A DNA stretch of 64,000 nt from Octopus sinensis (Eukaryota): the NCBI RefSeq assembly GCF_006345805.1, contig NC_043001.1, forward strand, positions 40,362,001 to 40,426,000. The letters run 5' to 3'. Below the pieces are notes generated by a model, which was not told the origin of the DNA, made no database searches, and was given only the letters and a program-made list of their open reading frames with translations. Both the position numbers and the translations under genes were made by a program. Shown here in pieces: positions 1-64,000 of this stretch (position 1 is its first letter; every line of letters starts with the position of its first letter).

Positions 1-330
1 AATACAATGCTCCAAATGCAACAACCACTACATCAGTAGCACAACACAACCACTCCACATCCAAATTAAGGAGCATCTCACAATCAACATGTCCTTCTGC
101 AAACACCTGACCAGATGTGGCAACACCACCAAGGAGATAGATGCCTCCATACTAGCTTCTGAGAATAACACCAGTAATTTACTTTGGAGAGCGACTGCTG
201 CTGTTACATAAACACAAGGGAATTTGAATGGGTTAATGGAACCTACATAATCGGACTTTTCTTCTGATGATGGACCTTTGTGCCTGAAATATAAAAGTTT
301 TATTAAACTTTCTACATTGTCAGAAGCTTT
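1..330 (+). mobile_element. Penelope-like element remnant (GIY-YIG endonuclease end and 3' tail), truncated by window edge
   Basis: Frame from base 2 reads IQCSKCNNHYISSTTQPLHIQIKEHLTINMSFCKHL, matching the C-x2-C...YIG-x-T...RIxEH pattern of Penelope GIY-YIG endonucleases; followed by a CTGATGATGG...CCTGAAA tail. Confidence 0.6.
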
Positions 331-977
331 CTATTTTATCTTATACACACACACATATATATAATAAGATTTTCAGGATTCGAAAGAATCAGGTATTTAA
401 ATGGTAAAAGCACCTAGGTAGAGTCAGGGATAGCATACCTGTGTACCAACAGTGTGTACTGATATATATGTACTTATAAGTAAATATGGATTTGTCCTTT
501 CAGTTACAGATACATCCACAACTAGTGACTGAATATACAATAAGTCATCAGAGTCACACAGGTATACTCACTGTACATACTCTACAGTTGACTACAGACT
601 CCAGATCCAAACTTATGGAAGGTTCTGAGTTAGGTGAAGAATAAACAATAACATAGCTGGGTTGTGGTTCACTACAGCTGTTTCAGACATGTTCTTTATT
701 GATGAACAAAAGTGTTACATTATGCAAAAAAATTTTTTTATTCAGGTGAATAAAGAGAAAATTTAACAATTAGAACTTCTCACAAAACCTTTTTTCTTTG
801 TAAGACAAACTCAACAAACCCAGTTATGGCTCGGAGTGTGAATAGCGGAAACTGTTGTATTTTCTCTTTATTCTACAGAGACATATATAATCTACTATTC
901 CATGATGGTAAGCTCAAACAAAAGATGTACTCCATATATATATATACATTTTTACAAACATACATACGTACGTATAT

Positions 978-2222
978 ATCAGGTCATTAAGAATGAAATG
1001 TCAGATTTTTTTATGCACCAATTTGACAGTCATTAACTTTAAAGTTTCATCCTGACAATTTTTTGTTCTACAACACTGAAGAGTTACATCATCACTCTTT
1101 GAAATGCAATTCATGGTGTCTGATTATATTGTGAATTATCTTTTGTATATCAATTTTTGTGAACCCATGGATAGATCAAAAATTCGTGTAGTTCATGAAT
1201 ATGAGCTTCGCTGTGGAACCAATGTATCCTAGACAGCTCAAAGCATCAATGAGGTGTTTGAAGATGTGGTGAATGAGTATACTGTACATAGGTAGTTTGA
1301 GAAGTTCCACTCTGGTGATTTTATTCTTGAAAATCAGCCCCATGGTAGACATGAGACCAAGGTGGAAAATGATGAGTTGGAAACTGTAATGGAAGCGGAT
1401 ACATCTCAAACTATGTGTGAGTTAGCAGCAAGGTTTGACGTATCAATTCTAACTGTACTGGACCATCTGAAACAAATTGGCAAGGTAGAGAAGCTGGACA
1501 AGCGGATACCACATGAACTGAATGACATGTGGTCTTGAAACTTGCTGTTCTTTGCTGTCACAGCATAAAAGCAAACCATGTTGGCATCGTATTGTTATGT
1601 GTGATGAAAAATTGATTATTTTCAACAATAGCAAACATTCTGCATGGTGGTTGGATAGAGAAGTGCCAAAACACAATCCAAAAAAGAATATTCACCAAAA
1701 TCAAGCTAATGGTGTCTGCTTGGTGGTCCAATGCTGGTGTCAACCACTACAGCTCCATGAGACTTGATAAGTCAATTACAGCAGATGTATACATCAATCA
1801 ACTGGATGAAATGATGAGTGAACTTGCAATTAAACAACTGAGACTGGTCAATAGAGACAAGACAATGCTCAACCACATGTTGCACAAAGAACACTACTCA
1901 ATTTACAGCAACTGAACTTGGAAGTACATCCACCATATTCATCACACCTTGCACCAACTGACTATCACATTTTCCAGATATTTGGCAACATTTTGCAAAG
2001 ACAAAACTTCAAATCTGAAGAAGATGCGAAAACAGCCTTTTGTGATTTCATCACCTCTTGCCCTCCAGAACTCTTGACTGCCGGCATAGATAAGCTACCA
2101 ATAAAATGGCAAAATCGTGTTGATAATTTAGGTGCATACTTTGATTAACTGCATTGCTTTTTGTTGAGATGAAGTAAAATAAACTTTCATTTCAAATCAC
2201 ACATTTCATTGTTTATTCACAT
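978..2222 (+). mobile_element. Decayed mariner (DD34D) DNA transposon with transposase pseudogene (~1167-2148)
   Basis: Fragments MDRSKIRV..., RIVMCDEK, WWSNAGVNHY and HPPYSSHLAPTDYHIFQ...LPIKWQNRVDNLGAYFD are mariner transposase motifs broken by stops and frameshifts; degenerate inverted ends near 978-1008 and 2193-2222. Confidence 0.9.
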
Positions 2223-2261
2223 ATTTACATATATGCCTTTATACATATACGTATGTATAAT

Positions 2262-2307
<46 letters not shown>

Positions 2308-2392
2308 ATATATATAATAGCAACTGTTTTATCGAAAGCGTATCTTGTTGTTAAATGCTCAAAATCCGAGTGTAGAAAACCAGCCAACAACT

Positions 2393-3072
2393 GATATGGT
2401 CATGTACTATGGATGGATGAGGAGAGCTGTGTGAAGAAGTGCCACTCCCAAACAGTGGAAGGAATCGAGGGTAGAGGGAGACCCAGGAAGACATGGGATG
2501 AGGAGGTGAAGCATGACCATCGAACATTGGGCTTCACAAAGACAATGACAAAAGATTGAAACCTCTAGAGATATGCTGTGACTGAGAAGACCCGGCAAAT
2601 AAAGTAGTTCGCAGCCATAACATACACCAGTGTCACATAACCAGCCCACTCAAAAGTACCTTGGATCATAGGGCGACATGCCATGCTTGAGGAGACTTAT
2701 TGAGTCAAGTACAGCAAAATCAAAATCAAATGGAAACTGTAGTTGTGAACCCCATGACGGTGGCATGCAAAAAGCAGTGTCCAAACGTGACAGATGCCAG
2801 CACTGCCGTGACTGGCTTCCGTGCCAGTGGCATGCAAAAAGCACCAGCCTATCATGGTCATTGCCAGCCCCCACTGGCCTCTGTGCTGGTGGCACATAAA
2901 AAGCACCGACTACACTCTCAGAGTGGTTGGCATTAGGAAGGGCATCCTGCTGCAGAAACACTGCCAGATCAGACTGGAGCCTGGTGCAGCCTCCTGGCTT
3001 CCCAGACCCCAGTCAGTCCGTCCAACCCATGCCAGCATGGAAAATGGACGTTAAGCGATGATTATTATATGA
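2393..3072 (+). mobile_element. 5'-truncated RTE-clade LINE: ORF C-terminus plus long 3' UTR ending in (GAT)n
   Basis: GGTAGAGGGAGACCCAGGAAGACATGGGATGAG encodes GRGRPRKTWDE; the downstream UTR (TTAGGAAGGGCATCC...CCAACCCATGCCAGCATGGAAAA) recurs many times in the window. Confidence 0.8.
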
Positions 3073-3715
3073 TTGAACGCCACACATCCTCTTCCAAGTA
3101 AGTTTTATCTTGATAATTCTGATGCGCACTCTATACTATCTTTTTACTCTTACATTTTTCTCTCTCTTATTGTTTTACCTTCTCTTCTCCCACTATTCTA
3201 TCCTATTACTTTGTCACTATCTCTCCTTCACTCTTTCTCCCTTGCTCACGTGACTCCCATGTGACCATCAGCCATCTTTCTTTCTTCTCCTAATTTGTAT
3301 TTCTTTCTTTCCTTCTCTCCGTTATAGCTGGAACAAGGAACACGTGTTCTTGTCTGTCTCACGTCCAAGCTGGATTTATTTGTTTGCCACCACAACCACA
3401 TTTAGGCTTAGCAGCCCTTCTTGTTTGTTTCCACTGTCCTGTTTGTGTTACCAATTTTGACCCTCCACAAAATACCAAATTTTATTTAATTTGCTTCACA
3501 GAAGCAACTGTTTAATCTACAGCATATCTTGTTGTTAAATGCTTGAAATACTAGAGTAGAAAAACAGCCAACAACTGATGAAGGGTCGTTCTTTATGTTG
3601 TTTGTCTTGTTTTCCATTTGTGTGTTTCATTGTTCGAAAAAATAGTTCATATTCCAATTACTCATCCTTCATATTTTTTGTTCTACACATTTCGTGACGT
3701 CCTGTGCTCACATAT

Positions 3716-3836
3716 GCATATATATATATATATATATGTAAAAATACATAGATAATTATGTACATATACATATGTATATATGCATATACATATACATATG
3801 TGGTATATATATATATATATATATATATACATTATT

Positions 3837-3888
<52 letters not shown>

Positions 3889-3979
3889 TATTTATATTAT
3901 ATATATATATATATATATACATTATTTATATTATATATATATATTCTTTATATATATATATATATATATATACATTATT

Positions 3980-4019
<40 letters not shown>

Positions 4020-4034
4020 TATTTATATTGTATA
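3716..4034. repeat. Compound (TA)n microsatellite with recurring ACATTATTTATATT spacer
   Basis: Seen directly; source of the spurious YIYI ORFs. Confidence 0.95.
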
Positions 4035-5289
4035 CAGGGTGGGGAAGCAAAATTTACAACATTTTGAGGCAGGGATTGAAAGACAGTGTATGACTAATTA
4101 GTTTATTGAGAGTCATGAGAATTTATTTGCCACAAGAAAATTTACATAATAGAAAACGTTCTTATTCTATGTGTCCCCCTTCTTTCACAATAACTGCCTT
4201 CACACACTTCCTGAAACTTGCACAAGTGTTCCTCAAATATTCAGGAGACAACTTCTCCCATTCTTCTTTAATAGTATCTTTAAGAGACTTGACATTGCTG
4301 CGTAATGTTCTATTGGTAGAATGTTCTAAAACGCCCCTATTAGCATAATCCAGAGGTTCTAGATCTGGACTAGAAGGCGGCCATAAACATGATTCCAAAG
4401 AATTGCTAAAGTTGGATTTGCAGAAATCTTGTATTTTTCTAGCTGTGTGGGCTGGAGCACCATCCTGTGTCCATACATAAATACCATCTGCGTAGTTTGC
4501 TTTAAGCCATGGCAAAACTGGTATCTCAGAGTCTTGTAGTAAGTATTAACATTGATCTTTTCATCAGCTTTGTAGAATTTTATAGGCATTTTCTTTCCAT
4601 CGGAAGCCACAACACCAAAAGCCATAACTTGAGCAGGATGTTTTATTTTGAATGTCCACTTAACCTCAGCTGTTGATTTAGTAATAAATCTGTCGTTTCT
4701 GCAGATCAGAACAGCACCAACAGTGAAGATCTTTTCATCTGAAAAGATCGTTACAATGGAGGACTTTTTCTTGGACTATGTAATAATTTTCTTGCACCTT
4801 ACCAATGTCTTTTCCTTTATAACTGTTGTCAACAAGTGTTTTGGTATTCTTGTGATTTTAACCTCAAATCATATTTTATTGCATTTCTAATGGTCTTGTT
4901 GTCTACCTCAAGTTCAATTGCCATTTTTCTCATGGATTTGAGAGCTTTAATAAAAGCTTTGGTACGTTTTTTGTTCATTCCTCCACTTCCAGACATCCTC
5001 GTAATAGTTTTGCTCATAGTCATTCTATTCTTTACATTATAAACAGTCTTTATGGACACTCCAACTATTCTTGAAATCTCCTTTGGTGTGACGAGTGCTT
5101 TCAGCAAACTACACACTCTTTGACGTTTGCTTTCCTGATTACTCATATGAGCAAAAGTTTCTGTAAAGGTAAGGATAATAGTGTTAGGTATGAATATGAC
5201 ATCAATATATACTAGGTTTCAAAACAAATGACTTAGTGCCTGCTGAGAAAAAACAACTTAACGTTCATTGTAAATTTTGCTTCCCCACC

Positions 5290-5292
<3 letters not shown>
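4035..5292 (-). mobile_element. Tc1/mariner-superfamily DD37D (maT/mori-like) transposon with both ends intact and a frameshifted transposase (5146-4162)
   Basis: Perfect 25-bp TIRs CAGGGTGGGGAAGCAAAATTTACAA at 4035-4059 and 5268-5292, flanked by TA. Motifs IFSDEK, QDGAPAH and WPPSSPDLEPLDY, with 37 residues between the 2nd and 3rd catalytic Asp; ends GGHIE*. Confidence 0.95.
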
Positions 5293-5338
<46 letters not shown>

Positions 5339-5356
5339 TATACATTATTTTCTATC

Positions 5357-5565
5357 TCTTTTTACTCTTTTACTTGTTTCAGTCATTTGACTGTGGCCAT
5401 GCTAGAGCACCGCCTTTAGTCGATCAAATTGACCCCAGGACTTATTCTTTGTAAGCTTAGTACTTATTCTATCGGCCTCTTTTGTCGAACCGCTAAGTTA
5501 CGGGGACGTAAACACACCAGCATCGGTTGTCAAGTGATGTTGGGGGGACAAACACACACACACAT
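5357..5565 (-). mobile_element. 3' half of tRNA-derived CORE-like SINE (split by a LINE insertion)
   Basis: Reverse complement of the SINE tail seen at ~33570-33750 (...GTAACTTAGCGGTTC...GGTGCTCYAGCATGGCCACAGTCAAATGACTGAAACAAGTAAAAG). Confidence 0.85.
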
Positions 5566-5574
5566 ATATATATG

Positions 5575-7090
5575 TGTAAGCATGCCCTGGCAAAACCCCT
5601 CAAGATTCTCTTCCAGAGTTTTCTTACAAATGGCAAACTGCCAAGGAAGCTGAAGGAGGGAATAATATGCCCAATACATAAAGGGAGAAGTAGAGCAGAT
5701 GCCAAAAACTATAGGCCTATCTCTCTGACTTCACACATCAGCAAAGTCATGGAACGGATAGTCAGAAAGAAACTAATCGCTTTTACAACATTATGACTGG
5801 GTGTTGAGGCAGTTACTCAACAAATCAAATGTGGATGTAATCAACCTTGATTTTGCAAAAGCTTTTGACAAGGTGGATCATAGTATAATATGCCACAAAC
5901 TGCGTGACCTCGGCATGGTTGGAAAACTTGGAGTGTGGTTACACGACTTCCTGAAAGATAGGAGTCAAGCAGTAGTGGTTAATGGAGGCACCTCTATGAA
6001 CACACAAATAGTGAGCAGTGTTCCACAGGGCACTGTCTTGGGACCACTGCTTTTTATAGTGGCCCTCTCAGATATGCCCTGAAATGCCCGGATAGCCACT
6101 CTGGCAAGCTATGCAGACGATACGAAAGTCTCAAAGAAAATACAGAACCCCAGTGATGTTGCACACCTGCAACAGGAGTTGGACTCAATCTACAGATGGG
6201 CTGAGGATAATAATATGCAGCTTAATTCTGAAAAATTCCAGGCCCTGCGCTACCAGCATCCAAAACTGAATATTAAACTTACAGGGTACACCGGTCCACA
6301 GGGAATTTCAATCCCAGAGCCTAAGTCTGTGAGGGACCTGGGTATCGACATGAGTGATGATACCTCTTTCCAAGTGCACATTACCAGGATGGCGACAAAG
6401 TTCAGACAACTGGCTGGATGGATCCTAAGAACATTCAGAACCAGAGATAAGGAAACCATGATGGTCCTCTGGCGGATATTCGTCCTCAGCTGCCTGCATT
6501 ACTGCTCACAGCTATGGTCACCCACCAGTGTGAAATTAACAGTGGACCTTGAAGCAATCCAGAGAAGATTCACAAAGAAGATCGTCTCTTTGCAACAGCT
6601 CAGCTACTGGGAAAGGTTGAAACAGTTAAGACTCTACTCCCTGGAGAGAAGATGGGAGAGGTATGCAGTAATATATATATCTGGAAGATCCTGGAAGGAA
6701 TTGTGCCAAATTTTGGCATTGTAAGCTACGCCAATGCTAGAACGGGATGACACTGCATAGTGCCAAAGATCCCAGCAATGCCATCATGCTTCAGGACCAG
6801 CTTCTGCAACAACCTGGGTTTCAAGGGCCCACAGTTTTTTAATATCCTCCCAAAGAGTCTGAGGAACTTGCACAAAGTAGATGTAGCAGTTTTTAAATCA
6901 AAGCTGAACATCTTCCTGTCGAGAGTCCCAGATGAACCAACCTCACAGCAAGAGGTGCAAATGAGGGTAGCTATATCAAACTCCATTCTTCACCAAGTGC
7001 CACATATTAGAGGAGGCTCTTAGTAATAACAGTGTAGCACAAAACAGCAGTGCATCAGCATGACCACAGCTCTGAGCTGAAACAAGAAAA
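5575..7090 (+). mobile_element. 5'-truncated CR1/L2-group LINE (reverse transcriptase pseudogene with 3' tail)
   Basis: RT motifs NYRPISLTS, LDFAKAFDKVDH, VPQGTVLGPLLF, YADDTK (~6110) and YCSQLWSP...LYSLERR, interrupted by stops and indels. Confidence 0.92.
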
Positions 7091-7103
7091 ACGAATATAC
7101 ATA

Positions 7104-7272
7104 TATACGACGGGCTTCTTTCAGTTTCCGTCTACCAAATCCACTCACAAGGCTTTGGTCGGCCCGAGGCTATAGTAGAAGACACTTGCCCAAGGTGCCA
7201 CGCAGTGGGAATGAACCCGGAACCATGTGGTTTGTAAGCAAGCTACTTACCACACAGCCACTCCTACACCTA
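7104..7272 (-). mobile_element. 5' half (tRNA-like head and CORE-like domain) of the SINE split by the LINE
   Basis: Reverse complement reads GGAGTGGCTGTGTGGTAAG (A-box-like)...GGGTTCATTCCC (B-box-like)...GGCACCTTGGGCAAGTGTCTT; same as copies at 33040 and 33397. Confidence 0.88.
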
Positions 7273-7773
7273 TACATATATATATATTATTTATATTATA
7301 TATACATATATATAATATATATATACATATATATTATTCATATTATATATACATATATATTATTTATATTATATATATATATACATATATATTATTTATA
7401 TTTATATATATACATATTTATATCATATATGCATATATATTATTTATATCGTATATATATATACATATTTATATTATATATGCATATATATTATTTATAT
7501 CATATAGGCATATACATTATTTATATTATATACACATATATATATTATTTATACTATATATATATATACACACACATATATACATATATATATATATATA
7601 CATACACATATATATATACATACACATATATATACACATACATATATACATACATATATACATACATACATATGTATATATATATATATACATACATATT
7701 ATTTATATACATACAAATATATTCATCATCATCATCGATTGACGTCCGCTTCCCATGCTAGCATGGGTTGGAC

Positions 7774-7809
<36 letters not shown>

Positions 7810-7915
7810 AATATATTATTTATATATATATATATAAGGTAAACTTACTTGGAAATGGATGCCTGGCATTCAATCAAGTAATAATATAAATAATATATAT
7901 ATATATATATATATA
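7273..7915. repeat. Long TA/TACA-rich compound microsatellite
   Basis: Seen directly. Confidence 0.9.
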
Positions 7916-8096
7916 TTCTCTCTGTTTATTTTCTCATGTTCTATTCTCCTGAAGAGCATACGCTCGAAATGTAAAAGACTTTCTCACCTTCCTGAGCATT
8001 AAACTAATACACCTATTCGTTGTTTACACACCTGTCTTCGTGTTTTGTTGTTTGTAAATTCTAACAATATATATATATATATTCTATTTTATTATT

Positions 8097-8433
8097 TTCT
8101 TTTACTCTTTTACTTGCTTTAGTCATTTGACTGTGGCCATGCTGGAGCACTGCTTTTAGTCGAACCAATCAACCCCAGGACTTATTCTATCAGTCTCTTT
8201 TGCCTAACCGCTAAGTTACAGGGACATAAACACACCCACATCGATTGTCAAGTGAAGGGGAGAGACAAGCACAGACACAACTACATATATATATACACAC
8301 AAACACACATATATATATATACGACAGGCTTCCTTCCGTTTCTGTCTGCCAAATTCACTCACAAGGCTTTGGTAGGCCACACAGTGGAACTGAACCCAGA
8401 ACCATGTCGTTGGGAAAGAAGCCACTCCTGCAC
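8097..8433 (-). mobile_element. tRNA-derived CORE-like SINE copy with internal deletions
   Basis: Head (reverse of GCCACTCCTGCACC) and tail (reverse of CAGTCAAATGACT) match the other copies. Confidence 0.85.
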
Positions 8434-8564
8434 CTATATATATGTGTGTATATACATATATATGTATACATACATATATATATATATATATACAAATACA
8501 TATGTATATATATATACATACATATATATATATATACACACACACACATACATATACATACATG

Positions 8565-9088
8565 ATTTCATTATGCAATATTTTAATAAGGAAAAGCAAT
8601 AGAAAACTCCAGCTAAGTCACAAGTATTCACTCACAATCAACTTTTATTTCCTGTCTAACAAGTGTTCAATGTGGCCACCACCTGCTGCACTGGCAACAT
8701 CAATGTGTTGAAAGAATTCCTCCTAGATGAATATCAGCATATCACGATCCACTGAGTACTTCTTCTGCTGTCTAGTTGAATGCTTTATTGAAGTTTTTCC
8801 ATTTCCCTTCTATGTTAATATCTTCTGGAACCGCCTTAAGCAAAGCAAATTTATTCTTTAGTCCCATAATGAACTTACTTTTGATATGCTGATATGCATC
8901 TGAGGGGAATTCTCTTATCGCATTGATGTTGCCCGTGCTGCAGGTGGTGATTACATTGAACACTGGTAAGACAGGAAATAAAAGTTGAGTGTGAGTAAAT
9001 ACTTGTGACTTAACTGGAGTTTTCTATTGCTTTTCCTTATCAAAATATTGCGTAATGAAATTGGTTCATTCTTTTCGAATAACCCTAA
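8565..9088. mobile_element. Fold-back non-autonomous Tc1/mariner-superfamily element with ~180-bp inverted arms
   Basis: 8565-8744 is an imperfect reverse complement of 8882-9061; each arm encodes a transposase C-terminus (EFSYRIDVARAAGGDYIEHW* and EEFFQHIDVASAAGGGHIEHL). Confidence 0.85.
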
Positions 9089-9254
9089 TATATATACATA
9101 CATAAACACATATATGCATATTATACACATACAGGCATATTATATGCATACATATATATATATATACGTAAATATAAGAGAGTTAACGTTAAATTATTAA
9201 ATTAATATCTAATTTTTCACCCTCATTTATGAATATATATATATATATGGTAAT

Positions 9255-10915
9255 TACTGATATCATCAAAATAAAAGAAACAGATGTAATATCAGCCATT
9301 GATGAAATTAGCTCAAACTCAGCCAAAGGCCCTGAGGGATTCTCAGCAATCCTAAAGAAATGCAAAAGGACTCTAGCAAGACCACTATAGATCCTCTTTC
9401 AGAGCTTCCTTGCAACTGGGAGACTTCCTAAAAAGTTAACGCATAATATGGGAAGGCATATGTTCTATCCATAAGGGAAGTAGCAGAGCAGATACTAAAA
9501 ATTATAGATCTGTGTCTCTAATCTCTAGTGTCAGCAAAATCATGGAATGCATTATCAGGAGGAAACTGAGTGCATTCCTTGAAGATAATGACTCGCTCCC
9601 TGATGCCCAGCATGGCTTCTGCTCAGGAAGAAGCTGCCTTACAGCTTTTGACCGGGTGTTGAAACAGTTAATGAATCACTCAAGCATGGATGCGATATAT
9701 TTTGATTTTGCAAAGGCCTTTGATAAGGTTGTTCATGGGATTATATTTCACTGGCAACAGAGATTCAGCATAGTTGGAAAACAGGGAGAGTGGGTATATG
9801 ACTTCTTAAAAGACAGAAGCCAGGCTATGACAGCCAATGGAGCCCTCTCCAAGGAGATAGTAATAGAGAGTGGAGTGCCTCAAAGAACTACTTTGGGGTC
9901 ACTGCTGTTAATGGTATCTCTTTCAGACATACCATCAGTTACACAGACAGGCACACTTACCAACCATACTAATGACACAAAAAATAGTACAAGTAGTCAA
10001 GTAACTTTTTGATGCTAATCTTCTACAGAAAGACTTAGATGCTATAGATAGATGGGCTGAAGAAAACAACATGTAATTTTATGGAAGAAAATTCCAAGCC
10101 CTTCGCTATGAGCCAGCTGGTGTTCACATGCCACAACAATGATACTTTGAACCAAAATGAACAGCAATCCCAGAGTCATAGATAGTGTGTGATCTGGGGA
10201 CTGATATGAGCAATGATGCTTTGCTTCACATACATATCACCAAGATGGTGACAATGTGCAAGCAAATGGCTGGATGCATTTTGAAAACCTTCAGAACACG
10301 GGACTAAGAAACTATGCTGGTTCTCTGGAGGACATTTGTACTCAGCAGTCTGGTCTACTACTCTCAATTGTGGTTACCCCCAGAGTGTGAAATTTATAGT
10401 GGAACTTGAGGTAGTTCAGCAGTGCTACATCAATGGAATATTTAAGCCACTGGGAGAGATTGAGCTATGACTCTACTCCCTGGAGTAAAGATGGGATAGG
10501 TATGCAATGATATATGTATGGAAGATCCTGGAGGAATTGACACCAAACTTTGGCATTGAGAGCTATACCAGTCCCCCACTTCTGAACTGGACGTCACTGC
10601 ACTGTTCCAAAGGCTCTAGGTATCCCATTTAGAATGAGGATCATATATTGCAGTAACTTGGGATTCAAGGGCCTATTGATATTTAATGCCTTGCCAAAAC
10701 ATCTGAGGGAACATCATGAAGTAGGGGTAGATGTTTTCAAAATGAACTCCAGTTGTCTTAGGTCCTAGATGAACCTACATCACAGCAGGAAACTCAAAAG
10801 AAGGCAGTTATGTCGAACTCCCTCCTTCACCAAAAGCCAATTGCCTAGGAATGACCATTGAAAAGTTGATTACATAGCCCCATCATGGCTGCAGCCTTAG
10901 GACTGACACTTTTAA
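9255..10915 (+). mobile_element. Second, more decayed CR1/L2-group LINE related to 5575-7090
   Basis: QHGFCSGRSCLT, YFDFAKAFDKV and SGVPQRTTLGSLL motifs; collinear with the first copy through the 3' tail. Confidence 0.9.
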
Positions 10916-12989
10916 AAGAATTATACACACACAAACACATGTAGAGATTTTATTTTAATAGTGCTGTTGTTGCAACAAAATATGGAATAGATCTTCAAAC
11001 AAATATAATTTAAGTTTTTTCTGGTCACTCTTTCACACATACATTTACATGTAGTGCCATTTATCGATTTATTGATCTCAGGGAATTACTATTATTATAA
11101 TAGGAACAATATTTAATAATTTCATATAATTCTTGTATCATGTGCCAATGCATCGTAATACAGACACACACACTTAGATATATATATACTCACATACAAA
11201 ATACCTAATATATATAAATGTGTGCAAAAACATAAATACACACACTCACATATATATTGTATGTGTGTATATACACACACAAATATAAAATACCTAATGG
11301 ATAAACGTGTGTGCAAAAACATAAAATACCTAAAAGATAAATATTGTGTGTGTGTGTGTGTTCTCATAATTTCATACTCAGTTTATCTCTGCAGGATGAG
11401 ATAAGTTCAGGCATAAATAATTAATTAATTAGGCTCTTTGGCGGAAGGCAGCCAAAAGATATTAAGTCTATTAACAATTCATTTTAATATTCGTCTATAT
11501 TTAATACATCTTTATAAAGACAACTATGTAATTGATTTGCATAATATATGCATATGCTCTTGCTTGTATTTCTTTGACCTTGTATTTTGACCTGTTTCGT
11601 AATCAGAAAGATCATTTACAGTTAAAACTTCTTCTGCAAAAGGCATCAATTAATTTTTTTTTTTCATTATTTTATTACAGTAATTTTATTCATATTACTT
11701 AAAATATCTTAGCACATGGAAGTTGCTGCCTACTATGTCAGTTGAATACATACTTGTTGGTTATCTATCATTAAGTGAAAGAAATTACTTGGGGGGAAAA
11801 AAAAGTGAAGAAAGAAATCTAAACTAAACATTATTAATTAAAAAACATGAGAGAACTGAAAAGAGGAAAATCAGTAGTCGTAGAGAAAGCTGCATTTTGC
11901 TCAGGCAACTAACTGACAAACAACCCACACATAACAGTATCAATGTCTACCATGCTAGCTACACAATTATAAACAAATGTGCAGATATAGCATTCAGTGA
12001 CAATATCAATCTGTTTAATTTCTTTCTCAATTTTTTAAAACATTTTACTACAAAAAAAAAAAAATGTTTTCGTTATAAATCAATCTACAACAAACAAGAA
12101 AAATATTTCTTTGTCATTTTTTCTATTCATAAATCTCTCGTTTGTTTTCTATTTTTTGAGTATGTTTACACAAAAACAGTTTCAGTCAAATCGTGGCCAC
12201 AGCTTAAATTTTTTTTTTATATTATTTTTTTACTAGATTCTTATAACATATCTATCCATCTCTACCTACTGTTTACATTACTCTATAATATATGTGAATG
12301 TGTCAGCTGAAATCTAGTTAGGTTGAGCTGAAAACTGAAAAACTAGCATGTTTGAGAAGAATAAAGCAAACCAAACAAAATATAAATTTCGCGTTTATCA
12401 TATATGAAGTGCTTGACAAAATTCAGCCTATGGTAGATTTTTTTTCCTTAACTTCTGCTAAAACAAAGAAATATAAAGACTTGATACACATATTAAACAA
12501 ACAATATGGCTATATAATTTACACTATAAATGCATGTATACTATGCACGAGTGCTTGGACGTGCATTTTGGTTGTTGCATTGGAAATGGAAAAAAAATCA
12601 AGCATTTGGTATCCCACTCCTCGGCAAAAATAACTAGGTAAGGACTGGGCTTTAAACTGTTTACTGCAGATAGCACAGGAGAAACAGCTATAGACTGGTC
12701 GAGATTGTTCATGTGTGTAAAGATAAGTGGAGGGCTTAAAAGGATATAGTTATTCTCTCCTCCTCTCTTTTTCTCCCTCAGTGTCTTTCATGTTCATTCT
12801 GCTTAATTTCCCAATCCTCCCATTGATAATTTGTTTTTACTTATAATCCCTCTTATTCTCTCATTTTTCAAATTCTTTCGGTTCGTGCCTTACAGGTTTT
12901 GAAAGAATTTTCATCCTGTCTCATCACTTTGCACAAATCTTTTCTTGTGTGTGTGTATAGTACAGAAAAACAAACCTTAATATAAGAAA

Positions 12990-14256
12990 TTTGAAAGAAA
13001 AAAAAAGGGGAGCATGAAAAAAAAAATGAGGAAATCATAAGTGAGGATAGAGTTATGGAACATAAATGCAAGAAAGAGAGATTTATTTGATGTGAACAGA
13101 GAAAGAATGAAATTAAGAATGACTGAAGGGTCAGAGGGAAGAAGGAAAAGAAAGGGAAAACTAAAAAGAGAGGGGCAGTGTAAGTGAAAAAAAAAATCAG
13201 TAGTTCGGAAAAGGAAAGAAAAAGAGAAAGTGCGAGTAGGGTAAAAGAAAAAGAAGAGAAAGCTATGTGAAAAGAGACAGCGTGTACGCATGTGAACTTA
13301 CACACAATTTATGTTAATAGATCTGTAAAAAGAATTATATTGTACCTAAGACAGAGGAAAGGGGAGAGAGACAGAGAGAAAGAACAGTTGTGGTGGCGAA
13401 ATAAGTGATAAGGAAGAGAAAGAGAGGCACAAGCAAAGATGGAAGGAGAAAGAAAGAATTAATGAAACTGAAAGACAGTGTCAGTAGATCTATGTAGTGA
13501 AGGGATGGGGGATATACTTTTGTGTGTGTGTTTTCTCCATTCAGTATGAATGTGGTGAAGGGAAGAGAGTTAACAGCCTGACAATGAAAGAATGCTAGTA
13601 GATATATGTATAGAGAAAGGTAGGAAATGAATAGGCTTCTAGGAGAAAAGAGAGGGCTGTTTTCAGTATACACACATGTGCATATATATATGCATTATCT
13701 CTATCTATCTATCTATCTATCTATCATCTATATAGATGTGTGTGTACGTTTGTGTATGCATGTGTATTTTACATAAAGAATGTGTCAGTAAATAATATAG
13801 CTAAAGAGAAAGCAAATAAAGTGACAAGCTTTTGCTACAAAAAAAGATTAAGTGAGGGCTTGTGTTTTCTGTAAATAAAGAGGGACACAAAATTTATATA
13901 AAGAATATGAGAGGAGATGAAAACTAAGTATATAACTAGGATGGGCACGAGTAAGATATATATAAAAATGGTATGAGTGTCTCAATAAAGTGGACAGGGA
14001 CGAGAAGGATATAAAAAGAGTTTGTAGATAAAGGGAATGTCTACATTGCATGGCTATGGAATGAATTTATACACACACACATACATACACAGAGAGAGAG
14101 CAGAGAGTATAGCAAAAATGACAAAGAAACACTATGATGAGAAGGATAGAAAAGTAGGAAGTGAAGAGGACATGAAGTAAGTAGTTGGTATATGAAGATA
14201 ACAGCAAAAGAGGACAGTTAGTGTGTTTGAAGGCGCACGTATATGAGTGTGTATGC

Positions 14257-14316
<60 letters not shown>

Positions 14317-14730
14317 ATTTTTAAAGAAAGGCAAGAGAGGAACATAAAGTCTTTAAAACAAAGAATGAATCACTAGATATATAATGGGAAGGACAGATAG
14401 GAGAGTTTGTCTATATAAAAGATAGCTGAGAGTGCATGAAAGCATGTGTATGTGTGTATGTGTATTATATAAACAAAAAGGATAGAGAGTCAGTAGTTAA
14501 GAGGACAGTGAGCCTGTTGGTTTGAAAACTATTGTGGATTATTAATTTGGTGTTGTATAGGTAAAAAGAAATAACAGTAAAATTAAAAGACAGAATAATT
14601 GGGTAAGGGAGATGGGAGAAGAGAAGAAAAGGGTAATTGGAGAAAAATCAGCAGAGAATAAAAGGGAGAGTTTATTAAATGAGAAAGGATATGAATAAGG
14701 AGAGGGTTTAGAAAATAGGTTAGTGGACAG
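12990..14730. repeat. Extended purine-rich (GA) low-complexity region with embedded microsatellites
   Basis: Strong A/G strand bias seen directly; gives F/L/S-rich spurious minus-strand ORFs. Confidence 0.7.
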
Positions 14731-16949
14731 AATTATGCACATGAAATTCCACAGTGAAATTCCCCAGTGTAGAAATGAGTAATGTTTTGTTGATCATTGA
14801 CAGAAGTTGAGATGACTTGGATCATGTTCTGCATTAAATTCTATGGTCAAGTCACAGGCTTACTTTCCCTTTCTTTGACATCATTGCCACCAACCAAACT
14901 TTAGCTTCTATTACATAACTCTGTCTTCATAGCTAATGCACCCACATCTACCATTTCAGATATTTGTGTTTCATTACTACCACCTCTGTCATCTTTGCTT
15001 TAGCATTACTCTTACTCAGTTCTTACAATCATTTCTCTTCTCCATTCTGACACTCAGACTCACTTCCTCACATTTGCTGATGACTCACTCATTTTTAACT
15101 TCAGAGACAAGCACAGATAACAGCAGTAGAGAACTTCATTTATTTTTGCTTTCTTTTCACTTCTCTCTTTTACATTTTTATTTTATTTTCTTTCTGCATT
15201 TTTTTCCAGTCTTTCACTCCCAATCACCCAGTTCAAAGTATCTGCTGTCTTTCCTTTCTTTTTCTCTACTCAAATAGTTTCTCTCATCAACCTCTTTTGA
15301 TATTCAATAAAATAATGAACTCAGTTGTTGAAGGCAACAGAGTATTTTTACACCCATTTATATCAGGGTCAAGGTAATCGAATAAGTTGTTTTTTTTTTT
15401 AAAGTTGTAACTAAATTATACAATACATATCTGACAATAGATATTTTTATTTATTTTAAGAAGTATAAGCTCTTAGCCACAAAGGCTTTACAGAGCTCAC
15501 ATTCACAGCAGTAATAAATCTAAATGTTAGCTGTACTTTGTTGCCTAACATAATTATTTTCACTTACTATACCAGGAAGTTAGTATATTTTGGGACAGAT
15601 TTTTAAGAATGTTTGGTAAAGAAACCTAAAAAAATATTTTTCAAGAGTTCGTAACTGAATTAGATTAAGATCATTTTATTTTTAATATTGTCACTTTGAT
15701 TTCTATCCTAAATATTTAAGCTTTAAACCTTCTTAATTGATCAGGGAATTTCATTATTGCTGAAAATAGAACAAGAAGGGAACAAATGGTTTAAAAATAT
15801 ACTTTAAAGCTTGGTTTAAGCCAGAGAATCTTGATCTCCAGAAATTGCATCATGATTCACATATTATTCACAGGTTTTAATAAATACAAATTTATAGGCA
15901 TGAATAAGTGGTTATGAAGGTCAGCTTGCAACCAATAATTCTGGATACAACCCCACTACACAGCATCAAAGGTGTCTTCCAGACTGACCTATAAAAATGG
16001 GAGTTGAATTTGATAGACACAAACTGTGCAGAAAGCCTTTTGTATGTATAACTAACAACCTTATTCAATACTAAATTTTAAAATTATACATTGAATATAA
16101 CAAAATCAAAGTTTCTTTAATCAGAATTCATTCCATTCAGATATCTTATTAGAAACAAGAACCAGCATTGTTTGTAAACTTTGGGTTTCTTTTTAACCCT
16201 TTACCATTCCAAAGCATTTTCATAACTCTGTCCTAAACATCCACATTGGTTTCAGACTTTCAGCTAGCCCTTGTTTTCAGCAATATAATGCTTTCTTTAC
16301 TCAGGTGATACACAAGACAGGCAAAAGTTAAATTCAATAATTTGTGGCATTAAAGATAAATAGAATAATGAATATTATTCTTAATACAGAATTTTTCTTT
16401 AGTAATATTTTAAACACTAGTTTTTAGATATTTTTACATGAGAAAAAGTCGACTAACTGCAGTAACTAATACATTTTGACATAAATTACTAATAAGTTGG
16501 ATATGTATGCAAATTTTGGTCTAACAATATATTAGACGAAGTTTCAAACTTGATTTGAAACTGTGACCACTTAGTAATGCAGCTTCATAATTCAGTTAAA
16601 GCTTTGCCTACAAAGCTCATCTCGTACCATATTAAAAAGATAGCATGGCAAGTCATGGCTCCCAGAAGTAAAAACTGTCCAACCCATGTCAGCATGGAAA
16701 ACGGACGTTAAATGATGATGGTGAATTCAGAGATATAGAGAAGAACCCAGTACTTTGCAGATCCCAAAAAGGATAAAAGGAAAAGTTAACCTTGATAGGA
16801 TTTGAATGTGGAGCTGGAACAAAAACTGCAAGCCTGTTTCTGCCTATGCACTGCTAGAATGAAACTTAAAACAATATTCAAGATTTTGTTGAATGAACCT
16901 TTACATGTTCATTTTATCTACAGTCAAATATCCCCCAAATCATACTCTA

Positions 16950-17240
16950 TCATCATTATACAATGTCTATTGTCCATGCTGGCATGGGTTGGACAGTTTG
17001 ACTGGGTTGGCACACTGAAAGGCTTGGCAATGGTTATCTATGGCTGGATGCTCTTTTTTAATACTAACCACTCCAAGGGAGTAATGGGTGCTTTTACATG
17101 CCACCAGCACGGATGCCATTTGCATGACACCAGTATCTGCCACAACTGTGATTTTGCTTGGTTTAATGGGTCTTCTCAAGCATGACATAATGCCAAAGGT
17201 CTTGGTTATTGCCTCCATGAGGCCCAACACTCGAAAAGGA
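16950..17240 (-). mobile_element. RTE-LINE 3' UTR-type repeat fragment
   Basis: CATCAT...CCATGCTGGCATGGGTTGGAC...GGCTGGATGC matches the reverse of the tail at 2900-3070. Confidence 0.7.
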
Positions 17241-17293
17241 ACTCAGCCACTTTGCCTCTATCATTTTAAGTAATAAAAGTACACATTTTAAAA

Positions 17294-18415
17294 TCATCAT
17301 TTAATGTCTGCTTTCCATGCTAGCATGGGTTGGACAATTTGACAGAGGACTGGTGAACCAGATGGCTGCACCAGGCTCCAATCTGATCTGGCAGAGTTTC
17401 TACAGCTGGATGCCCTTCCTAAACCCAACCACTCGAAGAGTGTAGTGGGTACTTTTACATGCCACTGGCATGAGGGCCAGTCTGGCGGTACTGGCAACGG
17501 CCACGCTCAAATGGTGTTTTTTACTTGCCACCTGCACAGGAGTCAGTCCAGCAGCACTGGTAACAAACTCGCTCAAATGTTTTGATCACGTGCCAGTAAG
17601 GTGATGCTGGTAACAATCACGCTCAAATGGCGCTTTTTTACGTGCCACCGACACAAGAAGCCAGACAGATGGAGCTGTTAGCGCTCCACTGGAATGGGTG
17701 CCAGTCATCGAATTTGGTTCAATTTCGATTTCACTTGACCCAACAGGTCTTCGCAAGCAGAGTTTAGTGTCCAATTAAAGAAGGTTGGCATGTGTGCCAG
17801 TTGTCGAATTTGGTTCGATTTCGATTTCACTTGCCTCAACAGGTCTTCGCAAGCAGAGTTTTGTGTTCAAAGGAAAGGTATGCATAAGTGGGTTATGGTC
17901 TCACTTGTCTTGCCGAGTCTTCTCACGCACAGCATATTTCTAAAGGTCTCGGTCACTAGTCATTGCCTCAGTGAGGCCTAATGTTCGAAGGTCACGCTTC
18001 ACTACCTCATCCCAGGTCTTCCTGGGTCTACCTCTTCCACAGGTTCCCTCAACTGCTAGGGTGTGGACCTTTTTCACACAGCTATCCTCATCCTTTCTTA
18101 CCACGACCATACAAGCGCAATCTTCTCTCTTGCACACAACTGATGCATCTTAGGTTCAACTTTTCTCTCAAGGTACTTACACTCTGTTGAGTATGCAGAC
18201 ATTACACATCCATCGGAGCATACTGGCTTCATTCCTTGCGAGCTTACGCATGTCCTCAGCAGTCACGGCCCATGTTTCACTGCCATGTAGCATGGCTGTT
18301 TGTACACATGCATCATACAGTCTGCCTTTTACTCTGAGCAAGAGGCCCTTTGTCACCAGCAGAGGTAAGAGCTCTCTGAACTTTGCCCAGGCTATTCTTA
18401 TTCTAGCAGCTACGT
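17294..18415 (-). mobile_element. 5'-truncated RTE-clade LINE (ORF C-terminus plus 3' UTR with internal tandem duplications)
   Basis: Minus-strand translation EGTCGRGRPRKTWDEVVKRDLRTLGLTEAMTSDRDL and upstream LHGSETWAV; a ~95-bp duplicated unit at ~17698-17790 / 17794-17880. Confidence 0.9.
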
Positions 18416-21400
18416 AGTTCTAAATGGCTAGAACAGCTCAGATCATATATCTACTCAATCAGAAATAAATAAATGGGTTTCTGCAAGTTCACATATTTGA
18501 TTGAGAGTATAGAAATTAATAACATAAATACTTAAAGTTTGGTGATGATGTAGTGTTTTCTTTTGTTTTAAATCAGTATAAAAGATAAGTAACATTTACA
18601 AATCAAGAATTTTTTTGCAACTCTTTTTCACAGTCCATGCTACATGTCCTCAATTTTTAAGGTATTGCTTTTAAAACAACTCCCATAAATTAAACAGATT
18701 ATATCAATAAACTACTAGAACCATGAAACTTGTGTATATATATATATATATCCTGAAAGCATAAATATTGTTGAATGCTAATCATAATATTCGGGCCATG
18801 ATAAAAAGGAAATGAAAAAGCCAATAAACACTGAGAGAGAAAATATGCATATAAGGAACAAAAAAGTAGGGGAGGAGTGTTAGAGAGATAGTATCTATGC
18901 CAGTTCATTTCAATTAAGAAAACTGTGAAATAAAAATCAATGGTCTATGATATTTGAAACAAAAATATGGAATGTGCAATTTGATATAACTGACTAGGAT
19001 AATTCAGAGTAAAGACCATTAGTAAGAGATGATTGATTAGAAATAATCTGATGAGCTCCTTCCCCCCACCCCCTTCAAAAATATTTGTTTTTCCAAATGT
19101 TTCAAAACAAATTTGAGAGATCATTTATATCACTTGTGTCAGCAAATTGTGTTTTGACTTCTAACGATCTTAGGATATCCAGTCTCTACTTCTGCCTATT
19201 TCTACATACATGTGGAGTCAATTCAGAGATGTCATCCCACTTGCTTCCTTCACATCAGTCCCCCTAAGCATAGTCATACACATTCATTTGAACAATTTTT
19301 TTAATGCCATTCCCCATAACGTAACAAAAAGAACTTTTATAATTCTTGTTTCTGACAATCAATGGTTCTAAAGTACCTTTAGGTTTCACTCAATGCAGCA
19401 GCTATGCTTTTGTTCATATTCTCAATATTCTTTTCTGGCTCCATATTTTGAATGTATTTCCTCTCTTGTTTATTAAATGCTCAGCTCCTCATTCATCTGC
19501 ATCACTGATTTTAACTCATCCATAGCTTCCACTGTCTGGTCCCTAATCATAAATTCTTTCAAGTTTGAAATTCGGTTAACTTCACGTCTTTTGATTAGTT
19601 TCTTCATTTAGCATTTCCGACATTTCTTTTTCCAAACACTCTCCACTTTCTGCCATCTAGAATGTGTTGTCCATATGTCTTAAATTATTAACTGCCTGTT
19701 ATACTTGATTCATTCCATTTCACCAAATCCTATTTTTATCCCATTTTTCACTGTACATGTAACAAGAGGAAGTATACAACCGTAACAACTTCGATTGTAA
19801 ACTATTCAGTATCCCCAAATTTAATGCTTGCTGTAATTTCTTTAAGTTTCATATCCATAGCATCTGATGATTTACAAAAATCAAAATATTGCCTGAATGT
19901 TTATGGCTGAATATGAAATCCAAGATGAATACAAAATGAATAGGAGAAAATATAATTAAAAGCAGTGGTCCCCAACCATTCTGTAACATGGACTGATTTC
20001 ATACAAGCCAAGTTTTTCTATGGACTGGGGATTACACACATCACGAAAGAAGGAAGCACACAACATTTAAATTATGTACAACAAAGTGCAAATGTATTGA
20101 GAGAAAAGTTGGGCATAAGAGGAATCAAATGTAATATGCAAGAGAGGACTACATTGGTCTGAACATGTGACGCATGAGGACAGCTGTAAAAAATGCTGAT
20201 CACTGAAACTGGATGGTATCCATGGAAGAGGGGGATGTGGTAAGGACCAATCTCAGGATGGAGGAAATGACAATGGACTGAGATGTCTGGCAATATGAGG
20301 TCCTTGAGAGAACTTCTACACTCTACCAAAACAAAACAAACCACATTTCTTCACTGCTTTGCATTTCCACTTCATGCACTGTGCTTATCTCCCACTCCTC
20401 AATCGTCCTCTTGGCCTTATCCCACTATCATTGCTCTCTGCAAGCCCCTGCTGACCTGTGCTCCACCCACACATAACAAAACTTTTCACACACTGACATT
20501 CAAACCTCAAGTGTATTCCCTGACACTTGCCACCATCTATACCTCTCTCGTTCTTTTACTCAACCATCCCATTTATATTCTGATCCATCTTTTTTGGGGT
20601 ATGCCTGGCACTTTGCCACCATCTCTATCCTGTTGTCTCCCACTCTCCCTTTTACTGAGGATGGGGTAACCATGTATTTCATTTGCAGCAGTGCACCTGT
20701 TGTCTTCATTCTCTCTTTACTTGGCTGGGTAACCTAGTACCTCCTCTACAGCATGACAACCTTTCATCATCTGTTTAAGATCACCCCCTCCCCTCTCAAA
20801 GAGATCTTTTTGTCTTGCAAGTACTTGATGCTGTCACTTAAAAGCACCCAGTCCACATTGTAAAGTAGTTGGAAGGGCATCCAGCTGTAAAAACCTTGTG
20901 CCACAAAAAACACAGTCCACCCTGCCAAGTGGTTGGTGTTAGGAAGGCTATGCAACTGTAAAAATCCTGCCAAAGCAATCATAAGTCTGGTGCAGGCTCC
21001 TGCATGTTCAGCTCCTCTCGCTGTCCTACTCATGCCAGCATGGAAGGCAGATGTTAAGCCACGATGACAATGATATTGCAAATATACATACTTTATTTCT
21101 AGTATTAACATATATATATATTCATAATACAATAACTTAAAATTTAGAAATTTATTCTTTCTGTACAAGCTGACACCAATTCATCCAGTCTAGTGGTTGA
21201 GGATCCCTGATCAAAAAGCACATCAGCCTCATCATCCTATTTGTTCAGTTGGTTTGAACTGGTCCTTACCATTTTTGCAATACAATAAAGAGAAAATCAA
21301 GCATGAAGAATTACAAATTTAAAATGACTCAAAACCTATAGCATTCAGAGTATTCTAACTAATATGCCTATTTGTCCACATTTTTAACTTATCCTGCTTT

Positions 21401-22692
21401 ACCTTGTCACTTTGAGATTTCAGTTGTATGACTGTTATTTAGACTAACATTGTAGAGTAAGGTAGCAAAAATATATTTCAAAAGGGTAATTCTTATAGTG
21501 ATATAGCTATTAACATTGAATATAAAATATACCTCAATGAAATTGCTTAGTCATGAGCTCATAAAAACTTATTAGCATTAAGCAAATCTCTTCTAATACA
21601 GGATACCACTATATTACAGGTAACATTTCCATCTGTTATGCAAGTTAGAGAATGTGCAAGAATTTAACTCCGACCATTTCAAATACACATTCAGCCCAAA
21701 CTGGTAAACCGCACCAGGCTCCTTGCCTTGGTTCCTACAGTGGGATGCCCTTTATGCCAACTGCTCCATAGTGTACTGGATGTCTTTCACATGTCACTGG
21801 CAGATATATCCTCTCATATATGAAATTTATTGCACATTCCTTTCATGAAAATATAGTATTAATCAAACTCCCTGTTTCGGGGACACTGTTGTAATTGGAT
21901 CATGCATAGTTTCAACACTATTTCAAAACTACACCAGCACCAAATACAGTTTACAAATGTATCATGAGTCATAGAACGTCCAGATATAACACCAGAGTGC
22001 TTTCAATGCACTAAAATAGTCCCTGTATCCCTTTGCATAGAAAGTGCAATGTATACTCCGTATAATAAAATGTATTAAGAATGAGTTTTTATAGGCCCAG
22101 AAAAGGAAGTGTGACAATAGACTACTAGTGATGCTGCTTCTTTTATAAAAAAAAAGAGAAACTGAATGAGTGACACTATGACTAATAGGGAAAAACCAGG
22201 TAATGTGACCAACAAAACTGATTTTTAATTACCCACTAAGGGGCGAATACACACATGCTGGGACAATTAACATATGTAAGGATGGAAAAAATACCCTTTA
22301 CAAATGAAGGTGGAACAGCCCCGTTCCAGGATGGTTGTTATTCCAATCATAATGTTACCACCAAAAACTAATTGGTCTTACTGTATATTCATTTTAATGT
22401 TATATACTAAACGTATATATTGCAAAAAAAAAAAAAAAACTGGGTTGGTCTATTGTTGATATGGGTAATCCACATCAAATACTAACTTTATATTTCTTGA
22501 GACAAGCTACAAAACATTGGAAAATCACATCGGTAATGAAAATAGCCACGAATAAGAAAATCCAATTAAAACACATTTAATTCATAGTTTAGAAATATGT
22601 GTAGCTTATTTACAAATGCAAACAATTCAATGTCAGCAATGTAAACCTGCCAATGAACAATGGATTTATACACCAGTCATGTCTTCCATATG

Positions 22693-22752
22693 ATTTTGAT
22701 TTTGATTTATCCAGTTTCAGCTTATGAGCTGTGGCCATGCTGGGGCACCGCC
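22693..22752 (-). mobile_element. Extremely 5'-truncated CR1/L2-group LINE 3' tail with (ATCAAA)n end
   Basis: Reverse reads GGCGGTGCCCCAGCATGGCCACAGCTCATAAGCTGAAAC, matching the LINE tail at 7047-7086. Confidence 0.7.
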
Positions 22753-25423
22753 ATATCTGCACATCTGTTTCACCCTGCTATGAAAATTCATTTGTATAAG
22801 TAAATAAAGCAAGAATTTATAAAAACTCTTTTGCAACAATGAAACAGGACCTCTACCTAATTTTAGAGGCAATTGGTCAATGTTTTATTTAAGAACCACC
22901 TAATACAATGCCTGTAGCAAGTTTTAGACTTTTAATCAGCAGGCAGCCACCAATTCGAAATGACCTCAATTAAGAATTGGTGCACAAACAGAAGGCTTAT
23001 TGATATTAGCAATAAGTAGATTAAATGTAAGCAAAGAAGTGAGAATGTATATAATCCCTACTGATTCAGGTAAGAGAAAAACTAGAACATAAAAACTGAA
23101 GAATAAGGTGTACGAAAAACAATAATCCTCCAATGTAAGTCACTGTTCAGCTAGTAATGTACATGATCTTTACTTTGATCTGCAACATTTGTATCATTAA
23201 GTGCTACATCTTCCCAGATAACTATCAACATAACAGGTCTGAAAAGTGATGCAGTACTAATGAACAAACAGGCACTTTTAATAGGTGTACGCAACTGTGT
23301 GGAACATAGCACATATAGGTATACTTCCCTATATTGCATGTTATTCTACACTGAATTTATATGTCCAAAAAAAATCCCTGTAGTTTGTGTATTCGAAATG
23401 AAACATCCCCAGAAAACTTCAACTATATTCACTGCATGCAAGCTCTACCTGCAGAGACTTTCTTGTTCCCTTACCGGTTTATGAAAAAAGGCGTCTTAAA
23501 ACATGTAAATGAACACTGCACCTTATTTCATCACCCACCTCCACCTGTTATTGCAATTTTATCTGAAAAATGTACAAGCCTCTCCCGTTTCTGGCCTATA
23601 TAAAGAGCAGTTATCTAAAAAAAATGCACTCAGTGATGCAAGAAAATGCTCCACCCAATAATTTATGAAGTAGTTTGCAATAGGAAGGGCATCTAGCCAA
23701 ACACACATGAGCACCACTACCCAACATAAATGCAGACCATTGAAGAAGGCACAACATTAATCACAAAACAAATGCAACCTGCTAAAATACCCTAATCCAT
23801 TGGCAGTCTTGCCTTTATGATTAAATGCAAAATACCTTCCCACCTGTGCTGATTACTGACTTAAGCAGAATGTACCATCTGTTGCTGAGGACAGGAACCA
23901 ATATGACACATCGAGTTACCGATAAACCAACGACATATAAAAAACAACATAATGCTCTTGTCAGGGTACCCTTGCAGCAATTCCTAGTTTTACCTGATAT
24001 GGTAGTTGGCGTACCCATCTTATACATGGAATTGTACCTAAAGTGTATACCAAGCATACCTCTAGATATTCCTAAAGCTGATATACCGCTGGTTCCCTGA
24101 AGAAAATGCAGCCCCAAAAATATTGCAACTTACCAAGTTGCACACTTAAGCATCAACGAATTTAACAGTGTAGATGACACCACACTGGCAACTGATGACT
24201 GCCTTTTGAACTTGGATCTGCACACACATCAGTAAATCTAGACCAGCCAGTCAGACAAACTACCTTCATGGGCACACATGACAGCTCCAGAAAAATACAA
24301 GTGCTTCTGCAATTCATGAACCCATGCAATGTTTGCTTCAAACCACATATTAACAAAGCAATTTAGCTGAAAGAAAAAACAGAATTAAAAAAAAAAAGCC
24401 ACAACAGTAACATGAAGAACAAGACATTTGTGGTACACATGAAACCATTTATTCACCATCAGGAAGTATGAAGGAGGATTTATTTTTTGTAAGTTCCTTG
24501 CCACATACACAAGCCATTCAATCTATTTAAAACTTTGTATACAGTCCTCAGTGGCAAGACCAACAAGGGGCTCTCCTCATACAGAAGGCTGGGAAGGGGG
24601 GGACAAAACATAGAAATCAGGATTCCCATCACTCATGACGTTTTCAATACTATGCTAAAAAAAAGTTTTTTTATGTTTCTTTAAAGTAACCAATAAAGAA
24701 AAACATCTCGTCTAAACACTTGCAATTAAAAAATATATGACCCTCAAACCACTGTAAAGGGTTAAGAGAAACTTTAAAGTAACACCTGTAAAATACAGAT
24801 GTAAAAGGGGTCAAGTGAATTGGCAATGGGTCACCAACTTTAGGTAGCACAACGTGTTGTGCGATTGAAATTAGTCAAAGGGATACTACCCTATCCCTAG
24901 CAAAACCTACAAGGTATTTATTTACTTATAGGGTGGATGACAAAAACAAAAGAAAAACAAGTGATGATATTGTATTCTGTAAACAATGAAAAGGTAGCAA
25001 AAAGCTATGTTATCTGTGATGAAAGTTATGAGGAAATTTTTAAAAGTTAAGAAAGCACTGGCAGGCAAGTCCCCCCTCCCATTTTTCCATTTGCCGTCTC
25101 GTTGGCTGGCAGGCATGGTTGGAGAAGGAGGAATAGGGTAAAAGAAGCCAACTAATAATGCAGTCTACATGGAAAAATATAGTAAATGTTATTGGTTTCA
25201 CAACTAGCTACTATACTTAAGTATTGAAAACATCTTGTCAAGACGTTAAGGACAAGGATGGAAGGAAGAAAAAAAAAAACAATTAACAACTTATAATTTA
25301 TTGAGAACTCAAAAAAGATGATAGCAAATGATATGATCATTTATACATCTTAATGAAATGCCAACTAAATTAGCCAGAAATGTGCTAAACAGTACACTCT
25401 GTTCATAAGAGATTTTGCCAGAA

Positions 25424-25539
25424 TCATGACTCTGGTGCTACAGCTTCCTTCTCTTCAGTTTCTGTTTTTGATTTCTTAGATGGGCTGACATCGTCCCTTA
25501 TGAAGTCATCTGGGGCTCTTTTGCGCGGGCTGATCACAT
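25424..25539 (-). CDS. Acidic disordered nuclear protein (prothymosin/parathymosin- and Df31-like), last coding exon
   Basis: Acceptor ttcctcttcag; phase-1 join gives DVISPRKRAPDDFIRDDVSPSKKSKTETEEKEAVAPES* with bipartite NLS (RKR...KKSK); TGA at 25426-25424. Confidence 0.85.
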
Positions 25540-25736
25540 CTGAAGAGGAACAATAAGCTTCAGTCAAATATACCCCTTAAGTAGCGGCGAATGAAAAAAA
25601 AAAAAGTAAAATAAAGAACAAAAAAAAAAGTATGGTAGTGATGCGTGCGACATTCTGGCGAGGAGCATGAGGCTTAACCGCTCCGTACCGAACCAGGGAA
25701 CACCCACACCTCTACAGAACCAACCAACATACATAC

Positions 25737-25760
25737 CACACCACTTTCCATGTGTTTCAG
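25737..25760 (-). CDS. Candidate 24-nt frame-preserving microexon of the acidic protein gene (adds AETHGKWC)
   Basis: Acceptor tttctttgtattttcag and donor G|gtatgt; phase 1/1 fits between the flanking exons. Confidence 0.45.
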
Positions 25761-25831
25761 CTGAAAATACAAAGAAAAAAAGACATCCCTCTCCCAAAGC
25801 TCTTAAAGCAAAACGATAATGGCAAACTTAC

Positions 25832-26030
25832 CGTCTTCGTTCTCTTTCTCGTCGTTTTCTTTGTTGTTTGTCTCTTCTTTGTTATCATTACAATCCTCAG
25901 CTCCAGATTCAGATTTGTCATTCGACTCAGAGTCATCCGGCTGTTCAGAACTGTTTACTTTGTCGGAATCATCTTTACCGTCTTTTTTATCTCCAGTCTT
26001 GCCATCTTCAGCATTCTTTTCGCTCTCCAC
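25832..26030 (-). CDS. Acidic disordered nuclear protein, coding exon 3
   Basis: Acceptor cctgtttcag, donor G|gtaagt; 199 nt encoding VESEKNAEDGKTGDKKDGKDDSDK...KENDEKENED. Confidence 0.9.
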
Positions 26031-26141
26031 CTGAAACAGGTAGCAATAAATATAACAATTCACAAACACCGTAACCCCCACAAAAATAATAAGGTGTATT
26101 TCAATAAATGTGAGAAAAATCAACGTAAAACCAAATCTTAC

Positions 26142-26208
26142 TTCAGGCTTTTTATCATCTACTTTCTTGACAACTGGAGTCTCAACTTCAGTCTCCTGGT
26201 CATTGGTC
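26142..26208 (-). CDS. Acidic disordered nuclear protein, coding exon 2
   Basis: Acceptor tactttattcag, donor |gtaaga; 67 nt, phase 2 to 0, encoding (K)TNDQETEVETPVVKKVDDKKPE. Confidence 0.88.
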
Positions 26209-27882
26209 CTGAATAAAGTAAAATACTATAAAATAAAATCTATTCTCTATAAAGATCGATGCATCGCTAATACTCAGTTGCTGCTCTTAGCCGTTAGAAA
26301 GGAAAATAAAACCCCTTTACCCACCACAGAAATTATGAAGTATTTAATTCAATTACAAAGTGAAAAATCCGAATAATCTCAGATTCAAAATTAAATTTCT
26401 CTACAAAGCAAAACAAGCTTTGTTAGAGAAAGAAAACCGATCTAAATACAACGGCACCCTAGCCTAGCCGTTTCCTCTAACGAAACAGCAACACACTTGT
26501 ATGTTTGGCATTCTTTATTATAAACAAAACAAGCGAACAAACGGAACGAGGAAAAGAAATGTGTTAGTTAAGTAGTCAACTATTTCGGCGGCGGAGGCGG
26601 GTAAAACTAGAGATAAAAATTTGCCGGTAATAGAAGAGGTGGGGGGAGAACAGAAAGGAAAGAGTCAGTGGAAGTTGGAGGCAAGTGGTAGCGGCGGACA
26701 GGACCATTGCTTTGTGCAGATTGGAGAAGCTTTCAGCACCAGTCAATACAAAGTCAACGGTTGACTAAAGCCTCCTTACACAGCCTTCTCCTTATTTCTT
26801 TAGCCGAACTTTTTTTTTCAACACTCCCTGTCCCCTAACCTTATCCCAAGCAGATCCCCTCCTCCGCGCTGCTCTAACCCTCTCAATCGATCAGGACAGA
26901 GACGGACACTGTTTCAACACAGAGAAACGGTTCGACTCACCTACAAAGTTAAAAGGTGGTCGGGGCTTCAGGGAAACCATAGAAATGACAAAGCCGCATC
27001 TATCATTCATAGAAAAGCCACGTCGTTAACTGGAGCCAAAGAAAGAAAAAAAGAGGAAACCTGGAAATAACCATGGGGGACACACAGGTTAACCGGACAA
27101 AGACTTGGCTAGCATGGCAATCTTAACAGGGGAACGTGGAACGAAAATTAGTTTTCATTAAAAAAAAAAAGGGACCGTATATAATACTATATGTTAGCAC
27201 GCATTAATTCATATAAAAAATCAGATATCCACGGAAATTCCTCAAAATTTTTTTTAAAAATTGACTGAAGATTACCCCAAATTATATCCAAAGTTAATTG
27301 TAGGAATTTAGAGAAAAATGTAGGCGAAATATTTAAATTACATGACAAATTTATAGCAAGAGTTTTTACTTAGCCGCAGAACAAAAGAACCACCAACAAA
27401 TACTAACAACAAAAGTCAGGTATAAGATATTTAAGTTTTGGAAGACAACCTAGCGGGGAAACATTTCTTTTCATAAACCATTTAAATAATCATTTAAGAA
27501 TATATAGAAATATCATTTTTATAATAGGTAAATTTGCGCTTTTATCTCGTTCATTTTAAGAGAAATACACGGCAACGGCTAAGAAAAAGATCTGGAAAAT
27601 TAGCAAACTGATTTTCATTAATAACTTATGCTTCATGAAAATACAATTCCATTAATAAATCTTTATTATAGCACAATTCATTTAGATAGTAGTGATTTAG
27701 TGAAATAATAAAGATTTTAAATTCATAGAACAAATGGAGTCGACCATCATGGAAAAAAATAAAATTTACAATGGTATTTCAGAAAAATTGATATAAGTAA
27801 AAAAATGTTACACTAGAAAACAGAATAGTGTAATAATTTCATTGAAGTTTAGAGGAAAGGAAAAAATGAAAAATTTTCTTAC

Positions 27883-27896
27883 TTTGTGTCTGGCAT
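27883..27896 (-). CDS. Acidic disordered nuclear protein, coding exon 1 (MPDTK)
   Basis: aaatATGCCAGACACAAA|gtaaga; phase 2 matches exon 2. Four exons total 396 nt = 131 aa plus stop. Confidence 0.8.
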
Positions 27897-28130
27897 ATTT
27901 GTTGTATTGAGTGTGATTTCCCTAAGTAAAAATAAGAACGGAAAGCAAAATGCCGGCGAGATGTGAGAGAAGCTACTGATCTCACTGAAAGCAGACGATC
28001 GACTAGATTTGGCACAGCTTCCCGCCAACCGTAGCTGCCCGTGCCGGCCCCGTTCCTACTCGACGTTCATTGGCTGCTGTTTTCCACACGCAGGTGGCGG
28101 CACAAACAAGCATCGGTCACGTGCACAACT
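27897..28130. promoter_or_regulatory. CpG-rich bidirectional promoter and 5' UTRs shared by the acidic-protein gene (-) and COMMD9 (+)
   Basis: 234 bp between divergent ATGs; Inr-like TTCAGTG/ATCAGTA on - strand (27974-27989), E2F-type TTCCCGCCAA (28019-28028), CCAAT on - strand (28069-28073), E-box CACGTG (28118-28123). Confidence 0.8.
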
Positions 28131-28178
28131 ATGGCGACCACCAATCTACATTTCGAGGACTTGAAAATCTTACTACAG
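28131..28178 (+). CDS. COMMD9: COMM domain-containing protein 9, exon 1
   Basis: ATG...MATTNLHFEDLKILLQ|gt; resembles the human COMMD9 N-terminus (recalled as MAALTAEHFAALQSLLK); phase 0. Confidence 0.88.
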
Positions 28179-29569
28179 GTTTCCTCGATTATTTTTTTCA
28201 CTATTTTTTTTTCTAAATCCATACTAAAGATCCTCCATTTTACATACCGCATATTTTCCTTCGCAGCTATTTTTATAAATTTCCTGTTTGAATGCAATGC
28301 TTCCCCGATTTTAGTAACTTACTTTCATTCAAACTTTCGGATACGTTTCAAGTTTAATTTATATCAATAACATTTCTCAGTAAATTCCTTTCAATAAATA
28401 TGTAAAGAAATAAAATTATTAGTATCTTTTATTAGTCTTCGTTAACCAAGACAAATTAAAACTTCAATAAATAATTTAATAAAGATTCGGTCTCGCACCT
28501 GAATCCAGTATTCAAAGTTAGGCCTACTACTAATTGTGAGATAGACTAAATTATTAAATACAAATTAAGAAATCCTCGTTATTATTTTTTAACAGTAGTA
28601 GTAGTAACAGTATGAATTTAGAATGTTTATAACTTTAACAAGTAAAATAAAAAGTACTGCAAAGAATGTTATTCTTGAATTACGGCATGATTTTTGTGAC
28701 ACACCCACTTCTGATAGATAACCACCGCTGTTTAATATAGAATTAAATGTGTTCAATTCAATGGGTTTAAATTTAATTCATTCAAAACAACTCGGATTTT
28801 GAAAACAAACAATTCTCTTTGGGTATTTGGGGTAAAATAAATTATCCTTGTTCCGTATGAGTCTTGAGATCAGTGACATGTTCCAGTAGAAGTTTGATAT
28901 TTTTTCGACCCTTTTAGTAATAAGCTGAGTTTGATAGAATGACAGATTCAGATTTGCATACCTGTCCAACCCATTAGAAAACATGTAGCCAAAGAAAAAA
29001 AAAATCCAACTGTATAAACTTGATAGTGGCTAGTATTAAGATGTTAGTAATTCCAGTTACGAAAAACTAGATGAAGAAAACTAACAACTTAAAAGAGCAG
29101 CAGAAACCTTCAATTGTAGATCTTGCCAAATCAATAGCTGAAGATGCTTTTATTATTGTTTACTCATAACAGCTTATTGAGAAACGTGTAGCATTTGCGA
29201 AAAAAAATATTAGCATATTCTAATCAAGATATCTCGTATATGAGGTGCAGTTGTGTTGATGTGATTTCTATAAGTATTTTAATCCTCTAATGAAAATGAA
29301 TATATGAGGACTGAATTATATATATATTGAAGTTCCTTTTTATGAAGTTAAAAGGGCTGCTTTGCGGACTTTTTCAGCATCTAATTTTCATGTATAGTTG
29401 TTTATAGTATCAATTCTGTGACATTGTAAAATGGTATTTTCAAATAATAACACACTTGTTTGCAAATTTTTTTTTCTTTTACTTTCGATTAATCTATCCG
29501 TCTCCTTTAGCCCCAAATTTACAGTATGCTTATCTAAGATTTATCCTTAATGGTTTTTCATGAACATTA

Positions 29570-31260
29570 ACCAGTGATGTAACAGCATCGCTATAAAGCT
29601 CCTAAAGTACACCAAAATAACAGTAAGGTCAATGATTGAAATAATACAGAAAGGTAAGACAAGACAAATAGCTTCTCAGAAGAGAGACCAGAAATGTAAT
29701 GACAAAATGCAGATAGCTATAATGCTTTGGGACAACATGAGAGAAAGTTAGAATGGAGTAAAACTGTTAGTAAGAAACTAAGAATGGACTGTCACTGAAA
29801 CACTATGAATGGTTGAAAGTGTTGTTGGACAGGGTAGAGATTTCAGGAAAGTCTAAAAGAAGTTTCCTTAAGGTTGGAAACTATTGATCAACATTCTAGA
29901 AGCCAGTAAGAAGAAAGGAGTTTTTACCAAGAGCTGTATTCATCTAATCAACAGACGAAGGATGAAACTGTACATAAAATTGCAGATATTCTACAAGTAG
30001 CCATAAAAGGAGTTGAAAATGCTATCACTACCAGGAAGAAAGGCAAAGCTCCAGGCACAGATAACATCATTATCCTTCTTTGAGATATCTGAGAATTAAT
30101 CCTTAAAAAATAAGCCAACTTTTCTATGACCCGACTGAAACAAGAAAAATACTGAATAAATGAAACAATACCATCACAATCCTGCTTCACAGGAAGTACA
30201 ATGCAAAAGACACTACCAAATTTTAGCCCTATCACCTCTATAAAATGTATCACTGATAGAATTAAAACTCTTGACAAAAATCAACCACGAGAACATGCAG
30301 GCTTCAGTAAAGGCTATTCCTTTCTTGGCTACAAATAGGCCTTTGACTCAGTAGAAATTGAACTAATCATTATAGCCCTCAAACAACAAAAAATTTACAA
30401 TGATTCTAATCATTCATATGATTACTCAAATCTGAACTACTCCAGTTGGAGAAAGGAGTCTAACAAGATGATACAATCTAATCAAGAATCTTTACAGCAT
30501 GTCTAGAATAAGGTTTTTGCTAGCAAGGTTGTGAATTAGGATTGATGGAAATACCCATGTCATTTGAGGTTTGTCCATGATATCCTACTTTTTGTCAGCA
30601 GTCTGACTAATTGCATGTTGTACTGAATGATTTCAATAAGAGAAGCAGTCAGCTTCCTCATGAACTAGAGGAAAATTCAAGTGATGGCAAATGAAAAAGC
30701 AGACAAAGAAACCTAGGAATAAGTTTGAGTATAAGACCATTGAGCAATCTGCTCAATGGTCTTCTATTCAGTAGATGCATTAAAACCACTGGATAATGTC
30801 TGCTGAGGTCAGTGCAGCTGAGCAATGCTAGCCATGGATGAAGAGATCACAGTGAAGCGGCAGTCATTGGGTTGATCTCATACCATCCTTAAAAACAATA
30901 TTTCCTTGATTCTAAACAGAAGAATACATAATGAATATATATTATCAACAGCCATATACAGTTCAGAGACCTAGAATTAGATTAAAAAGAGACACTTTAT
31001 GTGTACCCTATGGCCAAATGCAATTAGTTCATGATCGACAGGAGAACAGCATAGTGTGTACGGAAGCAGGTGGGAACCCACAGCATTCTGAACGGTAAAG
31101 CAAGGTTAAATGGAACTAGGAAGGACAGATTGCAGATAGACCACTGGAAACTAGAAATGATGCCAAGGTCATCAATGGATCTGGTGATGAGATGATCTTA
31201 ACAAATTCAGACCAAGATGGTGGAAAGAAGCATAAGATGAGAGCATGCGACGTCTGGTAA
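29570..31260 (+). mobile_element. Heavily decayed RTE-clade LINE in COMMD9 intron 1
   Basis: Residual motifs KKGKAPGTDNI, NQPREHAGF, AFDSVE, KGV*QDDTI, HLRFVHDIL and YSSET*. Confidence 0.8.
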
Positions 31261-31499
31261 AGGATTATATAAGTAGAAATTGCTTAGAATAAGATACCTG
31301 ACGTAGAGAGGTGGGGGTCACTAAAATTAGTTGTTGAACCTATTTAATGTGAAAGTTTACATATGTATGCATACATCATCTTTTTTTTTCTTCATTCTGT
31401 CGTTAGATTGTGTAGTGGGTGGAGGGAGTTTATTATTTTATACTTTCTCTTGTGGCTCAGTCTGTCTATTACTATGTGTGTGGCTTCTGTAGTTTGTTT

Positions 31500-31700
31500 T
31501 ATGTGTTGATAGTATCTTAACTGAACCTCCATGTTCTAATTGAGAATGTTGGTAGACCACTGAAGAGCTTTCCTCTCTGAGCTTCTACCAGGGTTCACCT
31601 CTCTGCTCACCTGTGCTATGTGCTGTCTCCCCAATGTATGTTGTTACCCTGTTTCTGCACAAGTCCTTCAGTACATCTAATACTATAGACTACATTTCTT
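31500..31700 (-). mobile_element. Penelope-like GIY-YIG endonuclease remnant
   Basis: Minus strand reads CRNRVTTYIGETAH...SSVVYQHSQLEHG. Confidence 0.55.
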
Positions 31701-31732
31701 ATGTGTGTGTATGTATGGAAAGAGAGAGAAAG

Positions 31733-31960
31733 TATGTGGCTTAGTTTTTTGGGTGTTGCATTCATGATCTCAAGATCAAAGTTTCAATTCCCAGACTAGT
31801 GGTGCATTGTGTTCTTGAACAAAGCACTTCATTTTACATTGCTCTTGTTCACTCAGCTGTAGTTGGATATCTAGTGATGGACTGGCATTCTGTTCAAGGG
31901 GAATGTTGACCAGCCCACCTAGCTAACTAGATAGCATCATACAATTCAAGGAGACACGTT
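31733..31960 (+). mobile_element. tRNA-derived SINE, second family (related to 52259 and 63870)
   Basis: TGTGGCTTAG...GTTTCAATTCCC head followed by TTGTGTTCTTGA...TTGCTCT/CCAGTTCACTCAG shared with the other copies. Confidence 0.65.
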
Positions 31961-33001
31961 GTGACCAGCATTGTGTAACAACATCCAATAATCTAGTTGA
32001 TACAATGATACTCAATGTGACCGTGTGTGTACCGTTGGCGATTTTTTTCCTCTGTCTTCCCTTCTCTAGATCTTTCCTTCTATGTTTCTGACAAAGTGCT
32101 CCGCTCAAAACGTTAAACCCTCCTTCTTTCCTGAGCGTCCAATAATACTATATTTGTTCCACGTCCTCGCGTTGTTGTGTTTTTTTGTGCTTTCATGTTT
32201 GGATTAACTATATATATATATATATATATGTTTGTGTGTATGATCATTTAACAATCCATTTTCCATATTGACATTAGTTGGTCAGTTTGAAAGAATCTAA
32301 TGAGTCTAGAGAACAGTGTCATGCACCAATGGCAGCTTTGGCATGGTTTTCTATACCTGGATACCCTTCCTAATGCCAATTACTTTACAGAATACTGAGT
32401 TTTTTTGTGTGTGTGTGTGTGTGTGACATCAGCACTAAAAAAATTCTTTTGTAATATGTGGGAGTCACATTATGTTAGGTGTTGGGCTGTTGAAGCTTGA
32501 TTGAAGAGACAAGAACAAGTTTCTTCCAGTATCTCAAAAGATGATCACTAGAGTTTATCAGGGTTCAATATGTGTCTACTTTATGTATGATCCCTAGATT
32601 GCCATTTTAGATCAATACTGCTTCCATCACTAATAACAAAATTTGATTCAACTTTCCTGCTAATTGTGACATCAGTGATTGAAAAATCACTGTTTTCCTA
32701 TATCAGTAGTGGCTAATTTTATCTTACCATATTGTTATTAGAGGATACTGAAGTTGTTACTGAAGTGGGAGAAATACATATTTAACAATGCCACTACTGC
32801 TACTGATATTTTTCTGTGTTTCTTAACACTATGCATTTATAAAACAATACTACAGTTTAGCAAACTTTCAACAATGTGACTACTTTAAGTACAATACACA
32901 GATTGCTCTTTTGAACTAATACTGTTCTGTTTCCATCACTCAGAACAAATATATATGTACTTGTATGTGTGTGTGTATATATATATATATGTATGTGTGT
33001 G

Positions 33002-33036
<35 letters not shown>

Positions 33037-33039
33037 ATA

Positions 33040-33390
33040 GGCACAGGCGTGGCTGTATGGTAAGAAACTTGCTTCCCAACCACATGGTTTTGGGTTCAGT
33101 CATACTGTATGGCACCTTGAGCAAGTGTCTTGAACTATAGCCTCAGGCCAGCCAAAACCATGTGAGTGGATTTGGTAGACAGAAACTGAAAGAAACCTGT
33201 TGTGTGTGTGTGTATTTGTCTCCCCCCCATCACTTCACAGCAGATATTGGTGTGTTTACATCTCGTAACTTAGCGGTTCAGCAAAAGAGACCAAAAGGGT
33301 AAGTACTGGGCTTACAAAAAATAAATCCTGGGCTTGATTTCTTCAACTAAAACCCTTTAGTCAAATGACTGAAACAAGTAAAAGAATATA
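33040..33390 (+). mobile_element. tRNA-derived CORE-like SINE
   Basis: GGCGTGGCTGTATGGTAAG...GGGTTCAGTC...GGCACCTTGAGCAAGTGTCTT; tail GTCAAATGACTGAAACAAGTAAAAG. Confidence 0.88.
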
Positions 33391-33396
33391 TATACA

Positions 33397-33750
33397 GGTG
33401 CAGGAGTGGCTGTGTGGTAAGTAGCTTGCTTACCAAGCACATCGTTCCAGGTTCAGTCCCACTGTGTGGCACCTTGGGCAAGTGTCTTCTGACCAAAGCC
33501 TTGTGAGTGAATTTGGTTGATGGAAACTGAAAGAAGCCCATCATATATATATATATGTTTGTGTGTCTGTACAACATCGCTTGACAACCGATGCTGATGT
33601 GTTTATGTCCACGTAACTTAGCAGTTCAGCAAAAGAGACTGATAGAATAAGTACTAAGCTTACAAAGAATAAGTCCTGGGGTCGATTTGCTCGACTAAAG
33701 GCAGTGCTCCAGTGTGGCCACAGTCTAATGATTGAAACAAATAAAAGAAA
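33397..33750 (+). mobile_element. tRNA-derived CORE-like SINE, tandem neighbour
   Basis: Same head, internal microsatellite and tail as the preceding copy. Confidence 0.88.
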
Positions 33751-34351
33751 AATATATATAATCATCATCATCATTTGATATCTGTTTTTTATGCTGACAT
33801 GGGTTGGATGGTTTGACCACAGCTGGAGAGCTGTACCAGGTTCCAGTCTGATTGGCTTGGTTTCTAAGGCTGGATGCCCTTCTTGTCACCAACACTCACC
33901 TGTTTCCAAGCAATGTAATATTTTTTCATGGCCAGGCATGTTTTTGCAGAATATTGGAAATGTGTGACACTTTTTGTGTGACTGGGATACTCATTTACAA
34001 TTATCACAAGATGAGATGCTAACACACATCCATATATAGATAGTAGAAGACACTTGCCTAAAACGCTACACTGGGGCTGAACCCAGAAGCTTTTTGCTGA
34101 GAAGCCAACTTCTTACCACAGCTACACCTACACTTGTATACATATGTGTGTGTGTGTATGTGCATATATTTCATGTTACACGAAGAAGCAGTGTACTGGA
34201 GTCAAATATAACAAAATTGCTTTAAATCATTGTTGGAGTATCTGCATAAGTGGAGCCTGGAGTGGCTAGTTTGTGCTTGCATCAAGTTGTATAAGTTGTA
34301 ATAATGAAGTCAAACCAAATAGTGATAGTTTGAAATAATTAAATATATACA

Positions 34352-34639
34352 TTTCAGGTTTGTGTAATATATAATAGGAAATGCATAAATTACATAAGGC
34401 CTTCGTCAGTTAAAACATTTCAAAATATGAACCAGTTGATGGAAATATTTCAATGTATATGGTCAGAGAGTACTCTCTTTCTATTACATATTTGTCCTCC
34501 TAACTTTGTTGCTGACTCATTGCTCTTACCAAATATAGTGAAATATTTCCATCAACTGGCTTATATTTTAAAATGTTTTGACCAAGGAAGGTCTTAAACT
34601 ATGGCTACATTTCCTATTGCATATTGCACAGACCTGAAA
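34352..34639. mobile_element. MITE-like inverted repeat (~120-bp arms)
   Basis: 34352-34470 pairs with 34520-34639; perfect 21-bp core CCAGTTGATGGAAATATTTCA (34432-34452) / TGAAATATTTCCATCAACTGG (34539-34559). Confidence 0.75.
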
Positions 34640-36952
34640 CATCATCATTTAATGTCTGTTTCCCATGCTGGCATGAGTTGGACAGTTTGACAGGAGCTTG
34701 CCAGCTGAAGAGCTATCTAGCGTCCATGTTTGTTTTGGCATAGTTTCTACAGCTGGATGTCCTTCTTCACACCAATGACTTTACTGAATGTACTGGGTGC
34801 TTTTATGTGGCACTTGTACTCATGAGCCCACAAGATTAGTATCACTCAGCTGAAGAGGGATGTAGGGGACATGCCTACCTGTAAGGAAGGACAGTCACAA
34901 TTTTACTTAGTTTTCTGGTTTAAATATTAGCTTCTATTTTTCTGTAATAATAACATGGGTGGTATGTTTTTGCAATTGGTTTCTTCCTAATATCAATTAT
35001 TGTTTATATTAAGCCTTTCATATTCCTGTTGCAATTTAATAAGTACACTCTAAGGTGGTTTTTAATGCTCTTAGTGACTTGGATATGGAATGTGTTGTTA
35101 TATTTAACCTTGGCCATTTACTTATAAAACGAAAATGTTATGTATCTAGTGTGAGGCAAATAGAAAAATGTCACTTTATTCAAGTCATGAAACAATAGAC
35201 AATTTATATCTGTACTTAGTGGTTCCTCTCTGTGCTACATTCAGTATTATCTCATACTTACTATTGGTTAAAATGAAATATCAAATGTTTGTTGAATACT
35301 TTTGAGATTGTGTAAAAATCTAACACATATTAATATCGAATGTATATGTATTTTACTAAACATTAGATAATATATCTTAAATATAAAAAGAAACTGTCTG
35401 CTTGTGTGTGAAGGCATGTGGGTCCATTTTTTGTGGCTCATCAGAGAAACATGTTTTAAACTTGGTCTAAAGCAATATCTAAATGCAGAGTAGCATAGAA
35501 TTTTGGTTTTGGCATCATAATTTAAAAGATATGAAAATAAAACTATTTACAAAAGTATAGTTTTCATATTTTACAGAAATAATTCAAAAGGTAGATCCTG
35601 TGAATATGCCTCTTTTCTAGATTTTTAATGCTTTAGTTAGAGAAGAAAGAGCTGTATCTACAACCATTTTCAAAATCTCCAAGACTATTGTGTGGAAATT
35701 ATTCTCAGACTAGAGACTTGGCCTGATTACTTGCAGTGAAGAAGACTCTGCATAAAGGCATCCATGGGCCCAGTTCTGTTGTTTGGCTGAATAACAAACT
35801 AGATTCATCACCCCAAACAAGAACAGTCACTTTGATGGGCTTCCACATGACCTAGCAAATTCTATTCAAGGCTTTTGTCAACCTGACTCCATGGTAGGAG
35901 ACAATTGCTCAAGGTGTTATACACTGGAATCAACATCCACAATTTTTTATCATACTATAACTGGCAGTAAACTACCTACTGAATTTTGAAAACAAAACTC
36001 ACTTGCATAATTCTTTTTATTTATATTTTGCAAAGTTAATCCATTTCACTACCACCATCAACCCAAAAGAAAAGAAACAAATTTGTTACATATATATGAT
36101 GTTCTCCACAATGCATATATCTGATTCTTTTTAAATTATTCAGTGGATTTCTTACTTTCATTACTTATTTTTGTCATAGCTTCAACATAAATGTCTTCAC
36201 TGAATTTTTTTACAAGCTTTCGTTACTTATATCACTAATACCATCAACAAAGAGCTTTAAAATGTAGTTATCAAATCTCTAGAATCTAAACTAATCTAAT
36301 AGTCTAGTATGTTCTATATCCACAGTGCAGAACTTGTGGGTTACTACTAAACATTTACTTGATTAACTCTGTGCCAGCTGAGCACAGGTGATTGGAGCTA
36401 CACAATAGGATATATCAAATGACTTGCGAATGTCAGTTTATATTTCTAGCAAATAATTCTCTTTGTCAGATAGTGTAACAATAGCTTAATCCTATCAGTG
36501 AATTGATTTGAAAAGTAAGAGAAGCAAATTTTAAAGGCCAAGAAAAAAATTAAGAAATTTGTGGAAAATAAACAGAAAGTAGTGATATTTCGCAAACATT
36601 TGTTATGTAAACAAGAAGGCTTGCTTTTGATTTTGGTGTTTTTAGATATGTATGAGATAATAAAAAAAACAACTTTTTTTTAGAAAAATGTCATCTCTGA
36701 GCGCTACTTCAACCTCCTTATACTATATTCTCTATGCACAAAGTTACTATGTATGTCCCCATTGTGTTCACCATATATTTTGTGTATATGTCTAATCTCT
36801 GTTTAGTGGTATAATGCAGCATATGAATATAAACATCATGCTAAAATACAAAAGTAATTCAACACATGTATTATGTGAAGTAGTTTAAACTTGGAGTTAA
36901 AACAAAGCTTCAAATTTCAACAATGAAAACTAATGAAAGATGACCTTATATA

Positions 36953-37743
36953 CAGGGTATTCAGGCTAAATTTGACAGTTTGCATAAAAGGAAAAAGAAA
37001 ACACAGTATTTTTATCCAAAAATAAAGTATTTTTTAAAAAATCAAAGATCATCAACTAGATTGTGGCTGGGAGATAACAGTTAACTCAATATAGCTGCCT
37101 TCAGCTTCTACCACAGCATCAAGATGGCTCTGGAACCTGATGCATTCCTCATTGTGTCCCTCTTCAAACAGCTACTTGATCTTGGTTACCAGCTCAGTCT
37201 TGGTATTGCAGACAGAACAGTTGGTCTCTTTACCAACTGTGCCCCACACATAGTAATCCATGGGATTACAATTAGGGAGGTAGGAATTTTGGCTGGTGAG
37301 GGCATTGAAATTCTCTAACTCTTTCCAGATACTGCTGCAACCTTCTTCAGCCAGGAATTTCAAGCATCCTTCAATAGCTTCACACAGCCATCTGAATTTT
37401 GCCTAAAACCCTATTCAAAGATGTTGAAATGAATTCTGGCATGCAGGCACAATCAGAATGCCAGCTATGTCCCTTCATGCTAACCATAGCTTCACAGTCT
37501 TTGTTGCAACTGTACAGTGTTAGCAGAGCATTGAGCAGCAGTCATAATCTCAGCATTTTGATATTTGGCACAAATCATGATAGAAATAAATCTTTTCCAA
37601 TATTGAGATGGCTTCCTCTCATCCATGTCAGCTAACTTTTTCTCAACTACAACTTTAATCTTTATGCTCTCCAATACTGTTGACCGTTCACCAATACATC
37701 AACCTGTTCCTGAAACAACATCAAATTTAGCCTAAACATCCTG
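36953..37743 (-). mobile_element. Internally deleted Tc1/mariner-superfamily (maT-like) element
   Basis: TIRs CAGGGTATTCAGGCTAAATTTGA / TCAAATTTAGCCTAAACATCCTG with TA flanks; remnant PNCNPMDYYVWG (SPDLNPLDYYVW-type). Confidence 0.85.
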
Positions 37744-38346
37744 TATTTAAAGATTAATAACATTAGTTGGAGTGGTAATGGTGGTGGTGATAGTAGAAGC
37801 AGCAGTAGCTGCTGCAATTTTATGGAGCAAATCAGCAACTTCATTTTATTTCATACTCTTGTTTAGGAAATGTCTTGGTTTACATTTCTAAGTAATGTTC
37901 TGCAGAACATTTGTATCTTGTTTTGCAAAAAAAATTTTTAATGAGTCATTTAAGGTAAAGTTTGGGTGTATATGATTTTATGAAAAAACATTATTTCCAA
38001 TATTACTTTATACATTATCTCTGACTTCCAAAAATATTGATTTCTTACATTGGTTCATCCAGGTAATCAATTGAAATAAACCACATTCATAATGCTTATT
38101 TTATCAACACCAGAGAGGGGTGGAAGATATGATCCTAGCAGGATTTAGATTCAAACACATTTGGAGTTCTGTAGTTTCCATATCTACAGCACCATTCTAA
38201 AACAAATGTTTCACAAATGAATGCAATGATTTTCATTGATTAAAATTTCCAAATTATCCTTTTATAAAAGGAGTTTAATGATCTTGAAAATATTTCTGAC
38301 TTTCAATTTTGTTTTCATTCTCTTGTTGTTTTTTTCTTTCTTACAG

Positions 38347-38475
38347 TGTCCTAGCAAAGATATTGTGATAAAAATTTGTAATGATATCATGAAATTCTCT
38401 GGACTAGGATCACCTGAACCCCAGTTAAAACTCATAGAATGTTCACTTAAAATAGATAAAAAACAGAGTGAAAAC
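38347..38475 (+). CDS. COMMD9: COMMD9 exon 2
   Basis: ttctttcttacag|CPSKDIVIKICNDIMKFSGLGSPEPQLKLIECSLKIDKKQSEN|gtaagt; 129 nt. Confidence 0.9.
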
Positions 38476-38784
38476 GTAAGTACATACTTCATTTCACTCT
38501 ACAGCACTAGAAAAGTCGTTTTTTTTTTTTGTTTGTTTGCTTTTTTTCTTCACATTTTGACCATTTTTTTCAACAATACTGAAATTGTAAAATATTAACC
38601 ATATCAAACTAACCTATCTGTCTAATGCTAATAATAATTTTTTTCTTAACTTTTTCATAACCATGTTTCTAATAAAATACACTACCTGTGAATTTGACTT
38701 CTGAAAATAATGATGTATTTGAAAATATTTAGTAAAACAACGTTTGGAACATAGTTGAACAAAAATATTGGTTTCAAATTTTTG

Positions 38785-38980
38785 GCACAAGATCAGCAAT
38801 TTTGGAGAGTGGGTAAGTTGATTACATTGCCCCTAGTGTTCAACTGGTACTTATTTTATTGACCCCAAATGAACGAAAGGCAACATCAACCCCAGTGCTA
38901 TTTGAACTCAGAATGTGAAGTCAAAAGACATGTTGCTAAGCACTTTTTCCAGCACAGTAACAAATCTGTTAGTTCGCCAC
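38785..38980 (-). mobile_element. Nin-domain-type tRNA-derived SINE
   Basis: Reverse of GCCTTTCRT...GGGGTCAATAAAATAAGTACCAG; same family as 62630-63070. Confidence 0.7.
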
Positions 38981-39619
38981 TTTATAATTGAGCAAAGTAT
39001 TATAAAATTATGATGGAAGCTTTTAAGTGTGACAGCTTTAAAACAGGCAGTTTTCTATCACAAAACAAGACATTTTCAAGCAGATTGGTGTCAATAGGGT
39101 ATTTTTTGTTCATTTAGTTTGATCAAACAGTTAAAAACAATGTCTCTCTTAATCTTTCTCCCCATTTTCCATTCTGTGTATGATGTAAATAAATATGTGT
39201 GTATACCTGTGAAAACCTGACTAAATTATCATAATTCAAAACATGCATAAATATAGTCTTTTTCTATTATAAAGATAGTCTTTTTCATTTGCTGACATTC
39301 TAAGCTTTTGTTTGTTTTATGTACCATTGAAACCATTACTTCAGTGCATTTTTATAATTTTTTTGCAAATGTTGCATGTTTTATCTATTGAAATAAGACA
39401 TTAAATTATATAGAAAATTATGCTTGAAGACATTATACAAATTCATACTGCTAAATCATACTCAGATCTCAAAGCATTGAACTTTTTTTTGTATACTTTG
39501 AATTGTACAATAAAAAGAGGCATCAAACTATAAATTATAAAAAAAAAGTGAGGTACTTCTGGGGTCTTTTTTTTTTTAACCCTTTATTTAGCATTCAAAT
39601 TACTATCTCAAAATTTAAT

Positions 39620-40250
39620 GCTTCGGAGTTCCCATTGACAACCACTTTTAAACTTCTCTGTGAGCCTTGATGGACTCCTACCCACGTGCTGAATTCGTCA
39701 TTAAAATCATTCTTACTCTCACTTATTGCATCTTTGAACATAGCTTGTACAACCCTTACAAACCATTAATCTATTTATAGTTTTCTTAATGACCTCCAAA
39801 TCACTGAAGGTGTACCCTGTCAAACGCCTTCTCCAAGTCAATGAATGCCAGAAATAATGGTTTGCCAAAAATGCCTTCCTTATTCTGAATACATTTCTCA
39901 CCAATGACCGTATATCACTCTCACAAACTGTATTACAATCCTGAACACTTCAGCTTCATGCGACAGCTTCCTTTTCTACTTCCTTCTTAGTAAAAGTATA
40001 CCTGTCGCCTGGCTACTATTCTAATTTGTAATGCTCCCTACTGCAACCTTCCTTTCAAGTTTTCCGAGTGTGTCATTTAGCTTCCGCTGCACTATCAACT
40101 GTATCATTCCACCATAACGTTACTTTCAGCATGGCTTGACTTTGCCTCAGCTAAATGTCTGATCTGTATATTTAAGTAGGTTATTTCGTAGAAATTCCCT
40201 TTTATTATCTATACTACACTATCTGATAATTCTCCATACAATCATATGCA
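39620..40250 (-). mobile_element. Decayed RTE LINE fragment
   Basis: Minus strand GGAGTCCATCAAGGCTCA = GVHQGS RT motif; surrounding sequence degenerate. Confidence 0.5.
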
Positions 40251-42089
40251 TCCATCTCTATATGTTATTACTTAATTATGAATACTAAGTGGGTGAGAGG
40301 AAATATCTTTTAAACTGTCAGAACTATTCTGCTAGAAAATATGTACTTACCAACTAAGTCTCAAAAGGCGTATCACAGCGCACTGGTGCGTTGTTGGAGT
40401 ATCTAGATGCTTCGGGGATTTTTGTAAAATATTATTTAAGGCTTTAAGACTTGAGCGTCTAGAAAAGCGTGTTTATTATTTTCTTACACAAAAGTATAGT
40501 TAATATAACGAGGTAATAGTTTTCTGTAGTTCTAAATTTTTGATTTTCCATATGAAGTCAGTAATTTCATTTGATCACTAGTGTGACACAAAGTCAAAAT
40601 GTTTCAGAACCACTGCATTAGATACGTATATTATTTATATTGTTTAAGTTAAAGGATATCAAAGTTAATCAAAGAAAATCAAATAGTTTTGATCTCTCTT
40701 AGATCTTTATTGATTTTTATTTTCATAGGCACAATACTCTGTGGTTAAATATATCTTGCATAATAAAACATTATACTGAAGTTACTCTAATTACCAAGTC
40801 AATATGCTGTCGTTTTTAACTCAGATAATAAGTAGCTAAACAAGAACAAGTTGTTTTAGTGCAATTTTCGGTGGGCTTTTGGAATAGCTATCACTACCTT
40901 ACAGAAAAGGCAAAGGTTACGAATTGGGTTTTCAGAATCACTATTTCTATTGTATAAAATACAGGAATGTATATATTAAAATTAAAAATTTAAAAAAAAA
41001 CACCAATTCCTCGTCATTTTCCGTCACCATCTGATTTCCTACTGAATTATTATCCTCTACTCTTCTATTATGAACCTTTTCTGAAAATAAAGAGTTTAAT
41101 CCATCAGAGTACGCACTCAGATCCACTCTTTTCACATATTGTTTTACTACAGCAATTATGCTCAATTCCATAATTAAAAAAATATTTATTTTTTACAAAT
41201 AGTGGTCTCTAAATTACATCCATTATCATTAAATTATGCTGTAAAATATAGTAAATTCACGGCGTCATCAACCTTATCTCGATTTCTAGCTGCGGCGATT
41301 TCACCTCACACACACCGTACATGTATTAAGAAAGACAATGAATTCTGTTCTCCTTTCTCTGGAGACACTATGACTTTGCCCATTTTTAATCAGAGTAATA
41401 AATGGATTAGGTTTTTTTTAGCTCCATTTGTTCCACATTTTATTATACAGACACTTACTCATATATACATACTTTTCTGTGATAATGTATTTAAACTGTA
41501 TGCTTAGGACATGGCCAATATTGACTTCTTTTGACTAAGCTCAAAGTTTCTGATTAATGTCGGGAAAATTGAATATAATGTTCATTTCTTTTCTGTAACA
41601 CAATAATCTAAACGAAGCATAATAGCTTCAACCGGAAATTGGAATCGTGTCATGGACTCGGCTCGTCAAGATCTTATCTTCAGTATTTGTCTTTTGAACA
41701 TTAGTTTTGAGCGTATTCCTTGATTGTTTAATACTTGACCCATTAAAGCATAAAGTTTATTTAATCTAATAATTTTCTGATTGTTCTGTTTTTTGTTTAA
41801 GCATTAATGGATTGAATATTATTCACTTTTGATATCTTTTATGTAATAAATTCACCATAACTCTGAATAAAAGCCCTTATTGCGAATGGTCTGTAGTTTT
41901 ATATTAAGTTCTACTTGCTACCCCTTCACGTCTCGTTATATCTTTCTTATCCTTTCAATCTCATATTGTTCACATACGTATTTGTACAGTTACTTATGCT
42001 ATTAACCTTTTGCAATGTTATATCCTGGTTTATATATCTCTGATTTACTCACTTATGAAGTATCACTCACTATGGTGTGCGTGACTTAT

Positions 42090-42180
<91 letters not shown>

Positions 42181-42313
42181 GTGTGTATATATATATATGT
42201 GTGTGTATATATATATATACATATATATGTGTATATATATATATATATATACATATATATGTGTATATATATATATGTGTGTATATATATATATACATAT
42301 ATATATATGTGTG

Positions 42314-42360
<47 letters not shown>

Positions 42361-42385
42361 ATGCACGCACACACACATACACATA
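42090..42385. repeat. Compound (TA)n/(TG)n microsatellite
   Basis: Seen directly. Confidence 0.95.
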
Positions 42386-42616
42386 GACACGTTCGAAGCT
42401 ATTCCTCACATTCTTTGCTATGTGTGATCTTTCGGGCTACAAGAGATCACGCATCGTAAGAAACTCCGATCAGCGACAGAAGAAACGAATAACTTTGAAC
42501 GAATAAGCTGCTCATGTGTGTTTAGAATTTTATTTTTTTCCTAGTTTGTACCTCAAGTGTGTGTGTCCCCGTCCGAAAAGAGGCACACTCTAAAAATTAG
42601 AGTAGTGATATTTAGA

Positions 42617-42781
42617 AGGTCGTTTGTTATGGCGGGTCAGAGTGACCATTGGTTTCGCACCTATAAAGCGCTTAGTTGTATAGGTGATTGGGCAAACTCA
42701 AATGGCTGGAAGCACATCATGGACAGTTAATTTTGTAAACAAAAAAGGGTCACTCTATGACCGGCCGTAACAAACAACGTT
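42617..42781. mobile_element. Small MITE-like element with ~30-bp imperfect TIRs
   Basis: GTCGTTTGTTATGGCGGGTCAGAGTGACC at left versus GGTCACTCTATGACCGGCCGTAACAAACAAC at right. Confidence 0.65.
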
Positions 42782-45700
42782 ATAGAGAACATTTAGCCTA
42801 AGGAAAAGTGAAGCCGTCTTCGAGCTTAATAACTACTTGGTCAGATCGTTCAAGTTCAGTTGTCTTCGTAATTGACTTTATAAGACTAAGATAGAACATT
42901 AAATAAAAAGATAGATTTCTAAACGTTCAACAGTTTACGCCCACACTTTTTTTCTGTTTCTGTCCCTCTCTCTTTATTTGTATACGTGCCTGTCTCAAAG
43001 TGTGCCTGTTTGAACGAAACGCTTTGGCTACTCTTTTTAGTTTACTTGGACACAAAGAAGCGCAAAAAGAAAAAAAGATAAGGGAGAGAAAGCGAAGGAG
43101 CAAGACTGATCAGCATGTGTGTATATTTGCGAAACTGACGGTGGCCACCTTCTATTTGTGTGTGTAAGTTAATTTGCCAAGATCTATTTGATCCCTTCTG
43201 TATGATATATATCTATATATAGTTACTTGGAGCAAATTCGTTCGACTAAAATTCTTCAATGAGGTGTCCCAGTATGGCCGCAGCCTAGTGACTGAAACAA
43301 GTTCTATTAAGATTACGAAAATGGATGAAAAGAAGGGAGGACTGGATGGGAAAGAAACGAAGGGAAAGGAATAAAGAGAGTGAGTAAAACGTAGATGTTA
43401 GGAGGCAAACGTTGCAGGAGAGGGGGAGGAAAAGAATTAGTGAAGTGGTTTAAGCAAGCGCAGCAAAGGAGGGGGAAGAAGAGAGGGAGAAAGGAAGATA
43501 CTGTATTAGAGAGGTTGGCGAGAAATAACGAAACTAAGCGAGAGGTTTGAAAAAGGAGAAACACGAATAAATTAAACAGGAGGGGGAAAGACAGGTCAGT
43601 TCAAGTTCGAGGGAGAGAAACAAGGAAATGAAAATAAAAAAGAGTGGGAATGAATGAAAGGGAGTGGGGCAATAAGACTTTAATATATATTCATACACAC
43701 ACATAAAGCGTATGTTATATATATATAAAACATACGCTTATATATATATATATGTATATAATCGGCAGAAGTTACGAAGTAAACTCAGTGGTCGAACATA
43801 CATATATATATATATATATATGAGAGAGGGATGGGGGGGATAAATTGGCTGAATGAGAGAAGTATAAAACAAGACAAAATAAATAAATAAAAATGCATAG
43901 CTGGGCAGCAGATAGAAACAAAGGAAACGTGAAAGAAAAAGATATGAGGCGAACACACATATTTGTATAAACAAAGAATTGAAACCTTTGGTGTTTACTC
44001 AGTACACTGAACTGGCTTGCCGTCACTATTATTAAACCTATTATCGTTTCTAGTGTATTCGAGATCCTTTTTGTGTGCGCGCGCGCGCCTTACATTACCA
44101 CTCACTTGTGTGTGTGTGGTGTGTGTGTGTATATATATTATATACGCACACACATACAAACCAGTAAGTGGTGATATATAAAATTTAGTATATCATACAC
44201 GCATTAATAGAGAACTACCTACGGGCACTTTGCGCTATAGTAATGGTGTATTTCCTGATATATTTGCTGTCCTTTCATTGTTTCTAGACCCTTATCTTGC
44301 CCTCCTGCTTTCACTAGTTTTTTTTTTTTTTTTTTTTTTCTCTATTTCTTCTTGAAGTTCTGTCCGATTACTTTTGGAGATTTACCTAATAAGAACCGCC
44401 CGTTTATATTATTGTTTTTATTGCCTCAAACATTTTGTAAACCCCTAGTGCTTTTTTTTTTATTAATGGAACTTGTCTGTAATTGCTCCTGGTTGTTAAA
44501 TAAAAGAAAGAGTTAATTATTTAAATTATCTCCTATTTTGTAAGTCTGAATGGAATGTAGTAACCATTAATGTCTAAATAAAGGACAGAATTATTTAAAT
44601 TAATGTTTCTTTTGTGTTCAGTCAAACGTGAGAAATATATTTTGACCAGTCTTGTGTCGAATATCACGGATATTTATCGTATATTCTTATTTCAAGGATT
44701 CACATGAAAGCATACTAACAAATTATTAATTTGTTATATATTTCATAAATGTCCAATTAATTTCTGCAAACATTTGGTGAGCGCGCACGATCCCTTTGAC
44801 ACCTGCTCGGGCGCGAACATGTGTCGAGTACCGCTAAATAGTGTGCGTATACGCGAAACTCTCGGCCCTTGAATAATTTTTCTAACTTCGTGCAAATTAA
44901 AATTTATGTATAATACACACACTCGTTTCAATTCTATTTTTCTCTCAATCACACAAGCACACTCAAACAGTATATGTAGACGCATTGAAGTTTATTTAAA
45001 TACAAAGCATATATGAGACTAAAAATTTGTATACATACAAGTGTATGAATGAAACTTTAAACATATGTATACATACAAAAACGTGTATTAAACTATAAAC
45101 ATTTATATACTAAAGATATTTATGAAAGTATAAAAGCTAGTGCTAAACATTTATTTGATTTTCTTTCTTAGTTTTCGATTTATTCTTGAATTAAAAGAAG
45201 TTTTTTCTTCAAGTTGTTTCATAGTAGCCGTACTCGCCCACAAAAGGTAATCTGAGACTACGATTTCGATTCTCAGAAGAAACCATTTCACACTACTCTT
45301 GACTATTAACGTCCTGGAGAAAATATTTATTTTGCTCGATCTAGTTTTCTTCCACTAGGTTTTGAGCTTTGTGCCAAGTAGAAAAAAAAAATCGATAGAG
45401 TCAATCCCTGCGTTACGGAAGTATTGTGTTCCTGAAAATCATGCTGTTGATATGAAGCTTATTTCCCATTGATTTCATGTATATGAAAGTCAATCGTAAA
45501 TTAGTCTCGTGTTATGGAATTTCACGTTGCCACAATATTTACAGAAACTCAATGTTTCCGTTAAGCGGGGATTTTAGCACGCGATAGGGTCCCAGTAAAT
45601 TTCGACTAAACGATTTTTAAATTTCCATAGTCAAATCATTTCAGTCGCTCCTCTGCCGTTGAGACAGGCATTGGACATCGCCGTTTACCCTCCCTTTTGC

Positions 45701-46570
45701 TTCGACTAAAAAAGTGAATCACATTAATGTAAAGTGGTTGTAGGATTCTTGTTTTATTTGGCTTTGTGCTTAGTCAGTGCACAAAAATTCAAAACGATAA
45801 AAGAAAAGAATTAATTTTTTTAGTCATAGGTCAGTATATGAATATGATGATTAAAGAGCTTTGGAGCCGTGATCATACCTTCGTTTTTCTTTTTTTTAAG
45901 GTATAGTGTATCTTGGACCATATTATTCCTGAATACACACTTGTCTTTATTTTAAAGACAATTGGATGTGATTTCGGAGAGATTTTGGCTGTTATTTCTA
46001 GCAGATCCCTCTTCAACTCCAAAGCCTTTAATGTTATATTATTTGTCTTCACTTAATTGTTACTGTTGAAAATGAATTGTTTATTAATTAGAATTAAACT
46101 GAATTTAGCGTCTTTTCTCAATATAGTATTTTGGCGCCTAAATGGCTATATCCGGCTCAAGCTGTTGATTTTTATTTGTGTATTGAAAATGTAGTCATTA
46201 TCGCTTTTGCTGTCTTAGTCTTAACAACGAGTTATTAGTGTTATGAGAATGAAAATTTGTGTTCTACTTGAAGCACGCTTTATATATCATGATGTGTTGT
46301 TGATGGTATTTGTCATATTTTATTGATTTCTGTCGTCTCGTTTAAAATCGATCATTTTTTTTTTCAAAATCCAATAGAAGACAAAAGGAAATCCTTAAAA
46401 TATAGTTTCATTTCTGGTCTTAAAAAAACGGACATCGCTTTACTTTTAAAATCAGAATATCTTTTATATAGAAGCCAGTCAAACTGACAATAGAATTTTT
46501 TTGGCGACAATGTACCTGAAACCAAAGATCGCCGATTTTTCAAAATTTGATTCAGAAATAGGGACAAGCG

Positions 46571-46604
<34 letters not shown>

Positions 46605-48174
46605 TGCAAACGAAATGTTTTTTTTTTAATTCTTGGAAATTAAACAGGAAACTGAAAATGAATAAATATAATGTTGTGGACGGTAAATGCACACACACAC
46701 ACGAATACGTCTCTCTGTGAGTGTATAACCATTGTCTCTACTTTTTTTAGCGATACTCTTCCTTCAGATATGATTCGTATATAAATAAAATATTTGTGAT
46801 CAAATTAATGATTTTACAATATTAAATTGATCAGACCAGAAACACCCTCTTCGGTATTGAATTAATATTAGCTAAGAAATTGAAATATAGTGAAATCAGT
46901 TAAGTAATATAGAATGACAAACGCAAAATCTTGGGCTACAGACTACAAATATTTTTTTCCCTGTCAATATATTATTCCTCATAGAGTAACAATACATTGT
47001 TTAAATTATATTTTTTAAAAAAAACATGAAATAAATCAAAAGATGTATGAAATTTCTGTTGAATATACTCGCCGTTTATTTTTACTTTGCAATTTTCACC
47101 GCGAAAATTTGCAATTTCTCATGACAGCTATTTACCAGAAAGAGCTCTTTCTGCATATCATGCAATTTAAGTGATGGACTTCACCTTATATATTGATTTT
47201 TGAATAATTTAGAAATATGATGTAAAGTTGCTGCGCGATCGCTACTTCAACCCTAGGCCTCGATCTAGCAATTTCTGTTTACTATAGAATGGATACTGTT
47301 GTTGCAGTAAATCTAACAGTTAATGCAAAAATATCTTGATTGTAGGGTTATTACTTTCGTTGTTTTTATTTAAAGTAATCTACAGTTAATAAACACTATT
47401 TCATTGATCTTATAAGGTTATCTGACAAGATTGATAGACGACAACAATGCTTCTGAAAAGCCGTTCAATTCATTCGTTACTCGGCTTCCTACTCAACCGT
47501 CGTCTGATGGATGAGAGATTTCTAACAATTATTATGCTTCATTCCGAGACTTTGCAGTAAAAAAATAAATAATCGGGTTCCTCAAAACATACATACACAC
47601 ACACATATCTATAATATATATAGCGGCGTACGTATACTTTGTTCTCTTATATGTAAATATATATATAAATTTTAGATATTCACATACACTGACATATATT
47701 AAGAATGAAAAGAATATAAAAATTATGAATGCAGTTCTATCTCTAAAAGCGTAAAAGGATGAAAGGATTTATTTATATATTTTTATGTGTGAAAAGAAAA
47801 GCAGTAGCAGAAGCTCAGTTAAGCGCTGTGAAGAAAAATCATCTTGCTTATACGTTCCGCCATCACGAAGTATAAAGCACAACTTTCTGTAGTTATATGT
47901 GCGAAGGGAGGCTATCCAAACAATTCCAATTTTGATACCCAAACAATGGTTTCCTTATTTTTTTACATTTTCCATTTAAAGCCAACGGACGTTCAAAATA
48001 CAAATTATATTCTCTCCTCAACTGTGACCTAAATAGAACACTAACATAAAGTATGTGTATTTGTACATTAAAACCTATGAGGACATAAAGAGAAGACACC
48101 ATGTAATGAGAAATGTGGAGGGGGGTGAGCACTCGTTTTTTTTTAAAAATCAAATTTAGGTTTAGTAACTTCTA

Positions 48175-48312
48175 GAGGAGTCGTGAGCAAACTGCGGCCC
48201 GCGGGGCTTTCTGAATAGCATGGGTAACGAAAAATTAGCTTGAATATTTTTTTCCAGTGCAGCCAACTTGATGATGCGGCTCGCTTCTGGAGAAAGGTTG
48301 CCTATACTTGCT
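48175..48312. mobile_element. hAT (Charlie-like) MITE remnant
   Basis: GCAAACTGCGGCCCGCGG at left and GCGGCTCGC...AAAGGTTGCCTATACTTG at right resemble hAT-Charlie termini. Confidence 0.6.
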
Positions 48313-48433
48313 GAAGTATTTCGTGATGAATGCAAGAATAGGTATATTTCTCACGAAATGTCTCTCATCGAAGTGAGAAGTACCAATCCAGTCATAATCT
48401 CTTTTATGACCAACTGCCTTCTTTTTATTTCAG

Positions 48434-48518
48434 CTTTACATAGCTCTAAACCTGTTGCTGAAGAAAGCAATTTTCGCTGACACTCAAAACCCCGAGGTGT
48501 TACGAAAGCTTTTTCCAG
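48434..48518 (+). CDS. COMMD9: COMMD9 exon 3
   Basis: ttttatttcag|LYIALNLLLKKAIFADTQNPEVLRKLFP+G|gtaagt; 85 nt. Confidence 0.9.
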
Positions 48519-49930
48519 GTAAGTTTAAGTAGAGAAACAATTTATATAAGTTTAATTTCATATATATATATATATATCCTTTTAGTATTAACTGCAAAAA
48601 AAAAATTGCTCAATATCATGTTAGAGGTTAATGATATTTTGATCGTGTTATCTTCTTGCTACTCTTGAGTAGATAAAATAAAGTACCATTCAAGTACTGG
48701 AATCGATTGTATTGACTAACGTCGTTCCCTCAAAACTGCTGCCCTTATACCAAAGTTTGAAAGAATTATTTAAGTATATGCTCTGCGGGATGACAACTAT
48801 TTTGCCCCATTATGTTTCCTTATATCCCGTTGTAATGATAGCTCTTGTTTAACCAGCCAAGTTGCTGCATAGCTTTAAGTCAAAGTTAGTGGAGCTGCTT
48901 TCATAAGCTTAAGAAATATTAAAAGAATTTCTGAAAAAAATTAAACACATTTCAATATCAAGATTGGATAATGAGGCATAACTTAAATAGAAATATTCAA
49001 GAGTTACACCCCTTGGGTAAGTCCCTTGCGAATACAAAGGGAAGTTGTTTTGCTACGTTATAACTGATGAAATGTGGAGCGTTGCTTCTTGTTATTTAAA
49101 GTATTAAATTTTTTTGATAATTTTCTAGGAACAGAACCAGAAATGTCATTGGCCTTGAACATCATTTAATTGGAGAAATTACAATTAGTTTTGTCACATA
49201 CTGAATCATTTTCTTGCTAGTTGCATTGCTCTTCAATCACAGAAAACTGATGATGCACGAACAGATATTATTAATAGACTAAGCTCAGTTAAACACTGAG
49301 ATCGATGTAATCGATTGGCCTTGTGCTTATTGCAGAAAGGATTAATAATAGATTAAATAGCATGAGTTTTATACTTTGAAATATACATTATGGTCATCAT
49401 CATTTAATGTCTGTTTTCCATGTTAGCGTGAGTTGGACGGTTTGATCAGAGCTGGTAAGGCCAGGGGCACACTAAGCTTCAATGTCCGTTCTGGTGTGGT
49501 TTCTACAGTTGGATGGATGCCCTTCCTAACACCACTCTGCAAAGTTTTTTTTTTTTTGCACAGCGCTTCTTAGGTTTTCTTTAATAGCTATCACTGTGAT
49601 GTATAACTCAAAACAATATTTTTCTTTTTTGCCTTTCTGTGCATAGAAAAACAGAGTGCCCTGACCTTGTTTTGATGCTCATTGATAGAACATTTGACAG
49701 ACTACACAACCACTTCTGTCCTGGAGTGTGATACAGTGTAGAGCCATTATATATAACCACTAAACTGTTTAGTTGATTTGCATAAATAATATATAGTCAC
49801 TTCTTTACCTATTGATACAGTCAATGTGGTCAATACTCTGAATTGTATATGCTGTTTTATAAGCAATACAAATTATTTTTTACTTATTACAGTGATAGAA
49901 AAAGGAGTTGAGCCTAACTTGGTGTATATA

Positions 49931-49961
<31 letters not shown>

Positions 49962-50438
49962 GTTCCACCCTTGCCAGCATTGGAGGTGGACATTAAACGA
50001 TGATGATATGTGTGTATACAGAGAGATTTATTAATTTATGTCCACTTTTCTATGCTTGCATGGGTCTGATGAGATTTGTTAAAGCAGATTTGCTCAGATG
50101 TCGTTCCTGCTGCCAAGTCTCACCGGTTTCCAAGCAAAGTAATGTTTTCCCATAGCTAGACACATTTTTCATGAAAGACTAGAAATAAACACCCTCTCTC
50201 GTATGATGATGATACACATTTCCAACCATCATGTGATGTTTAGACAAGGTGGCAAAATGTATATTTAGCAGAGACTTTGTCAGATAGTTTAGCCATATCA
50301 ATGAGTAGGCTTGTTTCATTTTTAAAATCTTTTAAACAATAATATCAGCATCTTGAAGCTATATGATTGATTGTCTCAACTTGTTCCTTACAGATTCTGC
50401 ATTTTGGATCAGAGCTATCATTCTTCGCCTCATATATA

Positions 50439-50657
50439 TAAGAGAGTGCTGAAAAATTCCTGGCTTTAAGGGTATCACGAAAGACCTGATTGGGAGCCCA
50501 ATCTTCCAAATTCTTTTACAAGGCTTACAAAAATTGAAAGACTGCTGCAATGCATATGTGAATCTGAGAGGGAAATGTGTTGAATAAAATCATAATTAAC
50601 TGATCCTCCTGTATTTTTCATAGCCCAAAGCCAGGAACTTTTCAACATCCCCTTGTA
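50439..50657 (+). mobile_element. Mariner-derived miniature element
   Basis: Inverted ends GTGCTGAAAAATTCCTGGCTTT / AAAGCCAGGAACTTTTCAACATC; retains transposase tail KLKDCCNAYVNLRGKCVE*. Confidence 0.75.
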
Positions 50658-51237
50658 CTACTTAATTTCCACCTTCTAATTCTTTATATTCCCTCATATT
50701 TTTATTGATACACATTATTATACTATCATTTCTGCTTTAAGGGATAGTATGAGCTATGAGGAGTTTGTTTAGTTGTTTAACCACCATGCACATTTGAAAT
50801 ACAAAAATATGCTTTAAGTCATACTTTGTACTTGAAAATATCTCTTGTAATAATGAAAACTTTCTATAAAATAATGTTAAACTCTACATTTGTATCTTGT
50901 ATTAAGTACTAAATTTTAAATAGCTAGAAGAGGAGATATTAGGTATACTTAGCAAGGGAAAAAGATCATTAGAAAGAAGTGTGTATATGTTCTGCAGCAC
51001 AAGGAGGTATTTAGAATTGCCTGGTAGAGTGCTAGAGAGAACCAAGATATCTTCATACTGAAATGTAAATGAACTAATAACTGTGCGCTTGCTCTCACTG
51101 ATACTGAAAAGTAAGTGGTTCAAAAGTGCTACTATAGGAGGCTATTGATTGTGGAGAATGTTCTATTAAATAGTTACAAACATTTCCATCCATAATACAT
51201 GATAACCTTGAAAATCAATTTTTGTTACTTTTTTCAG

Positions 51238-51327
51238 CAAATTTTCATAATAATTTAAAAGAACTTCTAGTGAAAATCATCATAGACAATTATTCGAAAT
51301 GGAGAGAAGCATCTATAAAGAATCAAG
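51238..51327 (+). CDS. COMMD9: COMMD9 exon 4
   Basis: ttttttcag|(A)NFHNNLKELLVKIIIDNYSKWREASIKNQ+G|gtaggt; matches the COMMD9 FPENFHQNLKNLL...WR segment. Confidence 0.95.
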
Positions 51328-52258
51328 GTAGGTACATTACAAAACCATTTGAGGTTTAACTTTTGCCATGAATTATGTGCAGTCTATTCATGGATATTTA
51401 AATTTTGTTGATACTTGTGTAAATTTGGTAAAATTTGTCTCGTGTTCTTTTTTCCATTTACTGTTTTCAATCATTGGACTGAAACCATGCTGGAGCAATG
51501 TTTTTTAAGGGTTTTAATTGATTAATTGACTTCAGTATGTTGTCTAATATTTATTTTATTGAGAGATAAAATCTAAGTTCATTTTGGCATAAAGGAGTAC
51601 AATGAACTACATACCTACATAAATGGCACTAAAAACTTAAGACAAAAGATCCATTGAGATGTGGTGTGGTATTGAAGGTGCTGGCTTTGTGCCAGGTGAT
51701 GAGAGGTGAGAGTGTGACAGATGGACAGAAACAGGTTTCTTGTTATAGAGAAAATACATGATTACCCCAGTCAGAGAGAGAGCAAGAGTGAGTAAGAGAG
51801 ATGGTGGTGATGTGCCAGGGCATACTCTCAAAGAGTTCATGAGAATGCAAAAGATGGGGGAATGTAGTGACTGGTGAAACCCAAGTATATAGTGGCGGGC
51901 AGCAGGATAGCAATGATGCAGTTGGCAGGGTAGGGAGGACAGGAGTAGGGAGAGAGAAAGATAAGCAGAGATGGAAGGAAGAAAAGAGATGTAGTTTGGT
52001 TTATTGGAATAGCATGTGTGAAATTAATGTTACATGTTGGTGGAACACAGTACTTCCAAAACTCAGTTTTGCTTAGGTGAGCTGGTCTTCTCAAGAATCT
52101 CGCTATATATAGCTTGTACAGCTGTGAAAAGTCACACATCTACTCCTAACTTCCTTAGAGGCTTCCAGATAACAGAGCAAGGGACTCTGTCAAAAGTTTT
52201 CTCAAGGTTGACGAAAGCCAAGTACAATGGCTTACTTTGACCAGATATGTATATATGT

Positions 52259-52587
52259 GAAGGCACATGGCTCGGTGGTTAGAGCATTGGGCTTGCAATC
52301 ATGAGGTAATTAGTTTGATTCCCAGATCAGGTTGTGTGTTGTGTTTTTCAGAAAGACACTTTATTTCACTTTGCTCCAGTTCACTCAGCTTAGAAATGAG
52401 TTGTGATGTCACTGGTGCCAAGGCCTTTCCCTTAGATAACATTGATGGTGTGTGGGGGGGGGGGGGCTGTTATGGATGGGCGACTGCTGGTTTTCTATAA
52501 ACAACCTTGCCCGGACTTGTGCCACAAGGGGAACTTTCTAGGTGCAATCTCCTGAACATGCATGATTGAAGGGAGGTCTTTACCCTT
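52259..52587 (+). mobile_element. tRNA-derived SINE, second family
   Basis: GGCACATGGCTCGGTGGTTAGAGC (A box)...AGTTTGATTCCC (B-box-like); tail TTTACCCTTT. Confidence 0.8.
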
Positions 52588-53257
52588 TATATATATATAT
52601 ATATTGAGAGAGAGAGAAAGAAAGATCCAATAGCCTTCCACAAAGTTTTTGTCTAGAAAATTTTATTCACAGGGATTTGTTTTGGGAGAAGACACCTGCT
52701 CAAGGCTTCACATTGAGAGATTGAACATAAAACCACATGACTATTGCCCGAGCCCAATTAACTGACTTTTGTTTCATAATTTCTTTTTAGCATTTTCATA
52801 TTTCATTGTTTTATAAGGAAACAGAAATATTGTTAGATAATAATTTTGGAGAGTAATTTGTTTAAAGAATACTTTGATACTTGACCTTTACAAATTCTTT
52901 TCCAAACTGTGTAAATCTCTTCGCATGCATATGTATATATTTTATAGTTGTTGAATTAACAATTGATTTGAGTCGTTTGTGTTATCATTATTTTGTGTCC
53001 ATGTTCTATGCTGGCATAAGAAAGGAAGCATATTACTGCATATGCAATATTTATGGACATTTTTAATAACAAGGAAACAATGGTGTTGCTTAATTTTGTA
53101 AAAAAAAAGATCCTAACAATGTGTTCTGAAAAATAAATGAGAGTTCTGAAATGTTTAATTTTTATTTCAAGCAGTTTTTTTTTTACAGTATCTTTTCTTT
53201 AAAAAGATATTTCTCACTTCTAAAAATGTATAACTTTCTGCTTTAATTTCTTATCAG

Positions 53258-53361
53258 TATCGCTGCCACATCTTGTTGATTTTGACTGGAGAGTCGACTT
53301 AAAAGCTGCTTCTAATACTATCTCAAGAATGTCTGTACCTACTTGTTTAGTACAGTTTGAG
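53258..53361 (+). CDS. COMMD9: COMMD9 exon 5 (start of COMM domain)
   Basis: ttcttatcag|(V)SLPHLVDFDWRVDLKAASNTISRMSVPTCLVQFE|gtaagc; canonical COMM-domain DWRVD motif. Confidence 0.97.
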
Positions 53362-55814
53362 GTAAGCAAGAATTATCCATTAACTTACCTGTAATATTGA
53401 AAATAATTCTGCAATTTAACTTTGGGCAATCTATATCCAGTTAGAAGGGAATCCTTAGGCATAATATGTGTTTGTTTCCTTTGAAATGTACCTGCATTTT
53501 ATCATCATCATCATTTAACATCTGTTGTCCATGCTGGCATGGATTGGACGATTTGACCAGAGCTGGTAACCTGGGGAGCTGCACCAGACCCCAGTCTATT
53601 AATATATTATGCTCCAGTGGAGGGGATTTCTTTCCTAATGCTAGTAGTCTGATGTTTTTTTTAAACATTAGTTCAATTGTGAATATATCTATCTAAATTG
53701 TCTTCTAAGTTTCATAAATTTAAAGAATTAAAGGTTTTTGATCTGTCTTTAACTTCCTGTCTTCCTTCTATCATTCACTGAAAATGTTCAAGGGTGTTAC
53801 CCTTCCTCTTTTAATTAAGCCATTAATTTTTTTTTTTTATTATTTACTGTATTAGCACTAAATATATTGCAAGAAATAGAGTAGACTGGACTTCCATTGA
53901 CCCATTGGGTCACCAATAGTTCAAGGTACCCCAAAAAAACATGTATCTCAGGAATCTGTGGTCTGATTTATGCTAAAACTTCTGTTATTCTATGTGTATT
54001 CACATTTTCCCCATTATATGCCAGTTTGGCTATTTATAAAGGTACCTGGAAAAAACGCATATCAAGGTAAATATTTTGTAATGGACCCATTCATACTTTG
54101 GTGTGAAATAATTTTTTACACAGGATTATTTTTGTGGGGTGCATTCAACGTATCTGACTTCCAAACCCTCTGCAAGCCACTTTCTTCCGGGAAAGAAAGT
54201 GAGTTGGGGTGGTAGGGACCTTGGAGTTTTATTTCATGGGTTTTTTCTTTTCCCGGTTATTTTGCATGCTTTCAACAAATGTGACATCGAAATCATGCAT
54301 AAACAGCTCCTTTCTCCAGAAAACTTCTGGGCTTATTCAATTGGAACTATTCAAACAATAGTAATTAATTTACATGAGTAGAAGCTTTTTTTTTAACAAT
54401 TTTTGTCCTGAAAATCACCTGTTACTTTTGTGTTAAAGTGAAAGACGTATGAACGTGGACATGTGTGTGCATGAGAGAGAGAGAGAGAGAGTGTGCCACT
54501 TACATATACTTGAGAACACATGCTCACTCACTTACACTCTCTTACACACACACATGCATACATACATACAAAAAAGATGTATGCATAGGTATTGATGTAT
54601 ATACATATACCTGACAACACAGCCCTTCACTCTCTCTCTCTCTTTCATTTTAAAATATAAGTAAATAAGTAAAAAAAATTACGGAGATTAACAAACTCTG
54701 GATGATGAAATCACATTCAGTTAAAAATATTTCTAAATGATTGAAATATTGTGTACGTCAAAAGGCCAACAGGTTTTTTGTCAAGAAATAACAAAAATTG
54801 TGTTTAATAGTCTAAATAGAGATCCAAATGTCACAAAAATTTGTACTGCACTGCCAAAGGTAAGTATGAAAATAAATATGTAAAAAATATTAAGATAAAC
54901 TGTACTATTTCTGAGATATTTCAGCTTCACACAAACATCTCTAGTATTTTAGTGTTATCAAGATAAATCCAGCTAGTGATGTGAAATAGAGCAATAGATT
55001 AAGTCTACCATCCAAGAATGATTTCTATATCCCATTTCCACCAACTAAATTTCACTCACAAGGTTTTGGTTGCTTTGAGGCTATGGTAGAAGCTTACCCA
55101 TGGTGTAAGTGAATAGGATTTGGGCCTCACAGTTGCAGTGACAAGTGACTGAGACCTTTGATAATATACCGTGCTTGAGAAGACTGGTCAAGGCCAACGC
55201 TGGTGTTGCATAACTGGCACCCATGCTGTATAAGACACCCACTACACTCTTGGAGCAGTTGACATTAGGAAGGGCATCCAGCTGTAGAAACTATGCCAAA
55301 TCAGATTGGAACCTGGTGCAACTCCCCAGCTTACTAGTTTTCAGTCAAACTGTCCAACCCATGCCTGCATGGAAAACATACATTAAATGATGAAAAAGAA
55401 ATGGTTGTGAAAAGAACTTTTTAAAGCAATGCCTGCTTCCAAAGAGACTGAGACTTTGTTTCATTCTTAGGTGGTATGGTCTTTGGGTACTATTTGTAGA
55501 TGTACAGGCTGGGCATTGGCTTGTTTAAACAAGCCGTATCTGGCCAAAGTATTCTATATGTTTTATATTCAAACCAGCCAAATCTGTTCTCTCACTCCAA
55601 CCCTACAATGACATTCTAAAAATTAACAGTTACATCATCAAATTCTCAAAGCTAAATCATAAGGCATGATTAATTCAAAACAATATCAATAAATAAGCAT
55701 TAAATTTTGCAGAGTAATCTGAATGTTAAAGGGTTAAAAAAAAAACCTTTGCTGGGAAAATTTTGAAGATCTAAACATGTGAGATTGTCAATTGATTTTT
55801 AAACAGTAGAAGCT

Positions 55815-56606
55815 GAGCAAAGCTGAAGTCTACCTCTGTAGACAACAAAGGGCTTCTCTCTCAGAGTGAAAAGCAGATTGTATGATGCCTGTGTGGAAAC
55901 AGCTATGCTACACAGCAGTGAAACATGGGCTGTGACAGCCAAAGACATGCAAAGGCTTGAAAGAAATGAAGCCAGTATGCTTTGCTGGATGTGTTATGTC
56001 AATTTGCATGTATGACAGAGTGTAAACATCTTGAGAGAAAAGTTGGGCACAGGAGGCATCAGATGTGGTATGCAAGATAGATGACTGTACTGGTATGGTC
56101 ATATGATGCATATGGATGAGGACAGCTGTGTTAAAAAGTGCTGATCTCTAACTGTGGAGGGAACTTTTGGTGTAGAGGTAGACCCAGGAAAACATGGAAC
56201 AAGGTGGTGAAGCATGATCTTCGAACTTTGGACCTCACAGAGGCAATGACTAGTGACTGAGACCTTTGGCGATATGCTGTCGAGCCAAGTGAAATCATGG
56301 TCGAGGCTAATGCTGGTGTCGGTGACACATAAAAAGCACCTTTCTAATGTTGGTCCTCATGATGGCAATGACAAATGACCAAGACCTTTGGCATTGTCAT
56401 ATTTGAGAAGACCCATCAAGCCAAATAAGTTGTGGCATGTAAAAGCATCCAGCACACACTGTAAAGTGGTTGGCAGTAGGAAGGGCATCCAGCCATAGGA
56501 ACCATGCCAAATAAGACTGAAGTCTGCTACAGCTTCCAGCTTGCCAGCCCCAGTCAAACTGTCTAATCCATGCCAATGGACAACAGATGTTAAATGATGA
56601 TAATGA
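55815..56606 (+). mobile_element. 5'-truncated RTE LINE, same family as 17294-18415
   Basis: LHSSETWAV and GRPRKTWNKVVKHDLRTLDLTEAMTSD motifs, then shared 3' UTR ending (GAT)n. Confidence 0.88.
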
Positions 56607-56928
56607 TTCTCCATAGAATAAATGGTTTATTTAAAGCTGGCATAGCATGAGGAAGTTTAATCATGTATGCAATACAATAGAACTGTCAACCTATGTCTTC
56701 TGAAAGCTGAATTATAAATTCTAGTTTATTCATCAGCCAAATAAATCATTCAGTATACTAAATAGCCCTGAATATAATGAGCACAGCAGTTACATATAAT
56801 TTTCATCCAGAAATTAAGAAAAGGATTAATAAAACTGTCCCATCAACGTAACTAAAATGTTTTCTTATATCTTTTGATTCAAGGGGTTTATTTATTCACT
56901 AAATTTCTTGATTTTTGTTTTAATTCAG

Positions 56929-57072
56929 ATGCAGGATGCTGGGAATAGATCAGGAACAGCTGCACCTGTGAGATATGCTAATGTTGAATTGTCTAAAGAA
57001 ACTTTAAATACCATGTTAGATGGCCTTTCAAAGATTCGAGATCAACTCTCATCAGTTGCAAAACAGGGTTAA
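56929..57072 (+). CDS. COMMD9: COMMD9 exon 6 (terminal)
   Basis: ttttaattcag|MQDAGNRSGTAAPVRYANVELSKETLNTMLDGLSKIRDQLSSVAKQG*; VELSKETLxTMLDGLxxIRDQLS is characteristic of COMMD9. Six exons sum to 600 nt (199 aa). Confidence 0.97.
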   Translation: MQDAGNRSGTAAPVRYANVELSKETLNTMLDGLSKIRDQLSSVAKQG

Positions 57073-57655
57073 TCATGTGTTAATTTTTTAAAAGTCAACA
57101 TTTACCTTTGAAATTTTTAGAAGTATTGTTGCTATTTAAAATTACAGGGTAAGAGAATGAATGCCTCATATAATTTATTATGTAATTTATCAAGTTAAAA
57201 TTCTGATATTTTTTGTTTGTTTCTTTCTTAAATACCAGTTCCTTATCTTTGGTACATGATTTTGTAATTTCACAGTAAAATACATATAAGATGTATAGTG
57301 ATAACATGCCTGATCTTTATCTAATTACTGGCCCATGTCCACTTTAAATAAATTATGTCCAATTGCTAATGCTATGTAAAAACAAAATATATCAAATCGT
57401 GAATGATAGGTAAAGATTGAAGTTAAGTATATTGCTTTTGATTGCTAAACTACTCACTAAGTATTAGTTATATACAGTTTTTATGTAAAGTACATGGATG
57501 AATTCTCAAGCTGATCTATACTCTATAGCTTCCTCTATTAAATCAATGTTATCATATACTAGGATATAAAGCAAAATGAAAAATTATGTAAAATGTTTCT
57601 GTACAATTCATTGCCATCATTACAAATTTGAATAACTGAAAACTATTGAGTGAAT

Positions 57656-57661
57656 AATAAA
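57656..57661 (+). terminator. Candidate COMMD9 polyadenylation signal (alternative at 57347-57352)
   Basis: AATAAA followed by a T-rich downstream tract, ~580 nt after the stop codon. Confidence 0.4.
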
Positions 57662-59253
57662 ACAAATATATTCTATTTTTTCATAAATCTTTGAATCATA
57701 TTTTTCTTTTCCAGGTTTAGTACTTTGTATAAAATTTTAGCCCCAAAAAATGTTGGCAGGATGATGGTGTGTCAAGGACTCAGAATTTAGTGTCCTGTCT
57801 TACCAATTAGGCCTTGCAGAAATGGTTCAGTTATCCAACATATCTACTACATAGAGTTCATGTTTTACTGACTATAAGAAATGTTTTTAACACAAGAATA
57901 TCATACACTTTTAGTTTCATGTAAAGTCTCTCCCCCCTCAGTACTATGCTTTATTATATATTTTACTAAATTGTCAAAGAAATTTGGTTATTAACCTCAT
58001 TCTTACAACAAAGTACTGACGAGACAGTTGAAGTACTTTATTGATTCTGACCTTTAATGTTGATGCAGGGATCTTCATACCACATTTCAAGTTCAGATTA
58101 AAATATGGCCTTATTTTGACATTTATTTTAAGTGTGATATTACACTTATAGCTGTTTCTGATTAACTTCCTTCAGTAAAAGAACTTGGAGCCTCATAAAA
58201 AATACCAGCAACCTTTGGTGACATTTAGCTTCAGAGAGTACTTACCTTGTTAATTGACACACTGACTTAAAGTGGAATGGATAAATTGAAGTTGTTCGAT
58301 GAATTACACATGAAAGTGCTGTTACACTCAAATATGGAAAGAAAAATGTTTCATAGGCAATAAAATCAATTGAATCAATTCCAGTTTACTACAGTTAAAC
58401 AAATTTTATCAACCTCAAGAAATGAGGTAAATATTAATTTGTTTACACAAGCTAGTGAGATGAAACATAATACTGTAAGGCAGTAAGTGCTCTGTTGTCT
58501 CAACTATTCCCACCGTTCTTTACAAAAATACAATTTAAACTTGTGCTATTGTTGTGCAAAGCATAAACAAAATGTAATGGTTCCAACAACAAACTGATGC
58601 CAAGTTTTATTTTGCTGCTACATAACTTTTTCTTCACCCTTCCGATGTTCAATTCTTAATATCTAATTTTAAGTTTTCAATAAGCTAATTAATATTGCAG
58701 GGAAAATCAAGTGGACCAATATTGGGAAGATGGGGTGCCAAGAAAAGAGCTGAGATGTAGGTTGGTGAAAAAAAATGACCATATTGTAGTAGTATAAGAC
58801 TCTCATGTCTCTGTACAAGAAGTAAGATGATCCCCTGCATGATTTGTTTAGGGCAATTAAGTTGTTGGATTACAGAATAAAGATATTGCAAAAGTTGTTA
58901 AAGAAGAGGATACATAATAAAATGCAGTTTGGGTTAGGAAACATTCAAGGAAACTAGCTAGGTCTGATTCAAACAACATCAGAAGATGTGGCACTTACTG
59001 AGCAGAAACAGTCATCATACCAAATTCATGAAGTGGAATGATTGATGCAATTTTTATTATAAAGCAGAGAAATTCATGGACAACGGAAGTTGTTTGTTGA
59101 CCTGGAGACTGCTTTTAGTAGAATTGCATTTGAAGTGGTGATGTGGGCACAGAGTTAGGAGTGGCAGAATGCTTAGTTAGGATAATGATGACAATCTATG
59201 AGAGTTTGCACACAATGATGAAGATCAAGTTTTGAGTGCATGAGGGATCAGTA

Positions 59254-60356
59254 TAGGGGTGGACTGTAAAGTTCATTGGCTGACTATGAAGGAGTGATGT
59301 TAGAGCTGTGAAATCTTGCATGCATTAATTTCAACCCTTTTGAAGCTTTCTTTGAACAGTCAGCTGCAGTTATTAATAACTGCAGCTGACTGTTCAAAGA
59401 AAGCTTCAAAAGTAACTAGCAGCGAATTCTCTGGAAAATCAACAAAATCTGGCATCATGGTGTTGTTAAGTACCTGCAGAAAATGGGTTTAGCCCCTTCA
59501 GGACATTCATACACTCCAGCTTAATCAACAGTGAAAAAGTGGGTAGCTGAATTTAAGAGGGGAAGGGAGAGTCTAGATGTCCTGCAACTGCCACCACTGA
59601 GGAAAATATTGATCATGTTCATCACATAGTGATGGATGACAGGTGATTGACTATAAATCAAATGGCCAATGCTATTACCATACCCTGTGAGAGAGTTAAG
59701 AATATTCTGCTCAATGAATTTGGTATGATGACTGTTTCTGCTCAGTAAGTGCCACATCTGATGTTGTTTGAATCAGACCTAGCTAGTTTCCTTGAATGTT
59801 TCCTAACCCAGGATAAGTGTTGGGGTCATCACTTTGAGCCATAGACAAAGAGACAATCCTTGCAGTGGAAACACCCCTCCTCACCTGCTCCAAAGAAGGC
59901 CACAGTCGTTTCATCTGCAGGAAAAGTTATGGCCTCAGTGTTTTGGGATGCAAAGGCATTGTTTATTGGCTATGTTGAAAAGGCCACACCATCAGTGAAG
60001 TACTATGCCAACTTGTTGAGGCAGTCAGGAAGGCTATCAAAACCAAATGCCCAGGAAAACTGACAAATAGAGTCTTGTTTCAAGTATATACTCCAGCACA
60101 CAAGTCCTTGGTTTCAATGGCTGCTGTGCATAATTGTGCCTTGAACAGGAAAAATCACTTCGTTGGGAACCAGTATTGCTGTGATGATGACATCATATTT
60201 GCTGTTGACTTTTTTTGACCAACAGGATGACAGTTGTGATCTAAGTACTGCAACACTAGTGTGGACTGCAAGGGAGACTGTTGAAAAATAAACCTCATTT
60301 GGTCACGTTCCATGAGAGAATTTTGGTCAGTTTATGAACTTTTCAGCCAGCTCTCA
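59254..60356 (+). mobile_element. Decayed mariner (irritans/Himar1-like)
   Basis: QWKHPSSPAPKKATVVSSAGKVMASVFWDAK and TVKKWVAEFKRGRES motifs; degenerate TIRs (...CTGTAAAGTTCAT / ATGAACTTTTCAG...); TA duplication at 59252-59253 and 60357-60358. Confidence 0.9.
59337..59412. repeat. Perfect 76-bp palindrome with no spacer
   Basis: CTTTTGAAGCTTTCTTTGAACAGTCAGCTGCAGTTATT|AATAACTGCAGCTGACTGTTCAAAGAAAGCTTCAAAAG. Confidence 0.97.
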
Positions 60357-61404
60357 TATTAAGTCTAGTATTATTTATACTTGTGAAGGAGGTACTGGCT
60401 CAAAGCTTAGAGTTGCTATACATAAATGATATTGTGTTAATAACAGAGAATATACATAGATTAAACAAGCAGCTGAAAAGCTAGGAAAAATATGTAAAAG
60501 CAAAATCTATGATGATGAATATCAGAAAGATGAAGGTCCATGAAAAGTTGTAAAATATGCAGTAGGGTGAAAAGATCAAAACAGTGGCTGTGCGCAGAAC
60601 AAAAAGTGTGTTAGAATGAAATTTTACTAGATGTACAAAATGCACTGAGTGGGTTCATCTAAAATGTACTTAAGAAGGTTATTAACTAACATGATAGCTA
60701 CACTTAAGTGTAGCTTGTGGATGGAAGAATGTTGAGATAGATGTTGGAAGTGGCATGAAAAGGGGAAGTGTGAAAACATTTTCTTACGTAGGAGATATTG
60801 AATGGAGAAGGTGATTTGAGTGAGAAGCACATTGAAGAACTTCCGGGAAGTGAATGGTATGTTAAGGAGGAGGGTAATATCACTGAAACTAAAGGTAAAT
60901 ATGTATACTGTAAGTATGAAAATGCTATGGTTTTTGGTAGAGACACAGGTGATGTGTACAGAAGAACAGAAAAGACTTGAAATGAGAATAGTTCAGTGAT
61001 TGAGAAGTGTATTATTGACAAAGAAGACAAACAATGAATTGTAGTGAATGGTGGAAATAGAGTCTTTGATGGATGGGATGAAGTGACTGGATCATATGCT
61101 GAGGAAGGATGGAAATGAGTCTGGAAGAAAGTAGAAAAAGGGGAAGACAGAAGGACATGGCTAAAGATGATAGTGGAGGAAATCAAGGCAAGGGGTTAGT
61201 GAATTGGAATGGCAAAATGGAGGAAATTGTCATAGGACCTATAAACCTAACTACTGCTTTAGCCAGGGAAAATAGTCTTAAAATACTTGTGTTACTTAAC
61301 ATTAGTTTGGAAAACAACAATTCTTTTGTCATTCGTTTATCTCTTATTTAAGGGCGTTTTTTTTTATTTATACAATCTTATGAGTAAATGAAAATTAGCG
61401 TTCA

Positions 61405-61576
61405 GATGTAAAAAGCACCCACTACACTCCCAGAGTGGTTGGCATTAGGAAGGGCATCCATCCAGCTGTAGAAACATAGCCAGATCAGATTGGAGCCTGG
61501 TGCAGCCGCTGGCTTTCCAAACCGTCCAACCCGTGCCAGCATGGAAAATGGACATTAAAGATGATGATGATGATGA
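61405..61576 (+). mobile_element. RTE-LINE 3'-tail repeat (short copy)
   Basis: AAAGCACCCACTACACTC...TTAGGAAGGGCATCC...CCAGCATGGAAAATGGAC...(GAT)n. Confidence 0.8.
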
Positions 61577-62629
61577 AACTAATAGAATTTTAAGGATCAA
61601 AATGTGTTATTGTATTATTGATGTACATCTCATATAATGTAAGTTGAGCCAGCCAGAGTGTTTTAATATGGATACTCAAACTATTTAATGCACCATCAAT
61701 ATCTCCTCAACAAAACACTTTGTCTTTAAAATGGTGATCACAGTACAAGTCCTAAAACTTAAAAATACCATGTTAATAATAAAATCTCAATAGCCATAGC
61801 TGATCATACATTGAACTTTTGACTCTTATCTATTTCAACAGCACAAAAATATTCATTTCTCAAATCCAAGAAACAGTCTTGTACTTCTCACCTCCCTGGT
61901 TTTGGACAACACACAAAATGCTCAAAACATCACTATAAATGATAGGCCTTACAATCCTTAGCAAGAATTGTATCTCTCTTTGGACCCAGAAAATACTTGA
62001 GCTCTGACCAGCTGTTTGACCAAAGCTCAATTAAGATCTAAAATGGAATACTGTTCTCACCACCTGAATATCTTAAACCTCATAAACCTGAATAGCAAAA
62101 TTTCACTCTCCATCACACAATCTCTCGGCCATAGACAAGCTGACCTTGGCTGCCTGTTCCACAGCAATTTCAACAACCTTTACTCCTCTAAACTAGCTAG
62201 TTACATACTACATCTCTCAGACCCACTAATCTTGTCACCTGTACCCCTCCATCTCATTAACCCCTATTCCCAATCTTCCTCCCAAAACGTTAACATTACA
62301 AAATTCTCTTATTACTCACGGTTTTCCTGCAGACGTCAGCTTATAGATATTCGATTTGAATATCAACTATATTAGTCTTACCAGTCTTAGTAAGGCTGTG
62401 AAGAGTAAATCATAAAGGAAAAAATTGTGTTCTAAGGGGTTGGTTGGCTGATCTTAAGTTTGCTGGACTGGGGTCCCAGGCTGTTCCGTGTCTATATGAT
62501 ACCTTAATGATGTAAAGATATTTTCAATAAATACTGCTTTAAATGTTTGTTTTGTTTATTTTTATGGGAATATTTAAGATCTGAGATATTTATCGAAATT
62601 ATGTCCCCTGTAATTTATAATGCTTGTAT

Positions 62630-63070
62630 TCTTTGCTTGAAATTTTAGCACAAGGTTAGCAACTTTGAGGTTGAATGTAAGTCAATTACACCACACACTG
62701 GTACTTATTTTATCAAAGGATGATAGGCAAAGTCGACCCCAGTTGCATTTGAATTCAGAACGTAAAGATAGACAAAATGCCGCTAAGCATTTTATGTCTG
62801 GTGTAGTAACGATTCTGCCAGTTCATTGCCTTGCACATTATTTTTAATATTAATCAGCAAGCTAACAGAATCATTAGCATGCTGAGCAAAATGTTTAGCA
62901 GTATTTAGTCCGTCTTTATGTTCTAAGTTCAAATTCCATTGAGGTCGGCTTAGCCTTTCATCCTTTTGGAACCAATAAAATAACTACCAATTGAACCCTG
63001 GGGTTGATATAATTGATTTATCCCACCCACCCCAAAATTGCTGGCTTTGTGCCTAAATTTAAAACCAATA
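62630..63070. mobile_element. Divergent pair of Nin-domain-type SINEs (62630-62835 minus, 62855-63070 plus)
   Basis: Plus copy: GAGGTCGGCTTAGCCTTTCATCCTTTTGG...ATAAAATAACTACC; the minus copy is a diverged reverse complement. Confidence 0.75.
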
Positions 63071-63263
63071 TTAATCGGTATATTGATGCAATCATTTAAA
63101 ATAAAAAAGACCCTATCCCAAAAATATGCAACACAAGAAACACTTAAAAAGGGAAGAAGTTGGGTTGACCTGTGTTCCTGCTAAGTTTTTGGTGCAAATT
63201 TGCTCAGTAATTTACTTATGAGCAAATTTTGTCATTTTTAGCAAAGTATATGCACGTTTGTGT

Positions 63264-63530
63264 ATGTGGTCTGATCAGTAAGTATCCGGACTGTTGCTAA
63301 GGTATGCAGAGTGAAGCCACTTGGGACAGACTGACCTTGAACTTTGCTGTGTATGTGCACTAAGTTTTAACATTTTAGTTCACTTCCAGTTTCCAGCAGT
63401 GCTAGGATGGAACGTGTAGCGTGTGCTCATTGCATTGGCCATGACAGAGAAAGTTGAGCCGAGAATCTGCATCAAATTTTGCCAAAAGCTTGGCAATACT
63501 TGCTCAGAGGCTTATGCAAAACTTTCAAAA
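63264..63530 (+). mobile_element. 5' fragment of a mariner element
   Basis: TIR-like TATGTGGTCTGATCAGTAAGTATCCGGACT, then MTEKVEPRICIKFCQKLGNTCSEAYAKL (mariner HTH N-terminus). Confidence 0.75.
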
Positions 63531-63869
63531 ACTTTTCGTCATTCTCAACACAATCAAGGAGATCTTGTTTTACAGTGAATACTGAAATTTAGTATAGCAA
63601 TAAACTGTACCCCATGCATATCTAGTTGGTCTTTCATTATCAGTAGTTTTGTTTCCTTGTATAGGTGGCCTGTGTAAAATATGTGACGACAAGAAGTGCA
63701 TTGTTTTATGTCCTTTGTAGTTTGTCATGGAGACTAGTGCGGTTCAAACAGGGTTAGCATATTCATGATAGATCTGATGTATTGTTTGTACGTCACTTTT
63801 ACTCTATGTGCATTGTAGAAGTATTGTATACAACTCTTAATATTTTTGTCATTAATGTGTGTGTATATC

Positions 63870-64000
63870 TGAAGTGGTTGTGAAAGTGCATGGCTAGGCT
63901 GTTCAGCTCATCATCAGATCATGGGTTCAATTCTTGGACCAGGCAGCATATTGTGTTCATGAGGACAGTTCTTCAACTTGTATTGCTCCAGTTCACTCAG
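63870..64000 (+). mobile_element. tRNA-derived SINE (second family), cut by window edge
   Basis: GGGTTCAATTC B-box-like motif and TTGCTCCAGTTCACTCAG as in the 52259 copy. Confidence 0.65.

What the first reader, a model, noticed from the sequence alone, without database searches (positions are those of the whole stretch)
25424..27896. Prothymosin/Df31-like acidic disordered nuclear protein in an invertebrate: possible link between two families
The spliced product is MPDTKTNDQETEVETPVVKKVDDKKPE-VESEK...ENED-DVISPRKRAPDDFIRDDVSPSKKSKTETEEKEAVAPES (131 aa; by my count 44 D/E versus 23 K/R, one aromatic residue). Its C-terminus KRAPDDFIRDDVSPSKKSKT parallels the prothymosin-alpha bipartite NLS (KRAAEDDEDDDVDTKKQKT). 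Its N-terminal ETPVVKKV and C-terminal KR...VSPSKKSK parallel Drosophila Df31 as I recall it (ETPVVEKV; KRK...VATPEKKAK). Prothymosin/parathymosin is generally regarded as vertebrate-restricted and Df31 as insect-restricted, and both are acidic disordered chromatin-decondensing, histone-binding proteins. A mollusc protein with features of both would suggest one ancient bilaterian family hidden from BLAST by low complexity. The comparison sequences are from memory, and homology is inferred.
Basis: partly seen in the sequence, partly recalled or inferred. Interest (0 to 1): 0.8.

Follow-up and report, generated by a model that had tools for sequence, protein, structure and literature searches.

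The report
Prothymosin-like acidic nuclear protein gene
This is a real, spliced, single-copy animal gene for a small acidic protein that is predicted to be unfolded and nuclear and likely buffers histones as prothymosin and fly Df31 do, but common ancestry with either is possible rather than shown.

Summary
The gene is real. Four coding exons give 131 aa (44 D/E, 23 K/R, one aromatic); all three introns are spliced in public contigs, one of which holds the whole mRNA. It is single-copy, head-to-head with COMMD9. Seven unnamed relatives or fragments were found; the best kept part is a C-terminal bipartite nuclear signal with a CDK-type site (S-P-x-K) on each basic half. The homology claim stays open. 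For: a language-model search with a full-length relative returned only prothymosin-family clusters among its named top hits (0.86, a lead only), first an arthropod cluster; a 7-of-8 N-terminal match to Df31 (about 1% by chance). Against: no Pfam prothymosin hit; motif matches fall to p about 0.06-0.07 once a nuclear signal is assumed; the Df31-like word is altered in the relative; an out-of-order 7-of-7 match shows such words arise by chance; charge density is 40% of prothymosin's; five recalled vertebrate neighbour genes lie on other contigs. Verdict: likely works as a polyanionic nuclear chaperone (0.55); prothymosin homologue about 0.3; three-way family with Df31 about 0.2.

The parts
27883..28044 (-). 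Exon 1: 148-nt leader without ATG plus first 14 coding nt (ATG at 27896); 5' end is the end of a contig, not a mapped start
26142..26208 (-). Exon 2 (67 nt): carries the Df31-like word ETPVVKKV; skipped in a minor form
25832..26030 (-). Exon 3 (199 nt): mixed-charge, net acidic D/E/K/N/S spacer; variable in length among relatives
25424..25539 (-). Exon 4 coding part: S-P-R-K-R, 13-residue acidic linker ending S-P-S, K-K-S-K (predicted bipartite NLS with two full CDK consensus sites, S97 and S112), acidic tail, TGA
24437..25423 (-). 3' UTR of about 1 kb with AATAAA at 25302, 24922, 24484, 24453; a longer minor form may run to about 23500 (one run)
26941..27029 (-). Minor alternative exon in intron 1: donor at 26940 is joined to exon 2 in two runs; its 5' edge is inferred; as a cassette it would shift the frame and stop early
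28019..28131 (.). Likely bidirectional, CpG-rich promoter shared with COMMD9: E2F-type site 28019-28028, CCAAT near 28069, CACGTG at 28118 (motif names recalled)
28131..53373 (+). Head-to-head neighbour COMMD9 (ATG 28131, exon 1 ends 28178 and is spliced to the exon near 38350; COMM-domain exon 53260-53373; gene end not mapped)

Best explanation
The gene is a spliced single-copy gene whose 131-aa acidic product is predicted to be fully disordered and imported into the nucleus, where it likely acts as a flexible polyanion that binds histone tails or linker histone and eases their exchange on DNA, as prothymosin-alpha and Df31 do. Shown: gene structure, transcription, composition, single copy, conservation of the C-terminal motif in relatives. 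Inferred: (1) the two basic clusters of exon 4 bind importin-alpha; (2) the two S-P-x-K sites that sit on those clusters are CDK targets that tune import or chromatin release in the cell cycle, which fits an E2F-type site at the transcript start; (3) the acidic body binds basic nuclear proteins by charge alone, more weakly than prothymosin and more like Df31, since net charge per residue is -0.16. Whether it shares ancestry with prothymosin or Df31 or converged on the same design is left open.
For: Splicing and whole mRNA. 51% charged residues, mean hydropathy 0.28 against a folding boundary of 0.47; a single-sequence model of relative P0002 has no helix of 4 or more residues and no strand, pTM 0.13 (weak on its own). 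Exon 4 is 68-71% identical to P0001-P0003 while exons 2-3 align at about 44%: both basic clusters, both S-P-x-K sites and the spacing are kept in 3 of 3 intact relatives that cover them. Language-model features of P0002 (residues 33-138) are nearest to prothymosin/parathymosin clusters, 10 of the 10 best named hits in that family; an abstract argues that shared features of disordered regions predict shared function without sequence likeness (PMC6634968, abstract). Prothymosin binds H1 by charge without a specific site (PMC7661507, passages); Df31 binds H3 tails and snoRNA (PMC3547006, section 7). Net charge per residue equals that of Df31, -0.16.
Against: No binding or localisation data exist here. 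The protein is a polyampholyte: longest acidic run 3 residues, best 30-residue window net -10, net -21 against -44 for prothymosin, so strong H1 binding is doubtful. The linker of 13 is at the long end of the classical 10-12 (recalled). The Atlas score 0.86 is below the tool's 0.9 line, a third of shuffled proteins also get 10 of 10, and exon 4 alone gave no usable hit. The E2F-type site occurs once in 64 kb, but 13 of 100 shuffles also have one, and it may serve COMMD9.
Confidence: 0.55

Rival explanations
1. It is a true, deeply diverged homologue of prothymosin/parathymosin (and perhaps of Df31): one bilaterian family hidden by low complexity. Compatible with the function in the best explanation; this is the ancestry claim.
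For: Atlas ranks 1-3: an arthropod-dominated 'prothymosin alpha family protein' cluster (PF03247 in 43% of 70 members), chordate parathymosin and a chordate prothymosin cluster, 174-178 shared features, where 170 or more is seen in 9 of 10 same-family hits against 1-2 of 10 chance hits. Same layout and size: short charged N-terminus, acidic body, C-terminal bipartite NLS, short acidic tail. DDV-x2/3-KK-x-KT-E/D agrees with the printed prothymosin C-terminus, p about 0.045 in window and relative. ETPVV-x-KV agrees 7 of 8 with Df31, 1.1% of 4000 composition-matched nulls, 0.05% if both must lie in the first 30 residues. Relatives P0002, P0003, P0006 carry E-N-G, a word repeated in prothymosin (N-G three times) and Df31 (five times) (counted by eye).
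Against: No PF03247 match at E<=10 for exon pieces or for P0001-P0004; PF03247 does not pick this locus in the genome, though only 2 candidates were scored. Exon 4 against 1.84 billion representatives gave 4 hits at E<=1e-3, all close and unnamed; the profile search gave 7 of 7998 candidates, same group. With the KKxK fixed, motif p rises to 0.06-0.15. The Df31-like word is changed in P0002 (p 0.17). P0002's last residues match prothymosin residues 19-25 7 of 7 (p 0.0004) out of order, so such words arise by chance. A baculovirus polymerase NLS has the same KRK-acidic-SP-KRR design (PMC6893576 table). The window protein has no N-G. Families of five genes recalled as neighbours of vertebrate PTMA/PTMS lie on C25, C4, C3, C3 and C12, none on C5. 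Human PTMA is recalled to have an intron between the two NLS halves; here both lie in one exon.
Confidence: 0.3
2. It is a lineage-restricted, heat-soluble charged protein with a general shielding or anti-aggregation role in the nucleus (Hero-protein-like, recalled), or an RNA-binding spacer as described for Df31 and HMGN5, rather than a histone chaperone.
For: Mixed K and D/E throughout with weak net charge; the middle varies freely in length among relatives; only the NLS region is conserved; no distant relatives found. Df31 and HMGN5 bind RNA (bioRxiv 10.1101/2022.07.15.500188, passages).
Against: Conserved CDK-type sites and linker residues suggest regulated, specific partners; nearest feature neighbours are prothymosins, not generic charged proteins. 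Net negative charge argues against direct RNA binding, although Df31 has the same net charge and binds RNA.
Confidence: 0.25
3. The exons are not an independent protein-coding gene (piece of a longer gene, or a non-coding transcript with a chance frame).
For: The exact protein was not found in the protein collections.
Against: One contig holds the whole spliced transcript; frame, intron edges and stop position are kept in relatives (P0001, P0003, P0006 and P0007 read through the same exon edges); none of the 19 and 16 listed substitutions lies in a coding exon (weak, about 1-2 expected).
Confidence: 0.02

Closest known systems
Prothymosin-alpha / parathymosin (Pfam PF03247)
   Same: About 110-130 aa, disordered, acidic, C-terminal bipartite NLS with an acidic linker ending DDV..KKxKT; nearest family by language-model features.
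   Different: 34% D/E and net -21 against about 50% and -44; no long acidic run; one Cys and one Phe; no D-D-V-D caspase-type site, S-P-x-K sites instead; no thymosin-alpha1-like N-terminus; no Pfam match; no shared neighbours found.
Drosophila Df31 (decondensation factor 31)
   Same: Disordered nuclear-type protein, net charge per residue -0.16 in both, N-terminal ETPVV-x-KV, C-terminal KR...[S/T]P-x-KK-x-K.
   Different: 183 aa and 21% Ala against 131 aa and 4% Ala; NLS linker longer in Df31; five N-G words against none; the N-terminal word is not kept in relative P0002.
Arthropod cluster auto-named 'prothymosin alpha family protein' (ESM Atlas, 70 members, 132 aa)
   Same: Top feature hit, same length, invertebrate.
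   Different: Members could not be fetched or aligned; only 43% carry PF03247; score under 0.9.
HMGN5 / HMGN family
   Same: Disordered, acidic, chromatin-opening; proposed counterpart of Df31 at 30% identity.
   Different: No HMGN nucleosome-binding core (R-R-S-A-R-L-S, recalled) in the sequence and no HMG14/17 Pfam match.

Membership tests
Prothymosin/parathymosin | Match to Pfam PF03247 above its cut-off | tested here: not met
   No match at E<=10 for exons 2, 3, 4, the exon 2-3 frame, or P0001-P0004 including full-length P0002; locus not picked in the genome search. The spliced window protein itself was not scanned as one piece, and HMMER's filters can drop biased sequences.
Prothymosin/parathymosin | About 50% Asp/Glu, pI 3.5, net -44, no Cys or aromatic residue (PMC9496091, PMC7661507 passages) | tested here: not met
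   34% D/E, pI 4.3, net -21, one Cys, one Phe, longest acidic run 3.
Prothymosin/parathymosin | Intrinsic disorder over the whole chain | tested here: met
   Predicted only: charge-hydropathy far on the unfolded side; no structure elements in the P0002 model.
Prothymosin/parathymosin | C-terminal bipartite nuclear localisation signal | tested here: met
   KR-x13-KKSK at residues 100-118, kept in P0001-P0003; motif only, function untested; also common in unrelated proteins.
Prothymosin/parathymosin | C-terminal caspase site that removes the NLS (PMC4774093 passages; D-D-V-D as the site is recalled) | tested here: not met
   Window has D-D-V-S, relatives D-D-I-S or D-D-M-S.
Prothymosin/parathymosin | Thymosin-alpha1-like N-terminal segment | tested here: not met
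   A 7-residue word from it scores p 0.22 in the window protein and matches the relative only at the wrong end; no thymosin chain among PDB hits.
Prothymosin/parathymosin | Remote homology by language-model features | tested here: inconclusive
   0.86, top three hits and 10 of 10 named hits in the family, with a relative as query; exon 4 alone gave nothing; no shuffled control of this query could be run.
Prothymosin/parathymosin | Shared gene neighbourhood (COPS7, PDE6D, DIS3L2, MLF, TPI; neighbours recalled) | tested here: not met
   0 of 5 families map to C5; neighbour here is COMMD9. Weak, since gene order is often lost over this distance.
Prothymosin/parathymosin | Shared intron positions | not testable with these tools
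   Window phases 2, 0, 1 with both NLS halves in exon 4; the PTMA exon layout is recalled only and appears to differ.
Prothymosin/parathymosin | Binds linker histone H1 and decondenses chromatin | not testable with these tools
   Needs biochemistry.
Df31 | Sequence similarity above composition-matched background | tested here: inconclusive
   N-terminal 7-of-8 word 1.1% in nulls, but random Df31-composition sequences reach a mean ungapped score of 54 against 35 for the word; not kept in P0002; C-terminal word p 0.04-0.15. Full-length pairwise alignment not run.
Df31 | Moderately acidic, Ala/Glu-rich disordered chain | tested here: inconclusive
   Net charge per residue equal (-0.16); Ala 4% against 21%.
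Df31 | Binds H3 tails and snoRNA, keeps chromatin open | not testable with these tools
   PMC3547006 section 7; needs biochemistry.
HMGN | Nucleosome-binding core motif (recalled) and HMG14/17 Pfam domain | tested here: not met
   Motif absent from the translation; no such Pfam hit.

The most novel reading that the evidence does not exclude
Vertebrate prothymosin/parathymosin, insect Df31, the auto-named arthropod cluster and this mollusc protein descend from one bilaterian gene: a disordered polyanionic histone chaperone whose only lasting sequence trace is a CDK-gated C-terminal nuclear signal, with vertebrates having swapped the CDK sites for a caspase site and pushed the charge to the extreme.
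Probability: 0.2. Interest if true: 0.7.

Novelty: new variant of a known kind. Interest (0 to 1): 0.42.

Why it matters
Prothymosin-alpha is the model case of a chaperone that binds by charge alone, and papers still treat it as a vertebrate protein (PMC9496091, passages). If an invertebrate line of homologues exists, its origin moves back to the bilaterian ancestor, Df31 genetics in flies becomes a model for prothymosin, and the family becomes a test case for tracing ancestry among disordered proteins. No paper in the held library mentions both Df31 and prothymosin (0 papers; subscription journals mostly not held). If it is convergence, it is an ordinary but undescribed nuclear protein, with a conserved NLS carrying two CDK-type sites as its one specific handle.

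Tried and rejected
Word-index protein searches with the exon 2-3 frame and with exon 4 found nothing; the collections seem thin in animal proteins, so blanks are weak, and I could not check that prothymosin or Df31 are in them. Two metagenome scans: 596 and 594 pattern matches, none confirmed. PDB sequence searches: only chance hits. Atlas with exon 4: no usable hit. Pfam hits of the exon 2-3 frame to membrane families come from the translated hydrophobic intron 2 and were set aside. The idea that D-D-F in the linker is a DEF/Y-type H2A-H2B binding word (recalled) was dropped: the Phe is Val or Ala in the relatives. No Rfam match above chance in 23500-29000 (2 matches, E 0.42 and 0.85). No listed run is on record as RNA, and contig depth cannot rank genes, so high expression is only a hint. 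No paralogue in the genome. A Pfam scan of 150 of 1000 stop-to-stop frames, picked by composition, found only transposon pieces besides this gene. Paper searches listed no study of an invertebrate prothymosin gene by title or abstract start; four wanted papers were not held. No complex prediction was sent: a charge-driven disordered complex would give no meaningful score. Earlier scan notes: none on this gene; six on unrelated prokaryotic acidic microproteins, not used.

Full report
1. Observation. The region 25424-27896 holds four minus-strand coding exons with GT..AG introns of phase 2, 0 and 1. Contigs of public runs show the three joints at the predicted places: in the first four runs intron 1 in 3, intron 2 in 3 and intron 3 in 2, with matching loose ends in the rest; in the next four, two show all three joints and two, without joints, look like DNA. 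One 1529-nt contig runs from 28044 through all exons into a 3' UTR that would end just past an AATAAA at 24453. The leader has no ATG. So the gene stands alone and is transcribed. It is single-copy and lies head-to-head with COMMD9, whose ATG is at 28131.

2. Relatives. Exon 4 against 1.84 billion representative proteins gave 4 hits at E<=1e-3; a profile search added 3 more, 7 of 7998 candidates. None carries a name, so their taxa are unknown; at 68-71% identity in exon 4 they are probably other cephalopods (inference). P0002 is a full-length spliced relative, 105 aa from its own start. P0001, P0003, P0006 and P0007 read through the same exon edges and stop. What is kept is the block S-P-R-K-R-x-P-[DE]-[DE]-x-I-[KR]-D-D-x-S-P-S-K-K-x-K-T and the final P-E-S; the middle varies in length. 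P0004, P0005 and the two further members of P0005's cluster have exons 3 and 4 joined and a decayed motif, as retrocopies would (inference).

3. Anatomy. Half the residues are charged and hydropathy is far below the folding boundary; a single-sequence model of P0002 has no structure elements. Net charge is -21, or -0.16 per residue, equal to Df31's and 40% of prothymosin's -44 over about 110 residues. The chain is a mixed polyampholyte: the longest acidic run is 3. Exon 4 has KR-x13-KKSK, a bipartite NLS-type motif, and each basic half carries a full CDK consensus, S97-P-R-K and S112-P-S-K, kept in 3 of 3 intact relatives. The shared promoter is CpG-rich and has the window's only E2F-type site, at 28019 (13 of 100 shuffles have one, so a hint only).

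4. The prothymosin and Df31 comparison. Tested with short motifs against composition-matched nulls: the prothymosin C-terminal 10-mer scores p 0.047 (window) and 0.044 (P0002), rising to 0.07 when the KKxK of an NLS is held fixed; the Df31 C-terminal word p 0.04-0.15; the Df31 N-terminal word matches 7 of 8, which 1.1% of 4000 nulls reach (0.05% if both lie in the first 30 residues), but P0002 alters it (p 0.17), and the comparator was chosen after the fact. An inner control warns against such words: the last residues of P0002 match prothymosin residues 19-25 exactly (p 0.0004) though they cannot be in order. An outer control: a baculovirus polymerase NLS has the same KRK-acidic-SP-KRR design (PMC6893576, table). 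Pfam PF03247 did not match exon pieces or relatives. Five gene families recalled as neighbours of vertebrate PTMA or PTMS map to other contigs. On the other side, the Atlas feature search with P0002 returned, as ranks 1-3, an arthropod-dominated cluster auto-named prothymosin alpha family protein, chordate parathymosin and a chordate prothymosin cluster, at 0.86 with 174-178 shared features and 10 of 10 named hits in that family. The tool calls this a lead only, features of an acidic chain with a C-terminal NLS could give it without ancestry, and exon 4 alone gave nothing.

5. Mechanism. Most likely (0.55) the protein is imported by importin-alpha through exon 4 and acts as a flexible polyanion that shields histone tails or linker histone and eases their exchange, as prothymosin does with H1 by charge alone and Df31 with H3 tails; CDK phosphorylation on the two basic clusters would tune import or release. 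Gene structure, transcription and motif conservation are shown; localisation, phosphorylation and binding are inferred. The lower charge density predicts weaker binding than prothymosin's. Rival function: general shielding or RNA-linked spacer (0.25). Ancestry is a separate question: prothymosin homologue about 0.3, three-way family with Df31 about 0.2.

6. What is in print. No held paper names both Df31 and prothymosin. Searches listed no study of an invertebrate prothymosin gene; I saw listings and abstract starts only for most. PMC9496091 (passages) describes prothymosin from mammals to fish. A 2024 paper title reports prothymosin-alpha detection in mussel sperm (seen only in reference lists; not held). 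HMGN5 has been proposed as the human counterpart of Df31 (bioRxiv 10.1101/2022.07.15.500188, passages). Automatic annotation already names an arthropod cluster after prothymosin, so invertebrate look-alikes are not unheard of, but I found no study of their ancestry. Also read: PMC3547006 (passages and section 7), PMC6838902, PMC4604154, PMC13590183, PMC10675086, PMC10636164 (term searches), PMC6634968 (abstract).

7. Verdict. A real, apparently undescribed acidic disordered gene that works like prothymosin/Df31 by prediction and fails the membership tests that could be run (Pfam, composition, caspase site, neighbours), so it is not filed in either family. Interest 0.42; 0.7 if the single-family reading holds.

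Noticed in passing
window 28131-53373 (+): COMMD9 gene head-to-head, ATG under 90 bases from the 5' end of the acidic gene's longest spliced contig; 10-kb first intron; COMM-domain exon at 53260-53373.
   Followed up: partly
window 26031-26141 (-): Intron 2 is 111 nt, in frame and stop-free; if retained it would insert 37 mostly hydrophobic residues. Relative P0003 also reads through at least 18 hydrophobic codons of this intron while exons 3-4 are joined. No retained form was singled out in the runs; probably chance from T-rich intron sequence.
   Followed up: partly
window 26941-27029 (-): Minor alternative exon joined to exon 2 in two runs of organism B; as a cassette it would shift the frame, like a poison exon. 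Exon 2 skipping seen in one run.
   Followed up: partly
proteins P0004, P0005, P0008, P0009: Decayed, intron-less copies of exons 3-4 in other samples, as retrocopies would look; P0004 has the motif twice in tandem.
   Followed up: no
G000:C6:48876765-48876831: 67-nt piece 97% identical to the start of this gene's 3' UTR on another contig.
   Followed up: no
G000:C3:129.5 Mb and C3:149.0 Mb: MLF-family and DIS3L2-family exons, recalled as neighbours of PTMS and PTMA, both lie on C3; if a closer prothymosin relative exists in this genome, C3 is a place to look.
   Followed up: no
printed sequences in PMC4822317 and PMC7661507: Df31 and prothymosin share repeated N-G words, mostly E-N-G (five and three N-G, counted by eye); the window protein has none, its relatives one.
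   Followed up: no
window 1616-1912, 4165-5218, 5777-6721, 9440-10009, 59845-60060: Broken mariner/Tc1-type transposase and LINE-type reverse transcriptase pieces; long (TA)n/(CA)n simple repeats near 3750-4100, 7200-8600 and 42000-42450.
   Followed up: no
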